64,000 bases of DNA, taken from contig JABIDS010000013.1 of assembly GCA_018651605.1 (NCBI GenBank), positions 64,717 through 128,716 on the forward strand, written 5' to 3'. The stretch comes from an archaeon. Lineage in GTDB: Archaea; Nanobdellota; Nanobdellia; Pacearchaeales; GW2011-AR1. The first letter of the stretch is position 1. The number at the start of each line of letters is the position of its first letter. The notes under the pieces are model-generated. The model did not search any database. It saw only the letters and a program-made list of their open reading frames with translations, and was not told the origin of the DNA. A program made the position numbers and the translations under genes. Of the stretch, positions 1-64,000 are shown piece by piece.

Positions 1-7132: not shown

Positions 7133-7445
7133 TTGTCTTTAGTATTTTAATAAAATTAATTAGTAATATAAAACTTCCTATTACTGCGAGGATTCCGAAG
7201 ACATCAAACCATATTGTAGGTTTTAGCTGATTACTGAAGAACATTATTGGGAATAAAAGAAAAAATCCAAACCACATTATTTTTTCAGGTTTTATGTTTG
7301 CTTTTTTTTGAATGAATAATGCTATGAGAAGTCCTAGTCCTGAGCCAACTGCTATCCATATTCCTAATTCATCTTTCATGAGTCCTACTATTATTCCTAC
7401 TGCAGCTCCAATTAAAAAGTATGTCCAAAATTCTTTGTGTTTCAT
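7104..7445 (-). CDS. 113-aa membrane protein (array member 2)
   Basis: ORF track. Contains GAAVGIIVG and AVGSGLGLLIA glycine-zipper segments. Confidence 0.6.
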   Translation of the reverse strand: MKHKEFWTYFLIGAAVGIIVGLMKDELGIWIAVGSGLGLLIALFIQKKANIKPEKIMWFGFFLLFPIMFFSNQLKPTIWFDVFGILAVIGSFILLINFIKILKTNGKNKKTNK

Positions 7446-7454
7446 TTTAGGTAT

Positions 7455-7634
7455 TTAATCTTTCATAAATGTTTTGATTAGTCCGAAAAGGATGAAACCT
7501 ATTCCAAGTCCAATCATTGTTCCGACTGCAGTGTTGTTGTAGTAGATTCCAAGTCCTATTCCTATCATTAGTGAACCCACGAAAACTAGTCCGCCTGCAG
7601 TGTCTGACTTTGATTTATTTTTTTGTTTTGCCAT
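7455..7634 (-). CDS. 59-aa glycine-zipper membrane protein (array member 1)
   Basis: Hand translation: MAKQKNKSKSDTAGGLVFVGSLMIGIGLGIYYNNTAVGTMIGLGIGFILFGLIKTFMKD. It is below the ORF-track length cutoff. Confidence 0.5.
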   Translation of the reverse strand: MAKQKNKSKSDTAGGLVFVGSLMIGIGLGIYYNNTAVGTMIGLGIGFILFGLIKTFMKD

Positions 7635-7718
7635 TGTATATTCTGGGAAATATATTTTATAAATGTTGTGATGGTTTTTAAGAGGAAGGTTTAAATGTAT
7701 TAGGGTTTTTAATTAAAG

Positions 7719-8426
7719 ATGAAGATTGATTTAAATATATCACAAAAACAAGCTGTAAATCTTTTGAGATTTTTATATCCTCTTTGGGCTTTGGTTGGAT
7801 TGTTTAGTATTGCATATATTCCTAGTAAATTTATTGTATCTGGAGATGCTATTGTTACTGCGAATAATATTATTGCTAATGGATTATTATTCCGTTTAGG
7901 GATTGCTGGAAATCTTTTAACTCATTTAATTCATATAATTGTTGTTTTGATTTTATATCAATTATTTAAATCAGTTGATAAAAAACAGGCTATGCTTATA
8001 GTTATCCTTGGTTTGATTGGAGTTCCTATTGCAATGTTTAATGAAGTTTTCAAGGCTGCAGCATTATTATTGATAAATAATCCTGAACAAATGATGTTCT
8101 TTCTAGATTTACATGGTATGGGAATAATTATTGCATCTGTGTTTTGGGGGTTATGGTTAATACCTCAAGGAATGTTAATTTACAAATCTGGATATTTTCC
8201 AAAAATATTTGGGCATTTAATGATTATTGCAGGAGTTGCATATACTACTATGGCTTTTGTTCAGATTATTTTTCCGCATCTCACAACAGTTATTTCGATG
8301 TTAGAGATGATAACTATGGGTGAAGTCTTATTTATGATTTGGGTTTTGTTTAAGGGTGCAAAGTTATCTGGTGATGGTGTTGATGTGGAGAAGATGAGTG
8401 AAGGAGAAGTTGTTAGTTTTGATTGA
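7719..8426 (+). CDS. polytopic membrane protein (DUF4386-like by pattern)
   Basis: ORF track. Six or so TM segments. The N-terminal pattern (...IVTANNIIANGLLFRLGIAGNLL...) resembles DUF4386, but this is unverified. Confidence 0.6.
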   Translation: MKIDLNISQKQAVNLLRFLYPLWALVGLFSIAYIPSKFIVSGDAIVTANNIIANGLLFRLGIAGNLLTHLIHIIVVLILYQLFKSVDKKQAMLIVILGLIGVPIAMFNEVFKAAALLLINNPEQMMFFLDLHGMGIIIASVFWGLWLIPQGMLIYKSGYFPKIFGHLMIIAGVAYTTMAFVQIIFPHLTTVISMLEMITMGEVLFMIWVLFKGAKLSGDGVDVEKMSEGEVVSFD

Positions 8427-8463
8427 TGAATGATTTCGATAATCTTTTAAAGTATGTTTTGTA

Positions 8464-8682
8464 ATGTATATAATGGTAAAAGAAAAAAAGAAGTTAATTG
8501 AAAAAAGGAAATCAATCTTTGATTCATGGTGGTTTAATGTAATTATGGGTGTTGTGGCCGTGGTGGCGCTTGGTGATAATATTGTTGTAGGTTATCAATC
8601 TGGGAGTTATCAATATATTAGGATTGTTATTTGGGTGGTTCTTAGTTATCATTTTATTCGAGAGGTTGTGAAGAAGAGATAA
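8464..8682 (+). CDS. small membrane protein, hypothetical
   Basis: ORF track. Two hydrophobic segments after a K-rich N-terminus. Confidence 0.45.
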   Translation: MYIMVKEKKKLIEKRKSIFDSWWFNVIMGVVAVVALGDNIVVGYQSGSYQYIRIVIWVVLSYHFIREVVKKR

Positions 8683-8900
8683 TTCTTAAATTTCATAACG
8701 CAAAGCTTTAAATTATCTTAATTTCTATGTTTTTATAAGCCATACCCTTGGCATGACCTTTTCAAGGCCTCCATCGCACTCAGAAAATTTTTGAAATTTT
8801 CTGATTCTTCGATTCTAAAGAATCTTCAGATAATGTTATTGCATGACTATTCTATTATCGATGGATTTATAAAACAGATTTGCTATGCAAATCTGAATAA

Positions 8901-8981
8901 GCCACCATCGCATAATGGTATTGCACCGGCTTGCTAAGCCGGGCCCTTCGGGGCTCCCCGGTTCGATTCCGGGTGGTGGCG
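8901..8981 (+). tRNA. tRNA-Ser (GCT)
   Basis: Folds as GCCACCA TC GCA-TAATGGTAT-TGC A CCGGC TTGCTAA GCCGG, then a long variable arm GCCC-TTCG-GGGC TC, then CCCGG TTCGATT CCGGG TGGTGGC G. All stems are Watson-Crick, and the class II variable arm and G73 fit Ser. Confidence 0.9.
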
Positions 8982-9035
8982 TTGGAATCTCACTTTTGGT
9001 TTCCCTGTGGGGATGACTCAACTTCGGTTGAGCCG

Positions 9036-9051
9036 CGATTCCGGGTGGTGG
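9036..9051. repeat. 16-nt direct duplicate of the tRNA-Ser T-arm/acceptor 3' end
   Basis: CGATTCCGGGTGGTGG occurs at 8964-8979 (inside the tRNA) and again at 9036-9051. The spacer contains a CTCAAC-TTCG-GTTGAG hairpin. Confidence 0.8.
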
Positions 9052-9114
9052 TGTATTTTAATTTATTAACAACTTTTATAAATATACTTTGCCTCTTTTA
9101 TTTAGGTAAAAAAG

Positions 9115-9699
9115 ATGGTAGAGTTAGAAGTTGAAGTTAAGGTTCGTTTGAGTGATAAGGAGGCTGTTGAGCTTCGGAAAAAGATAAAGAAGATTGCGAA
9201 TTTTAAGAAAAAGGAATCTCGGACTGATGATTATTTTGCGATTAAGAGAAAGGGTTATCCTAAGAAGGCGTTTCGGATTCGGAAGGCTGGGGGCGAGTAT
9301 GTTGTTAATTTTAAAAAATGGTTGACGCAGTATTGGGATAGGCAAATTGTTGTTAAGGAAGAGTATGAGTTTAAGACGTTGCATCCTGATGAGTTTCTTG
9401 TTTTGATGGATGATTTGGGTTTTAAACAATGGTTAAAGAAATTTAAGACAACAGAGAAATATACTTATAAGAAAGATAAGAGGGTGATTATTGAGATTAA
9501 TTTTGTGAGGCATCTTGGTTATTTTATGGAGATGGAATATATTGCTAAGCCTAGTGAGATGATGAAAGCGAAGAAGAAATTGAGAGATGTTTTGGATGAG
9601 TTGGGGATTCGGCAGAAACAGGTTACGAATAAGGGTTATACTAAAATGCTTTGGGATAAGGGTAAGAGGGGAAGGAAGTATTTTGTGGATGTTGGTTAA
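9115..9699 (+). CDS. CYTH-domain protein (triphosphate tunnel metalloenzyme / class IV adenylate cyclase family)
   Basis: The N-terminal MVELEVEVKVRL carries the ExExK signature. Its size of about 190 aa and basic beta-strand pattern are typical of the family. Confidence 0.7.
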   Translation: MVELEVEVKVRLSDKEAVELRKKIKKIANFKKKESRTDDYFAIKRKGYPKKAFRIRKAGGEYVVNFKKWLTQYWDRQIVVKEEYEFKTLHPDEFLVLMDDLGFKQWLKKFKTTEKYTYKKDKRVIIEINFVRHLGYFMEMEYIAKPSEMMKAKKKLRDVLDELGIRQKQVTNKGYTKMLWDKGKRGRKYFVDVG

Positions 9700-11650
9700 A
9701 ATTGTGAAATACATTACAAAAAAAGGTGGGAAGTATTGGCCTTCGGCTGAGATGAAAAAGATCGCATGGGTTAGTGATAATAAGATTTATGCTAAGGCTT
9801 TGAAAAATCCTGTTAAGTTTTGGGAGGGTTTGGCTAAGGAAGGGATTAGTTGGGAGTCTAAATGGAAGAAGGGTTATGAGGAGAAGTTACCTTATTTTAA
9901 ATGGTTTGTTGGTGGAAAGTTGAATTTTTCTGTTAATTGTTTGGATAGACATTTGGAGAAGAAAGGAGATAAGATTGCTTTGACTTGGATTCCTGAACCT
10001 TTAGAGGAGAAGTCAGTAAAACTGACATATAGAAGTTTACATTCTAAAGTTTGTAAATTTGCAAATGTTCTTAGAGGGTTTGGAGTTAAGAAGGGTGATG
10101 TTGTTGCTGTTTATTTGCCAATGATTCCTGAGGCTTTGATTACAATGTTGGCATGTGCAAGGATTGGTGCGATTCATTCTGTTGTTTTTAGTGCTTTTGC
10201 TGCTGATGCTCTTAAGGCACGAATTGAAGATGGTTCTGCTAAAGTTTTGGTTACTGCTGATGGTTATTATCGTCGTGGTAAGAAGGTGAGTTTAATTGAA
10301 AAGGCGAAGAAGGGGAGTAAGGGGACTAGTGTTGAGAAAGTTGTAGTTGTTAATAGGCTTGGAGGTTCTGTGAAAGGTTCTAAATTTGTGGATTTTAATT
10401 CTGTTTTGGAGAGTGCTGATGAAGAGTGTAAGCCAGAGATTATGAAATCAGAGGATACGCTTTTTATTTTGTATACTTCTGGTACTACTGGAAAGCCGAA
10501 GGGCGTGATTCATGATACTGGAGGTTATGCTGTTCAGGCATATTGGACTACGAAGTGGGATTTTAATTTGCATGATGATGATGATGTAATGTGGTGTACT
10601 GCGGATGTGGGGTGGGTTACTGGACATACATATGCTTTTTATGGGCCGTTGTTGAATGGTGGGACAAGTTTGATTTATGAAGGGAGTCCTGATTTTCCTG
10701 ACTTTTCTCGTTGGTGGAAAATTATTAAGGAGAATAATGTTAGTGTTTTTTATACTGCACCTACTGCGATTAGAATGTTTATGAAGTCTGGTGAGAAATT
10801 TATTAAGTCTAAGGATTTGGAGAGTTTGCGTGTTTTGGGAACAGTTGGTGAGCCAATTGATAATGATGCATGGAATTGGTATTTGGAGAAGATAGGTGGT
10901 GGAAGGTGCCCGATTATTGATACTTGGTGGCAGACTGAAACTGGTGGGACTTTGATTACTGCTTTGCCTGGAATTGGACCTTTTGTTCCGACTGTTGCAG
11001 GTATGAGTTTTCCTGGTGTTCAGCATATTATTGTAGATGATAAAGGTGTTGAGAAAAAGAAAGGGGAATTAGGTTTTTTGGTTCAGAAAAGTCCGTTTGC
11101 TCCTGGAATGTTGCATGGTGTTTATAAGAATCATAAGAAATATGTTGAGACTTATTGGAGATTTTGGAAGAAATTTAAGAAGCCTTACTATGATAGTAGT
11201 GATGGAGCTTTTGTTAATAGGGATGGTTTGATTAGGATTACTGGGCGGACTGATGATGTTATGAAAGTTGCAGGGCACCGGATGTCTACTGCTGAGTTGG
11301 AAGATGCTATTAATGTGCATAAAAAAGTTAATGAGTGTGCGGTTGTTCCGATTCCTCATAAGATTAAGGGCGAGGTTCCTGTTGCGTTTGTTGTTTTGAA
11401 ATCTGGTGAGGGTAGTGAGGAATTGATTGCTGGGTTGAAGAAGCATGTTGATAATAAATTAGGGCCAACTGCTCGTCCTGCTGTTGTTTATTTTGTTAAA
11501 GATTTGCCTAAGACTCGAAGTGGAAAGATTATGAGAAGGATTTTAAAAAGTTTGTTAGCTAAAGAAGAGCCGAAAGGTTTGATGACTCTGGTTAATCCTG
11601 ATTCTGTGGAGGCTGTGAAGGGGGTGATTGGAGATGTTAAGGGAGAGTAG
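9689..11650 (+). CDS. acs: acetyl-CoA synthetase (AMP-forming)
   Basis: Contains YTSGTTGKPKG, WWQTETGG and KTRSGKIMRR, together with the Acs-specific N-terminus (YWPSAEMKK...FWEGLAKE). The ORF track start at 9587 lies inside the upstream gene; ATG 9689 or GTG 9704 is more likely. Confidence 0.9.
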   Translation: MLVKIVKYITKKGGKYWPSAEMKKIAWVSDNKIYAKALKNPVKFWEGLAKEGISWESKWKKGYEEKLPYFKWFVGGKLNFSVNCLDRHLEKKGDKIALTWIPEPLEEKSVKLTYRSLHSKVCKFANVLRGFGVKKGDVVAVYLPMIPEALITMLACARIGAIHSVVFSAFAADALKARIEDGSAKVLVTADGYYRRGKKVSLIEKAKKGSKGTSVEKVVVVNRLGGSVKGSKFVDFNSVLESADEECKPEIMKSEDTLFILYTSGTTGKPKGVIHDTGGYAVQAYWTTKWDFNLHDDDDVMWCTADVGWVTGHTYAFYGPLLNGGTSLIYEGSPDFPDFSRWWKIIKENNVSVFYTAPTAIRMFMKSGEKFIKSKDLESLRVLGTVGEPIDNDAWNWYLEKIGGGRCPIIDTWWQTETGGTLITALPGIGPFVPTVAGMSFPGVQHIIVDDKGVEKKKGELGFLVQKSPFAPGMLHGVYKNHKKYVETYWRFWKKFKKPYYDSSDGAFVNRDGLIRITGRTDDVMKVAGHRMSTAELEDAINVHKKVNECAVVPIPHKIKGEVPVAFVVLKSGEGSEELIAGLKKHVDNKLGPTARPAVVYFVKDLPKTRSGKIMRRILKSLLAKEEPKGLMTLVNPDSVEAVKGVIGDVKGE

Positions 11651-12062
11651 TTTTAAAAAAGCACAATCAGGGATTATTGTAACAATTTTAATTGTGTTAT
11701 TGGTTTTGGGAAGTTTTGTTGTTCTTTGGAATATTGTTTATATGGTTGTTAGAGATAGTAGTGATGAAATTGGAATTGAAGGTTTTGTAACTAGGTTTGA
11801 AATTGAAGGTGTTAGGTTGGATAGTGGAAATGTTTATGTTAATGTTCATCGTGTTAGTGGAGATGAAGTTGTTAAGGAATTGAAGTTTGTTTTTTATTTG
11901 GATGGTGATGTTGTTGGTGAAGGTTCTAAGAGTGCAGATATTCCTAGTGAGATGGAGAGTGAGGAGTATGAGTTTTTGGGTATGGTAGTAGATATGGTTG
12001 GAGTTATTCCTGTTTTTGAGGATGGGAGTTTTGGGTTGGAGGTTGAGGGTGTTGTTGGGTGA
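11628..12062 (+). CDS. pilin-like protein with class III signal peptide
   Basis: FKKA-QSGIIVTILIVLLVLG: a basic stretch, a small residue, Q at +1, then a hydrophobic helix. Confidence 0.5.
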   Translation: MEMLRESSFKKAQSGIIVTILIVLLVLGSFVVLWNIVYMVVRDSSDEIGIEGFVTRFEIEGVRLDSGNVYVNVHRVSGDEVVKELKFVFYLDGDVVGEGSKSADIPSEMESEEYEFLGMVVDMVGVIPVFEDGSFGLEVEGVVG

Positions 12063-12091
12063 GAGAGTTATTTTATAATATTTTCCACCTC

Positions 12092-12276
12092 CCTATAAAC
12101 ATCATTTTATTTCATTGCCCGCCCTACTCGTTCAAGCATTATCTCCATCTTCCTATAAACATCATTTTATTTCATTGCCCGCCCACCCTCCCTGAATGAA
12201 TGATGTTTAATTCCCCTTCCTTTTTAATTGATAATGCTTAAACTCGCCCTCCCTGAATGAATGATGTTTAATTCCC
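12092..12276. repeat. composite nested palindrome built from two 33-nt and two 30-nt direct repeats
   Basis: DR1 CCTATAAACATCATTTTATTTCATTGCCCGCCC lies at 12092-12124 and 12152-12184. DR2 CCCTCCCTGAATGAATGATGTTTAATTCCC lies at 12186-12215 and 12247-12276. AAACATCATT pairs with AATGATGTTT, and CAAGCATTATC pairs with GATAATGCTTA. The central loop carries CCCGCCCACCCTCCC (12178-12192). Confidence 0.85.
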
Positions 12277-12396
12277 ATTATTTATCTTATTATTAATTTT
12301 TAAATATGATTTGATAATTTTAATCTCCGCAATCTTTAAATAACCTTATTGTATTTTTCTTTTATTGCAGTTCTTTTTTTGAATTGTCTGATAAAA

Positions 12397-13968
12397 ATGA
12401 GAGTCAATATTTTAATTGGAGGAAAAGCTGGACAAGGAATTAATAAGGTATCTGAGATTGTGTCGAGAGTTTTGACTGGAAGTGGTTATTATACTTTTAA
12501 TTATCGGGATTATCCGTCTTTGATTCGGGGTGGACATAATTTTAATGTTTTGTCTGTTAGTGATGCACGGGTTGGGAGTGTAGAGAGTAAACTGGATATT
12601 GTTGTTGCGATGGATGATAAAACTGTTGAGTTGCATAAGGGTGAGTTGAAGAAGGATGGGATTGTTATCATGTTTGAAGAGTTTAAATCTTTGGGAAGGA
12701 ATTTGAATATTGCTTTGTCTGGAGCTTTGATTAAGATTTTAGGAATTGATTTGAGTGTTTTGATTGAAGAGATTAAAAGTCAGTTTAAGGAAAGTGATGA
12801 GGCTGTTGTTGCTGCTGAAAAGGGTTTTGAAAGTCAGGAAAAGAAATTTGATTTTAAAAAGTTGGGTGGAGAGATTGAGATAATGCATGGGAGTAAGGCT
12901 GTTGCTTTGGGTGCTGTTGAGAGTGATATTGATTTGTATTTGGCTTATCCTATGACTCCTGCGACAGGTGTTATGCATGAGTTGGCTGCTAGGCAATATG
13001 ATGGGAAGTTTATGGTTTTTCAACCTGAGAGTGAGGTTGCAACTGTTAATGCTGGATTGGGTGCTTCGTTTGCTGGTGCTAAGGTTATGATTGGTAGTAG
13101 TGGGGGTGGTTATGATTTAATGACAGAAGGTTTGTCTCTGCAAGGTATTTCTGAAATTCCTTTAGTTGTTTATTTGGCTAGTCGTCCTGGGCCTGGGACA
13201 GGTGTTCCAACTTATAGTTTACAAAATGATTTGGATGTTGCTTTACGAGGAGGGCATGGTGAGTTTCCTAGGGTTGTGATTGCTCCAGGAGATCCTATTG
13301 AATGTGTTGGTAGTGTGAATGAGTGTATGTATTTGAGTGAGAAGTTTGGTTGTCTAAGTATTTTGTTGAGTGATAAACATTTGGCTGAAAGTGAATTTAG
13401 TTTTGATAAGAAATGTTATGATAAGAAGGTTAGTAAATTGTTGAAGGTTGATGTTATTCGGAAGATTCCTGGAGAAGGAATTGTTAAAGCTTCTTCTTAT
13501 GAACATGATGCTGATGGGAATACTAGTGAAAGCGCTGAGTTGTGTCGGAAGAATGCTGATGCTCGTGTTGCTAAGTATGGAAAGATTAAGAAAGAGTGTG
13601 AAAAATTTGAGATGGTTAAGTTGTATGGTCCTAAGGATGCTAAGAATTTGGTGATTGGTTGGGGTTCTACTAAGAGTGTTATTTTGGATGCTTTGGATTC
13701 TATTGATGGTTCTATTAAAAATGGGAAAGGTGATTGGAAGTTTTTGCAGGTTTTGTATATGAAGCCTTTGTCTTCGAAGATTCGGGAAGAGATTGAGAAG
13801 GTTTCAGAGGGGGGAGGGAATGTTATTTTAGTTGAGCAAAATGTTACTGGGCAGTTGGGTAGATTGATTAGAGAGAAGACAGGATTGAAATTAAATAATA
13901 GGATTTTGAAATATGATAGTCGTCCTTTTTATTGTGATGAGTTGAAGGAGGAGTTATTGAAATTTTAA
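12397..13968 (+). CDS. 2-oxoacid:ferredoxin oxidoreductase, fused gamma-alpha subunit
   Basis: The N-terminal gamma module reads MRVNILIGGKAGQGINKVSEIV...YPSLIRGGHN. The alpha module reads GSKAVALGAVESDIDLYLAYPMTPATGVMHELA. This is the two-subunit OFOR architecture. The ORF track start at 12349 is probably too long. Confidence 0.85.
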   Translation: MRVNILIGGKAGQGINKVSEIVSRVLTGSGYYTFNYRDYPSLIRGGHNFNVLSVSDARVGSVESKLDIVVAMDDKTVELHKGELKKDGIVIMFEEFKSLGRNLNIALSGALIKILGIDLSVLIEEIKSQFKESDEAVVAAEKGFESQEKKFDFKKLGGEIEIMHGSKAVALGAVESDIDLYLAYPMTPATGVMHELAARQYDGKFMVFQPESEVATVNAGLGASFAGAKVMIGSSGGGYDLMTEGLSLQGISEIPLVVYLASRPGPGTGVPTYSLQNDLDVALRGGHGEFPRVVIAPGDPIECVGSVNECMYLSEKFGCLSILLSDKHLAESEFSFDKKCYDKKVSKLLKVDVIRKIPGEGIVKASSYEHDADGNTSESAELCRKNADARVAKYGKIKKECEKFEMVKLYGPKDAKNLVIGWGSTKSVILDALDSIDGSIKNGKGDWKFLQVLYMKPLSSKIREEIEKVSEGGGNVILVEQNVTGQLGRLIREKTGLKLNNRILKYDSRPFYCDELKEELLKF

Positions 13969-13969
13969 G

Positions 13970-14821
13970 ATGGATGCAAATGAAATAAAACAAAATATTG
14001 GAACAAAGGAAGTTAATACTTGGTGTCCTGGATGTCCGAATTTTTTGATATTAGAAAGTGTGAAGAAAGCTGTTGCTGAGATGATTTCTAAGGGTAAGGT
14101 TCGGCAGGAGGATTTTGCAATTACAACTGATATTGGATGTCATGCGAAGATTTTTGATTATTTGAATTTGAGTGGGATTTATGGGTTGCATGGGCGAGCT
14201 TTGCCTACGGGGCTTGGTTTATGTTTAGGTAATCCTAATTTGAAGGTTTTGAGTTTTATGGGTGATGGTGCGATTTATTCTGAAGGTGCTGGACATTTTT
14301 TTAATATTGGAAGATTTAATCCTAATATGGTTTTGATTGTTCATGATAATCAGAGTTTTTCTTTGACAACGGGACAGCCGACTCCGACTTCACAGCAAGG
14401 GTATAAAAGTAAGGCAGAGCCGATTGGAGAGGTTGATGTTCCTATTAATCCAATTAAAGTTGCTTTAGGTTTGGGAATTGGATTTATTGCAAGATGTAAT
14501 GCTCGTGATTTTAATCATACTGCTGAAATTTTGAAGAAAGCTATTAATTATAATGGTTTTGCGTTTGTTGAGATTATTCAGGATTGTTTGATTTTTAATA
14601 AAGATATTAATGGGAAAGATAAGATGATGTATAAGGTTGAGGATAATGCTGATATGAAGAAGGCGTATAAGATTGCTGATGAGTGGGATTATAATGGGAA
14701 GAAGGGAAAGATTGGGCTTGGTGTTTTGTATTCTGTTGAGAAAGAAAGTTTAGATGAAAAATGGCATGCTTTGGGAAAGTTGAAGTCTGAGGGTGTTGGT
14801 TGGAAGGGGTTTGATAATTAA
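13970..14821 (+). CDS. 2-oxoacid:ferredoxin oxidoreductase, beta (TPP-binding) subunit
   Basis: Contains WCPGCPNF, DIGCH and MGDGAIYSEG (the TPP GDG motif). It starts 2 nt after the alpha subunit stop. Confidence 0.85.
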   Translation: MDANEIKQNIGTKEVNTWCPGCPNFLILESVKKAVAEMISKGKVRQEDFAITTDIGCHAKIFDYLNLSGIYGLHGRALPTGLGLCLGNPNLKVLSFMGDGAIYSEGAGHFFNIGRFNPNMVLIVHDNQSFSLTTGQPTPTSQQGYKSKAEPIGEVDVPINPIKVALGLGIGFIARCNARDFNHTAEILKKAINYNGFAFVEIIQDCLIFNKDINGKDKMMYKVEDNADMKKAYKIADEWDYNGKKGKIGLGVLYSVEKESLDEKWHALGKLKSEGVGWKGFDN

Positions 14822-14879
14822 TTTTCCCCTTAAGTAATATTTATAAATCTTAATTTCTTTATACTAATAAGAGGTTAAG

Positions 14880-15608
14880 ATGGTAAATTATTTTTTAGAA
14901 GTGTATGATAATCTTTCGTATTTTATAGGCTTGACTTTTGACATTGAAGTTTTATGGAATGTTGTTCCTTTGGTTATTGCTACGTTTTTGATTTTACTTT
15001 ATTTTGAAAGGTATAAGGAGGAGCAGGGGGGGTGGAATAGTTATTTGACTAATTCCTTGGTTTTGTTGTTTGTTTCAATAGCTCTTTTTAGATATATTCA
15101 TGGGCTTAGTGATTTGGGTGTTCAGAATTTTGTTGATTATTATCCTAAGACTATTGCAGTTGTGTTTCTTCTTTTGATTAGTTTGCTTTTGTTGAGATTT
15201 AATTTTGAGCATTTATTGCCTAAACAATTTGCTAAGTATCTTAGTTCTACTCTTACTGTGAATTTAACTGCTTATGGTATTATTTTGTTTGTCTATTCTG
15301 ATTTGATTTTTGGTTGGATTGTTATTGTATCTTTGATTGTTTTAATTTTGTTATTATCTGTTTTATTAAATGCCTTAAAGAAACCTTTTGGAGTTTTTTT
15401 TAATTTTGTTGAAAGAGAAAAGTTTCGTGAACAATTGAGAAATATAAGAGAATCTATTTTTCAAATTAAAGAGTTGAAGCATGAAGTTGTTTTTAGAGAG
15501 AAGAAATTAAAGGAAGTTAAGAAGAAAGAAATTAAGGAAGAAAAACAGGCTAAGAAAGCTAAGGAAATTGCAGATAAAGGTTTGAAGGAAACTAAAGGGA
15601 AAATATAA
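14880..15608 (+). CDS. polytopic membrane protein with a K/E-rich coiled-coil tail, hypothetical
   Basis: ORF track. TATA-like ATTTATAAAT at about 14839 and GAGGT 5 nt before the ATG. Confidence 0.6.
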   Translation: MVNYFLEVYDNLSYFIGLTFDIEVLWNVVPLVIATFLILLYFERYKEEQGGWNSYLTNSLVLLFVSIALFRYIHGLSDLGVQNFVDYYPKTIAVVFLLLISLLLLRFNFEHLLPKQFAKYLSSTLTVNLTAYGIILFVYSDLIFGWIVIVSLIVLILLLSVLLNALKKPFGVFFNFVEREKFREQLRNIRESIFQIKELKHEVVFREKKLKEVKKKEIKEEKQAKKAKEIADKGLKETKGKI

Positions 15609-16474
15609 TGGGGTTTGCTAAGAATGATGTTGAAAAGATTTTAAGTGAGTTAGATGGTGGTGTGAAAATGGTTGCGCTTGTTGCTCCGAGTTTTATTGTT
15701 GATTTTGGTTATCCTTCTTTGTTGAATCGTTTGAGTGGTTTGGGTTTTGATAAGGCTGTTGAATTGACTTTTGGTGCTAAGATGATTAATAGAGAGTATC
15801 ATAAGAAATTGAAGAATTCTAAAGAATTGGTTATTGCTTCGCCTTGTCCTGGAATTGTTCAGACTATTTTGAATAAATATCCTCAATATAAAAAGAATTT
15901 GATTTTGGTTGATAGTCCTTTGGTTGCGACTGCAAAGATTTGTCGGAAATATTATCCTGAGCATAAGTTTGTTTTTATTTCTCCTTGTGATTTTAAGAAG
16001 ATGGAAGTTGAGGCATGCAAGTATATTGATTATGTTATTGATTATGATCAGTTGAGGGCGTTGTTTGTTAAGAGGCATGTTAAGGCAAAGTGTTCTAAGG
16101 GCTGTTTGTTGTTTGATAAATTTTATAATGATTATACTAAGATTTATCCTTTGTCTGGAGGGCTTGGGAAAACTGCGCATTTGAAGGGAGTTATTAAGGA
16201 AGAGGAGGTTTTGGTTGTTGATGGTATTAAGAATGTTATGAAGTTTTTGAATAAGCCTGACCCTAAGATTCGGTTTTTGGATGTTTTATTTTGCGAAGGT
16301 GGGTGTATTGGTGGGCCTCATGTTTCTAAGAAGTTGTCTTTGGAGAAAAGGCGTAAGAAAGTGTTTAAGTATTTGGAGAAGTCTAGGGATGAGGATATTC
16401 CTGAAGATAGAAAGGGGTTGATTGATAAGGCTAAGGGGTTGAAGTTTGGAGGGAAGGTTTGGTTTGATAAATAG
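15608..16474 (+). CDS. [FeFe]-hydrogenase H-cluster-domain-like protein, minimal form (288 aa, no accessory Fe-S domains)
   Basis: Variants of all three H-domain motifs are present: IASPCPG (L1; TSCCP with the first Cys replaced by Pro), ISPCDFKKME (L2; PCxxKxxE) and FCEGGCIGGP (L3; CxxGCxxGG). The start overlaps the stop of the upstream gene. Confidence 0.65.
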   Translation: MGFAKNDVEKILSELDGGVKMVALVAPSFIVDFGYPSLLNRLSGLGFDKAVELTFGAKMINREYHKKLKNSKELVIASPCPGIVQTILNKYPQYKKNLILVDSPLVATAKICRKYYPEHKFVFISPCDFKKMEVEACKYIDYVIDYDQLRALFVKRHVKAKCSKGCLLFDKFYNDYTKIYPLSGGLGKTAHLKGVIKEEEVLVVDGIKNVMKFLNKPDPKIRFLDVLFCEGGCIGGPHVSKKLSLEKRRKKVFKYLEKSRDEDIPEDRKGLIDKAKGLKFGGKVWFDK

Positions 16475-16600
16475 GTTCGCCTTTGGCTCACAGCTTATTT
16501 TATTAAAATTTTGGGAAGCTTCGCTAACCCAAAATTTTGAATTTCTTGATAGTGTGTAAAATTTAGAAGTTATGAAGATGAGTTTTCTTTTGATTTGTTG
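16475..16600 (+). repeat. intergenic GC-hairpin/tail repeat, copy A
   Basis: Contains GTTCGCCTTTGGCTCACAGCTTATTTTAT, a hairpin AAAATTTTGGG (16505-16515) / CCCAAAATTTT (16528-16538), then TTTCTTGATAGTGTGTAAAATTTAGAAGTTATGAAGATGAGTTTTCTTTTG. Confidence 0.8.
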
Positions 16601-16639
16601 TTTTAATTGTTGGTAGATTTGATTTCCGAAGAATTAATT

Positions 16640-17512
16640 TCAATACAAAATAACTAAAACCGCACCTACAATCATTATTGCTGTTGCAATTGTTCTTTTT
16701 AAGAGATTGTGTTCTTGGAAAAGTTTTCCGCCTATGATTACTGCGAAGAAGACGCTGATTCTTTTAATCGATAAGACAAGTGCGACTGGAGCGATTTTAA
16801 CTGCTTGGATTTGTGTATATCTGTAAATGATTGTTATTAGTGAAAGGAGGAGGATTATTTTGAATGAGTTTTTTATTGGAGATTTTATTTGTTTTGTTTT
16901 TCCTGAAAGGATTAGTATTGTAAGGAAGATTATGGCAAGGAAAAGATGTTGAAATCCCATGAAGGCGTTTATAGGTAGTTTGAAATTTTTTAGAAGGGCT
17001 TTGTCTAGGATTGATGTTATTGTAAATAGGAGGAGTGCTAGAATTATGTATTTGTTTCCTTTTGTTTTTGTTAGATTTTTGAAAGGATCTAAGAATTTTT
17101 GATTTTGTTTTAGTTGGAGAATGTATGTTCCTGATAAAAGTAGGAGCATTCCAAGGATTTCTAGATTTGTTAATGATTCGTTTAGAAAAATTAATGCTCC
17201 GATTGCTACAAGTCCTGGAGTGAGGACTAAGAGAGGGAGGGCTTTACTGAGTTCTAGATTTTTTATCCCTAGCATTACGCAAAGAAAAGCTAATGTCCCT
17301 AAGATTGATTTGATGAATAATGTTATTAGAGCAGCAGTTGTTATTGCTGAGAAGGTTATGAAGAAAAAGAAAGGGATTGCTATTATTAGGTTTAGGATTG
17401 CAAAGAGTGTTGAGAATGCTAATGCTTTTTCTTTGAATAGGATTTTTTTCTCTAAGATTGCTGCAGATGCTGAGAATAAAGCGGAAGTTAATGCTAGTAA
17501 GTACCAAGTCAT
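16640..17512 (-). CDS. EamA/DMT-family transporter
   Basis: 290 aa with about 10 TM segments in a two-fold repeat. The pattern is typical of EamA. Confidence 0.7.
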   Translation of the reverse strand: MTWYLLALTSALFSASAAILEKKILFKEKALAFSTLFAILNLIIAIPFFFFITFSAITTAALITLFIKSILGTLAFLCVMLGIKNLELSKALPLLVLTPGLVAIGALIFLNESLTNLEILGMLLLLSGTYILQLKQNQKFLDPFKNLTKTKGNKYIILALLLFTITSILDKALLKNFKLPINAFMGFQHLFLAIIFLTILILSGKTKQIKSPIKNSFKIILLLSLITIIYRYTQIQAVKIAPVALVLSIKRISVFFAVIIGGKLFQEHNLLKRTIATAIMIVGAVLVILY

Positions 17513-17513
17513 T

Positions 17514-17744
17514 TTAGTTAATTAAAGAAATGATTATATGGATTATGATTGCTATAATGCTTAGGAAGACTATTGGTTTGTGGTATGTGCATAGAGATAT
17601 TGCTTCGCATGATTTGTCTTTGCATTCTTCTTTGTTGTCGCAGTCGCTGAGTTTTTTTGTTGCCCAAGGCATTGCTAAGCAAGTTGCGAAGTTGAAGAAA
17701 AGTAAAATTGCAGCTATCCATCCAGTTATAATTGTAATGTTCAT
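17514..17744 (-). CDS. small membrane protein with a Cys-rich loop, hypothetical
   Basis: ORF track. Tightly packed with its neighbours: a 1-nt gap and a 4-nt overlap. Confidence 0.5.
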   Translation of the reverse strand: MNITIITGWIAAILLFFNFATCLAMPWATKKLSDCDNKEECKDKSCEAISLCTYHKPIVFLSIIAIIIHIIISLIN

Positions 17745-18106
17745 TTTTTTGGTTTTGGTGGTATTTGTTTAGGAAGAGTTTTGTTTTGAATTAGTGAGGA
17801 TTTGTTTTGAAACCATAAAACATAACCAATACTGAAATCAGGTATTGCGATTAAGACATCTGTCCATCCGCCTGCAACTGTTAAATGAGCTATGACTCCT
17901 ACTATAAAAAAAGTTGTGTTTAGTGCAAATCCATAGAAAATTGTTTTTTTGTTGAGGTAGAGAAGTGTTATGATTATTATGTCGAATAAGAGGATGTAAT
18001 TTAGGAAGGTGTATTGAGGGTGGATTTTTAGGTGGAGAAGTAAACCTGCGATAGGTAAGGCTACGAATGCTATTAGTAGTGAGATGTTTATGTGATTGAA
18101 TTTCAT
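17741..18106 (-). CDS. membrane protein, hypothetical
   Basis: ORF track. Four hydrophobic segments. Confidence 0.5.
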   Translation of the reverse strand: MKFNHINISLLIAFVALPIAGLLLHLKIHPQYTFLNYILLFDIIIITLLYLNKKTIFYGFALNTTFFIVGVIAHLTVAGGWTDVLIAIPDFSIGYVLWFQNKSSLIQNKTLPKQIPPKPKK

Positions 18107-18157
18107 TCTCTTTTTATTGTTAGGTTTGAGAAGTTTATAAGTTTTTTTGTTTTGAGT

Positions 18158-18967
18158 TTATTTCTTAATACTTTTTGTTTTTTTGTATTCTAGTCCTGAT
18201 TTTTCTAAAAGTTCTGTTATTTGTTGTCGTTGTTCTGATTTGCCGCAGCCTTTCCAATCTACTAATACTAGTTGAATTTGTTCTTTTGTTTTTTGTTCAG
18301 CTTGCTGTAACATTGGTTGTGTTAATGGGAGGGAGTATTGAGGTATTATGTGTGAGATGGCGTAGTTGCTGTTGAGTTGAATTTGATTGAAGACTGGAGC
18401 ATAGTGCGGACCTCCGATTCCTATTGCCGGGATATGATTTTTGTTTGGTTTATAATCTTGAAGTGAGAGAATTGTTTTTGCTATAATTTCTGCTGCTTTG
18501 GAGTCTAGCCATTCTGGTTCTTGGCTTCCGAGTTCTATGAAGATGCAAGGGATTTCTGTCAATGGACCGTGATGTGTTACTTCTAAAGTTATGTTGTATG
18601 ATTTGTTGAGGGTGTGTTTGTCTTGGTTGTAGATTTTGTTTAATTGTTGGAAAAGATATTTTAAGATTAGAGCTGAAGTTGGACATATTTTTCCGGGTTG
18701 TCCTCCTAAGTCGTTGCCTCTCCAATTTCCTGGGGCGTGGAGGCAAAGGGATGGTTCTCCTTTTTCTGATTTATGTGTTGATGCGAAAATTAGGATGTCT
18801 ATGTTTTTTAGTTGAGGATAATTTTTGGTGTTTATGTTTTCTGAGAATATTGTTTGTTTTTTTAATTCTATTATTGGAGTTTGAGGGCTGAATGCTAGTT
18901 TTTTGAATTGTTCTACTATATTGTTTCCTGCTTGATTTTTTTTGTGGTAAGCTATTGCGAATTGCAT
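18158..18967 (-). CDS. dtdA: D-aminoacyl-tRNA deacylase, archaeal type
   Basis: Contains FASTHKSEKGEPSLCLHAPGNW, EVTHHGP, FIELGS, IGIGGPHYAP and VDWKG, which matches the archaeal Dtd2/DtdA family along its whole length. Confidence 0.85.
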   Translation of the reverse strand: MQFAIAYHKKNQAGNNIVEQFKKLAFSPQTPIIELKKQTIFSENINTKNYPQLKNIDILIFASTHKSEKGEPSLCLHAPGNWRGNDLGGQPGKICPTSALILKYLFQQLNKIYNQDKHTLNKSYNITLEVTHHGPLTEIPCIFIELGSQEPEWLDSKAAEIIAKTILSLQDYKPNKNHIPAIGIGGPHYAPVFNQIQLNSNYAISHIIPQYSLPLTQPMLQQAEQKTKEQIQLVLVDWKGCGKSEQRQQITELLEKSGLEYKKTKSIKK

Positions 18968-19028
18968 TTTAAATCTTAGAAAGAGGATTATATAAATTCT
19001 TTTAAAGGAAGGGCTTGTTTTATTTTGT

Positions 19029-19322
19029 ATGGTAAAAATATTTGAGAATCGTGATGGTGTTGATAAAGGAAATAGAAGAAATAATTTAGTGAGAATTGCT
19101 AAGGAGAGTTTTTTGGAATGTACTGTTAATGAAGGTGTTTCTCCTCAATATTTTTCAGTGAGTGTTGAATCTGGTATGGATAAATCTGTTTTTTTTGTTT
19201 TTCCTGAACAGAATTTGATGAGGGTTTATGGTTTGTTGGGTTTTAAAAGTGCTGTCGAATTAGCAAAAAAATATGAACAGAATAGGGAGTCTGAGTTTAG
19301 TGTTCAGAAATGTTATAGTTGA
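19029..19322 (+). CDS. hypothetical protein
   Basis: ORF track only. Confidence 0.45.
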   Translation: MVKIFENRDGVDKGNRRNNLVRIAKESFLECTVNEGVSPQYFSVSVESGMDKSVFFVFPEQNLMRVYGLLGFKSAVELAKKYEQNRESEFSVQKCYS

Positions 19323-19324
19323 TT

Positions 19325-19849
19325 TTATCTTTTAATCTCTTTCCCATTTATAATTAATGTAGATGGTTTTCCTGATAAGGTTCCTTTATCTATGATAATG
19401 TCTACTTTGTTTTTTATTTGAAGGTTTAGGTTTTTTGGATTTGTTAATGGTGGTTGTGTTGAAATGTTTACTGAAGTTGTTATGAATGGTAGTTTGGATT
19501 TTTGGATTATTTTTGTGAAGGGGTTTTTTGGAATTCTTATTCCTAATGAATCTGTTGATGAGATGTGATTTAGGTAGTTTGGGTTTTTCTTTTTTAGAAT
19601 TAAGGTGTAAGGGCCTGGGAGATATTTGCTTATGGTTAATTCTTTTGGAATTATGCAATTTTGTTTTATCCAAGTTATTGATGGGACTATGATTGAGAGT
19701 GGTTTGTCTTTATCTCTTTTTTTTATTTGTTTTATTTTATTTGTTGATTTTATGTTTGTTGCTTCGCATCCTATTCCGTAGATTGTGTCTGTGGGGTAGA
19801 TAAATATTTTTCCTTGTTTGATATTTTGAATTATTTGTTTTGTTTCCAT
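19325..19849 (-). CDS. tsaC: L-threonylcarbamoyladenylate synthase (Sua5/YrdC/TsaC family)
   Basis: Contains GKIFIYPTDTIYGIGCEA, PLSIIV and LGIRIP. The ORF track start at TTG 19891 is probably too long; ATG 19849 (METKQII) sits 22-31 nt downstream of a TATATAAAT box. Confidence 0.8.
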   Translation of the reverse strand: METKQIIQNIKQGKIFIYPTDTIYGIGCEATNIKSTNKIKQIKKRDKDKPLSIIVPSITWIKQNCIIPKELTISKYLPGPYTLILKKKNPNYLNHISSTDSLGIRIPKNPFTKIIQKSKLPFITTSVNISTQPPLTNPKNLNLQIKNKVDIIIDKGTLSGKPSTLIINGKEIKR

Positions 19850-20186
19850 AGGTTTTAAAAATGGTTTATACTTATATAAATTACTATGCAAGCGATATTA
19901 TATGTTTTGTTGATTTTGTTTGGGATTCCTGTAGGAAAGATTTTGTCTAGTTTGTGTCGTGGGGAGGTTAGTTTATGGCGAAAGAGATTTAGAATTATTG
20001 CATTGGTTTGTTTTCTGTTGATTGGTTTGTTTTTGTTTTTAGATTTTGAAAATAAAATTCCTGTTTTTGTTAGTTTGTTGTTTGTTGTTTTTGTTTCTTT
20101 GAATATTAAATAGAAATGTTTATATATTAAAGTTATTTATTATAGATAATTAAAAATAGAAAATATTTAATGAAAGGAGGTTGAAA

Positions 20187-20627
20187 ATGAGTGATAAAAA
20201 AGGACAAGCAGCTATGGAGTTTTTGATGACCTATGGTTGGGCTATTTTAGCGGCAGTTATTGCTATTGGTGTTCTATCTTATTTTGGGGTTTTCTCTCCG
20301 GGAAATTATGTATCTAATGTAGTTACAGTTAATCAACCTTTTGGAACTACGCAAGAAATGGCTATTAAGACTGATTCTATTGCATTTCTTTTAAGGAATG
20401 GTGGTGGAAGTAGTGCAGATATTGCAAGTGTTGCTGTTGCTGGATGTGGTAATTATTCTACTGCTTTTACATTAGCTGATGGATCCTCACAATTAGTAAC
20501 TGTTCCATGTTCTCCTGTATTAACATCGGATTCTAAGTTTAAAGGAGATATAACTATAACTTATCGTGCTGGAGAAAAAGTTCTTGATTTAACTGGAACA
20601 GGTTCTGTATCAGGTAGAGTAGAATAA
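20187..20627 (+). CDS. major pilin candidate, Flp/Epd-like class III signal peptide
   Basis: MSDKKG-QAAMEFLMTYGWAILAAVIAIGVL: G at -1, Q at +1, and E at +5 followed by F (GxxxxEF/Y). GGAGG at 20176-20180 lies 6 nt before the ATG. Confidence 0.75.
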   Translation: MSDKKGQAAMEFLMTYGWAILAAVIAIGVLSYFGVFSPGNYVSNVVTVNQPFGTTQEMAIKTDSIAFLLRNGGGSSADIASVAVAGCGNYSTAFTLADGSSQLVTVPCSPVLTSDSKFKGDITITYRAGEKVLDLTGTGSVSGRVE

Positions 20628-20699
20628 TTTTATTTTTATTTTTTTTATTTTTTTGTGTTTATGTTGGTGGTGTGAGGTGGATTTATGTTATTTTATTTT

Positions 20700-20800
20700 T
20701 ATATTGCGTCGCTTTCGTTGGCGACTTCGTCAGAGTTCTTCACTGTTGATTCTTGAAATTATGTAATTCTATCTTTTTTTGAAGATGAGTTTTTCTTTGG
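20700..20800 (+). repeat. intergenic GC-hairpin/tail repeat, copy B
   Basis: Sequence: ATATTGCGTCGCTTTCGTTGGCGACTTCGTCAGAG...CACTGTTGATTCTTGAAATT...GAAGATGAGTTTTTCTTTGG. Confidence 0.75.
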
Positions 20801-20898
20801 TTGTTGAGAGGGATTTGGGTTGAAGGTTTGGGTTGAAGGTTTTTGAATTGTTTAGGATAAATCCATAGCTTTTTAAGGTTGGACATCTTTAGTATTTT

Positions 20899-21822
20899 AT
20901 GAGAAGAAAAAAGAGTGTTAAGGTTTCTGAGAAGAAGGTTGTGAAGAAAAAGAAAGTTATGAAAACTAAAACATCTAAGGTGAAAAAATCTAAAGCTAAA
21001 ATTAAGAAAACGAAAAAAACTAAAATTCAGTTATCTAAAACCGATGAGAGTTTATCTGCCGGGTCTGGGAATATTCTTTCTAAGCCTAAAAAGAAAAAAT
21101 TTAGTAATGAGAAGGTTTCTTCTGGGATTAAAGTTTTTGATGGGATGGTTGGAAAGGGTTTTCAGAAAAATTCTACTAATCTGGCTTTAGGAGGGGTTGG
21201 TTCTGGAAAAACTATTTTTGCTATGCAGTTTTTGATTGCAGGAATGAAGAAGAATGAGAAATGTTTGTATCTGTCTTTTGATGAAGAAAAAGAATCATTT
21301 TATGCGAATATGAAGGGGTTGGGATGGGATTTGGAAAGTTATGAAAAAAAAGGAAAATTCTTTTTTCTTAAATATACTCCTCAGAAAATTAAAACTATGT
21401 TGGAGGAGGGGGGCGGAATAATTGAGAACTTAGTTTTAGGTAAAAAAATAAGTAGAATTGTAATGGATAGTATTACTTCGTTTTTGTTTTTATTTAAGGA
21501 TGAAATTGATGAGAGAGAGGCTATTTTGTCTTTGATTAGCTTGTTGAAGAAATGGGATAGTACTACTATTTTGACCTATGAAGGAGATCCTTTGAAGGAG
21601 AATGAAAGTATTCTGAAGACTAGTTCTAGGATTTTGGAATTGGAATCTGATTCTATAGTTCTTTTTTATTTCTTGAGGAATAAGGGGGAGAGGGAGAGAT
21701 ATTTAGAGATTTTGAAGGTTAAGGGTTTTAAACATCCTACAAAAGTTTATCCTTTTTCAATTGAGAAAAATGGAATTAAGATTAGTAAGAATGCGTTTAA
21801 GGGTGAGTTAAAGGCTGAGTGA
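20899..21822 (+). CDS. KaiC/RecA-superfamily ATPase (FlaH/ArlH-like) with a Lys-rich N-terminal extension
   Basis: Contains GIKVFDGMVGKGF...LALGGVGSGKTIFAMQFL (Walker A) and a hydrophobic strand + D (RIVMDSITS, Walker B-like). The first ~65 residues are strongly K-rich. Confidence 0.75.
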   Translation: MRRKKSVKVSEKKVVKKKKVMKTKTSKVKKSKAKIKKTKKTKIQLSKTDESLSAGSGNILSKPKKKKFSNEKVSSGIKVFDGMVGKGFQKNSTNLALGGVGSGKTIFAMQFLIAGMKKNEKCLYLSFDEEKESFYANMKGLGWDLESYEKKGKFFFLKYTPQKIKTMLEEGGGIIENLVLGKKISRIVMDSITSFLFLFKDEIDEREAILSLISLLKKWDSTTILTYEGDPLKENESILKTSSRILELESDSIVLFYFLRNKGERERYLEILKVKGFKHPTKVYPFSIEKNGIKISKNAFKGELKAE

Positions 21823-21827
21823 ATTTC

Positions 21828-22730
21828 TTATAACAATCCATCTAAGAATCCTGCAAGGAATACTCTTGCAAGAAAATAAACTGATATGCTCATGACTAGG
21901 ATTATTGGAAGGTGTTTTAGTCCTTGTTTTTCATCGCCTTTTCCGACTAATCCTAATACCATTGATGCGAAGATATCTATTGTAATCATGAATATTATTG
22001 AGAAATATTTTATGAAAGATATTGAGACATTGATTTTTGAAAGTGTGAAGGGCATGTTGACACTTGCGTCTACTGCCGGGAGTCCAGCTAAGATGTTTGT
22101 TAGAACTTCTACTAAGACTGTTGATAGTGAGAATAGTATTGGTGAGAAGATTGATACTGCGAGGAAAATGAAGATTACATACATTAGAACGCTTGAGGCT
22201 GCTTTTTTTTCAACGAATTTTCTTTCCCTCATACTTACTGCTGTTTGTTCTAGTAATATTGCAAGGTCTCCTCCTGCCCTTATTCCTGAATTAATTAAAA
22301 GGATTGTTTTATGGATTCTTTCAGAGTTTAATCTTTTTGACATATCTAATAGAGATGTTTCAACGTTTTTTCCTGTTGTGAGGTCTTTTCCAGTTTGCAA
22401 GATTTCAGTATCTAGTGGTGCAAATTCTGGCCTTGAACTTAAAAGTATTGCTCTATCTATTGTCATACCTGCTCTTAAGTTGCTTGACATTAATTGTAAA
22501 AAATCTGGAAAAACTTCTTCTACTTTTTTAATTCTTGTGGTTTTTTTCAAATTTTTTCTAACAATGTAAAATATTATTGTTACTATGATTGTTATAAGTG
22601 TGCTGATTGTAGATAGTAGGAGGGTTTTATAAAAATAAAGTGTTATTATTCCTACTATTATTCCTAATAAAATTGCTATGAAGACTACTTTTTTAATTGC
22701 TGAATTATTTTTTCTTATCTTTTTTTTCAT
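21828..22730 (-). CDS. type II secretion system F-domain platform protein (TadC-like)
   Basis: Contains FPDFLQLMSSNLRAGMTIDRAIL...GKNVETSLLDMSKR...SGIRAGGDLAILLEQTA plus C-terminal TM segments. Confidence 0.8.
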   Translation of the reverse strand: MKKKIRKNNSAIKKVVFIAILLGIIVGIITLYFYKTLLLSTISTLITIIVTIIFYIVRKNLKKTTRIKKVEEVFPDFLQLMSSNLRAGMTIDRAILLSSRPEFAPLDTEILQTGKDLTTGKNVETSLLDMSKRLNSERIHKTILLINSGIRAGGDLAILLEQTAVSMRERKFVEKKAASSVLMYVIFIFLAVSIFSPILFSLSTVLVEVLTNILAGLPAVDASVNMPFTLSKINVSISFIKYFSIIFMITIDIFASMVLGLVGKGDEKQGLKHLPIILVMSISVYFLARVFLAGFLDGLL

Positions 22731-22731
22731 T

Positions 22732-23613
22732 TTACAATAGGCTTGGCCTTTTTGATTTAATTAATCCTAAAAACATTATTTGAGCTAAAATTACAAAGAG
22801 GAATAATGTTATAAATAAGAGTGGAGTCATTGTTTTTGAAATGTTTACCATTGATGAGATAATTGTGAGAAATGCTACAGAGAGTGTTGGGATTATTACT
22901 GTGATTAGCATATACATTACTATTAGGGGATTTAGTTTGCTTCCGTAATCTTGTATTTGTATAAGTTGTTCTTCGTTTAGTGTTTTGATACTGTCTTTTA
23001 TTACTACTGCCATGTCGCTTCCTGCTACTATTCCGTTGCTCATCTGCCATAATGTTCTTCTAAAAAAGAGTGATGAGTTTTTTTCTCCTAATTCATCGAG
23101 GACAATGGAATCTGGTTCTCCTGAATTTATTCTTCTTACTGCTATTTTAAATTCATCACTTAAGACTCCATAATCTGATGAAGAGATATTTGCCATTATA
23201 TTAAATAAAGTAATCCCAGAATTAAGTTGAACTAGAATATCTTCTAATGCTGGGAGAAGATTTTTTTCTATGTTTTTTTGTTTTCTTGAAACATAAATTC
23301 TTGGATAGTTTATTTGACTGAAAAATAAAAATCCTGAGAATATGAATGCTATTAGGATGCCAAACAAGAAGAATTTTTTTATATTGAACATAAATAATAT
23401 TGTTGTAGATATTAAGTAAAGAAATATGATATTTATTACAAAGTTTCTTCTGCATATTCCTATATATTCTTCTCTTGTTAGATTATTGTCTGCGTTTTTT
23501 AGGTATATGTTTAATTTTGATTTTTTTTTTGGCCTTATTTTTGAGATGAAAAGTTTAGACCTTTTTTTTAATTTGTATGCTTGAGTAAATGTGAATGGTA
23601 TTCTAAATTTCAT
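22732..23613 (-). CDS. type II secretion system F-domain platform protein (TadB-like)
   Basis: Contains LPALEDILVQLNSGITLFNIM...RRINSGEPDSIVLDELG...SNGIVAGSDMAVVIKD plus TM segments. Lies 1 nt from the downstream gene. Confidence 0.8.
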   Translation of the reverse strand: MKFRIPFTFTQAYKLKKRSKLFISKIRPKKKSKLNIYLKNADNNLTREEYIGICRRNFVINIIFLYLISTTILFMFNIKKFFLFGILIAFIFSGFLFFSQINYPRIYVSRKQKNIEKNLLPALEDILVQLNSGITLFNIMANISSSDYGVLSDEFKIAVRRINSGEPDSIVLDELGEKNSSLFFRRTLWQMSNGIVAGSDMAVVIKDSIKTLNEEQLIQIQDYGSKLNPLIVMYMLITVIIPTLSVAFLTIISSMVNISKTMTPLLFITLFLFVILAQIMFLGLIKSKRPSLL

Positions 23614-23622
23614 ATTAGTTGA

Positions 23623-25257
23623 TTAGTTTTGTTTAGGATGAGTTGAAATCTTTTGTTCTTTTGAATCTTCTTCTGTTTTTAAAATCCTTTTAATATTATT
23701 ATTTGAAACATCTTTTAATAACTCCTCCTTGTTAGAATAATAGAGATTCATTGTTTTTCCAAAACTTTCTAGGGCTCTTATTTTATTTTTAATTAACCAT
23801 AGTAAGACGTCTTTTTTTTCTTTTAAGTTTTTTTCTATTTCGTTGTTTGACATTCCTGTATTTCTTGAAATGTCTTCAAAGAATCTTGAGCTTTCGCTGT
23901 GTTTTATCATTTGGTCTCCTTCAGGTATCCATCTGTAGAGAATATTTGGAGTTATTTTCTCTCCTGTAAATTCAAATTCTGATATGTGTAAAATTCTTCT
24001 TACTCCTTTTCTTCTGTCTCTAAAAACAACGATATTTAGATTAACTGCATTTAGTAAATTTTGTGGGACGTTTAATGGAGGGTTTGTTAGCCTTGAAATT
24101 GTTTCTGCTGAAGAATTTGCATGAAGAGTTGCATAGACACTGTGTCCTGTGTGCATTGCTTCGAACATTACTCTTGCTTCTTCTTCTCTTCTCATTTCTC
24201 CTAAGACTATTCTGTCTGGCCTCATTCTTAGACTATTAACTAATAAATCTAACATTGAAACTTCTCCTTTTCCTTCTGGGTTTGGTGATCTTGTTACTAA
24301 TGGGCACCAATATAGAAATTCTGGAAGTGTTAATTCTCTTGTATCTTCAACACTTATGATTCTATGGTTTGGAGGGATGAAAGGCATACATGCATTTAAT
24401 AATACTGTTTTTCCTGAAGCTGTTCCTCCAGAAATGAGAATGTTCATTTCATATTCAATAGCGAGCCATACTAATACTGCCATGTCTAAACTAATTGTCT
24501 TATTATTTATTAAATCAATAATTGTGAAAGGGTCTCTTGCGAATTTTCTGATTGTTATTGTATTTCCCTTTGTGCTTATTGGATATAAGATGGAATTAAC
24601 CCTATCTCCTGAAATTAGATGAGCATCTAATAGGGGTGCTAATACATTTATTTGTCTTCCAACTCTTCTTGCTATGATGTTTGAGTAGTTGATTATATCT
24701 TCTTCTTTTTCTATAGTTATATTTGTTTTTAACCATCCATATTTTTTATGATAAACCCTTATTGGTTCTTTGGATGAAGGTAAAACTATTTCTTCTAAAT
24801 TAGGGTCATTTACTAAGAATTCTATTTCTCCTAATCCTAACATGTCTTGCATTAATTTTCCTACTAAGAATTTCATCATTCCTAAATCTAGTGTAGGTAA
24901 TTTTTCTTTTAATAAGTCTTCTGCATCTTTCATAAATATTGTTTTTATTTTTTTGAATGCATTGGGGTCTATGATTTCTTTCATTCCTATTGTTGTTGCA
25001 GAAACTAAATTTGTTCTAACTTCATCTAATAAACTTGCTGTTGCAATATTTATTTGTGGAACATTTAATTGATAGAGGTGTCCGTAAGTTTGTTTTTCGA
25101 TATGCACCTTAACTATTGCTCTATCTACTTCTATTTCATAAGTTTCAACTATTCCTAAGGGGGTTTTATTGTTGGTTTTTTTTGATTCTTGATTTTCTGA
25201 TGCCCTATCTAATTTTTCTTTTTTTAAATTTGGTTTAGTTTCTTTTTTCTTTTTCAT
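23623..25257 (-). CDS. type IV pilus/archaellum-type secretion ATPase (FlaI/TadA/VirB11 family)
   Basis: Contains NILISGGTASGKTVLLNACMPFIP (Walker A), IISVEDTRELTL, RPDRIVLGEMRREE (Walker B) and TGHSVYATLHA. Confidence 0.9.
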   Translation of the reverse strand: MKKKKETKPNLKKEKLDRASENQESKKTNNKTPLGIVETYEIEVDRAIVKVHIEKQTYGHLYQLNVPQINIATASLLDEVRTNLVSATTIGMKEIIDPNAFKKIKTIFMKDAEDLLKEKLPTLDLGMMKFLVGKLMQDMLGLGEIEFLVNDPNLEEIVLPSSKEPIRVYHKKYGWLKTNITIEKEEDIINYSNIIARRVGRQINVLAPLLDAHLISGDRVNSILYPISTKGNTITIRKFARDPFTIIDLINNKTISLDMAVLVWLAIEYEMNILISGGTASGKTVLLNACMPFIPPNHRIISVEDTRELTLPEFLYWCPLVTRSPNPEGKGEVSMLDLLVNSLRMRPDRIVLGEMRREEEARVMFEAMHTGHSVYATLHANSSAETISRLTNPPLNVPQNLLNAVNLNIVVFRDRRKGVRRILHISEFEFTGEKITPNILYRWIPEGDQMIKHSESSRFFEDISRNTGMSNNEIEKNLKEKKDVLLWLIKNKIRALESFGKTMNLYYSNKEELLKDVSNNNIKRILKTEEDSKEQKISTHPKQN

Positions 25258-25268
25258 TTATCCTTCCT

Positions 25269-26225
25269 TTATTTTTTCTTTTTTGGTTTTCTTTTAGATG
25301 GTTTTTTGTTTTTTTGTTTTAAGGTTTTCTTTTTTTTAGAAGTTTTTAATTGTTTCTCTTCTTTTGGAATTTGTTTAGTTTTAATATTTTCTTTTTTAGG
25401 TATTTGTTTAGTTTTAATATTTTTCTTAGGCGTGGATTTAATTTCTTTTTTCTTTCTTGTAAAGATTCTTTTTATTAAAGTAATTAAAAATATGAATAAA
25501 AAGAATAAGAAAATTATTGAGAGTGTTAATATTAATTTGTCTTCTGGTATTGCTCTGTAGGCCCAATTGTTTTGAGATAGCCAATAAATTGGGTAGGCTG
25601 CAAATCCTAAGGCTGTTATGAATAAAATTAATGGCGCTTTACTTTTTTTTGGTTTGATTTGTTTTTTGTCAGTTTTTAATTGTTCTTTATTTAGGTTTTG
25701 TTTTTTATCTGTTTGTGTGTCTTTAACTTCTTTTATTTTTAAATTTAGAATTGGCCCGCCTAGCATTGGATAGTCTATATCTGCAAGGTTTCCTGATTCT
25801 AATATTTTGGCCCATTCAAGAGCTACACTATATTCTACTTTGAATAATCTTGCAACATTTTTAACTTTCATTTGTTTTCTTTCTTTGAGGATGTTATATA
25901 TTTTATCTAGGTCTGTCTGCTCTTTGCTTGGATTTATTTTTATACTTTTTAATTCAATTTTTTGTTTTCTGAGTTTTACATCTTTTACTGAGGCAAAAAC
26001 TAAAATAAGTCCTAAGAAAGACCATTGAATTAGGATAAATATTTTTGAGAGAGGGTTTATTTTTTCGCTGTTGTCGAAGATTACTTCATTTACTAAAAAG
26101 CCTGTTAAACTTTTATTGAAGTCTATTGATTCTTTACTGTTGTAGGTAAATACTCCTATATTTATTAAAAGAATTAAAATTACAATTGTAAATGCTTTTA
26201 GGAATATCGGTTTCTCCTCTTTCAT
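25269..26225 (-). CDS. membrane protein of the pilus operon with a Lys-rich tail
   Basis: ORF track. Has N-terminal and central TM segments. The tail contains the duplicated NIKTKQIPK(K/E)E, encoded by a direct DNA repeat at about 25360-25430. Confidence 0.6.
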   Translation of the reverse strand: MKEEKPIFLKAFTIVILILLINIGVFTYNSKESIDFNKSLTGFLVNEVIFDNSEKINPLSKIFILIQWSFLGLILVFASVKDVKLRKQKIELKSIKINPSKEQTDLDKIYNILKERKQMKVKNVARLFKVEYSVALEWAKILESGNLADIDYPMLGGPILNLKIKEVKDTQTDKKQNLNKEQLKTDKKQIKPKKSKAPLILFITALGFAAYPIYWLSQNNWAYRAIPEDKLILTLSIIFLFFLFIFLITLIKRIFTRKKKEIKSTPKKNIKTKQIPKKENIKTKQIPKEEKQLKTSKKKKTLKQKNKKPSKRKPKKKK

Positions 26226-26288
26226 AATGGATAGTGTGTTTGTAATTTTATAAAGGTATTGATTGAATATTGTTTGAGAATTAACCCC

Positions 26289-26303
26289 AACCTTTTTAAT
26301 ATA
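26289..26303 (+). promoter_or_regulatory. conserved promoter module AACCTTTTTAATATA (copy 1)
   Basis: The ~30-nt block AACCTTTTTAATATAcTcTTTCTTATtT is repeated at 27682. The TATA-like core lies 19-28 nt upstream of ATG 26322. Confidence 0.55.
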
Positions 26304-26321
26304 CTCTTTCTTATTTCTGAT

Positions 26322-26753
26322 ATGGAAAAAAGAGTTGGTATTGTATCTAAGAAATCTCAGGTAAGTTTTGAGTATATTGTTATTATGGGATTTGTGACAG
26401 GGATTATTATTGTGATTCTTGGAGTTTCGTTTGTTTATAGTAGTGGTATAAATGATAGGATTAAGATGATACAGGTGAATAATTTTGGGAATAAGATTAT
26501 TTCATCTTCTGAGTCTGTTTTTTATTCTGGTGAGCCGTCTAAGGTGACTATTAAGACTTATTTGCCAGAGGGTGTTGAGAGTGTTGAGATTATTGATGAT
26601 AGTGTTGTTGTTTCTTTGTCATTGAATTCAGGATTTACTAAAGTTGCTTTCATAAGTGAGGTTTCGATTGAAGGAAGTTTGTCTAATTCTTATGGGTTGA
26701 AAAATATTCAACTTGTTTCAGATGACAATAAAATTAATATTATTGAGGGTTAA
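26322..26753 (+). CDS. pilin-like protein (class III signal, Q+1 / E+5-Y)
   Basis: MEKRVGIVSKKS-QVSFEYIVIMGFVTGIIIVILG. The ORF track start at 26259 reads through the promoter. Confidence 0.65.
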   Translation: MEKRVGIVSKKSQVSFEYIVIMGFVTGIIIVILGVSFVYSSGINDRIKMIQVNNFGNKIISSSESVFYSGEPSKVTIKTYLPEGVESVEIIDDSVVVSLSLNSGFTKVAFISEVSIEGSLSNSYGLKNIQLVSDDNKINIIEG

Positions 26754-27146
26754 ATGATTAAACGTTCTCAGACTGCGATAGAGTTTCTTGTTTTGGTTAG
26801 TGCTGTTTTGTTTTTTTTTGTAGTGTTTTTTTTAACTATTGGAGAAAATATTCAGGATAAGACTCGGGAGAATATAAATAAAATTGTGAATGAAATTGCT
26901 TTTTTAGTGCAGGAAGAGATTAGTTTTGCAAGTGAATCTGTTGATGGTTATTATAGGGTGTTTAAAATTCCTGAATCTTTAAATGGATTGGAATATGATA
27001 TTGATGTTAGTGATGGGAGAGTTTATTTGAAAACTTATAATAATAAGTATGCTGTTGCATTACCTGTTCAGGATGTTAGTGGTGAGATTATTAAAGGAGA
27101 GAATGTTTTGAGAAAGGAGGGAGGAGTTATTTATTTGAATAGTTAA
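26754..27146 (+). CDS. pilin-like protein (class III signal, Q+1 / E+5-F)
   Basis: MIKRS-QTAIEFLVLVSAVLFFFVVFF. Directly abuts the previous stop. Confidence 0.65.
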   Translation: MIKRSQTAIEFLVLVSAVLFFFVVFFLTIGENIQDKTRENINKIVNEIAFLVQEEISFASESVDGYYRVFKIPESLNGLEYDIDVSDGRVYLKTYNNKYAVALPVQDVSGEIIKGENVLRKEGGVIYLNS

Positions 27147-27147
27147 G

Positions 27148-27654
27148 ATGGTAAGTCAAAAAGCGCAAGCATGGGGTATTGATTTAATGGCTGCGATGAC
27201 AATTTTTATTGTGGCTATAACTGTTTTTTTTGTTTATTCTTTGAATCAGTCTGGAGAGGCGAGAAGTATTATAGAAGATTTGAATTATGATGGAAAAATA
27301 TTTTCAAATGATTTGACATCTGAAGGATATCCTGATGATTGGGTTGAAGCGAATGTTGTTAAAATTGGTTTGACTAATGGGGGCAAAATTAATCAGATAA
27401 AGTTAGAAAAGTTTTATAATTTTTCTCAGGAGGATTATGCAAGGACTAAACTTGTTTTTAATTTGAAGTATGATTATTTTTTCTTTTTTGAAGAGAATAT
27501 GACTGTTGGAGGATTGAGTGTTGAAGGAATTGGTAGGCCTGGAGTTACAAGAGATTTTATAGAAAATGAGGTTAGTAATTTTATTAAGGTGACTCGATTG
27601 ATGGTTTATGAGGATAAGCCGATTACTGCGAATGTTTATATTTGGGAGGAGTGA
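27148..27654 (+). CDS. pilin-like protein (class III signal, Q+1)
   Basis: MVSQKA-QAWGIDLMAAMTIFIVAITVFFV. Confidence 0.6.
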   Translation: MVSQKAQAWGIDLMAAMTIFIVAITVFFVYSLNQSGEARSIIEDLNYDGKIFSNDLTSEGYPDDWVEANVVKIGLTNGGKINQIKLEKFYNFSQEDYARTKLVFNLKYDYFFFFEENMTVGGLSVEGIGRPGVTRDFIENEVSNFIKVTRLMVYEDKPITANVYIWEE

Positions 27655-27681
27655 AGGGTTTATTCATTAATTTTGAACACT

Positions 27682-27696
27682 AACCTTTTTAATATA
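27682..27696 (+). promoter_or_regulatory. conserved promoter module AACCTTTTTAATATA (copy 2)
   Basis: Same block as at 26289. Lies upstream of ATG 27724. Confidence 0.55.
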
Positions 27697-27723
27697 TTGT
27701 TTCTTATATTTGAAGTGATTAAT

Positions 27724-30282
27724 ATGAAAAAAAGAGGAGTATTTTTTAGCACTGATGCATTGATTGCTTTGATGATTATATTTGTTAGTGTGTTGATTAT
27801 TTATCCTGTTGTAAAATATGCTCCTGAGAAGAATTATATTCAGGAGGATATACTTAATGTGCTTTCTTCTTTGAAGATAGATGAGATTGAGGAGGTTTAT
27901 GTTGAAGGGAATATTACTAATTTGAATAATTCTGTGATGGAACAGATTGGAGAGTTTTATGTGACTGATTTAAGTGCTGCGCGGGTTCTTGCTAGTTTTG
28001 TTCTTGAGAATATTGATGCTAGAGAGAATGTTGGGATTTGGTATGGGAATAAATTATTGGCAAGTAGAAATGTTAGTAGTTATGAGGAATCAGAGGATGT
28101 TACTGTGGCTAGGAGAGTTATAAGTGGAATTCGTGAGGGAGAAAGTGTAACTGGTTTTTCTTCGAGGGCTTTTCTTAAAAGTAATGTTAGAACAAAGTAT
28201 TTTTATTTTGGTGGATATGTTGGAGAAGGAAATATTTCTATTAAGGTTGATTATGAAGGGGATTTAAATAATGTGGATTTAGAGGTTGCTGCGAATACTA
28301 ATTTTTCTATTTGTGTAAATGGTGGAGCTTGCTATGGGTATCTTGAGCCTGCTGATTCTTATTTTGAACCTAAGAAATTTAGTTCGCTTGACCTTCCTTT
28401 AGTGAGTGGTTCTAATGTTGTTAAATTTGTTCCTGCAAATCCTGATGAGGAATTATTTATTGCAGGAGGTTATTTGAAAATTAATTATGATGATGGAGAT
28501 TATTTTGAGATTTATTCGGATAGATATTATTTTCCAGGAATTGAGGGGCTTATTAATCTTTATGATGGGTTTTATGTTCCTGAGGTTTTGACTGGGATGA
28601 ATATTTTTTTGCATTATAAAAGTCCTTATGTGATGTTTCTTAATATTGGTAATGTGACTGTTTTTAATGATAGTTCTGAAGATGAAACAACTTTTGAGAT
28701 AAGTAATGCGGAGTTAGAGAATTTAGAGGGATTTGATTATGATTTTTTGAGCCAAAAAACTATTCCTTTGAGATTAGGTTTGGAGAGTGCTTCTTATGTT
28801 TCTGATGGTAGGGATGCAGATGTTTTTTCAGTAACTGATTTAAGTGGAAGTATGGATGATGATTTAAGTTGTTCTGGAGGGGATTCTGAATGTTGTGAGA
28901 GGTGTTTTCTGTGGTTTTGTTGGGACTCTTGTGAGGGTGATATGGATTTATGTGAGTCATGTGGAGGGACTCTTTCTGGTAAAATTATTTCTGCTATTGA
29001 GGCTAATAATTTATTTATTGATGCTGTTTTGAATAATTCTAATAATCTTGTTGGTTTGTCAAGTTATGCCGGAGATGTTCTAAGTGGTCATTCTCATAAT
29101 CTTTCAAATGATGATGTTTCTTTGAAAAATAAGGTTTCTGGATGGGAGGCTGGAGGTAGTACTTGTATTTGTTGCGGTATTAATGATGCTGTTCAGAATC
29201 TTCTTGATGATTCAAGTGAAGATAAATTTCGTTCAATGGTTGTAATGAGTGACGGTGAGGCGAATGTAGAATGTGATGAGCAAGGATGGACTGAGGATTT
29301 AAATCTTAATGGGGATACAGATGATGCTGGTGATGATGCAATTCAGGCTGCTTGTGATGCTTATGAAAATTATGGTATTACTGTTTATTCAATTGGTTTT
29401 GGATCTGGAGTAGATGAAGATACTCTTGAGGGAATTGCTTCTTGCGGTAATGGGACTTATAATTATTCTAGTACAACTCAATTGGAAGAGGTTTATCAAC
29501 AAATTGCTGAAGAAATAATTGAAGCTTCTTATAGTGAGCAAACTATTGAAGTAACTGGAGATTTTGAGAATACCTATCTTTATCCTGATTCTTATATTGA
29601 GTTTGATTATGTTGGTTCTTCTCTTCCTTATGGTTTGATTATTTCTGGGGAGGAACAGTTTTCAGATAATTATTTTGGTAATTTTAATATTCCTGAAGAT
29701 TCAGAGAAACTTAGTGCGAATGTTGTTTCTTATTCTGGTTCTCGGTGGACTGATGAGGTTTCTATAAATAATATTTCAGTATATAATCTTGATGTTTATA
29801 ATTCAGATTATGTTGAGCTTGGAGATCCTTATCATGTTGATATTCCCATGGGCTTGATTAATGATACAAATTCTATTAAACTTACTACTGGTTATTCTTT
29901 TGATAATTCTACTGAAGGTTCTGTTTATAATAAAATTATTTATCAAGTTGTTAAGAATGTTACTTCTTATTCTCCGATTTCTAGTTCTGCAGAAGGTTGT
30001 AAATGGTTTTTAGATTTTGAAGAGGTTAGTAATTTGACTTTTTATGTTCCTTCAGATTATGATGAAGAAAATTTTTGTAATTATCAAGAAGGGAATATTC
30101 AGTATGATGAAAATGATGCTATTCAAAGGGCTGTTTTTTATCTTTTGGAGGAATTAGATTTTGATGGGGATGGTAAGTTGGATGTTCAATTTTCTGAACA
30201 GGATTTGGATATAAGCTCTTCAGAGATTGTGGGTATTCCTTTTGGTTGGTCAACAGAGGTGCAAGTTAGAAAATGGCATTAG
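27724..30282 (+). CDS. 852-aa pilin-like protein with a von Willebrand factor A domain (putative tip adhesin)
   Basis: N-terminus MKKRG-VFFSTDALIALMIIFVSVLIIY. The vWA MIDAS motif DVFSVTDLSGSM lies at about nt 28819-28854, with VVMSDGEAN further on. An eight-Cys insert LSCSGGDSECCERCFLWFCWDSCEGDMDLCESC directly follows the MIDAS motif. Confidence 0.75.
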   Translation: MKKRGVFFSTDALIALMIIFVSVLIIYPVVKYAPEKNYIQEDILNVLSSLKIDEIEEVYVEGNITNLNNSVMEQIGEFYVTDLSAARVLASFVLENIDARENVGIWYGNKLLASRNVSSYEESEDVTVARRVISGIREGESVTGFSSRAFLKSNVRTKYFYFGGYVGEGNISIKVDYEGDLNNVDLEVAANTNFSICVNGGACYGYLEPADSYFEPKKFSSLDLPLVSGSNVVKFVPANPDEELFIAGGYLKINYDDGDYFEIYSDRYYFPGIEGLINLYDGFYVPEVLTGMNIFLHYKSPYVMFLNIGNVTVFNDSSEDETTFEISNAELENLEGFDYDFLSQKTIPLRLGLESASYVSDGRDADVFSVTDLSGSMDDDLSCSGGDSECCERCFLWFCWDSCEGDMDLCESCGGTLSGKIISAIEANNLFIDAVLNNSNNLVGLSSYAGDVLSGHSHNLSNDDVSLKNKVSGWEAGGSTCICCGINDAVQNLLDDSSEDKFRSMVVMSDGEANVECDEQGWTEDLNLNGDTDDAGDDAIQAACDAYENYGITVYSIGFGSGVDEDTLEGIASCGNGTYNYSSTTQLEEVYQQIAEEIIEASYSEQTIEVTGDFENTYLYPDSYIEFDYVGSSLPYGLIISGEEQFSDNYFGNFNIPEDSEKLSANVVSYSGSRWTDEVSINNISVYNLDVYNSDYVELGDPYHVDIPMGLINDTNSIKLTTGYSFDNSTEGSVYNKIIYQVVKNVTSYSPISSSAEGCKWFLDFEEVSNLTFYVPSDYDEENFCNYQEGNIQYDENDAIQRAVFYLLEELDFDGDGKLDVQFSEQDLDISSSEIVGIPFGWSTEVQVRKWH

Positions 30283-31205
30283 TAAAATTAAATAAAAAAG
30301 GAATTTTTTTTACGATGATGGCTATTGCCTTATTGTCTTTGTTTATAATTTCATATAGTACTTATTCTGTTTTTCAGGGAAGAGAAGCGATTAGTAAAAG
30401 AATTAAAACAATGAATGATTTTATTTTTTTAGTTGAAGAAGATTTGTCTAGGCAATTATATATTTCAGGTTTTAGAATTATTTTTCTATTTGAGAATCGG
30501 ATTATTGAAACTGGTGAGTATATTGATGATGTGAATTTTAGTTTTCAGGAATCGTTATATAATGGGACTCTCTATGGTGTAGAGAAAGAGATTATGCAAG
30601 GAGTTACTATGGATGGGATTGCTGATTCTCTTAATGAAAAGGCATTGAAGATTAATGCAAATGTTAGTTTGATTGATACTTCTGTTGAGATAATGCAGGA
30701 AGATGCTTGGAATGTTTTGTTGAAGTTTGAAGGAACATTGCTTGTTCAAGATAAAGGGGGGCTTGTTTTGTGGAATAAGACTCATCAGGATTTTTTGTAT
30801 ATTCCTGTTGAAAATTTTAAGGATCCTCTTTACCTTGTGAATACATATGGGCATATGTCTCATGATATTAATAAAACTCCTTATGAGGTTTTTGTTTCAG
30901 GAAATAATGTTTCTAATTTAAGTGCTCATTTGATGAACTTTTATTATAGGGAATCTAGTTCTGCGCCTAGTTTTTTGAAAAGGTTGGAAGGAGATATTAG
31001 TGCGGATGTTAATGGAATTGAATCTTTTGTTTATGTTCCTAATTTACCTAGCGGAGTTTCTGTTTTGCAAAAATCTGATTTGGATTATATTTATTTTTCA
31101 GCTAATAATCCTAGTTCTTATAAAATTCAAGGAATGCCTTCTTGGTTTGAGTTAGATGATGATGCTTTGGTTAGGTATGGGGCTGAAGGGTTGAAGATTG
31201 TGTGA
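30273..31205 (+). CDS. pilin-like protein (class III signal, G-IFF type)
   Basis: MALVKLNKKG-IFFTMMAIALLSLFIISY. Overlaps the upstream gene by 10 nt. Confidence 0.6.
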   Translation: MALVKLNKKGIFFTMMAIALLSLFIISYSTYSVFQGREAISKRIKTMNDFIFLVEEDLSRQLYISGFRIIFLFENRIIETGEYIDDVNFSFQESLYNGTLYGVEKEIMQGVTMDGIADSLNEKALKINANVSLIDTSVEIMQEDAWNVLLKFEGTLLVQDKGGLVLWNKTHQDFLYIPVENFKDPLYLVNTYGHMSHDINKTPYEVFVSGNNVSNLSAHLMNFYYRESSSAPSFLKRLEGDISADVNGIESFVYVPNLPSGVSVLQKSDLDYIYFSANNPSSYKIQGMPSWFELDDDALVRYGAEGLKIV

Positions 31206-31213
31206 TTGTTGAA

Positions 31214-31334
31214 GCTTTGTTGAAAATCTTTTCTCCCTCCTTTTTAAAATTTATTTTATTATGGTTGCACCCGCCCAGCCCACCCTTAAATGAATAAATT
31301 TTAGCCACACCCTTTTAGACTTTTTCAACAAAGC
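31214..31334. repeat. long two-tier hairpin with a C-rich four-tract loop
   Basis: The outer stem pairs GCTTTGTTGAAAA (31214-31226) with TTTTCAACAAAGC (31322-31334). The inner stem pairs AAAATTTATT (31246-31255) with AATAAATTTT (31293-31302). The loop carries CCCGCCCAGCCCACCC (31270-31285). Confidence 0.8.
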
Positions 31335-31379
31335 CGATTTCTAAGATACCTTTTTATAGTTTGATTATTTATTTGTTTT

Positions 31380-31739
31380 ATGGAAGAGAGGATGTTACTT
31401 TGGATAATTGTAGGAGTTTTGGTTTTAGGTTTAATTGGTTTTTTATATTATTTTCAGTATGAAAGTGAAGTTCCTATTTTTGAGAAAATTAAAAATAGTT
31501 GGTTTAATGAGGAGGTTGGAGATGAAGAAGATAGTGTTGAGGATTTGAATGATGAGGTTGGAGAAAGAGTTGGTGGGAGTGGAAGTGGTGAGAGTGGTGA
31601 AGAGGGTTTTGAGTTACCTGATGATTTAGAAAGTGTCCCTTGTGGATTTTATTTTGCAGATTATAATATTTGTGCAGGAGTTTGTCCTGGAGGGGTTTGT
31701 GAATTAGAAGGGAGGAGTTGTTATTGTAAATCAGGTTAA
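31380..31739 (+). CDS. membrane-anchored acidic protein with a Cys-rich C-terminal knot, hypothetical
   Basis: ORF track. Has an N-terminal TM segment, a D/E/G-rich linker, and CGFYFADYNICAGVCPGGVCELEGRSCYC. Confidence 0.55.
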   Translation: MEERMLLWIIVGVLVLGLIGFLYYFQYESEVPIFEKIKNSWFNEEVGDEEDSVEDLNDEVGERVGGSGSGESGEEGFELPDDLESVPCGFYFADYNICAGVCPGGVCELEGRSCYCKSG

Positions 31740-31740
31740 G

Positions 31741-32067
31741 ATGGCTAGTGGATTGCATCATTATTATAAGAGAAAGAAAAAAGGGAAAGATTATCCTCAT
31801 AAAAATAAATGGTTTAGTTTAATGGATAAAATTATTTATCTTGTTGCGGTTTCTGGGCCTTTGGTGACTTTGCCTCAGGTTTTGAAAATTTGGATTGAGC
31901 AGAGTGCTTCAGGAGTTTCTTTGATTTCATGGGGCGGTTATTTGATAGGAAGTTTTTTTTGGATTGTTTATGGATTTATGCATGACGAGAAACCTATAAT
32001 TCTTGCTAATCTTTTGTGGGTTGTTTTTACTGCGTTGATTGTTATTGGTGTTGTGGTTTATGGGTGA
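31741..32067 (+). CDS. PQ-loop / SemiSWEET-like three-TM protein
   Basis: About 85 aa of three TM helices with the LPQ motif (VTLPQVLKIW) after a K-rich N-terminus. Confidence 0.5.
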   Translation: MASGLHHYYKRKKKGKDYPHKNKWFSLMDKIIYLVAVSGPLVTLPQVLKIWIEQSASGVSLISWGGYLIGSFFWIVYGFMHDEKPIILANLLWVVFTALIVIGVVVYG

Positions 32068-32167
32068 GCAGGGTGGATTAAGGGTGAGGGGTTTAGGAGG
32101 GTTGGTTTATAGGTAGGTGAAGGGGTGGTTTCGAAACCCTTAAAAGTCTTATAATTCTTGTTAATTT

Positions 32168-32956
32168 ATGTTATACTTAATAGGATTAGGATTGAATTTG
32201 AAAGGAATATCTTTGGAAGGTATTGAAGCTATTCGTAAATGTAAGAAGGTTTATTTGGAGAGTTATACTGTTGAGTTTCCTTATTCAACTGCTGAATTGG
32301 AGAAGGTTTTAGGTGTGAAGGTTTGTGTTTTAGGTCGCGAGGATGTAGAGGGTGATAGATTGGTTGAGGAGTCTCGAAAGAGTGATGTTGGGCTTTTGGT
32401 TTATGGTTGTCCTTTGTTTGCTACGACTCATATGAGTTTGATTGAGGGTTGTGGTAAGGTGGAGATTATTTATGCTGCGAGTGTTTTTGATGGAATTGCG
32501 TCTTCAGGTTTGCAGTTGTATAAGTTTGGTAAAGTTTCGTCTATGCCTAAATGGGCTAAGGGTTTTGAGCCTGTTAGTTTTTTGGATTATGTTAAAGAGA
32601 ATTTAAGTATTGGGGCGCATAGTTTGATTTTGGTTGATATTGGATTGAAGTTTAGTGATGCTGTTTCTCAGTTGGTTGATGGTTGTTCTAAGTCTGGGGT
32701 TGATTTAAAGAATGTGGTGGTTTGTTCAAGGGTGGGGAGTGAGGAAGGGAAGATTTTTTATGTTGATGAGTTGAAGGATAAAGGGTTGAAGGGTTTAGGA
32801 GGGAAGAGGGTGAAGGGGTTGAAGGGTTTAGAGGGGAAGAAGGTTAAGGGGTTGAAGGGTTTAGAGGGGAAGAAGGTTAAGGCTCCGTTTTGTTTTGTGA
32901 TTCCTGGTAAGATGCATTTTATGGAGGAAGAGGTTTTGAAGTCTTGGAGGGTGTGA
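32168..32956 (+). CDS. dph5: diphthine synthase
   Basis: Contains MLYLIGLGL..., GCPLFATTH, LYKFG, SLILVDIGL and FVIPGKMHFMEEE, matching archaeal Dph5 end to end except for the repeat insertion. Confidence 0.85.
   Translation: MLYLIGLGLNLKGISLEGIEAIRKCKKVYLESYTVEFPYSTAELEKVLGVKVCVLGREDVEGDRLVEESRKSDVGLLVYGCPLFATTHMSLIEGCGKVEIIYAASVFDGIASSGLQLYKFGKVSSMPKWAKGFEPVSFLDYVKENLSIGAHSLILVDIGLKFSDAVSQLVDGCSKSGVDLKNVVVCSRVGSEEGKIFYVDELKDKGLKGLGGKRVKGLKGLEGKKVKGLKGLEGKKVKAPFCFVIPGKMHFMEEEVLKSWRV
32783..32881 (+). repeat. 3 x 33-nt in-frame tandem repeat inside dph5
   Basis: Units lie at 32783-32815, 32816-32848 and 32849-32881; the last two are identical. They encode GLKGLGGKRVK, GLKGLEGKKVK and GLKGLEGKKVK. 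Confidence 0.9.
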
Positions 32957-32965
32957 GGAGGTTTA

Positions 32966-33060
32966 ATATTGCGTCGCTCTCGCGGACGGCTTTCGCCAGT
33001 CCGCTCCGCTGTTGAATCTTGAAATCTATTTTATTTTTTTAGATGAGTTTTTTTTTGGTT
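32966..33060 (+). repeat. intergenic GC-hairpin/tail repeat, copy C
   Basis: ATATTGCGTCGCTCTCGCGGACGGCTTTCGCCAGTCCGCTCCGCTGTTGAATCTTGAAATC...AGATGAGTTTTTTTTTGG, with a GCGGAC/GTCCGC stem. Confidence 0.8.
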
Positions 33061-33127
33061 TGTTAGTGATTTTTTATTTAGATGAATGTTTCTTAGAGAT
33101 TAAAATTTTGAGAATTACTAAGACTTT

Positions 33128-33170
33128 GGGCAGAAAGGGAAAGGTGACAACCGGCTTTCTGCGGAGGTGG
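33128..33170 (-). repeat. CCACC-box hairpin, inverted copy
   Basis: The reverse complement reads CCACCTCCGCAGAAAGCCGGTTGTCACCTTTCCCTTTCTGCCC. The stem pairs GCAGAAAG (33130-33137) with CTTTCTGC (33155-33162). Confidence 0.7.
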
Positions 33171-33259
33171 AAATGTTTGAATTTATGTTTTAAATTACTA
33201 CCTATCTTTGGTGAAATTTTTTGATATAAATTTATAAATGATTGAGGAGTTTTTATTTT

Positions 33260-33964
33260 ATGGATTATGGAAGAGAAATCGCTAGGGCGGGATTGGAAAT
33301 TGGAGCTATTAAGTTAAATCCTGATAAACCTTTTACATGGGCTTCTGGTTTTAAGATGCCTATTTATAATGATAATAGGATGTTTCTTTTTCATCCAGAG
33401 CATAGGGAGTTGATAGTTGAAGGATTTGATAATCTTCTGTATTCTGAAAAAATGGTCTATGATTTTATTGCGGGGACTTCAACTTCTGGAATTCCTCCTG
33501 CAACTAGTTTGGCAGATGCTCTTGCTATGCCTTTGATTTATGTTCGAGATAAGCCCAAAGGTCATGGGTTGCAGAATCAAATAGAAGGGATTGATGCTGA
33601 ATCTGATTTGAGGGGAATGCATGTTGTTTTGATAGAAGATTTAATTTCTATGGGCGGAAGTTCTGCAAGAGCTGTTCAAGGGATAAGGGATGCTAAGGGT
33701 GTGTGTAATAATTGTATTTCGATTTTTAATTATGGCTTGAAAGAGGCTCGAGATGTGTTTAATGGAGAAAGGTCTTATGATGAAAAAGGAAATAAATTGA
33801 GTTCTCCTTGTAATGTAAATTCGCTTTTAACTTATGATGTTTTATTGGATGTTGCTAAAGAAAAGGGACGTATTAATGTTGGGGAGAGGGAAATGTTGGA
33901 GGAGTGGAGAGAGGATTATTTGGGGTGGGGAGAGAAACATGGGTTTCCTAGGGTTGAGAAATAG
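33260..33964 (+). CDS. pyrE: orotate phosphoribosyltransferase
   Basis: Contains LEIGAIKLNPDKPFTWASGFKMPIYNDNR, IAGTSTSGIP, YVRDKPKGHGLQNQIEG and VVLIEDLISMGGS, matching the Bacillus-type PyrE pattern. Confidence 0.9.
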   Translation: MDYGREIARAGLEIGAIKLNPDKPFTWASGFKMPIYNDNRMFLFHPEHRELIVEGFDNLLYSEKMVYDFIAGTSTSGIPPATSLADALAMPLIYVRDKPKGHGLQNQIEGIDAESDLRGMHVVLIEDLISMGGSSARAVQGIRDAKGVCNNCISIFNYGLKEARDVFNGERSYDEKGNKLSSPCNVNSLLTYDVLLDVAKEKGRINVGEREMLEEWREDYLGWGEKHGFPRVEK

Positions 33965-33965
33965 T

Positions 33966-34910
33966 CTAAACTAAATGATTATTAGAAGAGAAAATTCTTT
34001 GTTTTAATTCTTCGAGATTTACTGAATGTGTTCGATGTTTTTCTACGGCAATTCCGGCTGCGTAGTTTGAGATGATTGCTGATTCGTGTAATGTGGCTTT
34101 TGATGAGAGTGCTAAGGCTAGGGCTGCTATGACGCTGTCTCCTGCTCCTGAGACATCGTAGACTTCTTTTGCATATGTTGGGATTTCAATTATTTCATCT
34201 GAGAAAAGTTTCATTCCTTTGCTTCCTCTTGTTATGAGGATGTTTGAGTTGAATTCTTGTTTTAATTTTATTCCTGCTTGGTGTATGTCTTCGTGGTTTG
34301 CCATTTCTAATGCTTCTTTTTCATTTGGTTTGATTAGGTAGAGGTTTTTGTAAAGATGTTTGTTTTTGGGTTTAAGATCTGCAATTATTTTGTGTTTGTG
34401 ATTGTGAAGGGAGTTTATTAGGTCTTGAGTTATTGTACCTTTTGAATAATCTGAAATAATTATTTTGTCTGCTTGTTCTGCTTTTTCAATAAGGATGTTT
34501 TTTGTTTCTTGGTTGAATGTTTTGTTTTGTGTTTCTTCTTTGTCAAGTCTTAGTCCGATTTGTTGTTGGTTTGCGATTATTCTTGATTTGCATGTTGTTA
34601 TTTTAGCAGGATTGAGAAAATGATTTATATTTTTTTCTTGAAGAAGTTTTTTAAGTGTTAGTGCTTCTTGGTCTTGTCCTGCGAATGCAAATATTGTTGC
34701 TTCGCCTCCTAGTAATGTGATGTTTGATGCAACGTTTCCTGCGCCTCCTATTTCGTGTTTTTCTTTAATGAGGTTTACGACAGGAATGGGGGCTTCTGGA
34801 CTTATTCTTGAAACTTCTCCGTAGAAATATCTATCGAGCATTATGTCTCCGATAACTAGAATTTTTTTGTTTTGAAAGTTAGTTAGTATCTCTTTTAATC
34901 TTTGATTCAT
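33966..34910 (-). CDS. pfkB-family sugar kinase, RfaE/HldE domain I-like (heptose-7-phosphate kinase-like)
   Basis: Contains KILVIGDIMLDRYFYGEVSRISPEAPIPVV, GGAGNVA and GAGDSVIAAL. Confidence 0.7.
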   Translation of the reverse strand: MNQRLKEILTNFQNKKILVIGDIMLDRYFYGEVSRISPEAPIPVVNLIKEKHEIGGAGNVASNITLLGGEATIFAFAGQDQEALTLKKLLQEKNINHFLNPAKITTCKSRIIANQQQIGLRLDKEETQNKTFNQETKNILIEKAEQADKIIISDYSKGTITQDLINSLHNHKHKIIADLKPKNKHLYKNLYLIKPNEKEALEMANHEDIHQAGIKLKQEFNSNILITRGSKGMKLFSDEIIEIPTYAKEVYDVSGAGDSVIAALALALSSKATLHESAIISNYAAGIAVEKHRTHSVNLEELKQRIFSSNNHLV

Positions 34911-34990
34911 TGTTGTAAGTGTTTTGGGTTGTATAAAAGGGTTATGGAGGTTGGGGAGTGGTGGGGTGTTGAAAGGGTTATGGAGTTGGG

Positions 34991-35130
34991 ATTTACGTGA
35001 GCTTTGCTCACGCTTATTTTATATCGCTTTCGCGCCCGACTTTGTCATGAAAGGTTCGTCAGATTCTCTGACGAAAGCGCCGCCGCTTCGCTATTAATAT
35101 TGAAATCTTGTAAATTTTAGAAGTTATGTT
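34991..35130 (+). repeat. intergenic GC-hairpin/tail repeat, copy D (composite)
   Basis: The 5' module is ATTTACGTGAGCTTTGCTCACGCTTATTTTAT, with a perfect CGTGAGC-TTT-GCTCACG hairpin. A GC-rich core follows, then ATTGAAATCTTGTAAATTTTAGAAGTTATGTTTGAGGG. It lies between two minus-strand genes. Confidence 0.8.
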
Positions 35131-35184
35131 TGAGGGATTGGTTTGTTATGAGAATTTTATTTTTTCAAATGGGTTTTCTTTTCT

Positions 35185-35466
35185 CTAAAATTTTCCTTGA
35201 TATCCCATTACAAGTTCCCTATTTGTAACAAAATCAAAAAATGAAGGATCTGTTTTAGGATTATAGGGTTTTCCTATTTTTCTATATGCTGTTTCTCCTT
35301 CTTCTTGAGTAATTGTACCATCTCTATTTAAATCTATAACTGTTTTTGTAGAAATATATTGTCCACCTTCTATGATTAATGGAGATACACCTAATGTTAC
35401 TAATGAAGAAATAAATAGGTTTTTAAGTAATCCTGATTTTTTATGTGAAGAATCTTTAGTTTCCAT
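35185..35466 (-). CDS. small membrane-anchored protein with an EF-hand-like loop
   Basis: DLNRDGTITQEE fits the DxNxDGxIxxxE calcium-loop pattern. Has an N-terminal TM segment. Confidence 0.5.
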   Translation of the reverse strand: METKDSSHKKSGLLKNLFISSLVTLGVSPLIIEGGQYISTKTVIDLNRDGTITQEEGETAYRKIGKPYNPKTDPSFFDFVTNRELVMGYQGKF

Positions 35467-35524
35467 TTGATTAGTGAAGCGATTAAAGTTTATATAATTT
35501 ATGGTTTTTTATTTGTATGTTTAG

Positions 35525-35902
35525 TTATTTCTTTTTTCTATTAATGTAGAGATAGATTGCAGGGAGAATTCCTGCGGTGTTTAGGATTAGGATTATTATG
35601 AACCATGTTTTGTGGTTTTTGTGTGTTGCTTTCCATAATGCGAATCCTTTTAGAATTGTGTCTATTATGAGTATTAGTAAAAGTATTGGTAGTGTTCCTG
35701 AGAATAGGTTGTTGATGTTGGATAGTCTATTGTCATAACATGTTGGGCTGATATCTAGTTTTTTTGTTGTAGGTTCTTGATCGGGAGGGGTTGTTGAAGG
35801 TATTGCTAGAATTGTTGGGAGGATTAGTAGGAGTAGAATTGTTAGGAGGATTGTTTTTTTCATTTTTATTATTATGTAGAAAGAGTTTATAAAATTATTC
35901 AA
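35525..35902 (-). CDS. membrane protein, hypothetical
   Basis: ORF track. Has a signal/TM segment plus two C-terminal TM segments (GFALWKATHKNHKTWFIIILILNTAGILPAIYLY). Confidence 0.55.
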   Translation of the reverse strand: MNNFINSFYIIIKMKKTILLTILLLLILPTILAIPSTTPPDQEPTTKKLDISPTCYDNRLSNINNLFSGTLPILLLILIIDTILKGFALWKATHKNHKTWFIIILILNTAGILPAIYLYINRKKK

Positions 35903-36182
35903 ATAACGTTCTCCACCATGGCTTTTTTTTAAGAGGCATTGTTGTAATGGTTTCAGTGTTATCTTCTGTGATTACTTTATAGGTTATTTGTGGTTTTTCT
36001 TTTATTGGAGGGATTTTTTCTGCTATACTTTTGTTTGCTAATTCTATTGCTTTTTCTACAGAAATTCTTGAATATCCTTGACTCATTAATGAGAATTTTA
36101 ATGAATCTGAAGTGTATCCTTTATCTAGGTTTTTTTCTATGTAATCTGCTAGTTGTTGTGTTGGGCTTTGTGGTTTATACAT
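35895..36182 (-). CDS. hypothetical protein
   Basis: ORF track. Overlaps the downstream gene by 8 nt. Confidence 0.5.
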   Translation of the reverse strand: MYKPQSPTQQLADYIEKNLDKGYTSDSLKFSLMSQGYSRISVEKAIELANKSIAEKIPPIKEKPQITYKVITEDNTETITTMPLKKKPWWRTLFE

Positions 36183-36325
36183 GTATGTAGGAGTGAGAGA
36201 GTGTTTAAAAAATATATGGGAGTGTTATATATATTTTTTAAATCTTCAAAATCCTTGATGGATTTTTAACATCCAATATCTTTTTATACTTTTATTTCCT
36301 AGTTTTATTGAAAAAGGTGAATCAA

Positions 36326-38065
36326 ATGTTAATGTTTAATTTTATTCAGAACTTTGTGACGACTGCGCCGCCGCATCTTGTTACATTGATAGAGATTGGT
36401 TTGATAATTATTATTGCGTCGTTTTTTGCTTTTTTGATTCGAATGTTTCGGCAACCTTTGATTCCAGCGTATATTTTTACAGGTATTTTGATTGGGCCTT
36501 TGTTTTTTAATTTAATTGGAGATGCTCATTTGATTGGTTCGCTTTCTGAAATTGGTGTTGCGTTTTTGATATTTACTGCAGGGTTGGAGATTAAGTTTAG
36601 GAAGTTGAAAGAGGTTGGAAAAGTTGCGACGGTTACAGGGGTTTTGCAAATGATTCTTTTGTTTGGATTGGGGTTTTTTGTTGCTAAGTTGTTAGGTTTT
36701 AGTGGGATTGCTTTGGCATATATTGGAATTGTTGTTGCGTTTAGTAGTACGATGATTGTTTTGACTTTGTTGGCTGAGAAGAAGGAAATTAATAGTTTAC
36801 ATGGTAGAATTGTTATTGGTATTTTGTTGATTCAGGATATTGCTGCGATAATTGTTTTGGCTGTTTTGTCTAGTGATTTGTCTTTTAATAGTATTTTAAT
36901 TGTTTTGGCTAAAGCTCTTGCTTTTGCGGTTTTTGCTTTTGTTTTGTCTAAGCTTATTAATCCTGTTTTTAAAAATGCTGCAAAGAGTTCTGAGATGTTG
37001 CTTTTGGTTTCTGTATCGTTGTTATTTTTGTTTATCTTTGGTTCTTTTGTTAGTGGGTTATCTTTGATTATTGGTGCTTTTTTTGCTGGTGTTACTTTGG
37101 CTAATTCAGATTATAAGACAGAGATTCAGTGGAAGATTACGCCTTTGAGAGAATTTTTTGCGATTATATTTTTTGTTGCTTTGGGTATGCAATTAATGGT
37201 TATACCTAAGGAGTTTTTGATTTTGTTATTGGTTTTATTGGTTCTTGTTGTGGCTGTTAAACCTTTGGTGATTATGTTTATTGTTAGGTTGATGGGTTAT
37301 AAAAAGCGTACTTCATTTTTGACTGGGAATTCTTTAGCTCAGACTAGTGAGTTTTCTTTAGTGATTTTGGCAATAGGTTTTGGTTTGGGACATATTAATC
37401 AAGGATTATTTAGTAGTTTGGTTTTGCTTACAATTTTGACAATGTCTTTGACAACTTATTTTATATCTTATGAAAAGAAATTAACTAATTGGTTTGATTG
37501 GCCTTTGAATTTTTTGAATAAGGTTCATTCAAGAAAAGAAGAGTTGGAATATGATGATAATGAGGAGAATCGAATTATTATTTTTGGGTGTCATAGGGCT
37601 GGAAGTTTGTTATTAAAGGATTTTGAAAAACAGAAAGAGAATTTGTTTGTTGTGGATTATAATCCAGAGATTATTAGATCTTTAATTGAAAAAAAGATTC
37701 CTTGTATTTATGGAGATTTTATGAATGCGGAGATTTTTAAGAAAGCAGGTGTTAGTGGTGCTGAGATTGTTATTAGTACTATTCCAGATTATGAAGATAA
37801 TATTTTGCTTTTGAAAAAGATAAGGCGGGTTAATAAGAATGCTTTGATAGTGATTGTTGCTAATCGGATTCGTGAGGCGATTAGTTTGTATAAGGCTGGT
37901 GCTGATTATGTTATTATTCCTCAGATTGAGGGAGGGAAGAAAGCGTTTGAGATGGTGAGGAAGTTTAAGAAAGGTGGTGGGGTTAGTGAGGGTTCAAAGA
38001 TTATGAAGGATTTTAAGAGAGAGCAGATTAAGTATTTGAATTCTATTCATCATATATTGTATTAG
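36326..38065 (+). CDS. cation:proton antiporter (CPA2/Kef-type) with a C-terminal RCK/TrkA-N domain
   Basis: About 12 TM segments (FRQPLIPAYIFTGILIGP...) followed by IIIFGCHRAGSLL, a Rossmann-like GxxxxG. The ORF track start is TTG 36308; ATG 36326 is an alternative. Confidence 0.8.
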   Translation: MLMFNFIQNFVTTAPPHLVTLIEIGLIIIIASFFAFLIRMFRQPLIPAYIFTGILIGPLFFNLIGDAHLIGSLSEIGVAFLIFTAGLEIKFRKLKEVGKVATVTGVLQMILLFGLGFFVAKLLGFSGIALAYIGIVVAFSSTMIVLTLLAEKKEINSLHGRIVIGILLIQDIAAIIVLAVLSSDLSFNSILIVLAKALAFAVFAFVLSKLINPVFKNAAKSSEMLLLVSVSLLFLFIFGSFVSGLSLIIGAFFAGVTLANSDYKTEIQWKITPLREFFAIIFFVALGMQLMVIPKEFLILLLVLLVLVVAVKPLVIMFIVRLMGYKKRTSFLTGNSLAQTSEFSLVILAIGFGLGHINQGLFSSLVLLTILTMSLTTYFISYEKKLTNWFDWPLNFLNKVHSRKEELEYDDNEENRIIIFGCHRAGSLLLKDFEKQKENLFVVDYNPEIIRSLIEKKIPCIYGDFMNAEIFKKAGVSGAEIVISTIPDYEDNILLLKKIRRVNKNALIVIVANRIREAISLYKAGADYVIIPQIEGGKKAFEMVRKFKKGGGVSEGSKIMKDFKREQIKYLNSIHHILY

Positions 38066-38074
38066 AATGTGAGA

Positions 38075-38278
38075 TTATTTTTCTTCACTTTTAATAAATT
38101 CTGTATAGTGGCATTTTCCGCAGTAAAGTCTATTTTTAGTTTTCATTAAGAAAACTCCTGGACCGCATCTTGGACATGATTTTTCTCTTGTTATTGTGTC
38201 TCCATCAATTTTGTACTTTGTATACTTCTTTGAAGTAGGTTTGTTTTTCTTTTGTTTTTTTCCTTTTGCGTCTGCCAT
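38075..38278 (-). CDS. rps27ae: ribosomal protein eS31 (S27ae)
   Basis: Contains CPRCGPGVFLMKTKNRLYCGKCHYTEF, a zinc ribbon, after a K-rich N-terminus. Confidence 0.9.
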   Translation of the reverse strand: MADAKGKKQKKNKPTSKKYTKYKIDGDTITREKSCPRCGPGVFLMKTKNRLYCGKCHYTEFIKSEEK

Positions 38279-38332
38279 TTTTGTATAGAATTAATTGATT
38301 TGAAAGGTATTTAAAGCTGTTGTTTTGTAGAA

Positions 38333-38482
38333 TTATGTTTGGACTGTTAGATAGATGTTTGAGAGAATTACTAGGGCTGCTGTGATGCCGAATATCCATG
38401 CTAGTTTGATTAGGAATTTTTTTCTTTGGATGATGTATTGTTCTATTTGTTGGATTTCTGATTTTGGTTTGGATTGTTTCAT
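38333..38482 (-). CDS. 49-aa single-TM protein, hypothetical
   Basis: Hand translation: MKQSKPKSEIQQIEQYIIQRKKFLIKLAWIFGITAALVILSNIYLTVQT. A CTTATAAAC box lies 21-30 nt upstream on the minus strand. It is below the ORF-track cutoff. Confidence 0.35.
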   Translation of the reverse strand: MKQSKPKSEIQQIEQYIIQRKKFLIKLAWIFGITAALVILSNIYLTVQT

Positions 38483-38525
38483 GTATTTATTAGGTGATTG
38501 GAGTTTATAAGTTTTTTTGAATTTT

Positions 38526-38625
38526 CACCACCTGCGAAAAGCCGTCTGTCGACTTTCCCTTTTCGCCCCGTGCAGTTTTGAAAAGTTGTTAGAGAATTAT
38601 TTTATGAAGATGAGTAGATTGGTTG
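38526..38625 (+). repeat. CCACC-box hairpin plus tail repeat, copy H
   Basis: CCACCACCT, then stem GCGAAAAG (38534-38541) / CTTTTCGC (38559-38566), then GCAGTTTTGAAAAGTTG...ATGAAGATGAGTAG. It lies between two minus-strand genes. Confidence 0.75.
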
Positions 38626-38645
38626 TTATGAGTAATTAGAATTAA

Positions 38646-39167
38646 TTAATTTTCTTTAGCTTCTTCGGCTTTTTGAATTTCTTCTTTTGCTTCTTTCTTT
38701 TCTTCTTCTGGTTTGTCTTCTACAGGAGTTTCATCTTTAGTTGGTTCTTCTGCAGGTTTTGGTTCGTCTTTTGTTTCTTCAGCTTGAGGTTGTTCTTCTG
38801 TTTTTTCATCTGTTGGTTTGTCTTCAGTTTTCTCTTCAGCAGGTGCATCTTCCTTAGGTTTATCAGCTTCTGCTTTAGCTTCTTTTTCTGCATTGACTTC
38901 TTCTGTTCTTTGTTTTTTTGTTTTAGATAAATTCTTTATTGATTCTAAATCTTCTTTTGTTTCGTAGATGTTGGCGTCTATGTGGAAAACATCTTTTCCG
39001 AATCCGCCTTTGATGTTTTTTATTTGGATTGTTTCTTCTGGTTTGTTTAATTCTGCTGCGATTAATTTTTTAACATCTTCAAAGCTTGGGTTTTTTTCAC
39101 TTTCTAGTTCTCCAGATATTTCTTGTCTTTTGAATAGGTTGTTTTGAAAGTCTTTTTTAATTTCCAT
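38646..39167 (-). CDS. rps24e: ribosomal protein eS24 (S24e) with a ~75-aa acidic/Lys-rich C-terminal extension
   Basis: The first ~95 aa (MEIKKDFQNNLFKRQEISGELESEKNPSFEDVKKLIAAELNKPEETIQIKNIKGGFGKDVFHIDANIYETKEDL) match S24e. The remainder is an E/K/P/T-rich low-complexity tail. Confidence 0.85.
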   Translation of the reverse strand: MEIKKDFQNNLFKRQEISGELESEKNPSFEDVKKLIAAELNKPEETIQIKNIKGGFGKDVFHIDANIYETKEDLESIKNLSKTKKQRTEEVNAEKEAKAEADKPKEDAPAEEKTEDKPTDEKTEEQPQAEETKDEPKPAEEPTKDETPVEDKPEEEKKEAKEEIQKAEEAKEN

Positions 39168-39178
39168 TTTATTTAGAA

Positions 39179-39364
39179 TTATATTTTTATGGCGTAGATG
39201 CCTTTTTTGTTTATTTTTAGTTCTTTAGCTAATGTTGATTTTTCAGGATTAACTATTTCAACTTTTCCTTTAAATGTTTCTGATGTTTCTTTTTTTGCGC
39301 AGATTGGACATTCGTTTCCTTCATATATTCTCTTGCAATTTTTACATGCTTTTTCTTTTGGCAT
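39179..39364 (-). CDS. spt4: transcription elongation factor Spt4 (RpoE'')
   Basis: 61 aa with CKNC...CPIC (zinc ribbon), in the conserved position between rpo7 and S24e. Confidence 0.85.
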   Translation of the reverse strand: MPKEKACKNCKRIYEGNECPICAKKETSETFKGKVEIVNPEKSTLAKELKINKKGIYAIKI

Positions 39365-39365
39365 T

Positions 39366-39953
39366 TTATTTTTTAGCCTCCTTAATTTCTTTTTCTAATT
39401 TTTTAGCTGAGACTTTTGATTTCTTTTTTTCTTCTGCAATCCAATCTAATTTTCCTAAACCTGGTTGTCTCATTGTTAGTCCGATTTTAAGTGAATCTCC
39501 TTTGTAAGATAATGCTACTATTCTTGCAATGCATGGGTCTTTCTTTTTTAGTATTTTCTTTGAATCTTTACCTAATAATGTGTTTGTTGTTGAGAAGCTT
39601 ACATAGTCGTCCATTGTTTGGCTGATGTGTATCATTCCTTTCATTACTCCTAGGTTCATGAATGCTCCGAAGTTTGTTATTTCTTCTACAAGTCCGAATA
39701 CTAGTTCTTGTAGTTCTGGTTTCCAGACAAGTAATTTGAATTTAGAATTGTAGTATGCTGCTCCGTCTCCTGGGATGATTACACCGTCGCCAACTTCTAG
39801 GACTGAGATAATTCCTATGACTTCTCCGATTTCCTTATCATGGTAGCTTTTGTAGATTTCTTGAAGTTGTTTTGCAACAGCATCGCTAGTTTCAAGTCCG
39901 AATAACTTGGGTTCTACTCTTACATAATCTTCGACTTTAACTATATAGAACAT
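39366..39953 (-). CDS. rpo7: DNA-directed RNA polymerase subunit Rpo7 (E')
   Basis: MFYIVKVEDYVRVEPKLFG...GAFMNLGVMKGMIHISQTMDDYVSF...GLTMRQPGLGKLDWI matches archaeal RpoE' including its S1 domain. Confidence 0.9.
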   Translation of the reverse strand: MFYIVKVEDYVRVEPKLFGLETSDAVAKQLQEIYKSYHDKEIGEVIGIISVLEVGDGVIIPGDGAAYYNSKFKLLVWKPELQELVFGLVEEITNFGAFMNLGVMKGMIHISQTMDDYVSFSTTNTLLGKDSKKILKKKDPCIARIVALSYKGDSLKIGLTMRQPGLGKLDWIAEEKKKSKVSAKKLEKEIKEAKK

Positions 39954-40111
39954 GTTAAAATTAATAAAAATTGAAGGTTTTTAAGGCTTTCTATTGAAAA
40001 GCCTTAAACTCATTCAAGATTTTTTTTGTAAATCTTTTAGATTTAAAGGCTTTCGGATTTTTGTGATTTGATTTTTAGGGTTTTTTTTGTAAATCTTTTA
40101 GATTTAAAGGC

Positions 40112-40498
40112 TTATTTAGTTAACATCAACTTTTTCCCTCTGTTGATTAGAATAACTCTTCCTAAAATTTGTCTCATTTCTCTGTCAAGTGTTGCTGTGA
40201 TGTTTTTTTTGTTTTCTTGTGAGAGATTGATGATTGATTTGTCAACTGTTTCTCCCCCTGGGTTTACTTTTTTTATTTTATTTGTTTTTAGGATTTGAAT
40301 TGCTAAATCTGAGGCGGTTTTGTCTTTCTCTTTTTTAGTTTTTATTTTTAGTCTTTCTAATTCTTCTATGACTTTTTCTGGGACTACTAGTTCATAGTCT
40401 TCATTTATTAGTTTGCTTATTTCTTCTACATAGTCTAGTTTTTCTTTTGCACAGTAGATTAGGAAATTTGTGTCTAGTATTATTTTTGTATCTTTCAT
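40112..40498 (-). CDS. PIN-domain protein, Fcf1/Utp24-like
   Basis: Contains KIILDTNFLIYCAK and ITATLDREMRQIL. It is in the conserved position upstream of rpo7. Confidence 0.7.
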   Translation of the reverse strand: MKDTKIILDTNFLIYCAKEKLDYVEEISKLINEDYELVVPEKVIEELERLKIKTKKEKDKTASDLAIQILKTNKIKKVNPGGETVDKSIINLSQENKKNITATLDREMRQILGRVILINRGKKLMLTK

Positions 40499-40542
40499 AT
40501 TTTATTTAATGAAGGAAGATTTATATAAGTATCTTTCTTTTT

Positions 40543-41121
40543 GTGGTTGGTGAGATGATGCAAGAAAAAGAGCATGTTTTGAAAGTTTTGGAAGAAGTTA
40601 AGAAGGCTTTGAATGAGAAGGATTATTTGGAGATTAAGATTTTGAGTGATAAGATTATTCATATTTCTTCTGTTCATCAGGATTCGGATATTATTTCTTT
40701 GTCTGTTATTATTTATGCGCTTAGTAAGATTCTTGAGAGAAGGAATTATAAGGAAGAGAAAAATTGGGCGAAGTTTTTTAAGAGGTTTGTGAATAATATT
40801 GATGATATGATTTTGGCCTTGAAGAAGAATGATTTTGGAGTGTTTCATGATGAGATTGAGGAGAATAGGAAATTGATTCAGGGGCTTTCTGGAAATTTGA
40901 AGGGTTTTATTAAGGATGTTTTTAGGAGGGCGAGGGTGAATAAGGCTTCTAGGATTTATGAACATGGAATTTCTATGGAAAAGACTGCGAAGATTTTAGG
41001 GATTAGTTTGTGGGAGTTGAGTGAGTATGCTGGGAAAACTGGAATTGGAAATGTTAATTTGGCTGTCACTGTGCCTATTCGTCAGAGAATTAAATTTGCA
41101 GAGGAGATTTTTGAAAGATGA
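40543..41121 (+). CDS. hypothetical protein with a C-terminal helix-turn-helix
   Basis: ISMEKTAKILGISLWELSEYAGKTG is an HTH-like segment. Its stop overlaps the start of the GNAT gene (ATGA). Confidence 0.55.
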   Translation: MVGEMMQEKEHVLKVLEEVKKALNEKDYLEIKILSDKIIHISSVHQDSDIISLSVIIYALSKILERRNYKEEKNWAKFFKRFVNNIDDMILALKKNDFGVFHDEIEENRKLIQGLSGNLKGFIKDVFRRARVNKASRIYEHGISMEKTAKILGISLWELSEYAGKTGIGNVNLAVTVPIRQRIKFAEEIFER

Positions 41122-41552
41122 AAGGAAAAATAAGAAGTGCAATGAGAAAGGATGTTGAAATAATAACTGAGTTGTTTAATAGTGAGCCTGATGTCCTTTT
41201 AGGGGATGGTGAAACTAAATATTCTGAAGATGATATTGAAAGTTATCTTAATAATCGGTTGAATAAAAGTTTTGTTTGTGAAGTGGATGAGGATGTTGTA
41301 GGAGTTTTGCTTGCACAGTTTTGGAAGAATTATGTTTATCTTCATACAATTGTTGTTGATGCAGAGTTTAGGGAGAAAGGTGTTGGAAGCATACTTATGA
41401 ATGCTATGGAAAAATTAGCAAAGGAAGAAAAGAAGTATGTGATAGAGTTATTTAGCGAGATTGGAAATAAGTCTATGCAGAGTTTTGTTAAAAAAAGAAA
41501 TTATGAAAAAGGAGGGAAGTTTGTTTTTTATTCTAAGAAAATAAGATTTTAA
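41118..41552 (+). CDS. GNAT-family N-acetyltransferase
   Basis: Contains VVDAEFREKGVGSILMNAM (the acetyl-CoA-binding R/Q-x-x-G-x-G/A motif). 144 aa. Confidence 0.75.
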   Translation: MKGKIRSAMRKDVEIITELFNSEPDVLLGDGETKYSEDDIESYLNNRLNKSFVCEVDEDVVGVLLAQFWKNYVYLHTIVVDAEFREKGVGSILMNAMEKLAKEEKKYVIELFSEIGNKSMQSFVKKRNYEKGGKFVFYSKKIRF

Positions 41553-41553
41553 T

Positions 41554-42231
41554 ATGACCAAGAGTTTGATTTTTGATGCGGGACCGATAATAAATTTTGC
41601 AATGAATGGAATGTTGTATGTTCTTGAGGATTTGCATAAGGAGTTTAAGGGGGATTTTTTGATAACTAAGGAGGTGAAGAAAGAAATTATTGATAGGCCT
41701 TTGGAGATTAGTAGATTTGAGTTGCAGGCTTTTCAGATAAAGGAACTTTTTAATAAGGGTGTGATTAAATATGCAGATATTAGTCCTGGGCAGGTTGAGG
41801 AATTGAAAAAAGTTCGGGACGAGTTTACCCGGATTGCTAATAGTACTTTTAAGACTAAGAAGAAATATGTTCATTTGATTGATAAAGGAGAGGCTGCTGC
41901 TTTGGCTTTGTCTTCGATACTTCCTGATAATCCTCCGTTGGTTGTTGATGAAAGGACGACTAGGATGCTTTGTGAAAATCCTATTAATTTAAAGAAGTTG
42001 CTTGAGAAAAAAATGCATACTTCTGTTAAGGCTCATGCTGAGAATTATTCAAGGTTTGATAAGTTTAAGATTATTCGTTCTACTGAGTTGGTTTATCTTG
42101 CGTATAAAAAAGGATTGTTTAAAATTAAGGATCCTAGGATTTTAGAGGCTGCGTTGTATGGAGTTAAGTTTAAAGGTTGTTCTGTTAGTGAGAAGGAAGT
42201 TAGGGATGTGATTGGGTGGGAGAAGAAGTAA
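41554..42231 (+). CDS. PIN-like nucleic-acid-binding protein
   Basis: Contains LIFDAGPIINF, DKGEAAALAL and VVDERTTR, the acidic residues spaced as in PIN/DUF3368-type proteins. It starts 2 nt after the GNAT stop. Confidence 0.5.
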   Translation: MTKSLIFDAGPIINFAMNGMLYVLEDLHKEFKGDFLITKEVKKEIIDRPLEISRFELQAFQIKELFNKGVIKYADISPGQVEELKKVRDEFTRIANSTFKTKKKYVHLIDKGEAAALALSSILPDNPPLVVDERTTRMLCENPINLKKLLEKKMHTSVKAHAENYSRFDKFKIIRSTELVYLAYKKGLFKIKDPRILEAALYGVKFKGCSVSEKEVRDVIGWEKK

Positions 42232-42300
42232 TTTTCTTAGAAATTCTAAAAACTAAATGTTTTTAAAATAGGTTTTTGTGATAGTTATAGGATTATCCAT

Positions 42301-42372
42301 GGGGATATCATATAATGTTTAATATGCAAGCCTCCAGAGCTTGTCATAGGGGTTAGATTCCCCTTATCCCCA
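42301..42372 (+). tRNA. tRNA-Trp (CCA)
   Basis: Folds as GGGGATA TC ATAT AATGTTTA ATAT G CAAGC CTCCAGA GCTTG TCAT AGGGG TTAGATT CCCCT TATCCCC A. All four stems are Watson-Crick, U33 is present, the anticodon is CCA and position 73 is A. A TTTTTAAAATA box lies about 30 nt upstream, and a T-run follows. Confidence 0.7.
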
Positions 42373-42400
42373 TTTTAAATTATAATTTTCAAACCCCAAT

Positions 42401-42410
42401 ATTTATAAAT
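42401..42410 (+). promoter_or_regulatory. TATA-box-like ATTTATAAAT upstream of ATG 42431
   Basis: Ends 21 nt before the ATG. Confidence 0.4.
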
Positions 42411-42430
42411 TGGTTTTTCTTTTAGTTAGT

Positions 42431-42811
42431 ATGGTTAAAAAAGATGTGAGTGCTAAAAAGAAGAAGATGACTCGTGCAGATATGGATATGATGATGATTG
42501 ATAATTTTATTAATTTGCAAAAGGTTTTGACTAATTTATCTGTGAAGTTTGATGAGCTTTCAGGGAATATGTCTAAGATGCTTCAGCTTTTTGAGATTTC
42601 TGCTAAGAGTTTTGCAGAGAAATATTCTGAAAGTGATTTGGGGAATCTGCCTAGTTCAGAGAGAGAGTTTTTGAAGAAGTTGGATTCTTTGTTGGATCAG
42701 AATAAGACGATTTCTAAAGGAATTATGATGATGGAAGAGAGGATAAGAAATCGAGCTCGTTCACCTTATCCTGAACCTGGGAAATTTAATTCTTCGAGAG
42801 TGAGGAGGTAA
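42431..42811 (+). CDS. hypothetical protein (coiled-coil)
   Basis: ORF track frame 42410-42811. ATG 42431 fits the TATA spacing. Confidence 0.5.
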   Translation: MVKKDVSAKKKKMTRADMDMMMIDNFINLQKVLTNLSVKFDELSGNMSKMLQLFEISAKSFAEKYSESDLGNLPSSEREFLKKLDSLLDQNKTISKGIMMMEERIRNRARSPYPEPGKFNSSRVRR

Positions 42812-42816
42812 TTTTT

Positions 42817-43551
42817 TTGATGGGATTGAAAGAAATTGATAAGATGGGTAGAGTAGTTTTTCTTAGTATGTTTGCAGAGGAGATGTTTAGGGTTTATGTT
42901 AAGAAATTTGAATCTAAAAAAAATGTGGAAGTTGAGAAAGTTAAAAGTAAAATTCTTGAGCCTATTCCTGAGAATGTTTCTGTTTTGAATAAGTTGGATT
43001 TTGAAGAAGGTTCTGATGAGGGTGGTTCTGATGAAGAGGTTTCTGATGGGGAGATTGTTAAAAAGATTGAGTCTGTGAAATTTGCATATCAAAAAGAGGG
43101 AGAGATGAAGAAAAAGAGAAAGGTTCCTGTTCATTTTACTAAAAGTCTTATGAGTCCTGTTTCTGTAAGAAAGGTTGCTTTTGGTAGGCGTGGGAAAAAG
43201 GTTAAACCTGTGAATGTTCAATCTGGGATGGTTGGGATTAATAATTTGTTAAGGGATGGTTCTATTCAATCGATTGAATGTTCTGGACCTGGTAAGAATT
43301 TAGTTGTTAAAAGAAATAATAAAATAAATGTTACAAAACTTGTTTTTGGTCCTATTCAAATTAAAGAAGTTATTGATTATTTCTCTGGGCAGGCGAGGAT
43401 TCCTGTTGCGAATGGGATTTTAAAAGCGGCTGTTGGCGATTTAATTATTTCTTCAGTTAGTTCTAATTTTGTTGGTTCGAGATTTATAATTACTAGAAAT
43501 ACTCCTTATAGTTTGATTGATAGTCCTAAGAATCGTTTGATGGGGGCTTAA
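42817..43551 (+). CDS. protein resembling the N-terminal (non-ATPase) domain of FlaI/GspE-type secretion ATPases
   Basis: LLRDGSIQSIECSGPGKNLVVKRNNKINVTKLVFGPIQIKEVIDYFSGQARIPVANGILKAAVGDLIISSVSSNFVGSRFIITRN aligns by eye with DPNLEEIVLPSSKEPIRVYHKKYGWLKTNITIEKEEDIINYSNIIARRVGRQINVLAPLLDAHLISGDRVNSIL of the 23623-25257 ATPase. There is no Walker A motif. Confidence 0.4.
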   Translation: MMGLKEIDKMGRVVFLSMFAEEMFRVYVKKFESKKNVEVEKVKSKILEPIPENVSVLNKLDFEEGSDEGGSDEEVSDGEIVKKIESVKFAYQKEGEMKKKRKVPVHFTKSLMSPVSVRKVAFGRRGKKVKPVNVQSGMVGINNLLRDGSIQSIECSGPGKNLVVKRNNKINVTKLVFGPIQIKEVIDYFSGQARIPVANGILKAAVGDLIISSVSSNFVGSRFIITRNTPYSLIDSPKNRLMGA

Positions 43552-43819
43552 ATTAATATGAGGAGGGAGAATAAATTCTCCCTTGTTCCCCTTTTTGTAA
43601 TTTTATTAGTATTTTCCTTTTTTAAATGATTTAGGTAGTTGGATGTTTATTTTTTAATTCTGCTTTTTGTATTTGTGTTTTTGCAATCTTTGTTTTGGTA
43701 TTTAGGGTTTTGTAATCTTTGTTTTGGTAAATGGGGTTTTGTAAAGAAGGGGTTTGGAAGTGGGGGTTTGGAAAAGTGGTTTGGAAAATATATTTAAAGT
43801 GTGTTTTGTTGTGATTCTT

Positions 43820-44107
43820 ATGGTAGTTAAGAAAGATAAAATAACTAATGCGAAGATTGAGAAATATTATGATTTGAGTAGTCGGGCTTTGAAGATTGCT
43901 CGTGGGGCAGTGGTTAAGAAGCGTAAGAAAGAGGCTGATGAGATTTTTTTAATGGTGGAGTGTTATTTGTCTGATTCCTTGTATTTTAAGGAGAAAGGTG
44001 ATTTTGTTAATGCTTATGGTGCTTTGAATTATGCTCATGGTTGGTTGGATTGTGGGGCTAGGTTGAAGATTTTTGATGTTAAGGATGATAAGTTGTTTAC
44101 TGTTTGA
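43820..44107 (+). CDS. DUF357-like archaeal protein
   Basis: ALNYAHGWLDCGARLKIFDV matches the conserved end of DUF357. ATG 43820 lies 20-30 nt after TATATTTAAAG. The ORF track start at 43754 reads through the repeat region. Confidence 0.55.
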   Translation: MVVKKDKITNAKIEKYYDLSSRALKIARGAVVKKRKKEADEIFLMVECYLSDSLYFKEKGDFVNAYGALNYAHGWLDCGARLKIFDVKDDKLFTV

Positions 44108-44144
44108 ACTTATGTTTTTGTTTTAACTTAATTTTTAATTGTAT

Positions 44145-44567
44145 TTAATGTTCCCTTGCCTTAAGAAATTCTTGAACATTAACTAGAGATAGAGTGGCTC
44201 CTCCAGTTAAACAAGGATGTTCTAAGTAATTAATATGAATCATATTGTTAGTATCAACCTTCTTTGAACAATCTCCTCCAATCCCATTTTTTTCAGGACA
44301 AGCATAATGAATCTTTGAGGGATTAGTTTTTAAAAAAAATCGATCTTTTTGTGGACCACTCATTCTTTTATTTGATTCATCACCATAAACTGAGACTATT
44401 ACTTTATGAGTTAAATTTTTACCACAAGCTTCACAAGCAATAGAATATTCTTCTACCCCTTGTTCAATAGGTGTTTTTGGTAAAATACTTCCTGCTAAAA
44501 GAACAGAGCCCGCAATACTTCCAGTTCTTTTTAAAAATTCTCTTCTTGCAATTTTTTCATTTTTCAT
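44145..44567 (-). CDS. small secreted Cys-containing protein with a twin-arginine signal
   Basis: The N-terminus MKNEKIARREFLKRTGSIAGSVLLAGS carries an RREFLK Tat motif. Confidence 0.55.
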   Translation of the reverse strand: MKNEKIARREFLKRTGSIAGSVLLAGSILPKTPIEQGVEEYSIACEACGKNLTHKVIVSVYGDESNKRMSGPQKDRFFLKTNPSKIHYACPEKNGIGGDCSKKVDTNNMIHINYLEHPCLTGGATLSLVNVQEFLKAREH

Positions 44568-44680
44568 TTTAATTTTGCTCAGAACTATCTGAGGTTTTTC
44601 ACCCTTTATAAAACTATAGAAATTCCCTTTTTAAATCTTTTGGAATATTCTTTTTTAATTTTAAATAATTTAATTTACTT

Positions 44681-45046
44681 TTATTTAGAACCTTTCCTAT
44701 AAAAATCCTTAAGAGATTGTAATGATTTTTTTGCTAATTTATCCATATTATCTTTTGATAATCTTCTTGCTTTGCTTCTTTTGAGTTTTAATTTTTCTTT
44801 GGTTTTATGTTCTAGTGATTTGTGTTTATTTGTCTGAGTTAAGTAAAATCCTTCTTCTTCTTTTTGAATTGTTAATTCTGCTTGTAGTTGAAATAAGTTG
44901 TAGGAGATTGTGCTTTCTTCGGTTTTTGGATTATATGTGTGAGTTATTGTTATTTCTCCTCCCGAAGTTTCTTTTATTGTTCTTTCTAGAGAAATTCTTA
45001 ATTCTTGTGCGACGTATTGAACAGAATCATATTTCTTTTGCTTCAT
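44681..45046 (-). CDS. hypothetical protein
   Basis: ORF track only. Confidence 0.45.
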   Translation of the reverse strand: MKQKKYDSVQYVAQELRISLERTIKETSGGEITITHTYNPKTEESTISYNLFQLQAELTIQKEEEGFYLTQTNKHKSLEHKTKEKLKLKRSKARRLSKDNMDKLAKKSLQSLKDFYRKGSK

Positions 45047-45138
45047 GTTTTTAGAGGGTTTTTTCTATTAAAAACCATTGTTATTGTCTGGAATATATAT
45101 TGGATAAGGTTTAAATAAATGTTTTTGTTGTTGATAAT

Positions 45139-45825
45139 ATGAAAAAGGTGATTGTGATTAGTCTTGGTGGAAGTTTGATTGTTCAGGATAAAGTTAATTA
45201 TGGTTTTTTGAAGGATTTTCGGGATGTTCTTTTGAAGTATTCTCGGAAGTATAAGTTTGTGGTGGTTTGTGGTGGTGGGAAGCCTGCGAGAGTTTATATG
45301 AATGGGCTTGAGAGGGGAAATGTTAAGAATAAATTTTATTCTCAGTCTATGTTAGGGATTTCTATTACTCGTTTGAATGCTCGTTTTATGACTTATTTTT
45401 TTGGGAAGGATGCTAATGAGGGAATTCCTCATGATATGAAAAGGGTGAAGAATTTGTTGAGATATAATAAAGTTGTTTTTTGTGGGGCTTTGAGATATGC
45501 TGTTAATCAGACATCTGATAGTACTGGGGTTAAGCTTGCTCGTTATTTTGGTTGTGATTTTGTTAATTTGACTAATGTCAAGGGTTTATATGAGAAGGAT
45601 CCTAAAAGGTTTTCTAGTGCGAAGTTTATTTCTGAAATTTCTTATAATGATTTTTTTAAGATGGCTAATGCTGTGAAGTTTAAACCTGGGCAACATTTTG
45701 TTTTGGATCAGAGGGCTGCGAAGATTGCTAAGGATTATTCTGTTCCAGTGTTTATTATGGGTTCTTGTAAGGAGTTGGATAAGTTTTTAAGTGGGAAGCA
45801 TTTTGTTGGGACTAGTATAAGATGA
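45139..45825 (+). CDS. pyrH: UMP kinase, archaeal type
   Basis: Contains VISLGGSLIV, VVVCGGGKPAR, GISITRLNA, NLTNVKGLYEKDPK and VLDQRAAKIA, matching archaeal PyrH. Confidence 0.8.
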   Translation: MKKVIVISLGGSLIVQDKVNYGFLKDFRDVLLKYSRKYKFVVVCGGGKPARVYMNGLERGNVKNKFYSQSMLGISITRLNARFMTYFFGKDANEGIPHDMKRVKNLLRYNKVVFCGALRYAVNQTSDSTGVKLARYFGCDFVNLTNVKGLYEKDPKRFSSAKFISEISYNDFFKMANAVKFKPGQHFVLDQRAAKIAKDYSVPVFIMGSCKELDKFLSGKHFVGTSIR

Positions 45826-46241
45826 TAACTAGTAAAAATTTAAATGAAGTTCGGAAGGAAATTGTTAAGTTGAAAGCAGATGGTGAGGATGTGGTAGTTA
45901 GGGCTCAGGGTGATGATTTTAATCGGAAGATTTTTGAGAATAAAGATGTTGATGTTGTTTTTGGATTGGAGATGCATTCTCGTAGAGATTATATGAAACA
46001 GAGAGATAGTGGGTTGAATGAGGTTTTGTGCAAGTTGGCTAAGAAGAATGGGATTAAAATTGAGATTGATTTGAAAGAGATTGTTGGATTGGGTGTTGTT
46101 GAGAAGGCAAAGGCTTTGGCTAGAGTTCGGCAGAATATTCGTTTGTGTCGGAGGGTTGGTGTTGGGATTGTTGTTGAGGGTGTTGGGAAGGCAGAGAGGA
46201 GGGGTTTTATGGGTGTGTTGGGTGCGAGTAGTGAACAGTGA
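45822..46241 (+). CDS. RNase P protein component 3 (Rpp30)-like, short form
   Basis: The segments DVVFGLEMH, VLCKLAKKNGIKIEIDLKEI, RQNIRLCRRVGVGIVV and GASS resemble the C-terminal two-thirds of Rpp30. At 139 aa it is shorter than the usual ~210 aa. Confidence 0.4.
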   Translation: MITSKNLNEVRKEIVKLKADGEDVVVRAQGDDFNRKIFENKDVDVVFGLEMHSRRDYMKQRDSGLNEVLCKLAKKNGIKIEIDLKEIVGLGVVEKAKALARVRQNIRLCRRVGVGIVVEGVGKAERRGFMGVLGASSEQ

Positions 46242-46286
46242 ATGGAGTGTAATAATCTTTAAAAATGATTAATTGTTTTTATTTTA

Positions 46287-46889
46287 ATGGAATATGATAT
46301 AAGTAAACGATTTCAAAAAATATCTTCTGCTTTGAAGGATGTAAGTGATGTATTGCAATCTAATGATTTGGTGGCTAGGGTGCAAGATGGAATGCCTGCT
46401 GCAGAGTTGCATTCATTTTATAATCAAGTTGGTTTAAAGGAAGGATGGTTAAAGCCAGAATATGCAACTCCTCTTTCTGAACAAGATAAAACAAATCAAG
46501 TGAAGAATGTTGATGCTGCATTAGATGTTGTTGATTATTGGATTTCTAGATTTGAGGGTAATAAGTTTTCTGAGATGGGGAGAGAAGGACTTATTGGTGC
46601 AATGGAATCTTGTGTGGATTATGAGGGAAATAGGGGTTTGTTTGAATTAGAAAACGCTGCAGAATCTCAACATAATCAATGGAGGAGTTTTATTGGAACT
46701 TATCAAAAAGAAAGAATTACTCCTGGTCATGAAAAATTTAGAGAAGATAATTATAACCAATTTAATATGGATTATCCTGCTCTTGAAGAAAGTGTAAAAG
46801 ATCAAGATAGGTTAATTGTTGCTGTAATTAGTGATGTTGTTCTTGGTCTTGCGGATATTGGTTATGAACGGGTAATTGATACTAATTAG
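46287..46889 (+). CDS. hypothetical protein
   Basis: ORF track only. Confidence 0.5.
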   Translation: MEYDISKRFQKISSALKDVSDVLQSNDLVARVQDGMPAAELHSFYNQVGLKEGWLKPEYATPLSEQDKTNQVKNVDAALDVVDYWISRFEGNKFSEMGREGLIGAMESCVDYEGNRGLFELENAAESQHNQWRSFIGTYQKERITPGHEKFREDNYNQFNMDYPALEESVKDQDRLIVAVISDVVLGLADIGYERVIDTN

Positions 46890-46930
46890 ACTTTGAATAT
46901 TTTCTTTCAATATCTTTAATATACCAAAAA

Positions 46931-46938
46931 TTTAAATA
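46931..46938 (+). promoter_or_regulatory. TATA box TTTAAATA
   Basis: Matches the archaeal TTTAWATA consensus. It lies 22-29 nt upstream of the ATG at 46960. Confidence 0.5.
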
Positions 46939-46950
46939 ATGTTTTTTCTT

Positions 46951-47028
46951 ATGTTTCTTATGGAAGATAAAATTAGTCTGGATTTGAATGAATCAACTAG
47001 TTTTAACTTTGATTTTTACTTTTGGTAA
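46951..47028 (+). promoter_or_regulatory. candidate aromatic-rich leader ORF upstream of DAHP synthase
   Basis: ATG at 46951, or at 46960 if leaderless. Encodes M F L M E D K I S L D L N E S T S F N F D F Y F W stop. Six of the last eight codons are Phe, Tyr or Trp. A GTAAATC (47029-47035) / GATTTAC (47047-47053) hairpin and a T-rich stretch follow. Confidence 0.4.
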
Positions 47029-47117
47029 GTAAATCTGTGTTAGCCGGATTTACTGTATTATATTTTGATTATTAATAATCTATTTCTGGTTTGCATGCAA
47101 TAACATAAACTATAAAA

Positions 47118-48152
47118 ATGGCAATAGCAACATTAGAGAATATGGTTGGAGAAGAAGAAATAGTTGAAAGTCTTTTGAATAAAGGAATTGAGAAAGAGAT
47201 TTTTCTTAGTCCTGAGAAGATTCGTGGTGAGGTTTGTGTTTCTGTTGATGTTGCTAAGAAAATTATTGGGTTTCGTGGAGAGATTGAGAATATTTTGGAT
47301 GGTAAGGATTCTAGGATGATGTTGATAATGGGTCCGTGTTCTATTGATGATTATGATGCTGCGATTGAATATGCTTTTAAATTGAAAAAATTGTCTGATG
47401 AAGTTAGTGATAAATTTTTGATAGTTATGAGAACTTATTTTGAAAAGCCTAGAACAAGTGTTGGATGGGAAGGATTGATTATTGATCCTGATAGGGATGG
47501 GAGTAATGATGTTGAGAAAGGGTATTTGATGGCTAGGAAATTGTTGAGAGAGATTAATGAAATTGGTTTGCCTTGTGCTAGTGAACTTTTGGATATTACA
47601 AGTAATGAGTATATTGGTGATTTGATTTCTTATGCTGCGATAGGTGCGAGAACTTCAGAATCTGCGCCTCATAGGAAAATGGGTTCTAGTTTAGCTGTTC
47701 CTGTTGGTTTTAAGAATGCTACTAGTGGAAATTTGAAAATTGCTGTGAATGCTGTTAAATCTGCTAATGCTGAGCATATTGTTGAGACGAGTTATGGTAG
47801 GGCTTTGAGTAAAGGGAATGATTATGCTCATGTTATTTTAAGAGGAGGGTCTAATGGTGTAAATTATGATAAGGTTAGTGTTGAGGAGGTTGTTGGATTG
47901 TTGAAGGAGGAGGGTTTGAGAACTTCAGTGATTGTTGATTGTAGTCATGCAAATTCTGGAAAGGATTATAGGAAACAAGGAGAGGTTTTTAGAGAGGTTT
48001 TGGGGATGAATAAGAAGGAAGTGGTTGGAGTTATGTTGGAGTCGTATTTGGTTGAGGGTGTAGGGGATGAATATGGGCAGTCGAAGACTGATGAGTGTGT
48101 GGGGTGGGAGGAGAGTGAGGGATTAGTAAAGGGAGGATTTGAAGTGTTGTGA
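47118..48152 (+). CDS. aroG: 3-deoxy-7-phosphoheptulonate (DAHP) synthase, type I-alpha (AroF/G/H-like)
   Basis: Contains LIMGPCSIDD, MRTYFEKPRTSVGWEGLIIDPD, IGARTSESAPHR, VGFKN and DCSHANS. Confidence 0.9.
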   Translation: MAIATLENMVGEEEIVESLLNKGIEKEIFLSPEKIRGEVCVSVDVAKKIIGFRGEIENILDGKDSRMMLIMGPCSIDDYDAAIEYAFKLKKLSDEVSDKFLIVMRTYFEKPRTSVGWEGLIIDPDRDGSNDVEKGYLMARKLLREINEIGLPCASELLDITSNEYIGDLISYAAIGARTSESAPHRKMGSSLAVPVGFKNATSGNLKIAVNAVKSANAEHIVETSYGRALSKGNDYAHVILRGGSNGVNYDKVSVEEVVGLLKEEGLRTSVIVDCSHANSGKDYRKQGEVFREVLGMNKKEVVGVMLESYLVEGVGDEYGQSKTDECVGWEESEGLVKGGFEVL

Positions 48153-48186
48153 GTAATCTTATAAACTTAGCAATCTATGAATTAAA

Positions 48187-49728
48187 ATGCCAGAAAAACA
48201 AAAAGATAAACCGGATATGCAGAAACTTGTGGAATCTCTTTCGCCTAATGAGAGAAGAATTGTTGGTTTTTTGGAAGTTGGGGATTTGGATAAACTGCGA
48301 GATGAGAGTGGTTTGGATAAGACATCTCTTTTGCGGGCTTTGGAGTTTTTATCTAATAAAGGAATTTTAACTTTGAGAAGTAAGGAGGAGAAGGTTGTTG
48401 TTTTGAGTATTAATGGGTTGAATTATAAAAGAGATGGTTTGCCTGAGAGAAGGCTTGGAGGAGTTGTTGTTGAGAAAAATTCTTTATCTTTAATGGATGC
48501 TAAGAAAGAGTCTGGATTGAGTGATAATGAGTTTAAGGTTGCTCTTGGAGCTTTGAAGAAAAGGGCGTTGATTAATATTGTTAATGGAAATATTGTTTTG
48601 GTTGGTGGGAAAGATGTTTTTGTTGAGAAGACTTTGGATGAGAAGTTTTTGGAGTTGTTGCCTAAAAAGTTTAGTGAGTTGGAGCCTGAGGAGAAGTTTT
48701 CTTTTGATAATTTGAAGTCTCGGAAGAATATTGTTGAGATTGAGAATAAGAAGATTGTTGAGTTTGATTTGACTGATTTGGGTAAGGAATTGGTTAAAGT
48801 TGATTTGACTTCTTTAAAAAATATGATTGAGAGTGTTACTCCTGGATTGATTAAGAGTGGGAGTTGGAAAGGTAAGAAGTTTCGGAGGTATGATATTACT
48901 TCAGATGTTCCGAAGATTTCTGGGGGTAAGAGGCATTTTGTGAATCAGGCGACTGATTATGCAAAGAGGGTTTGGTTGGATATGGGTTTTAAGGAGATGA
49001 GTGGTTCTTTGATTCAGTCTGGGTTTTGGAATTTTGATGCTTTGTTTACTGCACAGGATCATCCGGTTCGTGAGATGCAGGATACTTTTTTTATAAATGG
49101 TGAGGCTGAGTTGCCTGCTTCTGGAGTTGTTGAAAAGGTTAAGAAGGCGCATGAGGGGGGGATTGATGGTTCAAAAGGTTGGCAGTCTTCTTGGTCTGAG
49201 GATGATGCTAAGAAGGTTTTATTGAGGACACATACAACTTGTTTGTCTGTTCAGACTTTGAAAAAGATTGCTGAGAAAAAGGAGTTTCCTGCTAAGTATT
49301 TTGCTTTGGGTAAATGTTTTAGAAATGAGACTGTTGATTGGAGTCATGGGTTTGAGTTTAATCAGACCGAGGGAATTGTTGTTGATGAGAATGCGAATTT
49401 TCGGCAGTTGCTTGGTTATTTGAAAGAGTTTTTTAAGAAAATGGGTTATGAAGAGATTCGGATTCGTCCTGCGTATTTTCCATACACAGAGCCGTCGCTT
49501 GAGATAGATGTTTTTCATCCTGTTCGTAAGGAATGGGTGGAGTTGGGTGGTGCTGGGATGTTTAGGCCAGAAGTTACGATTCCAATGTTTGGGAGGCATA
49601 TTCCTGTTTTAGCTTGGGGTCCTGGTTTTGATAGAATTATTATGGAGTTTTTTAAGGTAGAGGATTTGAGGGATATGTATAAAAATGATTTGAATGCTCT
49701 TCGTGAGAAGAAGGTGTGGAGAAAATGA
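48187..49728 (+). CDS. pheS: phenylalanine--tRNA ligase alpha subunit (archaeal type)
   Basis: Has N-terminal winged-helix repeats and a class II core: HPVREMQDTFF, LLRTHTT, GKCFRNE, FNQTEG and GAGMFRPEV. Confidence 0.9.
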   Translation: MPEKQKDKPDMQKLVESLSPNERRIVGFLEVGDLDKLRDESGLDKTSLLRALEFLSNKGILTLRSKEEKVVVLSINGLNYKRDGLPERRLGGVVVEKNSLSLMDAKKESGLSDNEFKVALGALKKRALINIVNGNIVLVGGKDVFVEKTLDEKFLELLPKKFSELEPEEKFSFDNLKSRKNIVEIENKKIVEFDLTDLGKELVKVDLTSLKNMIESVTPGLIKSGSWKGKKFRRYDITSDVPKISGGKRHFVNQATDYAKRVWLDMGFKEMSGSLIQSGFWNFDALFTAQDHPVREMQDTFFINGEAELPASGVVEKVKKAHEGGIDGSKGWQSSWSEDDAKKVLLRTHTTCLSVQTLKKIAEKKEFPAKYFALGKCFRNETVDWSHGFEFNQTEGIVVDENANFRQLLGYLKEFFKKMGYEEIRIRPAYFPYTEPSLEIDVFHPVRKEWVELGGAGMFRPEVTIPMFGRHIPVLAWGPGFDRIIMEFFKVEDLRDMYKNDLNALREKKVWRK

Positions 49729-51488
49729 CAATAATAACATTTGATAGAAAAGAATTGGAAAAGAAAATTGGAAAGATAGATGAGAAGATGGAGGAAAGGA
49801 TAAGTATGTTTGGGACTGTAGTTGAGGATTTGACTGAGGATGAAGTTAGTGTTGAGGTTTTTCCGAATCGTCCTGATTTGCTTTCGTTTGGTGGTTTTGT
49901 TCGTGGTTTGCTTGGGTTTTTTGGGAAGGGTAAGGGTTTGAAAAATTATAATGTGAATAAACCTTTGGAGAATTATAATGTTGTTATTGATAAATCTGTT
50001 AAATCTGTTCGTCCATTTACAGCATGTGCTATTGTTAAGAATTTGAAGTTGGATGATGCTCGGATTAAGGAGATGATTGATATTCAGGAAAAGTTGCATG
50101 GTTCTTATGGGCGGAATCGTAAGAAGTTGGCGATTGGGATTTATCCTTTGGAAGAGATTAAGTTGCCGATTAAGTTTTTGGCTCGTAAACCTGAGGAGAT
50201 TAAGTTTCAGCCGTTGGAGTTTCCTCGTGCGATTAATGGTAGGCAGATTTTAAGTCAACATCCTGCAGGAAGGGAGTATGGAGATTTGTTGAAAGGTGCT
50301 GAGGTTTTTCCAATTTTTGAAGATGCGAATGGAGAGATTTTAAGTATGCCGCCTATTATTAATTCTGAGAAAACTGGGAAGGTTGGTTTTGAGACAAAGG
50401 ATGTTTTTATTGAGTGTTCTGGTTTTAATTTAGATTATTTGAAAAAGACTTTGAATATGATTGTTTGTGCTTTGGCTGATATGGGTGGAGAGATTTATGA
50501 GATGGAGATTGTAGATAAGAGGAAGTGGGTTTCTCCTGATTTGTCTAGTGATAAGATGGAGTTTTCTTTAGATGATTTGAATAAGACTTTGGGTTTGGAG
50601 TTGAGTGTTAAAGAGGTTAAGGGTTATTTGGGTAAAATGGGGATTGGATATGGGGAGGGGGTTGCTTTGGTTCCTTGTTATAGGACTGATATTTTGCATG
50701 AGATTGATTTGAGTGAAGAGGTTGCTATTGCTTATGGTTATGAGAATTTTGAGGCAGAGATTCCTGAGATTTCAACTATTGGTTGTGAGGATAAGGTTGC
50801 TGTTTTGAAAAGGAGAGTTGATGAGATTTTGGCTGGATTGGGTTTGTTAGAGGTTTCTAGTTATCATTTGTCTACTAAAGATGTTCAGTTTAAGAAGATT
50901 TGTAAAAAGGGTTTTTTGGATGAGGTAATCGAAGTTTTGGATTCTAAGACTGAGAATAATATTTTGAGGACTTCGTTGTTTGCTAATAGTATGAAAATTT
51001 TGAGTGAGAATTCTGATGCTTCGTATCCGCAGAAGATTTTTGAATTGGGGAAGGTTTTTGGGAAATGTGAAGGTGGTTCTGGGGGTGAGAGTGGTGATGG
51101 TTCGCAATTACAACGCCCAATACCCCACCCACCCACCCGTATTGGGGGCGTTGAAATTGCTACTAGTGGTGTTGGAGGTATTGTTGAGAAAGAGAGATTG
51201 TGTATTTCGTTGTGTGGTGAGGGAATGAATTTTACAGAGTTGAAACAGGGTTTGGATTATTTGATGAGGATGTTGGGGGTGGAGTATTCTTTGGAAGAGG
51301 TGGAGAATGAGTCGTTTATTGTGGGGCGGTGTGGGAGTGTTGTGGTTGGTTCTAAAGGTGAAGAAGGCGTTGGTGAGAAGAGGGTTGTGGGTGTTATGGG
51401 GGAGGTGGGGTTGAGTGTGTTGAAAAATAATAAGATTAAGATGCCGGTGGTTAGTTTGGAGTTGGATTTGAGTTGTTTTGTAGAATAA
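49716..51488 (+). CDS. pheT: phenylalanine--tRNA ligase beta subunit (archaeal type) with a Gly/Pro-rich insertion
   Basis: Contains VEVFPNRPDLLS, the B3/4 and B5 domain patterns, and IFELGKVF. It overlaps pheS by 13 nt. The insertion lies at about 51063-51190. Confidence 0.9.
   Translation: MEKMTIITFDRKELEKKIGKIDEKMEERISMFGTVVEDLTEDEVSVEVFPNRPDLLSFGGFVRGLLGFFGKGKGLKNYNVNKPLENYNVVIDKSVKSVRPFTACAIVKNLKLDDARIKEMIDIQEKLHGSYGRNRKKLAIGIYPLEEIKLPIKFLARKPEEIKFQPLEFPRAINGRQILSQHPAGREYGDLLKGAEVFPIFEDANGEILSMPPIINSEKTGKVGFETKDVFIECSGFNLDYLKKTLNMIVCALADMGGEIYEMEIVDKRKWVSPDLSSDKMEFSLDDLNKTLGLELSVKEVKGYLGKMGIGYGEGVALVPCYRTDILHEIDLSEEVAIAYGYENFEAEIPEISTIGCEDKVAVLKRRVDEILAGLGLLEVSSYHLSTKDVQFKKICKKGFLDEVIEVLDSKTENNILRTSLFANSMKILSENSDASYPQKIFELGKVFGKCEGGSGGESGDGSQLQRPIPHPPTRIGGVEIATSGVGGIVEKERLCISLCGEGMNFTELKQGLDYLMRMLGVEYSLEEVENESFIVGRCGSVVVGSKGEEGVGEKRVVGVMGEVGLSVLKNNKIKMPVVSLELDLSCFVE
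51116..51146. repeat. hairpin with a (CCCA)3CCC loop inside the pheT coding sequence
   Basis: The stem pairs CCCAATAC (51116-51123) with GTATTGGG (51139-51146). The loop is CCCACCCACCCACCC (51124-51138). In frame it is translated as ...RPIPHPPTRIGG... Confidence 0.8.
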
Positions 51489-51522
51489 TAATCTTTATTA
51501 ATTGAATTTATATTTAAGTTGT

Positions 51523-51738
51523 ATGACTGGAAAATTTCGTTATGAAGAGATGAAAAATGCACCCGAGGCCTTAAGGGAATTAGGTATTAAACCAGTATTT
51601 GTTCCTAGGCAAGATGGTTATAGGGAGCATTATGCTTTCTTAGGTATTGAGAGTGATTCTGAAGTGTATAGTTGTGGAGATTTAATGCAATTAGTTGGAG
51701 AAGGTGAAAGAAGAATTTCTGAATCTCTTAGGAATTAG
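51523..51738 (+). CDS. hypothetical protein
   Basis: ORF track frame 51502-51738. ATG at 51523. Confidence 0.45.
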   Translation: MTGKFRYEEMKNAPEALRELGIKPVFVPRQDGYREHYAFLGIESDSEVYSCGDLMQLVGEGERRISESLRN

Positions 51739-51822
51739 TATTGTTGCGTCGCTCTCGCGCCCGGACAAGTCCAGGGTGCTCCGCTGTGGATTCTTGAAAT
51801 TGTGTAAAATTAGAAGTTATGT
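51739..51822 (+). repeat. intergenic GC-hairpin/tail repeat, copy E
   Basis: Sequence: TATTGTTGCGTCGCTCTCGCGCCCGGACAAGTCCAGGGTGCTCCGCTGTGGATTCTTGAAATTGTGTAAAATTAGAAGTTATG. Confidence 0.8.
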
Positions 51823-51888
51823 TTTATAGTAATGATTAATCAAAAGATTTATAAATAGATAATTAATATTTATTTTGTAAGGATTAAA

Positions 51889-52158
51889 ATGGGATTTATA
51901 AGTATAGAAAATTATGATGGGGAAAAAGGTTATGTTCCTGGGAATCCAATTAGTTTTGATGTTGTAGAAATGCGTGGAATCAAATATTTAGCACATTTTT
52001 CTGAATTATTAAATCCTGAAAGGAAGACATATAGGATTATTAATGAAGGAGAAGATACTGCTGTTGTAGTTGGGATTAAAGATAATGAAGTTCTTGATGA
52101 GTTAGGAGAAAGGCATAAGAAGATGTTAGAGGAAATAAGTGATGATGCAATATTTTGA
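51889..52158 (+). CDS. hypothetical protein
   Basis: ORF track only. Confidence 0.45.
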   Translation: MGFISIENYDGEKGYVPGNPISFDVVEMRGIKYLAHFSELLNPERKTYRIINEGEDTAVVVGIKDNEVLDELGERHKKMLEEISDDAIF

Positions 52159-52168
52159 TTTTTTATAA

Positions 52169-52930
52169 TCACTCATACTTATTCAAAAATTCAAAGATAT
52201 ATGGCTCAGATGAAGTTTTGTTTTCAGAAATAATTATTAATGTTGTTTGTTCGTCAAACTCGAGCATGTCAGTGTAAACATCTCGTTCTTCTGACATTTG
52301 GGCGACGCAGTTGATGCAAATTAGGTCTGGGTTTTCATTGTGGGATGTTGTTATGAAGTCTGCGATTTCTAGGATTTCGTAGAGTTTAGAGTTTATTGTT
52401 GTTGGGTGTTCTTTTGTTTCGAATTTTATTTTGTTGTTTTCTTTTTCAATTGTTATTGATGTATCTATTGTGAATTTGACTTGTTGTTTTTGGATTTGTG
52501 TTGTTGTTTGGAGGTTTTTGTATTCTAATGTGAAATCTCCTAGGTTTATTTTGTTTAGACATAGGCCTGTTTTTTCGTTTGTGTATTGTTGTAGTTGATT
52601 TGTTATCATTGTTTTTGTGGGCATTAGTTGTTGCCCTTGGTTATAATAGTAGGGTATGAATGCCCAGCTCATGTCAAATGCTTGAGGAGGTTTTTCGTAG
52701 TATCCTCCTTGGATTCCGATTAGTATTAGGGCTTGTTTAGATGTTTCATCTATGCAATTTATTATTGAATCTTGGATATTGTTTAGTTCTGGTTTTATGT
52801 TTGATTGAGCAAAGAATTGTTTTGAGTTTTCTGAGTCTATTTTTGATTTTCCTAAGTAGATTACTGTGCCTACTATTGCGATTATTATTATTGTGACTAT
52901 TATGAATATTGTTATTTGCCCCTTTTTCAT
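52169..52930 (-). CDS. pilin-like protein (class III signal, Q+1)
   Basis: MKKG-QITIFIIVTIIIIAIVGTVIYL. Confidence 0.5.
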   Translation of the reverse strand: MKKGQITIFIIVTIIIIAIVGTVIYLGKSKIDSENSKQFFAQSNIKPELNNIQDSIINCIDETSKQALILIGIQGGYYEKPPQAFDMSWAFIPYYYNQGQQLMPTKTMITNQLQQYTNEKTGLCLNKINLGDFTLEYKNLQTTTQIQKQQVKFTIDTSITIEKENNKIKFETKEHPTTINSKLYEILEIADFITTSHNENPDLICINCVAQMSEERDVYTDMLEFDEQTTLIIISENKTSSEPYIFEFLNKYE

Positions 52931-53028
52931 AAGATTGTTAAGTTAGGGAGGTATTTAAATTTGGTGATTGGTGATGAACAAACTTTAAATAATCTTGATT
53001 GTTTATTATTGTATTCTTAGGTGTTGAG

Positions 53029-53931
53029 ATGGTTAATGGAAAAAGAGTTAAGGTTAAAAGAAATATAAAGTCTGAAAGTAAATTTAGTTCTATGAATGTT
53101 TTGATAGGTTTAATTATTGTTATGTTTGTTGTGCAGATTGTTTCTGTTGTTTTTATTATTGGGGAGATTAATGAGTTTCGGGAGAGTGTTAATGAGTTAT
53201 CTGAAAGTTTGGATAGTACTAAGATTCAGTTGAATCAGAAGATTGATATTGTTGATAGTGATTTGCAGAATAAGGTTAATGGATTGTCGGCGAGTTTGTT
53301 GAATGTTGAGACTGATTTGAGTAAGGAGATAAGTTCTATTAAGGCTAAGACAAGTTCTGATTTTTCAGGGGTTATTGATGATGTTGTTAGTTCTGTTGTG
53401 AGTATTAGGACTGATGTTGCGCAAGGGACTGGGTTTATTATTTCTGAAGATGGTTTTGTTGTTACAAATGCGCATGTTTTGACTGGGGCGAGGTTTGCGA
53501 ATGCGATAACATCTGAGCAAACTTCTGAGAGTCTTTCATTGATTGGTTATAATGAGAATTTGGATTTAGCTTTGTTGAAGATTGATGGTAGTTATGATTA
53601 TTTGAGGTTTGATGATTCTGATGATATTAGGGTTGGTGAGAAGGTTATTGCGATTGGGAATCCTCTTGGTTTGAGTTTTTCTGTTTCAGAAGGGATTGTT
53701 TCTGCTGTTAATCGGGCTGGAGAAAATGGTATTAGGGCTTATATTCAGACTGATGCTGCTTTGAATCCTGGGAATTCTGGAGGGCCTTTGATAAATACTG
53801 ATGGGCGAGTTATTGGGATTAATAATTTTAAAATTGCAGGAGATAATATTGGGTTTGCTTTGGAGAGTAATTTTATTGTTGATGCTGTGAATGAGATTGG
53901 GATAGTGGAGATTAACAAAACAGTGGTTTAA
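53029..53931 (+). CDS. membrane-anchored trypsin-like serine protease (HtrA/DegP S1C family, no PDZ domain seen)
   Basis: Contains GTGFIISEDGFVVTNAHV (His), DLALLKI (Asp) and GNSGGPLIN (Ser). Has an N-terminal TM segment and a coiled coil. Confidence 0.8.
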   Translation: MVNGKRVKVKRNIKSESKFSSMNVLIGLIIVMFVVQIVSVVFIIGEINEFRESVNELSESLDSTKIQLNQKIDIVDSDLQNKVNGLSASLLNVETDLSKEISSIKAKTSSDFSGVIDDVVSSVVSIRTDVAQGTGFIISEDGFVVTNAHVLTGARFANAITSEQTSESLSLIGYNENLDLALLKIDGSYDYLRFDDSDDIRVGEKVIAIGNPLGLSFSVSEGIVSAVNRAGENGIRAYIQTDAALNPGNSGGPLINTDGRVIGINNFKIAGDNIGFALESNFIVDAVNEIGIVEINKTVV

Positions 53932-54103
53932 ATGAGGGTGAAAATAAAGGGGTTTGGTTAAGTTGAGATTAATCGGACGGTTGTTGGGTAGTGTTAATAA
54001 TTTCTAATAAAAATAAAACATCACACTCTCTTTTTTATAAAAAGAATTCATCATCAAAAAAGTTAAAAAAAGGATAAAAAAAATAAAAAAAATAAAATTA
54101 CAA

Positions 54104-55363
54104 TTAATAGTAACTTGTTTCTCCGAATTCTTCAGTTTCTGTAGGTCTCTTTGTTAATAGCACGATAAGGATTATCAAAAGGACTACGAATACAATTACT
54201 AGAACTACTGTCCATATTACTACGGGGTCAGCTGTTCCTGAAACTCTTGAATCTTTGTCTTCCACAATAAGTGTGAAAGGAACTGATTTAACAGAACCAG
54301 ATTCTGAGTTAACATTAACTGTAAAAGCGTGTGTACCTTCTTCTAAACTATCTGTTGCTCTAACTTTTACTTTAACTATCTTGCTAGATTCTGCACCAAC
54401 CGTAACGATTGATTCAGCTGCGTTAACAATTATTCCGTCCGTAGACTCTGGAGTAATTGTGTAAACAACCATTCTATTGTTTGGATTAACCAAAACAACA
54501 TTGAAAGTTGCTTCTTCGCCTGCTGAAATTGTTTGAGATGTAGTTCCTGGTAAGATACCAGATTCAACATCATTTACAACAATTGCTTTCTTAGCAGTAG
54601 TAGTTGTGTCATAGTTGTATGCTTGAACTTCTAATTCGTATGTACCAGGCATTACGTTTCTAGGAAGAGTTAAGTAAACTTTCCTATTTAGAGTATCTCT
54701 TATGTTGTCGTAGTCATCATCATTATCAGATGCCATATCTCCAACATAGATTCTCTTTGTAATTCCTAATTCTGGAATTGAAGCTTTCACATATACGTCG
54801 TCCATTCTCTCTCTTCCGTTGTTTTCTATAACAACATCAACAGCGATTGAACTACCAGCAGTTATTGATTGTGGTGTTTCGACAGAAAGAATTTGTAAAC
54901 TTTCAAGGCTTTTTGAAACCCTAAGAGTATATTCTTCTTCTGCTTCATCGTATCCACGTGCGTCAATTTCTACATGAAGTGTTAGATCATCAAAATCTAA
55001 TTCATCCAAGTCTAAACTTGAAGGGTATTTCATAGAGAACTTTGCTCTATATCCACTAGTACCTTCGTCAACAACATCTTGGTCAACTACGGTTCTAGTT
55101 TCTTCTTTGTAACCTTCAAGGTAAACAGTAATAGAAACATCTTCAACTTCTTCATTTGCAGAAAGAGTTGAGCTTGCAGAATATTCAACTAAAATTGGAA
55201 CAGTATTAGATACTTGTCCAATATAGTTTTTACCAGTGTCTAATTCTACACCATTAACCTTTACAAGGTCAATTGTTGCAAAATCAGCTGCCGCAACTAT
55301 GTTCAAAGCAAAAGCTAAAACGAATAATGCTATAAAAGAAACGATTATTGTCTTACTTTTCAT
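54104..55363 (-). CDS. cell-surface (S-layer-like) protein with a signal peptide and C-terminal TM anchor
   Basis: The signal peptide is MKSKTIIVSFIALFVLAFALNIVAA. T/V/E/D-rich beta-strand repeats follow, then the C-terminal anchor VVIWTVVLVIVFVVLLIILIVLL with a basic stop-transfer sequence. Codon composition is visibly less skewed than in neighbouring genes. The function is inferred. Confidence 0.5.
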   Translation of the reverse strand: MKSKTIIVSFIALFVLAFALNIVAAADFATIDLVKVNGVELDTGKNYIGQVSNTVPILVEYSASSTLSANEEVEDVSITVYLEGYKEETRTVVDQDVVDEGTSGYRAKFSMKYPSSLDLDELDFDDLTLHVEIDARGYDEAEEEYTLRVSKSLESLQILSVETPQSITAGSSIAVDVVIENNGRERMDDVYVKASIPELGITKRIYVGDMASDNDDDYDNIRDTLNRKVYLTLPRNVMPGTYELEVQAYNYDTTTTAKKAIVVNDVESGILPGTTSQTISAGEEATFNVVLVNPNNRMVVYTITPESTDGIIVNAAESIVTVGAESSKIVKVKVRATDSLEEGTHAFTVNVNSESGSVKSVPFTLIVEDKDSRVSGTADPVVIWTVVLVIVFVVLLIILIVLLTKRPTETEEFGETSYY

Positions 55364-55493
55364 TTGTTAAGCTATTTAAATTTAATTACTTTAGGCAAAT
55401 GAAAATGGTTTATAAGGTTTTCTGTTGTGTAGTAACTAGATAATAATTACAGATATGGGAAGTTTTAAATAGTGGACTTTGGTATACTTCGGT

Positions 55494-55781
55494 ATGGTAA
55501 ATGTGACTACGATTAAACTTCGACGGGAAACTAAAAGGCGTCTTGATAGATTAAAGGAGCATCCTCGGGAAAGTTATGAGGAAGTTTTGCAGAAGATTTT
55601 GTTTATTTTGAATTTGTCGCGGAAAAGTCCTGAGAGGGCTGCTCGGAGATTTCGTAGATTGGATGCTGTTGTTAAAAGAAAAGGAAAGAAGTATAGTGAG
55701 GTATACTCTGGTGGAGATGATGAGGTTGTGAAGGGAGATGGTGTTGAGAAAGAAGTGAAGGAAGAGAATGATAAAGAATAG
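55494..55781 (+). CDS. ribbon-helix-helix-like small protein
   Basis: MVNVTTIKLRRETKRRLDRLKEHPRESYEEVLQKIL has the pattern of RHH/antitoxin-like archaeal proteins. Confidence 0.5.
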   Translation: MVNVTTIKLRRETKRRLDRLKEHPRESYEEVLQKILFILNLSRKSPERAARRFRRLDAVVKRKGKKYSEVYSGGDDEVVKGDGVEKEVKEENDKE

Positions 55782-56535
55782 TTATGAAGAATTTGATAGG
55801 GATTTTGTTGGGAAATATACTAAGCCAAGAAGTTTTTCTGTTGGAGGAATTGAAGGAGTTGTTGTAGACCCTCATAATGAGGTTTTTGAATTTTGGTATA
55901 ATGCAATTAAGTCAAATGGAGAGGATAGTCCTGCTGTGCTTTTGCATATTGATAATCATTCTGATTTGTCTGGAGGGAAAAGAATTAGAGAGGATTGTAG
56001 GAGTGTTAGGGATTATTCTAGAAGGGATTTGGATATTGCTAGTTTTATTGCTCCTGCAGTTTATTATGGTTTGGTTGATAAAATTTATTGGTTTGATCCT
56101 AGGAATATAAATATGAAAGTTTATGGTAGAAATGGGAAAGATAATATGTTTGTAGATGTTGATTCTAATGGGGAAATTATTTGGCAAAAATGGGGTAGAA
56201 ATATTTATGCTCCAATGGATGAAGATGTCTTGAATCATAATGTTTTGAAAAAAGATTTGAAAAATTTTCAGGGCCGAATTATTTTGGATGTTGACTTAGA
56301 TGCTTTTGAATGTATTGATGATGCTGAATATAATTGGAAATTTGGTAATTATAGGTTATTAGATGGAAAAGGTAATGAAAGGTTAAATAAAACTTTGAAT
56401 TTGTTGAGAAGGTTGCCTAGACCTAGTTTGATAAGTGTTGCGCGTTCTCAAACTCCTTTTGCTTATACTCCTACTGATAGGGTTGATGGGATTGAGAAGA
56501 AGTTAATGAAAGTCTTGAAGAAAGTTTATAGTTAG
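55768..56535 (+). CDS. hypothetical protein with an HxDxHxD motif (HIDNHSD)
   Basis: ORF track. Overlaps the RHH gene by 14 nt. The resemblance to the UPF0489/arginase-deacetylase fold is only a guess. Confidence 0.5.
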   Translation: MIKNSYEEFDRDFVGKYTKPRSFSVGGIEGVVVDPHNEVFEFWYNAIKSNGEDSPAVLLHIDNHSDLSGGKRIREDCRSVRDYSRRDLDIASFIAPAVYYGLVDKIYWFDPRNINMKVYGRNGKDNMFVDVDSNGEIIWQKWGRNIYAPMDEDVLNHNVLKKDLKNFQGRIILDVDLDAFECIDDAEYNWKFGNYRLLDGKGNERLNKTLNLLRRLPRPSLISVARSQTPFAYTPTDRVDGIEKKLMKVLKKVYS

Positions 56536-56606
56536 TGGAAGTGTTGTTTTTACTTACTTATTTTTCTATCCATCAAATTTATAAACCTTTAATTCTTATT
56601 TTGGTT

Positions 56607-57170
56607 ATGGTATTAATGATTTTAACATGGGTAATAATTGCATTAGTGGCTTTGTTTATCTTAATGGCTATATATTATTTTAATAGGTTTGTGACTCTTG
56701 ATAATCGGATAAAGAATAGTTTGGCGCAGATTGATGTTCAACTTAAGAAAAGGGCTGATTTGGTTCCGGCTCTTGTTAAGATTGTTAAGGGTTTTGCTAA
56801 GCATGAGAAATCTATAATGGAAGATGTTACAAAGGCTCGGGCAGAGATGTTGAAGGCGGGGAATAATATGGGGGAGAAGGTTAAGGCTGGGGATCAACTT
56901 CAGAATGCTTTGAAATCTATTTTTGCAATAGCTGAGAATTATCCTGATTTAAAATCTAATCAAAATTATTTACAGTTGCAAACAGAATTATCTGCAATTG
57001 AAGATAAGGTTGCATATGCTAGACAGTATTATAATGATTCTGTTCTTTTCTTGGATAATGCATCTCAACAACTTCCAGGTGTTATTTTCTTTAAGATGTA
57101 TGGAAGAAAAGGGAAAGATTATTTGAAGATACCTGAGGCGAATAGAGAGATGCCTAAGATTGATTTGTGA
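56607..57170 (+). CDS. lemA: LemA-family protein
   Basis: Has an N-terminal TM segment, then YYFNRFVTLDNRIKNSLAQIDVQLKKRADLVP, YPDLKSNQNYLQLQ and ARQYYND. ATG 56607 lies about 20 nt after an AAATTTATAAAC box. Confidence 0.85.
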   Translation: MVLMILTWVIIALVALFILMAIYYFNRFVTLDNRIKNSLAQIDVQLKKRADLVPALVKIVKGFAKHEKSIMEDVTKARAEMLKAGNNMGEKVKAGDQLQNALKSIFAIAENYPDLKSNQNYLQLQTELSAIEDKVAYARQYYNDSVLFLDNASQQLPGVIFFKMYGRKGKDYLKIPEANREMPKIDL

Positions 57171-57192
57171 GATTAGATAAGTTCTATATAAA

Positions 57193-57966
57193 ATGTCAAA
57201 GATAAAATTCGGGCCAGCTGGAATAGGACCAACAAAAAGTGCTGTGCAAGTTCTTGAGGAGTATTGTGGATTGGGTTTTAAGGCAGCTGAGATAGCTTTT
57301 ACTTATAATGTTTATATTAAGGATAAGGAAGATATTCGTTTGATAAGGGAGAGTGCTAAGAAATTGGATATTGATTTGTCGATTCATGCTCCGTATTTTA
57401 TTAATTTGAATTCAAAGGAAAAGGTTAAGGTGGAGATGAGCAAGAAGAGGATTCTTAAGTGTTGTGAGATTGGGGAGGAGTTGGGTGCTACGAAAGTTGT
57501 TTTTCATCCTGGTTTTTATTCAGGTATGGAACCTGAGGAAACTTTTCAAAATGTTAAGGCGCAGGTTATTGATATGCAAGAGATTTTGAAGCTCAAAGGT
57601 TATAAGATAAAACTTGCTCCAGAAATAATGGGGAAAGTGAATGTTTTTGGTTCTCCTGAACAGATTTCAAGATTGGTTAAGGAAACTGGTTGTGGATTTA
57701 CAATTGATTTTGCTCATATTTTGGCTAGAGAAAAGTCTGTTGATTATGAAAAGTTGAAGAAGTTGTTTCCTCAGAAGAATTGGCATTGTCATTTTTCAGG
57801 AATTGAGTATGGTGAGAAAGGTGAGAAGAAACATTTGAAGACTTCTGTTAGTGGGTGGAGAGAGTTGTTTAGGGGTTTGCCTGGTGGGAAGAATATTACA
57901 ATTATTAATGAAAGTCCTGATATGATTAATGATTGTGCTGAGGGGTTGAGGTTGTTTGGGGGGTGA
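57193..57966 (+). CDS. AP endonuclease family 2 / xylose-isomerase-like TIM-barrel protein (endonuclease IV-like)
   Basis: Contains IHAPYFINL, VVFHPG, IDFAHI and HCHFSGIEYGEKGEKKH, a pattern of metal-binding His residues. Confidence 0.6.
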   Translation: MSKIKFGPAGIGPTKSAVQVLEEYCGLGFKAAEIAFTYNVYIKDKEDIRLIRESAKKLDIDLSIHAPYFINLNSKEKVKVEMSKKRILKCCEIGEELGATKVVFHPGFYSGMEPEETFQNVKAQVIDMQEILKLKGYKIKLAPEIMGKVNVFGSPEQISRLVKETGCGFTIDFAHILAREKSVDYEKLKKLFPQKNWHCHFSGIEYGEKGEKKHLKTSVSGWRELFRGLPGGKNITIINESPDMINDCAEGLRLFGG

Positions 57967-58063
57967 TGGAGGGTCGGGGTTGTTTGGTGGGTGATTGAGG
58001 GTTGGGGTTGTGGAGGGAGTGAAGATATTGTGGGTTGTTTAGGGAGTTGTTGAAGGGTGGGTG

Positions 58064-58190
58064 AATTTACGTTCGCTTTGCTCACGCTTATTTTATGGAA
58101 AGTCGAATGGCTTCACCAATCCGACTTTCTAATTTTTCTTGAAATCTTTTAAATTTTAAACTTTATGGGAAGTTTTCTTTTTTTATGATT
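58064..58190 (+). repeat. intergenic GC-hairpin/tail repeat, copy F
   Basis: AATTTACGTTCGCTTTGCTCACGCTTATTTTATG, then hairpin GAAAGTCG (58098-58105) / CGACTTTC (58122-58129) with loop AATGGCTTCACCAATC, then TAATTTTTCTTGAAATCTTTTAAATTTTAAACTTTATGGGAAGTTTTCTTT. Confidence 0.8.
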
Positions 58191-58252
58191 TATTGTAATT
58201 TAAGAGTAGTAAATGTAGAAAGATTTATAAACCCTTAATTTGTTTAAATTGT

Positions 58253-58744
58253 ATGGAAATTAAACCTAAAATTCAGAAATTAGTAGCAAATACAATCGGT
58301 CCAGTATTTATACTTGGTTCTATGTCTCTTGTATCGGCATTTTATGCTTCACCTAGTACTGCAGGATTAGAAAAAGAAAGTGAAAGTTTAGACTATCAAA
58401 TTAGGAATAGGCCAATTGTTGGAACAGTATTGGAAGAATCTTATGAAAATACTTTGGTGCCTAATGAAGAATTTGATGGATTGGTGAGTTATTCAAATGA
58501 GACCGTAAAATTAGATTCTAAATATACTTTAAAGATTGAAACTAGTTCTGGAAAAATTCTTGGAGTTTCTATAATCGATGGCGGTAATGTTGCAAAAGAA
58601 TCTTTGGATATTCTTGTTGAGGAGGGAAGTAAAATACGTTTTCCAAGAGAAGGTTCGCAGGATAGAAAAGAGACTTACTTTAACGAAAATACTCAGATGG
58701 GGACAAAAAGAGCAAGTAGAATTGAAATTTTAAATTTAAAGTAA
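58253..58744 (+). CDS. membrane-anchored hypothetical protein
   Basis: ORF track. Has an N-terminal TM segment. Confidence 0.5.
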   Translation: MEIKPKIQKLVANTIGPVFILGSMSLVSAFYASPSTAGLEKESESLDYQIRNRPIVGTVLEESYENTLVPNEEFDGLVSYSNETVKLDSKYTLKIETSSGKILGVSIIDGGNVAKESLDILVEEGSKIRFPREGSQDRKETYFNENTQMGTKRASRIEILNLK

Positions 58745-58814
58745 TTTTCGAATTTTTGTTTTTGTATTCTTATTTATCCACAAACCTTAAAAACATCTCC
58801 TTGTTTAATTAGTT

Positions 58815-59198
58815 ATGAAAAGAAGTAGGATGTTTTTTGCGACACTTGGAACTTTTATAGTTCTGCTTGTGATTTTTTATACTGTTACTGGGGCGATTAC
58901 TAAATATACTGGATATTCTGTGAGTCCTGTTGAGGAGGATAATTTTGAGAAATGTTTGAAGGAGCAGTATATTGTTTTGTATATTAATAGTGTTGATTCT
59001 TCAGAGACTTTGAAGGGTGTTGAGCTTTTTGATTATTTGCAGTATTTTGATATTGTTAATTGTTATGGGGATAATGAGCGATGTGTTGAAGAGGGTGTTG
59101 AGAGTTTTCCGACATGGATTGTTAATGAGTTTAGTGTTGAAGAGGATATTTCTTTTTCAGATTTAGTAAAATATTCTGGATGTAGATTTTTAAATTAA
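58815..59198 (+). CDS. membrane-anchored thioredoxin-fold-like protein (no CxxC)
   Basis: Has an N-terminal TM segment. The C-terminal ...CYGDNERCVEEGVESFPTWIV resembles VKOR-associated Trx-like domains, but the redox CxxC is absent. Confidence 0.4.
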   Translation: MKRSRMFFATLGTFIVLLVIFYTVTGAITKYTGYSVSPVEEDNFEKCLKEQYIVLYINSVDSSETLKGVELFDYLQYFDIVNCYGDNERCVEEGVESFPTWIVNEFSVEEDISFSDLVKYSGCRFLN

Positions 59199-59210
59199 AA
59201 TGGAGGAAAA

Positions 59211-59384
59211 ATGGTAACAGTTAATCATGAAACATGTATTGGATGTGGGGCTTGTGAGGCGATTTGTGGAGATGTTTTTGAAATGAAAGATGCTAAGGCT
59301 TATGTTAAGGCAGGGAAGGAAAGTTCTGATGATGCGTGTGTTAAAGAAGCTATTGAAGGATGTCCTGTTGATGCGATTAGTTAG
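59211..59384 (+). CDS. 57-aa ferredoxin (single Fe-S cluster type)
   Basis: Hand translation: MVTVNHETCIGCGACEAICGDVFEMKDAKAYVKAGKESSDDACVKEAIEGCPVDAIS. It has CxxCxxC followed by a distal CP. GGAGG lies 5 nt before the ATG. It is below the ORF-track cutoff. Confidence 0.75.
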   Translation: MVTVNHETCIGCGACEAICGDVFEMKDAKAYVKAGKESSDDACVKEAIEGCPVDAIS

Positions 59385-60063
59385 ATTTTGATAAGAGGTA
59401 AGTTAATATAAAAATCAAGATAGCTGTGATTAATAGTGCTAGTATAATTGCCCAGTTGTTTGGATTTGTTTTATCTGTTGTCTCTTTATTTTGGATTGTT
59501 ATTTTTTTTATTGATTCTTCTATGAATGTGTAATCTATTGATTGGTTTATGTTTTCTTGGATTTGTGGTTCTTGTTCTTGGTTATAGGGGTAGTCTCTCC
59601 ATTTTCCTGTTTCTTTTGATTTGCATTTTCCTTTTTTGCAACCATATTCACATTCTTTGACTAATTCTTCTTGAGTTACTTTTTCTGAAAAGCAATCTTT
59701 GTCTGCACATCCTTTGTTGTAACAGATTTTGTTTTTGTAGATATTGTTCTGATGGCAGTAATTTTCTGAGTATTCTTCACAATAACTTTCTCCACAATCA
59801 AAGATTAAGAAGGGATCTGTGTAAGTGGAACAATACGAGGTGGTTTGTCCTGGGTTGTTGCAAGTGTGGAATAAAAATATTTGGAAGACATTGTTGTTTT
59901 CACAATAGTTGTCGTCTCCTGCGCATGCGTCTATTCCACAATCTGTGTTCATGTAACATTCTATTTCTTCTTCTGTTGAGCTAATGGTTAGAATTAGTAT
60001 TAGGATTGTAAATATTGCTAAGAGAATTAATGTTTGTTTTTTGTAAGTTTTGTTGGGGCTCAT
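59377..60063 (-). CDS. Cys-rich surface protein with N- and C-terminal TM segments, hypothetical
   Basis: ORF track. About 26 Cys in the ~130-aa ectodomain. Confidence 0.55.
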   Translation of the reverse strand: MSPNKTYKKQTLILLAIFTILILILTISSTEEEIECYMNTDCGIDACAGDDNYCENNNVFQIFLFHTCNNPGQTTSYCSTYTDPFLIFDCGESYCEEYSENYCHQNNIYKNKICYNKGCADKDCFSEKVTQEELVKECEYGCKKGKCKSKETGKWRDYPYNQEQEPQIQENINQSIDYTFIEESIKKITIQNKETTDKTNPNNWAIILALLITAILIFILTYLLSKSN

Positions 60064-60145
60064 TTTTTGTTACCCCTTATTGTTGATAGTATGTTGAGAT
60101 TGGTTTATAAGTAATGTTGTTTTTTGATGATTGTTTTTGGAAAGA

Positions 60146-60312
60146 TACGTTCGTTTTGCTCACTGCTTATTTTATGAAAAGTTGAATGGCTTCGCCAATC
60201 CAACTTTTAAATTTTTCTTGATAGTGTGAATATTTTAGTAGTTATGTTTGAGGTTTTGGTTTTGAAATCTTTTTAGGAATTAGGTTTTTGGAGATGAGTT
60301 TTCTTTGGTGGT
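60146..60312 (+). repeat. intergenic GC-hairpin/tail repeat, copy G
   Basis: ACGTTCGTTTTGCTCACTGCTTATTTTATG, then hairpin AAAAGTTG (60177-60184) / CAACTTTT (60201-60208) with loop AATGGCTTCGCCAATC, then AAATTTTTCTTGATAGTGTGAATATTTTAGTAGTTATGTTTGAGG...GAGATGAGTTTTCTTTGG. Confidence 0.8.
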
Positions 60313-60333
60313 TATTAGGGGATTAGTTTGTTG

Positions 60334-60930
60334 TTATTTATCTTTTTCTTTATTTCTTAAAAATTTTAGTGTTACAAAAGTCAAGCTTCCAAGGAATCCA
60401 AGCATTAAATCTGTCATTGTGTCAGTGATTCTTGATTGGACTATTCTTAGTTGTTCTTTGTCTGCTATTTTTAATAGGCCTTGCATTTCTCCTTCATATC
60501 TTCCTTGGAGTTTTAAATTGAAAAGCCAGTCTAAAGAGAATTCAACTATTTCTTCTATTGCTATTAAGGTTATCATTATTGTGAATGTGAAGAAAACTTT
60601 TGTTTTGAAATCTATTTTTAGTTTGTTTACAATATAGAATACTAAAAAGCAACCTATGAATGGGAATGAGTAGTGGAGGATTTTGTCATAGTAAGGTACT
60701 AATAGATAAAGTTGACTTAGTAGAACTCCGAATGTTGCCATGAATAATAGAATTGCGTAGTGGTGTTTTTTGAATTGTATTTTGAATATTCTGTCAGCTA
60801 AATGGAAGAATGAAACAGTGAGAACAAAAGCTATTGCTCCTGCGAAATGGTCTGAGTTTCTGAAATAATATAGTATGTATAGGAACATTGTTGCGATAAT
60901 TCCATAACTCCATGCTATCCTCTTTTTCAT
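60334..60930 (-). CDS. polytopic membrane protein, hypothetical
   Basis: ORF track. About five TM segments. Confidence 0.6.
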   Translation of the reverse strand: MKKRIAWSYGIIATMFLYILYYFRNSDHFAGAIAFVLTVSFFHLADRIFKIQFKKHHYAILLFMATFGVLLSQLYLLVPYYDKILHYSFPFIGCFLVFYIVNKLKIDFKTKVFFTFTIMITLIAIEEIVEFSLDWLFNLKLQGRYEGEMQGLLKIADKEQLRIVQSRITDTMTDLMLGFLGSLTFVTLKFLRNKEKDK

Positions 60931-61028
60931 TTTTGTATTAAGGAATTATATATTATAAATCTTGTGTTAAGATACCTAAACATTTATAAATATGAATTTG
61001 TATTCATATGTAATTGGAGTCATATGAG

Positions 61029-61331
61029 ATGAATAAATATTATCTTTTTTTTGGGAATCTTGCAAATCCGTTGAGGGTTGAAATAATTAGTGCTTTGAAG
61101 GAGAAAGAAATGTCTGTTTTGGAGTTGGTTGAGAAGTTGGGCGAGGAGCAGTCTAAGATTAGTCATGCTTTGAAAGCTATGAAGAATTGTTCTATTGTTA
61201 GTGTTAAGCAGGAAGGTAAGAAGAGGATTTATAGTTTGAATAAGGAGACGATTCTTCCGATGTTGAAGATTATTGATAAACATGAATCTAAGTTTTGTGA
61301 GGAATGTAGGGCGATGAAGGAGGGGAGATGA
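61029..61331 (+). CDS. ArsR/SmtB-family winged-helix regulator
   Basis: LANPLRVEIISALKEKEMSVLELVEKLGEEQSKISHALKAMKNCSIVSVKQEGKKRIYSL. Confidence 0.7.
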   Translation: MNKYYLFFGNLANPLRVEIISALKEKEMSVLELVEKLGEEQSKISHALKAMKNCSIVSVKQEGKKRIYSLNKETILPMLKIIDKHESKFCEECRAMKEGR

Positions 61332-61774
61332 AAAATTTAAAATTGTTTAAACAGTCAAGAGGATATTGTGGACCTGCTTCTTTGAAAATGGTTTTATCTG
61401 TTTATGGTGTTAATAAATCTGAAAAAGAATTTGCTAAATTGACTAAATCTTCGCGAGATAAGGGATGCGATGAAATTGAAATCGTCAATGTTGCAAAAAA
61501 ATTGGGTTTTAAGAGTTATGTAAAACAAAATTCAAATATTGATGAATTGAAAAGATTAGTTAAGGAAGGTATTCCTGTTATTGTTGATTGGTTTTCGCCA
61601 GAAGAGGCAGGACATTATTCAGTAGTTGTTGGTTTTGATAAGGCTAGCATTTTAATTGCAGACCCTCATTTTGGAAAAGTGAAAAGACACGATATTGATT
61701 GGTTTGAAGAAAGATGGTTTGATATGCCCTTTAAAAATATTATAAAAAAGGAAATAATTGTTATTAAAAAATGA
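61328..61774 (+). CDS. papain-fold cysteine peptidase, C39-like
   Basis: Contains GYCGPASLKMVLSVYG (the nucleophile Cys context) and GHYSVVVGFD (His). Overlaps both neighbours by 4 nt. Confidence 0.5.
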   Translation: MKNLKLFKQSRGYCGPASLKMVLSVYGVNKSEKEFAKLTKSSRDKGCDEIEIVNVAKKLGFKSYVKQNSNIDELKRLVKEGIPVIVDWFSPEEAGHYSVVVGFDKASILIADPHFGKVKRHDIDWFEERWFDMPFKNIIKKEIIVIKK

Positions 61775-62997
61775 AAAAAATATATTTAGACAATGCTGCA
61801 ACAACTCAAGTTGATCCTAAAGTTTTAGATGCGATGGTTCCTTATTTTTCTGAGAAGTTTGGGAATCCTAGTTCTCAGCATTCTATTGGGCAAGAGATTG
61901 ATGATGTTTTGGTAGAATGTCGTGGAGTGATTGGTGATAAGATTGGTGCGAAGGGTGAAGAGATTATTTTTACTGGAAGTGGAACTGAGGCGAATAATTT
62001 TGTTTTGAAGGGTTTGTTTTTTGCAAATTTTAAAAATGGTTCTGGGAAGAATCATATTATTACTACAAAGATTGAACACGATTGTATTTTGAATACATGT
62101 AAGTGGCTGGAGAAACAAGGGGCTCGTGTGAGTTATTTGAATGTTGATAGCGAGGGGTTTGTGGATTTGGAGGAGTTGAACTCTTTGATTGATGATGAGA
62201 CTTTGGTTGTTTCTGTTATTCATGGAAATAATGAGGTTGGTGTGATTCAGGATTTGGAGGCGATTGGTAAAATTTGTAAAGAGAAGGGGGTTTATTTTCA
62301 TAGTGATGCATGTCAGAGTTTTACAAAAGTTGATTTGAATGTTGGTAAGATGAATTTGGATTTTTTGACTTTGAATGCTCATAAAATTCATGGGCCTAAG
62401 GGTGTTGGGGTTTTGTATGTTTCTTCTAAGTTGAAGGGAAAGATTGAGCCGTTGTTGCATGGTGGGGGGCAAGAGTTTGGTTTAAGGAGTTCTACTGAAA
62501 ATGTTTCTGGAATTGTTGGTTTTGCAAAAGCTGTTGAAGTTGTGAAGGTAGAGGATTCAAAGAATCGAAAACTCAATTCTTTGACTCAAAAAAACAAGGG
62601 CAGTGTCCATTGTTTTTCTGATGTTGATAAGATGACTAAATTGAGGGATAGGTTGATTAAGGGTTTATTGGAGATTGAGAATGTTAGATTGAATGGGGCT
62701 GTTGGTGATGATAGGTTGTGTAATAATGTTAATATTAGTTTTAATAATATTGAGGGAGAGGCTATTTCTGGGTTTTTGGATTTGAAGGGTGTGGCTTGTT
62801 CTACTGGTTCAGCATGTTCTTCAAATACCTTGGAACCAAGCCATGTTTTGAAAGCGATGGGTTTAAAAAGTGGAATTATTAACACGACAATAAGAATGAG
62901 CATAAGTAAATACAATACTCCTCGTGAAATTGATTATGTTTTGAAGGTTTTGCCTGGAATTGTAAATAAATTAAGGGAGATGAGTCCGTTAAAGTAA
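61771..62997 (+). CDS. iscS: cysteine desulfurase (IscS/NifS class)
   Basis: Contains IYLDNAATTQVDPKV, TSGGTEANN-like GSGTEANN, the HKIHGPKGVG PLP-Lys context, and the active-site loop STGSACSS. Confidence 0.9.
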   Translation: MKKIYLDNAATTQVDPKVLDAMVPYFSEKFGNPSSQHSIGQEIDDVLVECRGVIGDKIGAKGEEIIFTGSGTEANNFVLKGLFFANFKNGSGKNHIITTKIEHDCILNTCKWLEKQGARVSYLNVDSEGFVDLEELNSLIDDETLVVSVIHGNNEVGVIQDLEAIGKICKEKGVYFHSDACQSFTKVDLNVGKMNLDFLTLNAHKIHGPKGVGVLYVSSKLKGKIEPLLHGGGQEFGLRSSTENVSGIVGFAKAVEVVKVEDSKNRKLNSLTQKNKGSVHCFSDVDKMTKLRDRLIKGLLEIENVRLNGAVGDDRLCNNVNISFNNIEGEAISGFLDLKGVACSTGSACSSNTLEPSHVLKAMGLKSGIINTTIRMSISKYNTPREIDYVLKVLPGIVNKLREMSPLK

Positions 62998-62998
62998 A

Positions 62999-63313
62999 AT
63001 GGAAAAAAATATTTTAGAACTTATTGAATATCCTGAAAAAGGAGTTTTAAGTAAAAGATTATCTGAGATAGATAAATTGGATGTGAGTTTGTTTTGTATG
63101 TCTAAGGGAACAGATATTTCTGATCATACTTCTACAAAGCAAGGATTTGTTTATGTTATTGAAGGAGAAGGGATTTTTAATTTGGAAGGAAAGGATATTG
63201 AAATGAAACCAGGGGTTATGATTTTTATGAAAGAAAACGCAGTGCATTCTCTTGAGGCAAAAGAGAATACTTCGTTTATTCTTTCTCTTGTAAATCCGGA
63301 GAAATTAAAATGA
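62999..63313 (+). CDS. cupin-domain protein
   Basis: HTSTKQGFVYVIEGEG...MKPGVMIFMKENAVHSLEA is a two-motif cupin pattern. Confidence 0.5.
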   Translation: MEKNILELIEYPEKGVLSKRLSEIDKLDVSLFCMSKGTDISDHTSTKQGFVYVIEGEGIFNLEGKDIEMKPGVMIFMKENAVHSLEAKENTSFILSLVNPEKLK

Positions 63314-63495
63314 AAGATACTTTATGTCTTTTAAGAGATTGTTATTGTCTTGAAAGAGAAGATAAAAGTAAAGTTCAACTTGAATATTTAGATACTTTTT
63401 ATTGTTTAATGGACCCTGATTCGTGTGATTATTATGTTAATTCTTTGGATAAAATTAATGAAAAGTTAAGATTTGATAGGGTGAATAGGAATTAA
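63310..63495 (+). CDS. small Cys-rich hypothetical protein
   Basis: ORF track. Overlaps its neighbour by 4 nt. Confidence 0.4.
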   Translation: MKDTLCLLRDCYCLEREDKSKVQLEYLDTFYCLMDPDSCDYYVNSLDKINEKLRFDRVNRN

Positions 63496-63496
63496 A

Positions 63497-63616
63497 ATGA
63501 AAGATAAATTTGAAGAGCATGCATGTAGTTTCAAGAATGAAACTGAATGTGAAGAAGAGTTTGATGATGATGGTTTAGACATCGACGATGCTGAACGATT
63601 GCATTATGACGATTGA
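63497..63616 (+). CDS. 39-aa acidic hypothetical protein
   Basis: Hand translation: MKDKFEEHACSFKNETECEEEFDDDGLDIDDAERLHYDD. It is packed between neighbours, starting 1 nt after the previous stop and overlapping the next ATG. Weak evidence. Confidence 0.3.
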   Translation: MKDKFEEHACSFKNETECEEEFDDDGLDIDDAERLHYDD

Positions 63617-63821
63617 TAAGAAGGTTACTAAAGAAAGTGTTTTCACTGATGTCTTAGATGAGCCTGAAGTGATTGAGACTCTTTTAGAAAGTGGAATGCA
63701 TTGTGTTGGTTGTCCAATGTCTGCTGGAGAGACGATTGAAGAAGGAGCAGTTGCTCATGGGATTGATCCTGATGAATTGGTTGATAAAATAAATAAAAAA
63801 TTGGAGAAAAATGGTAAATAA
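63606..63821 (+). CDS. DUF1858-like small redox-disulfide protein
   Basis: ETLLESGMHCVGCPMSAGETIEEGAVAHGIDPDELV follows the pattern of the hybrid-cluster-protein-associated DUF1858. Confidence 0.5.
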   Translation: MTIDKKVTKESVFTDVLDEPEVIETLLESGMHCVGCPMSAGETIEEGAVAHGIDPDELVDKINKKLEKNGK

Positions 63822-64000
63822 ATATGGAAAAGAAGTAATGAAGCATTTTACTAGTCCTGAGTTTATGGGAGAGATGAAAAATCCTTCTGCTGTTGGAGAA
63901 CTTGGGAATATGAAGTGCGGAGATATTATGAAGATTTATTTGAAGATTTTTGAGGGAAAGATTGAGGATATAAGTTTTCAAACTTTTGGTTGTGTTGCGG
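63811..64000 (+). CDS. iscU: Fe-S cluster scaffold IscU/NifU N-terminal domain (partial, runs off the right edge)
   Basis: Hand translation: MVNKYGKEVMKHFTSPEFMGEMKNPSAVGELGNMKCGDIMKIYLKIFEGKIEDISFQTFGCVA. Contains the GNxxCGD and FxTFGC motifs. Confidence 0.8.
   Translation, partial: MVNKYGKEVMKHFTSPEFMGEMKNPSAVGELGNMKCGDIMKIYLKIFEGKIEDISFQTFGCVA

Follow-up and report, generated by a model that had tools for sequence, protein, structure and literature searches.

The segment at positions 12084–12276 of the window, meaning the whole stretch of DNA analysed here (64,000 nucleotides, C23:64717–128716), is a three-layer concentric nest built from a lineage-specific family of hairpin repeats, which are termed C-loop hairpins below. 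The family is multi-copy, conserved in structure and locked to one strand, and its units insert at new sites, including sites within genes, and nest at the centre of the loop. Because they are multi-copy, patchily distributed among species, absent from orthologous sites and present in frame in essential genes, the units behave as small non-autonomous mobile, or apparently selfish, DNA. They are probably best read as REP/RPE/MITE-like mobile hairpins that nest in their own loops and are tied to single-stranded DNA at the replication fork.

Small palindromic repeats of the REP, RPE and MITE kinds are known mainly from bacteria. The DPANN-type archaeon described here offers a compact case, with about 15 loci in about 1 Mb and unusually clean features: a structure-conserved hairpin with a putative G-quadruplex or i-motif loop, strand polarity, in-frame insertions in essential genes and self-nesting at one loop position. 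No published description of such elements in DPANN or other archaea was found in the literature. The genome is a fragmented MAG of about 1.0 Mb in 24 contigs (32% GC, 84% complete), and it carries an archaeal SSU rRNA.

A three-layer nest of hairpins

The composite is made of duplicated modules. A preliminary description, prepared from the nucleotide letters alone, had noticed direct repeats of 33 nt and 30 nt, and a repeat search confirmed both and extended them to 41 nt and 33 nt. The longer pair lies at 12084–12124 and 12144–12184 (39/41 identical, 95%), and the shorter pair at 12186–12218 and 12247–12279 (32/33 identical, 97%). The inverted repeats are of two kinds. Repeat a has the sequence TAAACATCATT at 12096–12106 and 12156–12166 and is 100% complementary, 11/11 in each case, to AATGATGTTTA at 12199–12209 and 12260–12270. 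Repeat b consists of GTTCAAGCATTATC (12130–12143) and GATAATGCTTAAAC (12230–12243), which are complementary at 13 of 14 positions (93%). The result is three nested stems of 11/11, 13/14 and 11/11 bp.

The nested pairing that had been proposed for these arms, A1(B(A2 loop a2')b')a1', is exactly the minimum-energy fold of the + strand. This fold reaches −31.7 kcal/mol, compared to −13.0 ± 3.0 kcal/mol for 200 shuffled sequences (z = −6.3), none of which folded as well, and the corresponding value for the − strand is z = −4.8. All of the C-tracts (CCACCTCCC, CCCGCCC, CCCGCCCACCCTCCC and CCCTCCC) lie on the + strand and all are unpaired in the fold, also in agreement with the preliminary description. 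Its picture of two hairpins, one inserted into the other or duplicated, is essentially right, except that the layers number three instead of two: the outer a hairpin has its loop centre split by the b stem, which in turn encloses a complete inner a hairpin.

Read along the + strand, the composite totals 193 nt. It begins with a C-rich terminal box, TCCACCTCCC followed by TA (12084–12095), which lies within the 41-nt direct repeat and recurs at 12144–12155 before the inner copy. The left arm of the outer a stem (12096–12106, paired with 12260–12270) is followed by the outer left half-loop (12107–12124), in which TTATTTCATTG and CCCGCCC supply C-tracts 1 and 2; this half-loop is unpaired and is the same as the inner one at 12167–12184. 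Between C-tracts 2 and 3 the outer loop is split by a 122-nt insert (12125–12246), as indicated by the rejoined flanks and by junctions that are shared with other loci. The insert contains, in order, TACTCG, the b stem, the complete inner element, TTTTTAATT, the b' stem and ACTCG.

Within this insert, the box that precedes the inner unit after the b stem reads TCCATCTTCC-TA. The complete inner a hairpin occupies 12153–12212, and CCCGCCCACCCTCCC lies in its loop at 12178–12192. The loop reads TTATTTCATTG-CCCGCCC-A-CCCTCCC-TGAATG, and the hairpin scores 79.6 bits (E = 8e-17) against covariance model R1. Between the inner unit and the b' stem the sequence is ATTCCCCTTCC-TTTTTAATT. On the far side of the insert, the outer right half-loop (12247–12259) consists of CCCTCCC, with C-tracts 3 and 4, and TGAATG, and is a direct repeat of 12186–12198; the right arm of the outer a stem and a right terminal ATTCCC complete the composite (12260–12276). 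When 12084–12124 is joined to 12247–12279, a simple unit results that is 95–97% identical to the inner one. Because the rejoined flanks recreate a simple unit, the split in the outer unit falls exactly on the lone spacer base that separates C-tracts 2 and 3.

The − strand carries the G-quadruplex motif GGGAGGGTGGGCGGG. With the gquad option enabled, ViennaRNA predicts a 3-layer quadruplex at the innermost tip on this strand, so that the hairpin would be capped by a quadruplex according to the model.

It had been pointed out that the structure would lose weight if it collapsed to a single module on re-assembly, and this is not what happens. The ENA assembly ERZ4200974 (locus L053) contains the duplicated left half, with the same upstream gene, both left modules, the middle stem, the centre and the first right arm, after which the contig ends. 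Since the left half is reproduced there, the duplication is not an artefact of a single assembly. In a third assembly the contig ends within the first module. Composites of this type evidently break short-read assemblies. At two contig ends of the own genome (G000), namely the 3' end of C5 (13470–13535) and the 5' end of C17 (1–129), lie the right-arm half and the left-arm half, respectively, of a single deeper nest with at least four layers; these contigs are probably adjacent, with the assembly breaking inside the composite.

A strand-locked repeat family, also within genes

The composite belongs to a family that is dispersed over the genome. BLAST searches of the own genome recovered composites of the same build at C11:34865 (85% identity over 176 nt), C1:2538 (83%) and C11:38723, as well as a broken composite with fragments at the start of C17 and the end of C5. 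A scan for runs of C-tracts with flanking inverted repeats found 15 complete hairpin loci with C-tract loops in the genome of about 1 Mb. The unit has a stem of 10–14 bp, which is variable and co-varying, and a loop core of four CCC tracts, often with C-rich terminal boxes. On the other strand, the four-CCC core reads as GGGNGGGNGGGNGGG, a G-quadruplex motif.

Two types of unit can be distinguished. In type 1, the loop consists of TTATTTYRKTTGCA or CATTG, four CCC tracts and TRAATG. Type 2 has a longer stem and the arrangement ...GCATTATC-AATCCCTATTAA with four CCC tracts. The middle b stem of the composite is of the type-2 kind, and the same stem type also closes the in-gene hairpins at C23:46566, 50008 and 53757. 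The window holds an intergenic, simple type-1 member at 31242–31306 on the + strand (75.2 bits against R1, E = 1e-15), and one JGI contig that carries the neighbour of this copy has identical gene spacing, with no sign of an empty allele. A type-2 member with a long stem and a CCCACCCGTCCCACCC loop lies at 3045–3102 on the + strand, in the intergenic region between two − strand genes.

It is the structure of the unit that is conserved. When eight type-1 units are aligned, pairing in the 11-bp stem reaches 95%, and 7 of its 11 pairs show double compensatory changes, with far lower values in shuffle and slide controls. No one-sided changes of the G-U type were observed in the stems of these eight units. 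A covariance model built from the type-1 alignment gives 10 matches in the own genome. In 40 relatives, the same model gives weak matches of the same design in G009, G012 and G015 (three of 24 same-genus species). The strict non-homopolymer motif of four C3 tracts is found in 6 of the 41 species of the genus (G000, G012, G015, G016, G041 and G044), and the four-CCC matches that were inspected in other species are mostly hairpins too, often two-layered and with species-specific stems. Counts of C-tracts are inflated by long poly-C runs in the assemblies of several relatives, which resemble artefacts of sequencing or assembly (G015:C29:16910–16946, G053:C11:16399–16472, G045:C56:5355–5402 and G002:C159:25–54). 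Beyond the genus, the type-1 half-loop TTATTYCATTGCCCKCCC has 56 single, scattered matches in 596 Gb of genomes, in unrelated and mostly bacterial taxa, which corresponds to chance level, and it has no match in viral contigs.

The window also contains a further hairpin subfamily, at 1377–1430 (+), 38526–38570 (+) and 33128–33170 (−), with TTCCACCCC, a stem and CCG...CTTTCC. This subfamily starts with a CCACC box like that at the left end of the 12084–12276 element, which suggests that the terminal boxes are modules common to several repeat families of the genome.

The C-tract strand coincides with the locally G-rich strand at all 15 loci and in the composite at the contig ends. Three matches on the C-rich strand are chance, non-family matches, as base composition predicts. 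Orientation is unrelated to genes, and the intergenic copies have neighbours that are co-directional, divergent, convergent or doubly antisense. The GC skew of the contigs reaches |0.49|, with +0.41 for C23 and about +0.3 to +0.5 in the window. For an archaeon, a strand skew of this size is very strong. The mean is +0.48 for genes on the G-rich strand and +0.07 for those on the opposite strand, the latter value also being taken along the G-rich strand. Because these other-strand genes still reach +0.07, there is a strand component of about 0.27 besides the coding component. By analogy with bacterial skew, and from the skew only, the G-rich strand would be the leading-strand sequence and hence the template of the lagging strand. 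With the direction of replication read from the skew in this manner, the elements display the orientation bias of IS200/IS605-derived MITEs (PATEs), at 15/15 loci.

One third of the complete loci (5 of 15) are translated in frame within real genes, namely those for an ELP3-like radical SAM protein, a PLD-like protein, tgt, SMC and PheRS-beta. The C-tract strand is antisense to the host gene in four of these and sense in one (PheRS-beta). The SMC gene extends into the window on the − strand (1–1194), and its copy lies just before the window start, at C23:64527–64594, in the coiled coil or hinge region of the protein. It is part of a clean insertion of 43 aa (129 nt), which holds a type-1 unit with both CTCCACCCC boxes and is absent from all ten same-genus orthologues compared. 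The CTCCACCCC box resembles the left terminal box of the composite. These 9-mers were considered as a target duplication, a reading that was rejected because both copies lie inside the 43-aa insertion relative to the orthologues.

The copy in the PheRS-beta gene (pheT) lies at 51107–51157 on the + strand and is translated in frame as …QLQRPIPHPPTRIGGVEIA…. The insertion in this protein is about 31 aa long and is absent from all nine aligned orthologues; none of the 25 relatives has a match to this part of the query. In both SMC and PheRS-beta, a palindromic repeat is thus found in frame in a conserved gene and is lacking from the orthologues, in the manner of RPE.

Origin of the nest and of its strand polarity

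Several regularities bear on how the nest arose. The loop is split at the same position in at least four loci. The junctions read CCC-(T/A)ACTCG...AACTCG-CCCTCCC at the 12084–12276 composite, at C11:34865 and at C11:38723, and ACTCC/ACTCG at C1:2538, and the contig ends of C17 and C5 carry one half-junction each. The order of stem types is mirrored and the numbers of arms are balanced (3+3, 4+4, 2+2, 3+3). The same core, b around a, sits within two outer loop subtypes, CATTG-CCCGCCC (C23 and C11) and GGTTATA-CCCTCCC (C1). At C11:34865, C11:38723 and C1:2538, decayed outer stems surround intact inner ones, as would be expected if the inner layers were younger; only the 12084–12276 composite has all three layers intact. 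The split position, the mirrored order, the common core and the decay gradient favour insertion of whole units into loop centres.

On this reading, the nest would have been built by whole hairpin units that entered the loop centre of a resident unit at the one-base spacer that lies between C-tracts 2 and 3, and the loop centre would be the preferred target. Insertion at this spacer means that the next stem is flanked on both sides by two C-tracts of the layer into which it went. The corresponding 2+2 G-tracts of the G-strand might then preserve a quadruplex-duplex junction in each layer. This preference for one insertion site is best recorded at the nested locus. As for traces of the process itself, the hypothetical pre-insertion loop GCCCKCCCWACTCGCCCTCCC (with ACTCG) is absent from the own genome, and in metagenome contigs it has only three chance matches, in DNA of 63–75% GC. 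The flanking direct repeats differ: ACTCG, of 5 nt, borders the b layer at several loci, while SMC has TGATT (5 nt) and pheT has AGTGGTG (7 nt). These repeats may reflect chance or microhomology.

The layers of a locus share loop variants, and at 12084–12276 the outer and inner a copies are near-identical, so either the donor was local or the layers have been homogenised by conversion. Such local resemblance also speaks for growth of the palindrome in place without transposition, through replication slippage, gene conversion or template switching at a single hairpin locus, which we regard as possible but unlikely. The variants common to layers are locus-specific, with TTATTTCATTG and TGAATGA each present twice in C23, TTATTCCATTG in C11, TTATTTTATTG in C17 and AGAAAATG twice in C5. 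Here the outer and inner a copies are 95–100% identical to each other, compared to about 88% (counted by eye) to the inner copy of C11, and the stem variants all differ from one consensus by transitions only. However, the left and right half-loops are not complementary, so templating from arm to arm could not copy them, and a mirrored order with balanced arms is unlikely to result from independent tandem duplications in each arm. In addition, the b-around-a core is found within two different outer subtypes at different loci, and the copies in SMC and pheT clearly show that units of the family do enter new sites.

Insertion of whole mobile units, our preferred reading, calls for a reactive form and an agent. 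Every C-tract strand lies on the G-rich strand regardless of transcription, which suggests that the reactive form is probably a single strand, exposed at the replication fork and folded, as for IS200/IS605 and REP elements. Since searches found neither a Y1 transposase nor TnpB, the agent would be some unrecognised enzyme, or else polymerase template switching at C-tract microhomologies. Matches to TnpA/RAYT (PF01797) number zero in the own genome, which is 84% complete, in a search whose controls responded in 10 of 14 genomes. TnpB (PF07282) is absent from the own genome and from all other element-bearing genomes; it is present in three of 41 genus members, none of which has elements. A genome-wide scan of the stem motif for IS-sized inverted pairs gave output dominated by noise.

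A more radical proposal, which at present seems doubtful, is that the elements are transposase-free selfish DNA driven by the replication fork itself. In this proposal, synthesis would stall at the loop of a hairpin that lies on the exposed lagging-strand template and has a quadruplex or i-motif cap, and this hairpin, or a neighbour, would then be copied into the loop through template switching at C-tract microhomologies. Concentric nests would accumulate as a result, each with a 2+2 G-tract quadruplex-duplex junction. Such a process would explain the strand lock, the self-targeting, the missing G-T stem intermediates (by arm-to-arm correction) and the locus-specific similarity of layers. If true, fork-driven copying would be a new mode of propagation for prokaryotic repeats.

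The perfect strand lock (15/15) would also suit a replication-oriented DNA signal that is useful to the host, with a polarity like that of KOPS or Chi, for fork pausing, lagging-strand priming, or chromosome organisation or segregation. Conservation of the four-tract loop across species whose stems differ, and the quadruplex predicted at the tip, can be read in the same way. This explanation is nevertheless improbable, given that the motif is found in only 6 of 41 species of the genus and at low copy numbers, that lineage-specific insertions lie within the coding regions of essential genes, that outer layers decay, and that the copies show no obvious regularity in their placement along contigs. 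We give still less credence to a role as structured RNA, whether it terminated or stabilised the ACS/pilin-like transcript at its 3' end or acted on the OFOR operon as a 5' regulator or small RNA. The element does start 22 nt past the upstream stop codon and includes a T5 run (12221–12225), its RNA fold is very stable, and its sense-strand loops are C-rich (CCUCC-like). Yet orientation tracks the chromosome strand and not transcription, with copies in divergent promoters, antisense to both neighbours and in ORFs in both senses; the co-varying stems contain no G-U pairs; and the TATA-like box of OFOR lies downstream of the element and is kept in relatives that lack it. Nor is there an Rfam match: nothing overlaps the element in 11000–13500 at E ≤ 10, and the whole window at the gathering threshold yields tRNAs only.

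Readings as a C/D-box sRNA, a mini-CRISPR, a replication origin (ORB) or a promoter were considered and dropped, in view of the copies within ORFs, the roughly 15 dispersed loci, the gene-independent orientation and the lack of a cdc6/orc1 or cas context at the 12084–12276 locus.

Relation to known repeats and to the OFOR locus

Rickettsia palindromic elements (RPE) are palindromic repeats of about 100–150 bp that are found in intergenic regions and in frame in unrelated housekeeping genes (PMC10969869). C-loop hairpins resemble them in being short and palindromic, in being read through as an extra peptide, in having no associated transposase and in being lineage-specific. In contrast to RPE, however, they are archaeal, they conserve a four-C-tract (G-quadruplex) loop while their stems vary by compensatory changes, and they are strand-locked and concentrically nested. 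There is no sequence relationship between the two.

REP and BIME are small imperfect palindromes and their composite mosaic clusters, with RAYT (TnpA-REP) as a partner (PMC2817692). As in C-loop hairpins, structure is conserved over sequence, and both are thought to act as single-stranded hairpins. The architecture is different, in that a BIME consists of tandem REPs in alternating orientation, whereas C-loop composites are concentric nests on one strand. REPs are extragenic and number in the hundreds, compared to 15 loci, five of them in genes, for C-loop hairpins. Moreover, REP is defined by a RAYT gene, while PF01797 was not found in the 84% complete genome studied here.

The IS200/IS605-derived MITEs (PATEs) and IS608 have strand-specific hairpins whose orientation follows replication, the active strand being the lagging-strand template, and in this they resemble C-loop hairpins. 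These IS-derived elements lack classical terminal inverted repeats and a target duplication of fixed length, and C-loop hairpins seem to lack them as well. C-loop hairpins differ in that a single hairpin is central, where the IS-derived elements have two in subterminal positions, in that no target tetra- or pentanucleotide is defined for them, and in that TnpA and TnpB were not found with them. A further parallel is offered by IS1397 and ISKpn1, insertion sequences that target REP loops and are full-length IS with a transposase gene. In both cases insertion occurs into the loop of a resident palindromic repeat, and the palindrome is split by the insert. Here, however, the insert is a member of the same hairpin family, without coding capacity.

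Classical prokaryotic MITEs, such as SM1–SM4 of Sulfolobus, are small, non-coding, multi-copy and mostly intergenic (PMC10969869). C-loop hairpins share all of these properties, and their stems can be read as terminal inverted repeats. They differ in that the direct repeats at their flanks vary in length and that no parent IS sharing their ends emerged from the noisy stem-motif scan. A strand lock is also foreign to MITEs of the DDE type. Across these comparisons, C-loop hairpins qualify only as RPE-like in a descriptive sense, in which RPE-like denotes a functional class and not a homology family. The nested locus provides a concrete substrate for hairpin-quadruplex biophysics and for finding the mobilising activity.

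The composite lies between a pilin-like gene, with its stop at 12062, and the OFOR promoter region, with a TATA-like box at 12334–12343, where the preliminary description had placed it. The pilin-like ORF (11628–12062, + strand) encodes 144 aa with an N-terminal KKAQSG followed by a hydrophobic helix, and it has no Pfam match. The same protein is also found on two other ENA contigs, both of which break inside the composite. The TATA-like box, CTTTAAATAA on the + strand, lies downstream of the composite without overlapping it, and the OFOR ATG is at 12397. Close variants of the box, ACTTTAAATAA and CCTTTAAATAA, occur at the equivalent position 5' of OFOR in several relatives. CTTTAAATAA would be the promoter of the OFOR operon.

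Relatives had been expected to show one module versus two at this site, an expectation that was not borne out: no module is present in any of the 15 OFOR upstream regions compared, and the composite is absent upstream of OFOR in 15/15 relatives. In the closest relative, G016 (82% OFOR identity), a spacer of about 110 nt separates the acetyl-CoA synthetase (ACS) gene from OFOR, and both the pilin-like ORF and the element are missing; the two may have arrived jointly. An exact-protein look-up of OFOR gave no match. In 9587–12062 of the window, which was compared to L018 (G016:C6), the pilin-like ORF overlaps the end of the ACS gene. The likeliest role of the composite at the locus is that of neutral cargo within the pilin-like gene's 3' region; a transcript-end or insulator structure before an intact OFOR promoter would be the most that it provides.

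What the first reader, a model, noticed from the sequence alone, without database searches (positions are those of the whole stretch)
15608..16474. Minimal 288-aa [FeFe]-hydrogenase H-domain-like protein next to ferredoxin-reducing OFOR and acetyl-CoA synthetase
The protein begins directly with the H-domain and has no accessory ferredoxin-like domains. It retains recognisable versions of the three H-cluster motifs: SPCPG, PCDFKKME and CEGGCIGGP. In motif 1 the first Cys of TSCCP, the proton-relay Cys in prototypical enzymes, is Pro, as in some non-prototypical or sensory groups. It is less than two-thirds the size of the smallest algal enzymes.

It lies in the same + strand gene run as a two-subunit 2-oxoacid:ferredoxin oxidoreductase (12397-14821) and Acs (9689-11650). 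That is the gene set needed for 2-oxoacid oxidation with H2 as the electron sink. Very small [FeFe] hydrogenases have been reported from DPANN archaea, and this may be one of them, or it may be a non-catalytic relative. No HydE, HydF or HydG maturase genes are in the window.
Basis: partly seen in the sequence, partly recalled or inferred. Interest (0 to 1): 0.68.

Follow-up and report, generated by a model that had tools for sequence, protein, structure and literature searches.

The report
Known ultraminimal DPANN [FeFe] hydrogenase
The gene encodes a 288-residue, catalytic-domain-only [FeFe] hydrogenase of the "group E" type described in DPANN archaea in 2024, next to the oxoacid oxidoreductase it probably serves, so it is real but already explained.

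Summary
ORF 15608-16474 (+) encodes a 288-aa protein that is a single PF02906 H-domain (E=1.4e-34). It keeps all four H-cluster cysteines (C80, C127, C229, C233) and the CN-contacting Lys, Pro and Ser. It lacks the canonical proton relay: C299 is Pro, S319 is Ile, and the E279-E282 stretch is deleted. An AlphaFold model matches only [FeFe] hydrogenases in the PDB.

More than 1,100 homologues of 275-300 aa exist. Nearly all of those that carry an organism label come from Pacearchaeota, Woesearchaeota or Nanoarchaeota MAGs. The nearest larger relatives are sensory-type (group C) hydrogenases.

OFOR genes lie within 8 kb in 40 of 80 related loci and directly upstream in about 20. The window has no radical-SAM or HydF-like gene.

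Size, architecture, host, sister group, synteny and missing maturases all match the "group E ultraminimal" hydrogenases of Greening et al., Cell 2024. One member of that group evolved H2 after artificial maturation.

The most likely role is ferredoxin-dependent H2 evolution as the electron sink for OFOR. Still open are maturation without HydEFG and the proton route.

Seen in passing: the window has an extreme strand bias, with about 1.6% C at fourfold sites of the + strand.

The parts
15608..16474 (+). hydA: 288-aa H-domain-only (group E type) [FeFe] hydrogenase. Predicted [4Fe-4S]H ligands are C80, C127 and C229, with C233 as the bridging Cys.
   Evidence: ORF and motifs. PF02906 E=1.4e-34. 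Alignments to CpI and Tm HydA. Ligands invariant in 120 homologues. AF2 model and Foldseek hits.
14880..15608 (+). TM242: a 242-aa protein with several N-terminal hydrophobic (apparently membrane-spanning) segments, judged by eye from the sequence, and a Lys/Glu-rich tail. Its stop overlaps the hydA ATG (TAATG), so the two are probably co-transcribed and translationally coupled. It is not a conserved hydrogenase partner.
   Evidence: ORF and junction sequence. No Pfam or NCBIfam family. About 60 homologues; the three that carry an organism label are Pacearchaeota or Woesearchaeota. The same position is seen only in the nearest relative, L082/L083, and homologues lie elsewhere in other genomes. 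It is absent between OFOR-beta and hydA in 80 loci.
14840..14876 (+). A TTTATAAA box (14840-14847), which looks like an archaeal TATA box, and a GAGGT Shine-Dalgarno-like site (14872-14876) ahead of TM242. This is a possible promoter for a TM242-hydA transcript.
   Evidence: Read directly from the sequence. Inference only; no archaeal promoter model was available.
13970..14821 (+). OFOR beta subunit, with the TPP-binding domain and the N-terminal CPGC cluster motif.
   Evidence: PF02775. NCBIfam 2-oxoacid:ferredoxin oxidoreductase beta families, below cut-off. PDB 5b48_B E=1e-45.
12397..13968 (+). OFOR alpha subunit, a gamma-alpha fusion type with no ferredoxin-like delta domain.
   Evidence: PF01558 and PF01855. 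TIGR03710 E=1.5e-126. PDB 5b48_A E=5.7e-63.
9689..11650 (+). AMP-forming acetyl-CoA synthetase (acetate--CoA ligase).
   Evidence: PF16177, PF00501 and PF13193. TIGR02188 scores 792 bits against a cut-off of 725.
59211..59384 (+). 57-aa single-cluster [4Fe-4S] ferredoxin. It is the only ferredoxin gene found in the window and a candidate electron carrier between OFOR and HydA. It lies 43 kb away and the link is not shown.
   Evidence: CIGCGACEAIC motif. PF13370 Fer4_13 E=1.2e-14.
16503..16541 (+). Hairpin followed by a U-rich tract, between the convergent hydA and EamA genes. It may be a terminator.
   Evidence: Sequence. Fold of -20.4 kcal/mol with z=-1.8, which is weak.

Best explanation
The gene encodes a member of the group E ('ultraminimal') [FeFe] hydrogenases of DPANN archaea. 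The host is most likely a Pacearchaeales- or Woesearchaeales-type Nanoarchaeote.

Shown here:
- The protein is a bare, condensed H-domain.
- C80, C127 and C229 would hold the [4Fe-4S]H subcluster, and C233 would bridge to the [2Fe]H subcluster.
- K130, P27-S28 and S103-P104 correspond to the CpI residues (K358, P231-S232, S323-P324) that line the diiron site.
- There is no accessory Fe-S domain.
- The canonical Cys-Glu-Ser-Glu-Arg proton relay is absent.

Inferred:
- Reduced ferredoxin made by the adjacent two-subunit OFOR docks directly at the exposed H-cluster. The 57-aa ferredoxin at 59211-59384 is a candidate.
- The enzyme reduces protons to H2. This regenerates oxidised ferredoxin, so that a 2-oxoacid (probably pyruvate) can be oxidised to acyl-CoA.
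- Acs then converts acetyl-CoA to acetate, running in the ATP-forming direction.
- Protons reach the solvent-exposed cluster by a non-canonical route.
- The diiron subcluster is made by an unknown route that does not need HydEFG.
For: - Domain and ligands: PF02906 is the only domain. The four Cys align to CpI C300, C355, C499 and C503. They are invariant in 120 of 121 family sequences, together with K130, E133, P27, S28, S103 and P104.
- Fold: the AF2 model has pLDDT 75.7 and pTM 0.77. The top 45 PDB matches are all [FeFe] hydrogenases (TM 0.6-0.73), followed by a sharp drop.
- Family: more than 1,100 homologues of 275-300 aa. There are hits in 200 GTDB species genomes, and nearly all of the 80 listed are labelled Pacearchaeota, Woesearchaeota, Nanoarchaeota or simply archaeon.
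- Sister group: the nearest larger relatives have the architecture Fer4, H-domain, FeS, then PAS, histidine kinase, sigma-54 activator or receiver domains. They are 27-32% identical and have the same S-x-C-P motif.
- Context: OFOR-beta lies within 8 kb in 40 of 80 loci and ends less than 60 nt upstream of hydA in about 20. Acs lies upstream in many.
- Literature (PMC11216029): group E averages 286 aa, is monomeric with a single [4Fe-4S], differs in its proton-transfer residues, is sister to group C, and often has adjacent OFOR genes. The Fm enzyme bound an H-cluster after [2Fe]adt maturation and was biased toward H+ reduction. Maturases are absent even from a closed genome.
Against: - No sequence of the characterised enzymes (Fm, Na) was available, so identity to an assayed protein is unknown. 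No tree with HydDB reference sequences was built.
- Activity in the literature was obtained only with a synthetic cofactor. No HydEFG is in the window, so the in vivo cofactor state is unproven.
- The proton relay is missing, as it is in sensory hydrogenases, which I recall (not checked here) turn over slowly.
- AMP-forming Acs normally runs toward acetyl-CoA, so the direction of the whole module is an inference.
- hydA here is separated from the OFOR genes by an unrelated membrane-protein gene and probably has its own promoter.
Confidence: 0.72

Rival explanations
1. The enzyme is the same, but it runs in the opposite physiological direction. HydA takes up H2 from the environment or host to reduce ferredoxin. 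OFOR then works as a pyruvate (2-oxoacid) synthase on acetyl-CoA that Acs makes from acetate. Together they form an acetate + CO2 + H2 assimilation module.
For: The Acs is a canonical AMP-forming acetate--CoA ligase scoring above the equivalog cut-off, and such enzymes usually activate acetate. From general knowledge, OFORs and [FeFe] hydrogenases are reversible. The Fm enzyme showed bidirectional catalysis by electrochemistry. The gene order Acs, OFOR alpha-beta, hydA recurs.
Against: Fm was clearly biased toward H+ reduction. From general knowledge, reducing ferredoxin with H2 is thermodynamically uphill without bifurcation or high H2 pressure, and no bifurcating subunits (HydB, HydC) were seen near the gene. 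The published genome survey reads these organisms as obligate fermenters.
Confidence: 0.12
2. The protein is not an H2-evolving enzyme in vivo. It would carry only the [4Fe-4S] subcluster, or a slow H-cluster, and would act as a redox partner or sensor-like protein. The reasons would be that the organism cannot make the diiron subcluster and that the proton relay is absent.
For: There is no HydE, HydG or HydF in the window, and the literature reports them absent from most archaeal carriers. The relay positions are never Cys or Ser in the family. The closest larger relatives are sensory-type proteins.
Against: The residues that contact the diiron site (K130=K358, P27-S28, S103-P104, G231-G232) are invariant across 120 sequences, which is hard to explain if no [2Fe] subcluster is bound. 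The protein has no output domain. A family member binds the H-cluster and evolves H2. Linkage to OFOR fits an electron sink.
Confidence: 0.12
3. It is a Nar1/NARF-like Fe-S assembly factor rather than a hydrogenase.
For: From general knowledge, PF02906 also covers Nar1 and NARF proteins, which likewise lack the relay Cys.
Against: There is no N-terminal Cys-rich cluster domain. The protein starts directly with the H-domain, and only C80, C127, C229 and C233 are invariant ligand-type Cys. The host is archaeal. The nearest relatives are prokaryotic sensory hydrogenases and NCBIfam [FeFe]-hydrogenase models. No Nar1 reference sequence was available for a direct test.
Confidence: 0.02

Closest known systems
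Group E 'ultraminimal' [FeFe] hydrogenases of DPANN archaea (Greening et al., Cell 2024, PMC11216029), for example Fm from Ca. Forterrea multitransposorum
   Same: Size: 288 aa against a group mean of 286. H-domain only, with condensed loops and a single predicted [4Fe-4S] plus [2Fe] site. All ligating Cys are present and the proton-transfer residues are non-canonical. The host is a DPANN (Nanoarchaeota) archaeon. OFOR genes are adjacent. Identity to group C type proteins is 27-32%, against the 28% reported for Fm and TmHydS. No maturases lie nearby.
   Different: Nothing substantive was found. In this lineage a non-conserved membrane-protein gene is inserted between OFOR-beta and hydA and is translationally coupled to hydA. 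Identity to the assayed enzymes could not be measured.
Group C (sensory, HydS-type) [FeFe] hydrogenases of bacteria
   Same: They have a compact H-domain of about 260 aa, the S-x-C-P motif without the relay Cys, and the same four ligand Cys. They are the nearest non-minimal relatives (profile scores of about 128-179 bits).
   Different: They carry an N-terminal Fer4 domain, a C-terminal PF04060 Fe-S motif, and PAS, histidine kinase, sigma-54 or receiver output domains. None of these is present here.
Group A prototypical [FeFe] hydrogenases (CpI, and Chlamydomonas HydA1 as the smallest formerly known)
   Same: Same fold (TM 0.6-0.73), the same four Cys ligands, and K358, E361, P231-S232 and P324 equivalents. 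Like HydA1, it has no F-domain, so ferredoxin must reach the H-cluster directly.
   Different: C299 is Pro, S319 is Ile, the E279-E282 stretch is deleted, M353 is Ser and M497 is Leu. The protein is about 170 residues shorter than HydA1. Scores are only 25-53 bits by phmmer.

Membership tests
[FeFe] hydrogenase H-domain superfamily (PF02906) | Significant match to the H-domain profile, and the H-domain fold | tested here: met
   PF02906 scores 120.3 bits against a cut-off of 22.1 and covers profile positions 2-245 of 245. The top 45 Foldseek PDB hits are all [FeFe] hydrogenases.
[FeFe] hydrogenase H-domain superfamily (PF02906) | Four cysteines that ligate [4Fe-4S]H and bridge to [2Fe]H (CpI C300, C355, C499, C503) | tested here: met
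   C80, C127, C229 and C233 align to them. They are invariant in 120 of 121 sequences; the exception is one database representative with C229Y.
Group E ultraminimal [FeFe] hydrogenase (Greening 2024) | Catalytic domain only, about 286 aa, no accessory Fe-S or sensor domains | tested here: met
   288 aa with a single Pfam domain. Homologues are 275-300 aa.
Group E ultraminimal [FeFe] hydrogenase (Greening 2024) | Encoded by DPANN archaea (Nanoarchaeota, Micrarchaeota, Iainarchaeota) | tested here: met
   Nearly all of the 80 best genome loci are labelled Pacearchaeota, Woesearchaeota, Nanoarchaeota or simply archaeon; four carry bacterial labels. The window carries the archaeal-type D-aminoacyl-tRNA deacylase family PF04414. 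The window's own taxon is inferred from its relatives.
Group E ultraminimal [FeFe] hydrogenase (Greening 2024) | Monophyletic clade, sister to group C sensory hydrogenases | tested here: inconclusive
   In a scan of 1.84 billion representatives, about 30 minimal proteins rank first, followed directly by proteins whose sampled members have group C type architecture. No formal tree with HydDB or Table S2 reference sequences was possible because the supplements are not held.
Group E ultraminimal [FeFe] hydrogenase (Greening 2024) | Non-canonical proton-transfer residues | tested here: met
   Position 79 (C299) is P, A, T or V and never Cys. Position 99 (S319) is I, A, V or L. There is a 4-residue gap over E279-E282.
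Group E ultraminimal [FeFe] hydrogenase (Greening 2024) | Binds the H-cluster and evolves H2 after maturation | not testable with these tools
   Reported for Fm only. This needs expression, [2Fe]adt maturation, gas chromatography and FTIR.
Group A prototypical [FeFe] hydrogenase | TSCCP motif with the relay Cys, and the E279/S319/E282/R286 proton pathway | tested here: not met
   The motif is SPCPG, position 99 is Ile, and the Glu stretch is deleted. TIGR02512 (group A) scores only 42 bits against a cut-off of 406.
Group C sensory [FeFe] hydrogenase | N-terminal Fer4 domain and C-terminal Fe-S/PAS or other signalling domain | tested here: not met
   No such domains are present. They are present in relatives P0149, P0150, P0153, P0159 and P0178.
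Nar1/NARF (eukaryotic CIA factor) | N-terminal Cys-rich cluster-binding segment; eukaryotic host | tested here: not met
   The protein starts at the H-domain and has no N-terminal Cys. The context is archaeal. No direct sequence comparison with Nar1 was made.
HydEFG-matured hydrogenase system | hydE, hydF and hydG present in the genome | tested here: inconclusive
   They are absent from the 64-kb window: there is no CX3CX2C motif in any frame of 40 aa or more, and the only full-length P-loop ORFs are, judged by eye from their sequences, SMC-like, KaiC-like and a secretion-type ATPase. The rest of the genome could not be searched.

The most novel reading that the evidence does not exclude
HydA may dock directly on the delta-less two-subunit OFOR and take electrons from its single [4Fe-4S] cluster. 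That would make a ferredoxin-free 'pyruvate:proton oxidoreductase'. Its diiron site would be made by a pathway that does not use HydEFG. The reading is suggested by two things. Both partners have lost every ferredoxin-like domain, and OFOR-beta and hydA are separated by only 8-53 nt in about 20 of 80 related loci. In this window, however, the two genes are split by an inserted membrane-protein gene, which argues against an obligate complex.
Probability: 0.08. Interest if true: 0.6.

Novelty: new member of a known kind. Interest (0 to 1): 0.2.

Why it matters
It adds one more example of the smallest known hydrogenases and of their OFOR, Acs and HydA fermentation module in DPANN archaea. The family-wide conservation table from 120 sequences shows which residues an 'irreducible' H-domain keeps: four Cys, K358, E361, P231-S232, S323-P324, and a family-specific FYNDYTK block. 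It also shows which it drops: the whole canonical proton relay, M353 and M497. The unresolved questions belong to the family, not to this locus. They are how the diiron subcluster is made without HydEFG and how protons reach the cluster. This locus does not make either question newly testable.

Tried and rejected
1. I looked for the sequences of the assayed group E enzymes (Fm, Na) to measure identity. The paper's supplements are not held. Two cluster look-ups of 20 divergent minimal representatives returned no named Forterrea protein. Identity to a characterised enzyme therefore remains unknown.
2. I tested whether the membrane protein TM242, which is translationally coupled to hydA, is a conserved hydrogenase partner such as the 'hyd6TM' mentioned in the paper. 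This was rejected.
   - It has no homologue beside hydA in 80 loci.
   - Where a gap exists between OFOR-beta and hydA it holds unrelated genes, which from their sequences look like DNA-binding, TspO-like, toxin-antitoxin, Fic-like and phosphatase-like proteins.
   - TM242 homologues sit elsewhere in other genomes.
   - Only the closest relative shares the arrangement.
3. The sigma-70 promoter and intrinsic-terminator scan of 11500-16700 gave counts at shuffle level and does not apply to archaea.
4. The downstream hairpin is only weakly better than shuffles, at z=-1.8.
5. I considered whether the extreme GC skew is an assembly artefact. An independent ENA contig (L081) is 99.9% identical over 5.2 kb, and relatives show the same phenomenon in both orientations. 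An artefact is therefore unlikely.
6. The invariant C112 looked like a possible substitute relay Cys. It is not conserved in divergent group E or group C sequences, so I dropped the idea.
Full report
**Observation**

The ORF at 15608-16474 (+) starts with ATG and encodes 288 residues. It contains SPCPG (78-82), PCDFKKME (126-133) and CEGGCIGGP (229-237), exactly as reported.

Pfam finds one domain only: PF02906, the [FeFe]-hydrogenase large-subunit C-terminal (H) domain. It covers residues 20-237 and the whole profile, at E=1.4e-34. The best NCBIfam match is TIGR04105, 'monomeric [FeFe] hydrogenase, B1', at 128 bits over the H-domain part of the model. The group A models score about 42-48 bits. 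All are far below their full-length cut-offs, as expected for a protein that lacks the other domains.

**Residue mapping**

HMMER alignments to solved structures (T. maritima HydA 7p5h, E=2.4e-13; CpI, E about 4e-12) give the following map in native CpI numbering.

| Query residue | CpI equivalent |
|---|---|
| S78-P79-C80-P81-G82 | S298-C299-C300-P301-G302 |
| S125-P126-C127 | M353-P354-C355 |
| K130 | K358 |
| E133 | E361 |
| L227 | M497 |
| C229 | C499 |
| C233 | C503 |
| S103-P104 | S323-P324 |
| I99 | S319 |

In the alignment the E279-A-T-E282 stretch of CpI has no counterpart in the query. The four cluster-ligating cysteines and the residues around the diiron site are therefore present. 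The canonical proton relay (C299, E279, S319, E282) is not.

In an alignment of the query with the 120 best database homologues:
- C80, C127 and C233 are invariant, and C229 is Cys in all but one sequence.
- P27, K130, E133, S103, P104, G231 and G232 are invariant, and A26 and S28 differ in only one sequence each.
- Position 79 is Pro in 82, Ala in 31, Thr in 4 and Val in 4 sequences. It is never Cys.
- Position 99 is Ile, Ala, Val or Leu.

This pattern indicates purifying selection on an H-cluster pocket together with a family-wide loss of the relay.

**Fold**

An AlphaFold2 model built from a 16-sequence alignment has mean pLDDT 75.7 and pTM 0.77. The conserved FYNDYTK segment (169-181) is modelled with low confidence. 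Foldseek against the PDB returns 45 hits at E below 1e-7. All are [FeFe] hydrogenases (HydABC HydA, CpI, CbA5H, the D. desulfuricans enzyme, Chlamydomonas HydA1), with query-normalised TM scores of 0.6-0.73. The next hit is at E=4e-3 and is unrelated.

**Family and placement**

The protein has more than 1,100 homologues at E<1e-5. The best 120 are almost all 275-308 aa long, and those that carry names are labelled archaeon or Candidatus Pacearchaeota. A scan of one genome per GTDB species found 200 encoding loci. Nearly all of the 80 best are Pacearchaeota, Woesearchaeota, Nanoarchaeota or 'archaeon' MAGs, at 52-73% identity.

A profile search of 1.84 billion cluster representatives ranks about 30 minimal proteins (250-316 aa) first. 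Next come proteins of 350-1,030 aa in which the match starts near residue 60. The eight of these that I checked have a Fer4 domain, then the H-domain, often a PF04060 Fe-S motif, and in five of them PAS, histidine kinase, sigma-54 activator or receiver domains. That is the architecture of sensory (group C type) hydrogenases. They are 27-32% identical to the query, have an equally compact H-domain and share the S-x-C-P motif without the relay Cys.

**Context**

Upstream on the same strand lie three genes.
- A canonical AMP-forming acetate--CoA ligase, 9689-11650. TIGR02188 scores 792 bits against a cut-off of 725.
- OFOR alpha, 12397-13968.
- OFOR beta, 13970-14821.

The closest solved structures to the OFOR subunits are those of Sulfolobus tokodaii (5b48, 5b46), with E=5.7e-63 for alpha and 1e-45 for beta. 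No ferredoxin-like delta domain is present.

Across the 80 related loci, OFOR-beta lies within 8 kb of hydA in 40. It ends less than 60 nt upstream on the same strand in about 20. Acs lies further upstream in many.

In this window a 242-aa gene for a predicted membrane protein sits between OFOR-beta and hydA. It has its own TTTATAAA box and GAGGT site, and its TAA stop overlaps the hydA ATG. This protein belongs to a family of about 60 proteins with no Pfam domain; the three that carry organism labels are Pacearchaeota or Woesearchaeota. It occupies this position only in the closest relative and lies elsewhere in others. Where other genomes have a gap between OFOR-beta and hydA, it holds unrelated genes. 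I therefore treat it as a lineage-specific insertion and not as a hydrogenase subunit.

The only ferredoxin gene found in the window is a 57-aa single-cluster ferredoxin at 59211-59384.

No frame of 40 aa or more contains CX3CX2C. The only full-length P-loop ORFs look, by eye, like an SMC-type protein, a KaiC-type protein and a secretion-type ATPase. So there is no hydE, hydG or hydF in the window.

**Comparison with what is known**

Greening et al. (Cell 2024, PMC11216029) defined the group E [FeFe] hydrogenases. The paper reports the following.
- They are monomeric, H-domain-only enzymes that average 286 residues.
- They occur in DPANN phyla, including Nanoarchaeota.
- Their loops are condensed, and they have no extra Fe-S clusters.
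- All ligating Cys are present, but the proton-transferring residues differ.
- They form a monophyletic clade, sister to the sensory group C.
- Maturases are absent from most genomes, including a closed one.
- The Fm enzyme contained 4.2 Fe per protein, took up [2Fe]adt, showed H-cluster FTIR bands, and was bidirectional with a bias toward H+ reduction.
- Fm is 28% identical to the group C enzyme of T. maritima.

Every feature I could test here matches. Two could not be tested. One is a formal tree with their reference sequences, because the supplements are not held and look-ups did not surface Fm. The other is enzymatic activity.

**Mechanism**

Shown: the protein is a bare H-domain with an intact, conserved H-cluster pocket, is genetically linked to OFOR and Acs, and has no F-domain and no canonical relay.

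Inferred: OFOR oxidises a 2-oxoacid and reduces a small ferredoxin. The ferredoxin donates directly to the exposed H-cluster, as in algal HydA1, and H2 leaves as the electron sink. Acs turns acetyl-CoA into acetate with ATP gain. Protons arrive by a non-canonical route. The diiron subcluster is made without HydEFG by an unknown route.

I put family membership at about 0.93 and the physiological role at about 0.65-0.7.

The rivals are the reverse direction (H2-driven pyruvate synthesis from acetate, 0.12), a protein that is non-catalytic or sensor-like in vivo (0.12), and a Nar1-like factor (0.02).

**Novelty**

The kind is known and has been characterised biochemically. The identical protein is already in public assemblies, unannotated. 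The locus adds nothing mechanistic beyond the published family picture. Interest is low, at 0.2.

**Seen in passing: strand bias**

The window has a very strong strand bias, and this is more unusual than the finding itself.
- Base composition is T 39.0%, A 27.7%, G 23.1% and C 10.2%, giving a GC skew of +0.39 with no sign change over 64 kb.
- At fourfold-degenerate sites, expressed on the + strand, genes on both strands have the same composition: T 0.62-0.63, A 0.18-0.23, G 0.13-0.17 and C 0.015-0.017.
- Third-position GC skew is +0.7 to +1.0 in + strand genes and -0.3 to -0.85 (on the coding strand) in - strand genes.

The bias is therefore mutational and strand-specific. It is not a coding effect.

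An independent assembly reproduces the sequence at 99.9% identity. Among 41 relatives, the hydA third-position skew ranges from -0.82 to +0.94 and tracks the skew of the locus (r=0.85).

A comparable G/C disparity (29.8% C against 15.0% G) has been described for Microgenomates bacteria and attributed tentatively to unidirectional replication (PMC7143001). Two full-text searches did not surface a report of it for Pacearchaeota or Woesearchaeota; I read only one of the returned papers.

Noticed in passing
window 1-64000 (whole window): Extreme strand compositional asymmetry. Overall C is 10.2% and G is 23.1% (GC skew +0.39), with AT skew -0.17. At fourfold-degenerate sites the + strand has about 1.6% C and about 63% T, whichever strand the gene is on. 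OFOR-beta has no C at all at third codon positions. There is no skew switch in 64 kb. Relatives show hydA third-position GC skew from -0.82 to +0.94. A similar G/C disparity is reported for Microgenomates bacteria (PMC7143001), and two full-text searches surfaced no report for these archaea. It suggests very strong C-to-T pressure on one strand, for example from unidirectional replication or missing uracil repair.
   Followed up: partly
window 16292-16294 (codon for C229); database protein P0001: The 90%-cluster representative P0001 is identical to the window protein except for C229Y, which removes one [4Fe-4S]H ligand. It may be a population variant carrying a dead allele, or a low-coverage sequencing error in another assembly.
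   Followed up: no
window 14880-15608 (+): A 242-aa predicted membrane protein with a Lys/Glu-rich tail, from a family of about 60 unannotated proteins whose few labelled members are Pacearchaeota or Woesearchaeota. It is inserted between OFOR-beta and hydA and translationally coupled to hydA (TAATG). The arrangement is shared only with the nearest relative (L082/L083).
   Followed up: yes
window 16640-17512 (-); L081 3088-3492: In the public ENA contig of the same organism, the gene caller did not call the EamA transporter gene on the - strand. It called a 134-aa + strand ORF instead, even though the - strand ORF has a clear EamA match. The strand bias appears to mislead gene prediction.
   Followed up: partly
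window 61771-62997 (+) and 61328-61774 (+): A NifS/IscS-type cysteine desulfurase (TIGR03402 at 469 bits, below its cut-off), preceded by a Peptidase_C39-like protein. The desulfurase is a possible sulfur source for Fe-S and H-cluster assembly. No scaffold gene was looked for.
   Followed up: no
window 3436-5976 (+): Adjacent genes with NMO (FabK-like enoyl reductase or nitronate monooxygenase) and beta-ketoacyl synthase (FabF-like) domains. These are bacterial-type fatty-acid synthesis components in a DPANN archaeon.
   Followed up: no
L082/L083 2767-4146: In the relative that shares the OFOR-beta, TM242, hydA arrangement, hydA is followed by rubrerythrin, desulfoferrodoxin (superoxide reductase) and a response-regulator gene. 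This O2/ROS-defence set beside the O2-sensitive enzymes is absent at this position in the window.
   Followed up: no
protein P0129: A 4,122-aa database protein with 14 separate matches to the minimal H-domain profile (E=4.5e-69). It may be a tandem multi-H-domain protein or a gene-model or assembly artefact.
   Followed up: no
P0151; loci L029, L042, L071, L074: A few minimal H-domain proteins sit in records labelled as bacteria: Candidatus Berkelbacteria, Fusobacteriaceae, 'bacterium' (twice), and Candidatus Paceibacterota on a 389-kb contig. This may reflect mis-binning or mislabelling, or transfer to CPR bacteria.
   Followed up: no
window 20181-31205: A cluster that looks like an archaeal type IV pilus or archaellum-like system. 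It has several small proteins with N-terminal hydrophobic segments that resemble class III signal peptides, a P-loop ATPase (23623-25257, -), polytopic membrane proteins (21828-23613, -), a KaiC-like ATPase (20899-21822) and an 869-aa Cys-rich protein (27673-30282). This was read from the translations only.
   Followed up: no

What the first reader, a model, noticed from the sequence alone, without database searches (positions are those of the whole stretch)
20187..31205. Complete-looking Epd/Tad-like type IV pilus locus with six pilin-like genes
The locus holds 11 genes in divergent operons:
- A major pilin candidate (20187).
- A KaiC/FlaH-like ATPase (20899).
- Two separate ~300-aa T2SS-F platform proteins (21828 and 22732), as in bacterial TadB/TadC, not a single FlaJ/PilC.
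- A FlaI/TadA ATPase (23623).
- A Lys-tailed membrane protein (25269).
- Five more proteins with class III signal peptides (26322-31205).

Four of the pilin-like N-termini have Q at +1, and three of these also have E at +5 followed by F or Y (KKG-QAAMEFL, KKS-QVSFEYI, KRS-QTAIEFL). That combines the bacterial Flp GxxxxEY signature with the Q+1 known from EppA-dependent archaeal pilins. The other two use a G-(V/I)FF junction. Two further pilin-like genes lie elsewhere in the window (11628 and 52169). No prepilin peptidase is present in the window. For a small-genome archaeon, such a large investment in a surface filament suggests attachment, possibly to a host cell.
Basis: partly seen in the sequence, partly recalled or inferred. 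Interest (0 to 1): 0.7.

Follow-up and report, generated by a model that had tools for sequence, protein, structure and literature searches.

The report
Conserved type IV pilus locus, DPANN archaeon
This is a real, complete-looking gene cluster for building a hair-like surface filament (a type IV pilus) in a tiny, probably host-dependent archaeon; the same cluster turns up in 80 related species, so it is a good example of a known kind of machine, not a new one.

Summary
In detail: all 11 ORFs exist at the stated coordinates. They encode:
- a FlaI/TadA-superfamily ATPase;
- two paralogous single-domain T2SSF platform proteins;
- a single-domain KaiC-like ATPase;
- a membrane protein;
- six proteins with class III (prepilin-type) N-termini.

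The same 11-gene set is syntenic around the ATPase in 80 species-level Pacearchaeota/Woesearchaeota/Nanoarchaeota genomes. Processing-site residues are invariant: Q+1 in four families, E+5 in three, D+6 in two.

The 146-aa stand-alone pilin models as an N-terminal helix plus a beta-sandwich. Its best structural matches are archaeal type IV pilins. The 852-aa pilin carries a VWA/MIDAS domain. The membrane protein is a two-helix anchor plus a cytoplasmic winged helix. No prepilin peptidase lies in the window, its flanks or the related loci.

The "new combination" of Q+1 with E+5 is the published DUF361/EppA-substrate motif. Only Tyr or Phe at +6 is additional.

Split platforms, KaiC-type ATPases and multi-pilin sets are already described for archaeal pili, including DPANN loci. 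The ATPase is not an archaellum ArlI. It lies outside the AfGspE+FlaI pair and somewhat nearer bacterial CpaF. Placement in the Epd clade could not be tested.

Verdict: new member of a known kind, moderate interest.

The parts
20187..20627 (+). P1: stand-alone prepilin, 146 aa, KKG|QAAMEFLMTYGWAILAA. Candidate major pilin.
   Evidence: The N-terminal ~30 residues are invariant in 41 related species. The AF2 model has pLDDT 85, with a helix at residues 3-32 and a beta-sandwich carrying two conserved Cys. The top Foldseek hits are archaeal type IV pilins 8fk7 and 8q30. The gene has its own TATA-like box, a GGAGG ribosome-binding site and a poly-T terminator. It is syntenic in 41/80 loci.
20899..21822 (+). 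Single-domain KaiC-like ATPase with a Lys-rich N-terminal extension. Probable accessory or regulatory ATPase, analogous to ArlH.
   Evidence: PF06745 KaiC, E = 1e-47. The NCBIfam ArlH model scores only 47.8 bits against a cutoff of 215. It is present in 58/80 loci, usually co-oriented directly after the second platform gene.
21828..22730 (-). Platform protein C2 (T2SSF). Corresponds to the C-terminal half of a full-length ArlJ/PilC.
   Evidence: PF00482, E = 3e-14. It aligns to ArlJ model positions 186-463 of 465. It is a paralog of C1: hhalign probability 100%, E = 2e-39. Present in 77/80 loci.
22732..23613 (-). Platform protein C1 (T2SSF), the first of the split pair.
   Evidence: PF00482, E = 3.5e-14. 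Present in 78/80 loci. One base separates it from C2 and nine bases separate it from the ATPase gene.
23623..25257 (-). Assembly ATPase of the FlaI/TadA/VirB11 secretion ATPase superfamily.
   Evidence: PF00437, E = 3e-36, plus a weak PilB3_C hit. FlaI model 284 bits against a cutoff of 550; TadA 182 against 373. PDB sequence matches: AfGspE 229 bits, FlaI 205, CpaF 174. Walker A GGTASGKT and the Asp, Walker B and His boxes can be read directly in the sequence. More than 7500 homologs exist; the top ones are 65-88% identical and come from Pacearchaeota or Nanoarchaeota.
25269..26225 (-). Membrane-anchored winged-helix protein. Conserved core is residues 1-165; the C-terminal two TM helices and Lys-rich tail are variable.
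   Evidence: First gene of the ATPase operon, present in 75/80 loci. AF2: two TM helices, then H-beta-H-H-beta-beta at residues 105-162 with pLDDT 82-92. Foldseek matches are MarR/ArsR-type winged helices. No Pfam family.
26226..26321 (.). Divergent intergenic region with a TATA-like box facing each operon.
   Evidence: TTTAATATA lies about 20 nt upstream of the P7 ATG. TTTATAAAA on the minus strand lies about 18-20 nt upstream of the membrane-protein ATG (read directly). Promoter function is inferred.
26322..26753 (+). P7: minor prepilin, KKS|QVSFEYI.
   Evidence: Q+1 and E+5 in 66/66 relatives and Y+6 in 61/66. PF04021 Class_IIIsignal is hit by 17/46 family members. Full-length paralog of P8: hhalign 95.9%.
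26754..27146 (+). P8: minor prepilin, KRS|QTAIEFL.
   Evidence: Q+1 and E+5 in 64/64 relatives. PF23928 DUF7266 is hit by 23/45 members (best E = 2e-8) and PF04021 by 10/45.
27148..27654 (+). P9: minor prepilin, QKA|QAWGIDL.
   Evidence: Q+1 and D+6 in 55/55 relatives, and W+3 nearly invariant. No Pfam family.
27724..30282 (+). Large modular prepilin, KRG|VFFSTDAL, with a VWA/MIDAS domain split by a Cys-rich insert. Candidate tip adhesin.
   Evidence: PF00092 VWA, E = 6e-10. The MIDAS motif TDLSGSM is at residues 370-376 (DxSxS at 372-376). About 37 of 49 relatives keep the equivalent motif; a few 620-640-aa relatives lack the domain. D+6 in 47/47.
30273..31205 (+). P11: 310-aa prepilin-like protein, KKG|IFFT, with no acidic residue near the N-terminus.
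   Evidence: [KR][GAS] followed by a hydrophobic stretch in 44/47 relatives, with no E or D at +5 or +6. Present in 46/80 loci, always after the VWA gene. No Pfam family.
31380..31739 (+). Possible twelfth component: a 119-aa protein with one TM helix, an acidic linker and a Cys-rich C-terminus.
   Evidence: It follows P11 in 11 related loci. No Pfam family. Membership is weak.
11634..12062 (+). Stand-alone pilin-like gene, KKA|QSGIIVTILIV.
   Evidence: Class-III-like N-terminus. No Pfam family. A homolog sits beside the pilus locus in L001. Link to this system is unproven.
52169..52930 (-). Stand-alone pilin-like gene, KKG|QITIFIIV.
   Evidence: Class-III-like N-terminus. No significant Pfam hit. 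Two homologs sit beside the locus in L001.

Best explanation
The locus encodes the assembly machine and subunits of an archaeal type IV pilus. This pilus is standard equipment in Pacearchaeota/Woesearchaeota-type DPANN archaea.

**Proposed mechanism**
1. Six prepilins insert into the membrane. A class III signal peptidase encoded elsewhere cuts them after [KR][G/A/S].
   - Four have the Q+1 that EppA-type peptidases require.
   - Two have I or V at +1.
2. The hexameric ATPase (23623-25257) docks on a heterodimeric platform made of the two half-size T2SSF proteins. It drives extraction and polymerisation of processed pilins.
3. The KaiC-like ATPase probably acts as an accessory or regulatory ring, as ArlH does in the archaellum.
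4. The membrane-anchored winged-helix protein that opens the ATPase operon is either a scaffold for the ATPase or a membrane-tethered regulator.
5. The operon P7-P8-P9-VWA-P11 supplies a priming or tip complex.
   - The VWA/MIDAS pilin is the adhesin.
   - P11 lacks the acidic residue, as tip-capping GspK-type pseudopilins do.
6. The separately and probably strongly expressed P1 forms the shaft.

The likely role is adhesion to surfaces or host cells.

**Shown here:** gene identities, conservation, motif invariance, the pilin fold of P1, and the winged-helix fold.

**Inferred:** stoichiometry, roles of the minor pilins, the function of KaiC and the winged-helix protein, and the target of adhesion.
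For: - Domain assignments.
- Synteny of all 11 genes in 80 species-level genomes, with unconserved flanks.
- Invariant processing-site residues across 41-66 orthologs per family.
- The P1 model is a helix plus a beta-sandwich, and its top structural matches are the Pyrobaculum and Sulfolobus type IV pilins.
- P1 has its own promoter-like box, ribosome-binding site and terminator.
- P7 and P8 are paralogs. They hit Class_IIIsignal, and P8 also hits DUF7266.
- C1 and C2 are paralogs, and C2 matches the C-terminal half of ArlJ.
- The VWA MIDAS motif is conserved in most orthologs.
- Catalytic motifs of both ATPases are intact (read directly).
- Literature describes the same architecture: two platform genes, KaiC/FlaH-type ATPases and multiple pilins in archaeal pili (PMC4858521, PMC6668835), Q+1/E+5 EppA substrates (PMC3875500, PMC4371748), and VWA-bearing modular pilins acting as adhesins in bacteria (PMC8179133, title and abstract as listed; TadG as cited in PMC4858521).
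Against: - No prepilin peptidase was found in the window, its flanks or any of the 80 related loci. The processing step therefore rests on an unseen gene.
- Four of the six families (P9, VWA, P11, and P7/P8 copies with Ser at -1, as in this window) fail my from-memory version of the FlaFind core pattern. The real predictor could not be run.
- There is no expression or imaging evidence.
- P1's status as major pilin is inferred. The two stand-alone pilin-like genes elsewhere in the window could also be shaft subunits.
- A few orthologs of the large pilin lack the VWA domain.
Confidence: 0.8

Rival explanations
1. The machine builds a short pseudopilus or a dynamic pilus for uptake, either of DNA (competence-like) or of substrates (bindosome-like). 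This would feed an auxotrophic small-genome cell, and adhesion would not be its main role.
For: - The gene set resembles monoderm Com and T2SS-type systems: one ATPase, a platform, one major pilin and four or five minor pilins, including one large subunit without E5.
- The BasE bindosome model gives 146 bits.
- Literature proposes pilus-mediated DNA uptake for ultra-small cells (PMC9938205) and class III substrate-binding proteins for archaeal TFF systems (preprint 10.64898/2026.04.22.720090).
Against: - None of the six class III proteins has a substrate-binding-protein domain.
- The BasE score of 146 is far below its cutoff of 1000.
- No ComEC/DprA-type gene lies in the conserved 11-gene set.
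- The conserved VWA/MIDAS pilin points to ligand adhesion.
- No second (retraction) ATPase is in the locus.
Confidence: 0.12
2. The locus is a divergent archaellum: a rotary swimming filament with FlaI, FlaH and FlaJ equivalents.
For: - JGI and NCBI pipelines label homologs 'archaeal flagellar protein FlaI'.
- The best NCBIfam model for the ATPase is FlaI at 284 bits.
- A KaiC/ArlH-like ATPase is present.
- Some DPANN do have archaella (PMC11104419).
Against: - FlaI scores 284 against an equivalog cutoff of 550, and ArlH scores 48 against 215.
- The platform is split in two, unlike the single ArlJ.
- No archaellin domain is found in any of the eight class III proteins.
- No ArlF/G stator or ArlC/D/E/X genes appear in the conserved set.
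- The ATPase lies outside the FlaI+AfGspE pair.
Confidence: 0.02
3. The cluster is a mosaic of two systems sharing a neighbourhood. [quoted passage not shown]
For: - Makarova et al. show that ATPase/TadC modules and pilin sets recombine and can act in trans (PMC4858521).
- The module P9-VWA-P11-P1 moves as a block to the other side of the machinery in about 15 loci.
- P1 shares only its N-terminus with P7 and P8.
Against: - Despite the rearrangement, the pilin genes stay within the same locus as the ATPase in almost every contig long enough to show them.
- P7-P8 always sit divergently next to the machinery operon.
- Flanking genes change freely while these do not.
Confidence: 0.05

Closest known systems
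Epd (EppA-dependent) pilus of Methanococcus maripaludis. This is Makarova clade 1, called 'system 1' in the 2026 MacSyFinder census.
   Same: - One ATPase plus two contiguous half-size platform genes (EpdL with EpdJ/K).
- Many pilins with a short signal ending in G or A, then Q+1 and E+5 (the DUF361 motif).
- Five or more minor pilins, including large ones.
- A secondary RecA-type ATPase nearby.
- An adhesion role.

Sources: PMC4371748, PMC3875500, PMC4858521, PMC6668835. Window data.
   Different: - The candidate major pilin here is 146 aa with a beta-sandwich head. EpdE is about 74 aa and headless.
- Y or F at +6 is conserved here but absent in M. maripaludis pilins (PMC3875500).
- Two of the six pilins have I or V at +1.
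- No EppA is encoded in the locus.
- The adhesin is a VWA pilin, not a DUF2341 protein.
- A membrane-anchored winged-helix protein opens the operon.
- ATPase clade 1 membership is untested.
Bacterial Tad/Flp (type IVc) pilus.
   Same: - A split TadB/TadC-type platform.
- A single TadA/CpaF-like ATPase. The window ATPase scores 181 bits against CpaF, while AfGspE and FlaI score 149-152.
- An acidic +5 followed by an aromatic +6, as in the Flp motif.
- A set of small minor pilins plus a VWA-bearing pilin-like protein, as with TadE/F/G (TadG is cited in PMC4858521).
   Different: - The TadA model scores 182 bits against a cutoff of 373.
- No Flp, TadE or Tad-family Pfam hits in any pilin.
- No TadZ; a KaiC-like ATPase stands in its place.
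- No secretin or RcpB/C.
- The major pilin has a globular domain.
Euryarchaeal clade 2 pili: AfGspE of Archaeoglobus, and PilB3/PilC3 and PilB4 loci of Haloferax.
   Same: - Best sequence match among solved structures: AfGspE, 229 bits, aligned through the C-terminal domain.
- A weak PilB3_C hit in the window and precomputed PilB3_C hits in many close homologs.
- Association with KaiC-family ATPases and, in many genomes, two tadC genes (PMC4858521).
- P8 belongs to DUF7266. I believe this is a haloarchaeal pilin-like family, but that is from memory and was not checked.
   Different: - The pilins are not of the PilA/Pilin_N type. Only 1 of 48 P1 relatives gives a marginal Pilin_N hit.
- Q+1/E+5 signals replace the haloarchaeal type.
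- In core-region scores the ATPase is no closer to AfGspE (206 bits) than to FlaI (201). Those two are much closer to each other at 281 bits.
DPANN type IV pilus 'dark-matter islands' (Makarova, Wolf and Koonin 2019, PMC6393860 Fig. 2A) and the DPANN system 1 and 4A loci in preprint 10.64898/2026.04.22.720090.
   Same: DPANN loci with FlaI, TadC and TadB, surrounded by unannotated signal-peptide proteins predicted to be pilins. Two platform genes are noted for DPANN. This is almost certainly the same class of locus.
   Different: As far as I could read, those papers give census-level descriptions. They do not describe the 11-gene architecture, the invariant processing motifs, the VWA pilin or the winged-helix membrane protein documented here.
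Archaellum.
   Same: A FlaI-superfamily ATPase, a KaiC/ArlH-like second ATPase, and class III processed subunits.
   Different: - It fails the ArlI, ArlH and ArlJ equivalog cutoffs.
- The platform is split.
- There are no archaellins and no ArlF, ArlG or ArlCDE/X.

Membership tests
Type IV filament (TFF) superfamily, archaeal type IV pilus | Secretion ATPase of the VirB11/FlaI/TadA family | tested here: met
   PF00437, E = 3e-36. The Walker A, Asp, Walker B and His boxes are intact.
Type IV filament (TFF) superfamily, archaeal type IV pilus | Polytopic platform protein with T2SSF domain(s) | tested here: met
   Two adjacent genes with one PF00482 domain each. They are paralogs by hhalign.
Type IV filament (TFF) superfamily, archaeal type IV pilus | At least one pilin with a class III signal peptide and an N-terminal hydrophobic helix | tested here: met
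   Six proteins in the locus have this N-terminus, and the motifs are invariant across orthologs. P7 and P8 relatives hit PF04021. The P1 model matches archaeal pilins 8fk7 and 8q30.
Type IV filament (TFF) superfamily, archaeal type IV pilus | Class III signal (prepilin) peptidase | tested here: not met
   None in the window, about 6-10 kb of flanks, or the 80 related loci. It could be encoded elsewhere in the genome, which these tools cannot reach.
Epd pilus / clade 1 / system 1 | Platform split into two contiguous genes next to the ATPase | tested here: met
   Gene order is ATPase, C1, C2 with gaps of 9 nt and 1 nt. This order is conserved in 77-78 of 80 loci.
Epd pilus / clade 1 / system 1 | Pilins with the DUF361 motif (Q+1, E+5), substrates of EppA | tested here: met
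   P1, P7 and P8 have Q+1 and E+5 in every ortholog. PF04021 hits are found in the P7 and P8 families. JGI names some P1 relatives 'UPF0333 family'.
Epd pilus / clade 1 / system 1 | Short (~60-75 aa) major pilin without a globular domain (arCOG06620 type) | tested here: not met
   P1 is 146 aa with a beta-sandwich. The class III scan, which covered ORFs of at least 60 aa, found no short pilin in the window. One could exist elsewhere in the genome.
Epd pilus / clade 1 / system 1 | Dedicated EppA peptidase | not testable with these tools
   It is absent from the window and from the related loci.
Epd pilus / clade 1 / system 1 | ATPase branches within clade 1 alongside EpdL | tested here: inconclusive
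   No EpdL reference sequence was obtainable. The quartet with AfGspE, FlaI and CpaF places the window ATPase outside AfGspE+FlaI and nearer CpaF. That fits clade 1 but does not demonstrate it.
Bacterial Tad/Flp pilus | TadA/CpaF ATPase | tested here: not met
   TIGR03819 scores 182 bits against a cutoff of 373. Core identity to CpaF is 36.6%.
Bacterial Tad/Flp pilus | Flp pilin and TadE/TadF/TadG families | tested here: not met
   No Flp_Fap, TadE or Tad Pfam hits in the window proteins or in 45-48 orthologs per family. Only the generic VWA domain is shared with TadG.
Bacterial Tad/Flp pilus | TadZ, and the secretin RcpA | tested here: not met
   Neither is in the conserved gene set. A secretin is not expected in an archaeon.
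Archaellum | ArlI, ArlH and ArlJ equivalogs | tested here: not met
   ArlI 284 bits against 550. ArlH 48 against 215. ArlJ 35 against 400, and the platform is split.
Archaellum | Archaellin subunits and ArlF/ArlG (plus ArlCDE or ArlX) | tested here: not met
   No archaellin hit in any class III protein. No additional conserved genes beyond the 11.
Euryarchaeal clade 2 pili (AfGspE / PilB3 type) | ATPase of arCOG01817 type with the PilB3-like C-terminal domain | tested here: inconclusive
   The best PDB match is AfGspE, aligned to residue 512. PilB3_C scores 20 bits against a cutoff of 27. The core region is equidistant from AfGspE and FlaI.
Euryarchaeal clade 2 pili (AfGspE / PilB3 type) | PilA-type (Pilin_N) major pilins | tested here: not met
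   Only 1 of 48 P1 relatives gives a marginal Pilin_N hit.

The most novel reading that the evidence does not exclude
The Pacearchaeota/Woesearchaeota pilus may be a distinct, lineage-wide branch of archaeal type IV filaments that sits on the Epd/Tad side of the tree. The features pointing that way are:
- an ATPase nearer CpaF than FlaI or AfGspE are;
- a fissioned platform;
- an E5-Y6/F6 pilin motif;
- TadE/F-like small pilins plus a TadG-like VWA pilin.

Unlike Epd and Tad, it keeps a globular-headed major pilin and the clade 2-type ATPase C-terminal domain. That would make it the least derived living relative of the ancestor from which both Epd and bacterial Tad pili arose. It would also be the organelle by which these abundant, uncultured episymbionts seize their hosts.
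Probability: 0.2. Interest if true: 0.6.

Novelty: new member of a known kind. Interest (0 to 1): 0.35.

Why it matters
Pacearchaeota and Woesearchaeota are among the most abundant uncultured archaea in groundwater and sediments. How they contact hosts is unknown.

This work shows that one well-defined 11-gene pilus system is near-universal and highly conserved in them. The ATPase is 60-76% identical across species, and the first 30 residues of the shaft pilin are invariant. That gives concrete targets:
- P1 for filament identification in cryo-ET or cryo-EM;
- the VWA pilin for host-receptor searches;
- the missing peptidase.

It also corrects the assumption in one groundwater study (10.1101/2020.05.14.094862) that type IV pilus genes are missing from DPANN, so that piliated ultra-small cells must be CPR bacteria.

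The intermediate character of the ATPase and pilins may help resolve how bacterial Tad pili descended from archaeal systems.

Tried and rejected
1. **Archaellum reading.** Rejected on NCBIfam equivalog cutoffs and missing accessory genes.

2. **Peptidase search.**
   - Pfam on most multi-TM proteins of the window.
   - Six-frame GxGD motif scan of the window.
   - The same motif in multi-TM ORFs of the 80 loci.
   - Precomputed Pfam on flanks beyond both window ends.
   - Nothing was found. The 242-aa membrane protein at 14880-15608 has no Pfam hit and no GxGD motif, so it is not a candidate.

3. **Placing the ATPase in Makarova's clades.**
   - No EpdL, PilB3, UpsE or AapE sequences could be fetched.
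   - The exhaustive representative search returned 150 unnamed proteins, all closer to the query than any reference.
   - Cluster look-up named only one of ten, an Altiarchaeota protein at 42% identity.
   - I settled for a four-taxon comparison using PDB sequences transcribed from the alignments.

4. **Sequence search of P1 against solved structures.** No hit. The fold comparison was needed.

5. **Pfam on the P1, P9 and P11 families.** No family.

6. **Database search for the membrane protein.** Only 10 hits among 5.8 billion proteins, because it evolves fast. The local BLAST against related loci was more informative.

7. **FlaFind and PilFind.** They could not be run, and the original FlaFind paper is not held. 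I used a core pattern from memory, and its result should be treated as indicative only.

8. **Literature search for DUF7266 and PilB3_C.** Nothing useful.

Full report
**Observation**

The window is low-GC DNA (about 33%) from a DPANN archaeon. The ATPase is 100% identical to an NCBI protein labelled 'CpaF family protein [archaeon]'. Its nearest relatives are from Candidatus Pacearchaeota, Woesearchaeota and Nanoarchaeota MAGs.

Profile searches confirm the machinery:
- KaiC domain, E = 1e-47, at 20899-21822.
- One T2SSF domain each, E = 3e-14, at 21828-22730 and 22732-23613.
- T2SSE ATPase, E = 3e-36, at 23623-25257.
- VWA domain, E = 6e-10, in the 852-aa protein at 27724-30282.

The six N-termini read as reported.

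**Conservation**

A scan of one genome per species returned 80 loci around close homologs of the ATPase, at 60-76% identity. BLAST of the window proteins against all ORFs of those loci shows that every one of the 11 genes travels with the ATPase. Counts are 41 to 78 of 80, limited by contig ends. The window's flanking genes (DtdA, Sua5, diphthine synthase) appear in only 2-6 loci.

The architecture is stereotyped:
- One operon runs winged-helix membrane protein, ATPase, C1, C2, and usually KaiC.
- P7-P8 are transcribed divergently from it.
- A block P9-VWA-P11(-P1) either follows P8 or lies beyond KaiC.

In the window, gene spacing fits two divergent operons plus a monocistronic P1. The gaps in the ATPase operon are 11, 9 and 1 nt. 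P7 to P11 are abutting or overlapping, apart from a 69-nt gap before the VWA gene. TATA-like boxes face both ways in the 96-bp divergent spacer. P1 has its own TATA-like box, a GGAGG site and a poly-T tract.

**The prepilins**

Across orthologs the processing region is under very strong constraint.

| Family | Conserved motif | Counts |
|---|---|---|
| P1 | [KR]G\|QAAMEFLMTYGWAILAA | essentially invariant in 41 species |
| P7 | [KR][GAS]\|QxSxEY | Q+1 and E+5 in 66/66, Y+6 in 61/66 |
| P8 | \|QSAIEF | 64/64 |
| P9 | \|QAWGxD | Q+1 and D+6 in 55/55 |
| VWA pilin | [KR][GA]\|[VIY]FFSxD | D+6 in 47/47 |
| P11 | [KR][GAS]\|[IQM]xFT | no acidic residue |

Other findings on the pilins:
- P7 and P8 are full-length paralogs (hhalign 95.9%). 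P1 shares only the N-terminal segment with them.
- Members of the P7 and P8 families hit Pfam Class_IIIsignal (PF04021, formerly DUF361). Half of the P8 family hits DUF7266.
- P1, P9 and P11 belong to no Pfam family.
- An AlphaFold2 model of P1 was built on 48 homologs (pLDDT 85). It shows a helix at residues 3-32 and a beta-sandwich with two conserved cysteines.
- Its two best Foldseek hits in the PDB are the Pyrobaculum calidifontis type IV pilin (8fk7) and the Sulfolobus Aap pilin (8q30).
- The large pilin has a MIDAS motif (TDLSGSM at residues 370-376; DxSxS at 372-376). About 37 of 49 orthologs keep it. A Cys-rich insert separates it from the rest of the VWA fold.

**The machinery**

- C1 and C2 are paralogs (E = 2e-39). 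C2 aligns to the C-terminal half of ArlJ models. This is what the fission scenario for TadB/TadC predicts (PMC6668835).
- The ATPase fails the ArlI equivalog cutoff (284 against 550) and the TadA cutoff (182 against 373).
- Among solved structures its best sequence match is AfGspE (2OAP, 229 bits, aligned through the C-terminal domain). FlaI follows at 205 bits and CpaF at 174. AfGspE is Makarova's clade 2 (supplement).
- Over the shared core, the window ATPase scores 206, 201 and 181 bits against AfGspE, FlaI and CpaF. AfGspE and FlaI score 281 against each other but only 149-152 against CpaF.
- So the window ATPase is not inside the archaellum lineage or the AfGspE lineage, and it is measurably closer to Tad CpaF than they are. 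This fits an Epd/Tad-side or independent deep position.
- No clade 1 (EpdL) sequence could be obtained, so that placement is open.
- The KaiC-like protein is far below the ArlH cutoff (48 against 215).
- The 'Lys-tailed membrane protein' has a conserved core of about 165 residues: two TM helices and a cytoplasmic winged helix. The AF2 winged-helix segment has pLDDT 82-92, and the Foldseek matches are MarR/ArsR-like. Its extra two TM helices and Lys-rich tail are variable.

**Missing part**

No class III signal peptidase was found in any of the following:
- the window;
- about 10 kb beyond its right end and about 6 kb beyond its left end;
- any of the 80 related loci.

The peptidase must act in trans. 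The two classes of cleavage site (Q+1 versus I/V+1) could mean either one permissive PibD-type enzyme or two enzymes as in M. maripaludis (PMC4371748).

**Comparison with what is known**

It is the published DUF361 motif QXSXEXXXL of EppA substrates (PMC2910488). All M. maripaludis Epd pilins have G at -1, Q+1 and E+5, though they lack the +6 Tyr (PMC3875500). The conserved Y or F at +6 is therefore the only extra Flp-like trait.
- Two platform genes, KaiC/FlaH-type ATPases, and five or more minor pilins plus a large adhesin are described for archaeal clades 1 and 2 (PMC4858521, PMC6668835).
- DPANN pilus islands with FlaI, TadB and TadC and unannotated pilins were shown in PMC6393860 (Fig. 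2A). A 2026 census reports two-platform systems in DPANN (10.64898/2026.04.22.720090).
- The locus departs from Epd/Tad in its globular major pilin, its VWA pilin in place of a DUF2341 adhesin, and the winged-helix membrane protein.
- One groundwater study assumed that type IV pilus components are missing from DPANN (10.1101/2020.05.14.094862). The present data, and other genome reports (PMC8561730), contradict that.

**Mechanism and verdict**

The best explanation is a type IV pilus with these parts:
- a shaft of P1;
- priming or tipping by P7, P8, P9, P11 and the VWA adhesin;
- assembly by the ATPase on a C1/C2 platform, with a KaiC-like accessory ATPase and a membrane-anchored winged-helix partner;
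- processing by an unlinked peptidase.

I put the probability that it is a filament-assembly system at about 0.9, and the probability that adhesion is its main role at about 0.6. The confidence of 0.8 attached to the best explanation refers to the pilus-assembly model as a whole.

The finding is real and well characterised here, but it is a new member of a known kind. Interest is moderate. It rests on the lineage-wide conservation in abundant uncultured episymbionts and on the intermediate, Tad-leaning character of the ATPase and pilins.

Noticed in passing
window 1-64000 (whole window): Extreme strand compositional asymmetry. GC skew of the + strand is 0.39 overall. At third codon positions, + strand genes have (G-C)/(G+C) of +0.67 to +1.0, so C is almost absent. 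Minus-strand genes show -0.28 to -0.85 on their own coding strand. The bias therefore follows the DNA strand, not the coding strand. T exceeds A on the same strand, and about 70 of about 88 ORFs lie on the + strand. The sign never flips within 64 kb. Some related loci show similar skews of 0.28 to 0.36 in either direction (L001, L018, L037, L010, L022); others show none.
   Followed up: partly
relatives of window 23623-25257 (P0254, P0260 and many other ~1000-1200-aa representatives): Many homologs of the pilus ATPase carry an intein (Intein_splicing plus a LAGLIDADG homing endonuclease). It is inserted a few residues to about 20 residues after the Walker A motif, near query residues 280-306. 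The window copy has no intein. One representative, P0253, looks like a tandem fusion of two ATPases.
   Followed up: partly
window 31380-31739 (+): A 119-aa protein with one TM helix, an acidic Gly/Glu-rich linker and a Cys-rich C-terminus (CGFYFADYNICAGVCPGGVCELEGRSCYCKSG). It follows the last pilin gene here and in 11 related loci. It has no Pfam family and may be an extra component of the pilus locus.
   Followed up: partly
window 20899-21050, 25100-25257, 25269-25420: Long Lys-rich, low-complexity extensions occur on three cytoplasmic or membrane components of the locus: the KaiC N-terminus, the ATPase N-terminus and the C-terminus of the membrane protein. They vary in length among relatives, and their function is unknown.
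   Followed up: no
window 32168-32956 (+): The diphthine-synthase-like gene just downstream carries a short tandem peptide repeat near its C-terminus (KGLKGLGGKRVKGLKGLEGKKVKGLKGLEGKKVK). This is an unusual insertion in a housekeeping enzyme.
   Followed up: no
window 19886-20113 (+): A 75-aa protein with two or three TM helices lies directly upstream of the P1 pilin gene. It recurs in 5 related loci, in 3 of them directly beside P1, and mostly together with DtdA (and Sua5 in 2). This suggests it belongs to that housekeeping neighbourhood and not to the pilus system.
   Followed up: no
window 61328-61774 (+): A Peptidase_C39-like protein of 148 aa sits between an ArsR-type HTH gene and a cysteine desulfurase. 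C39 domains usually process double-glycine leader peptides, so its role here is unclear (precomputed Pfam).
   Followed up: no
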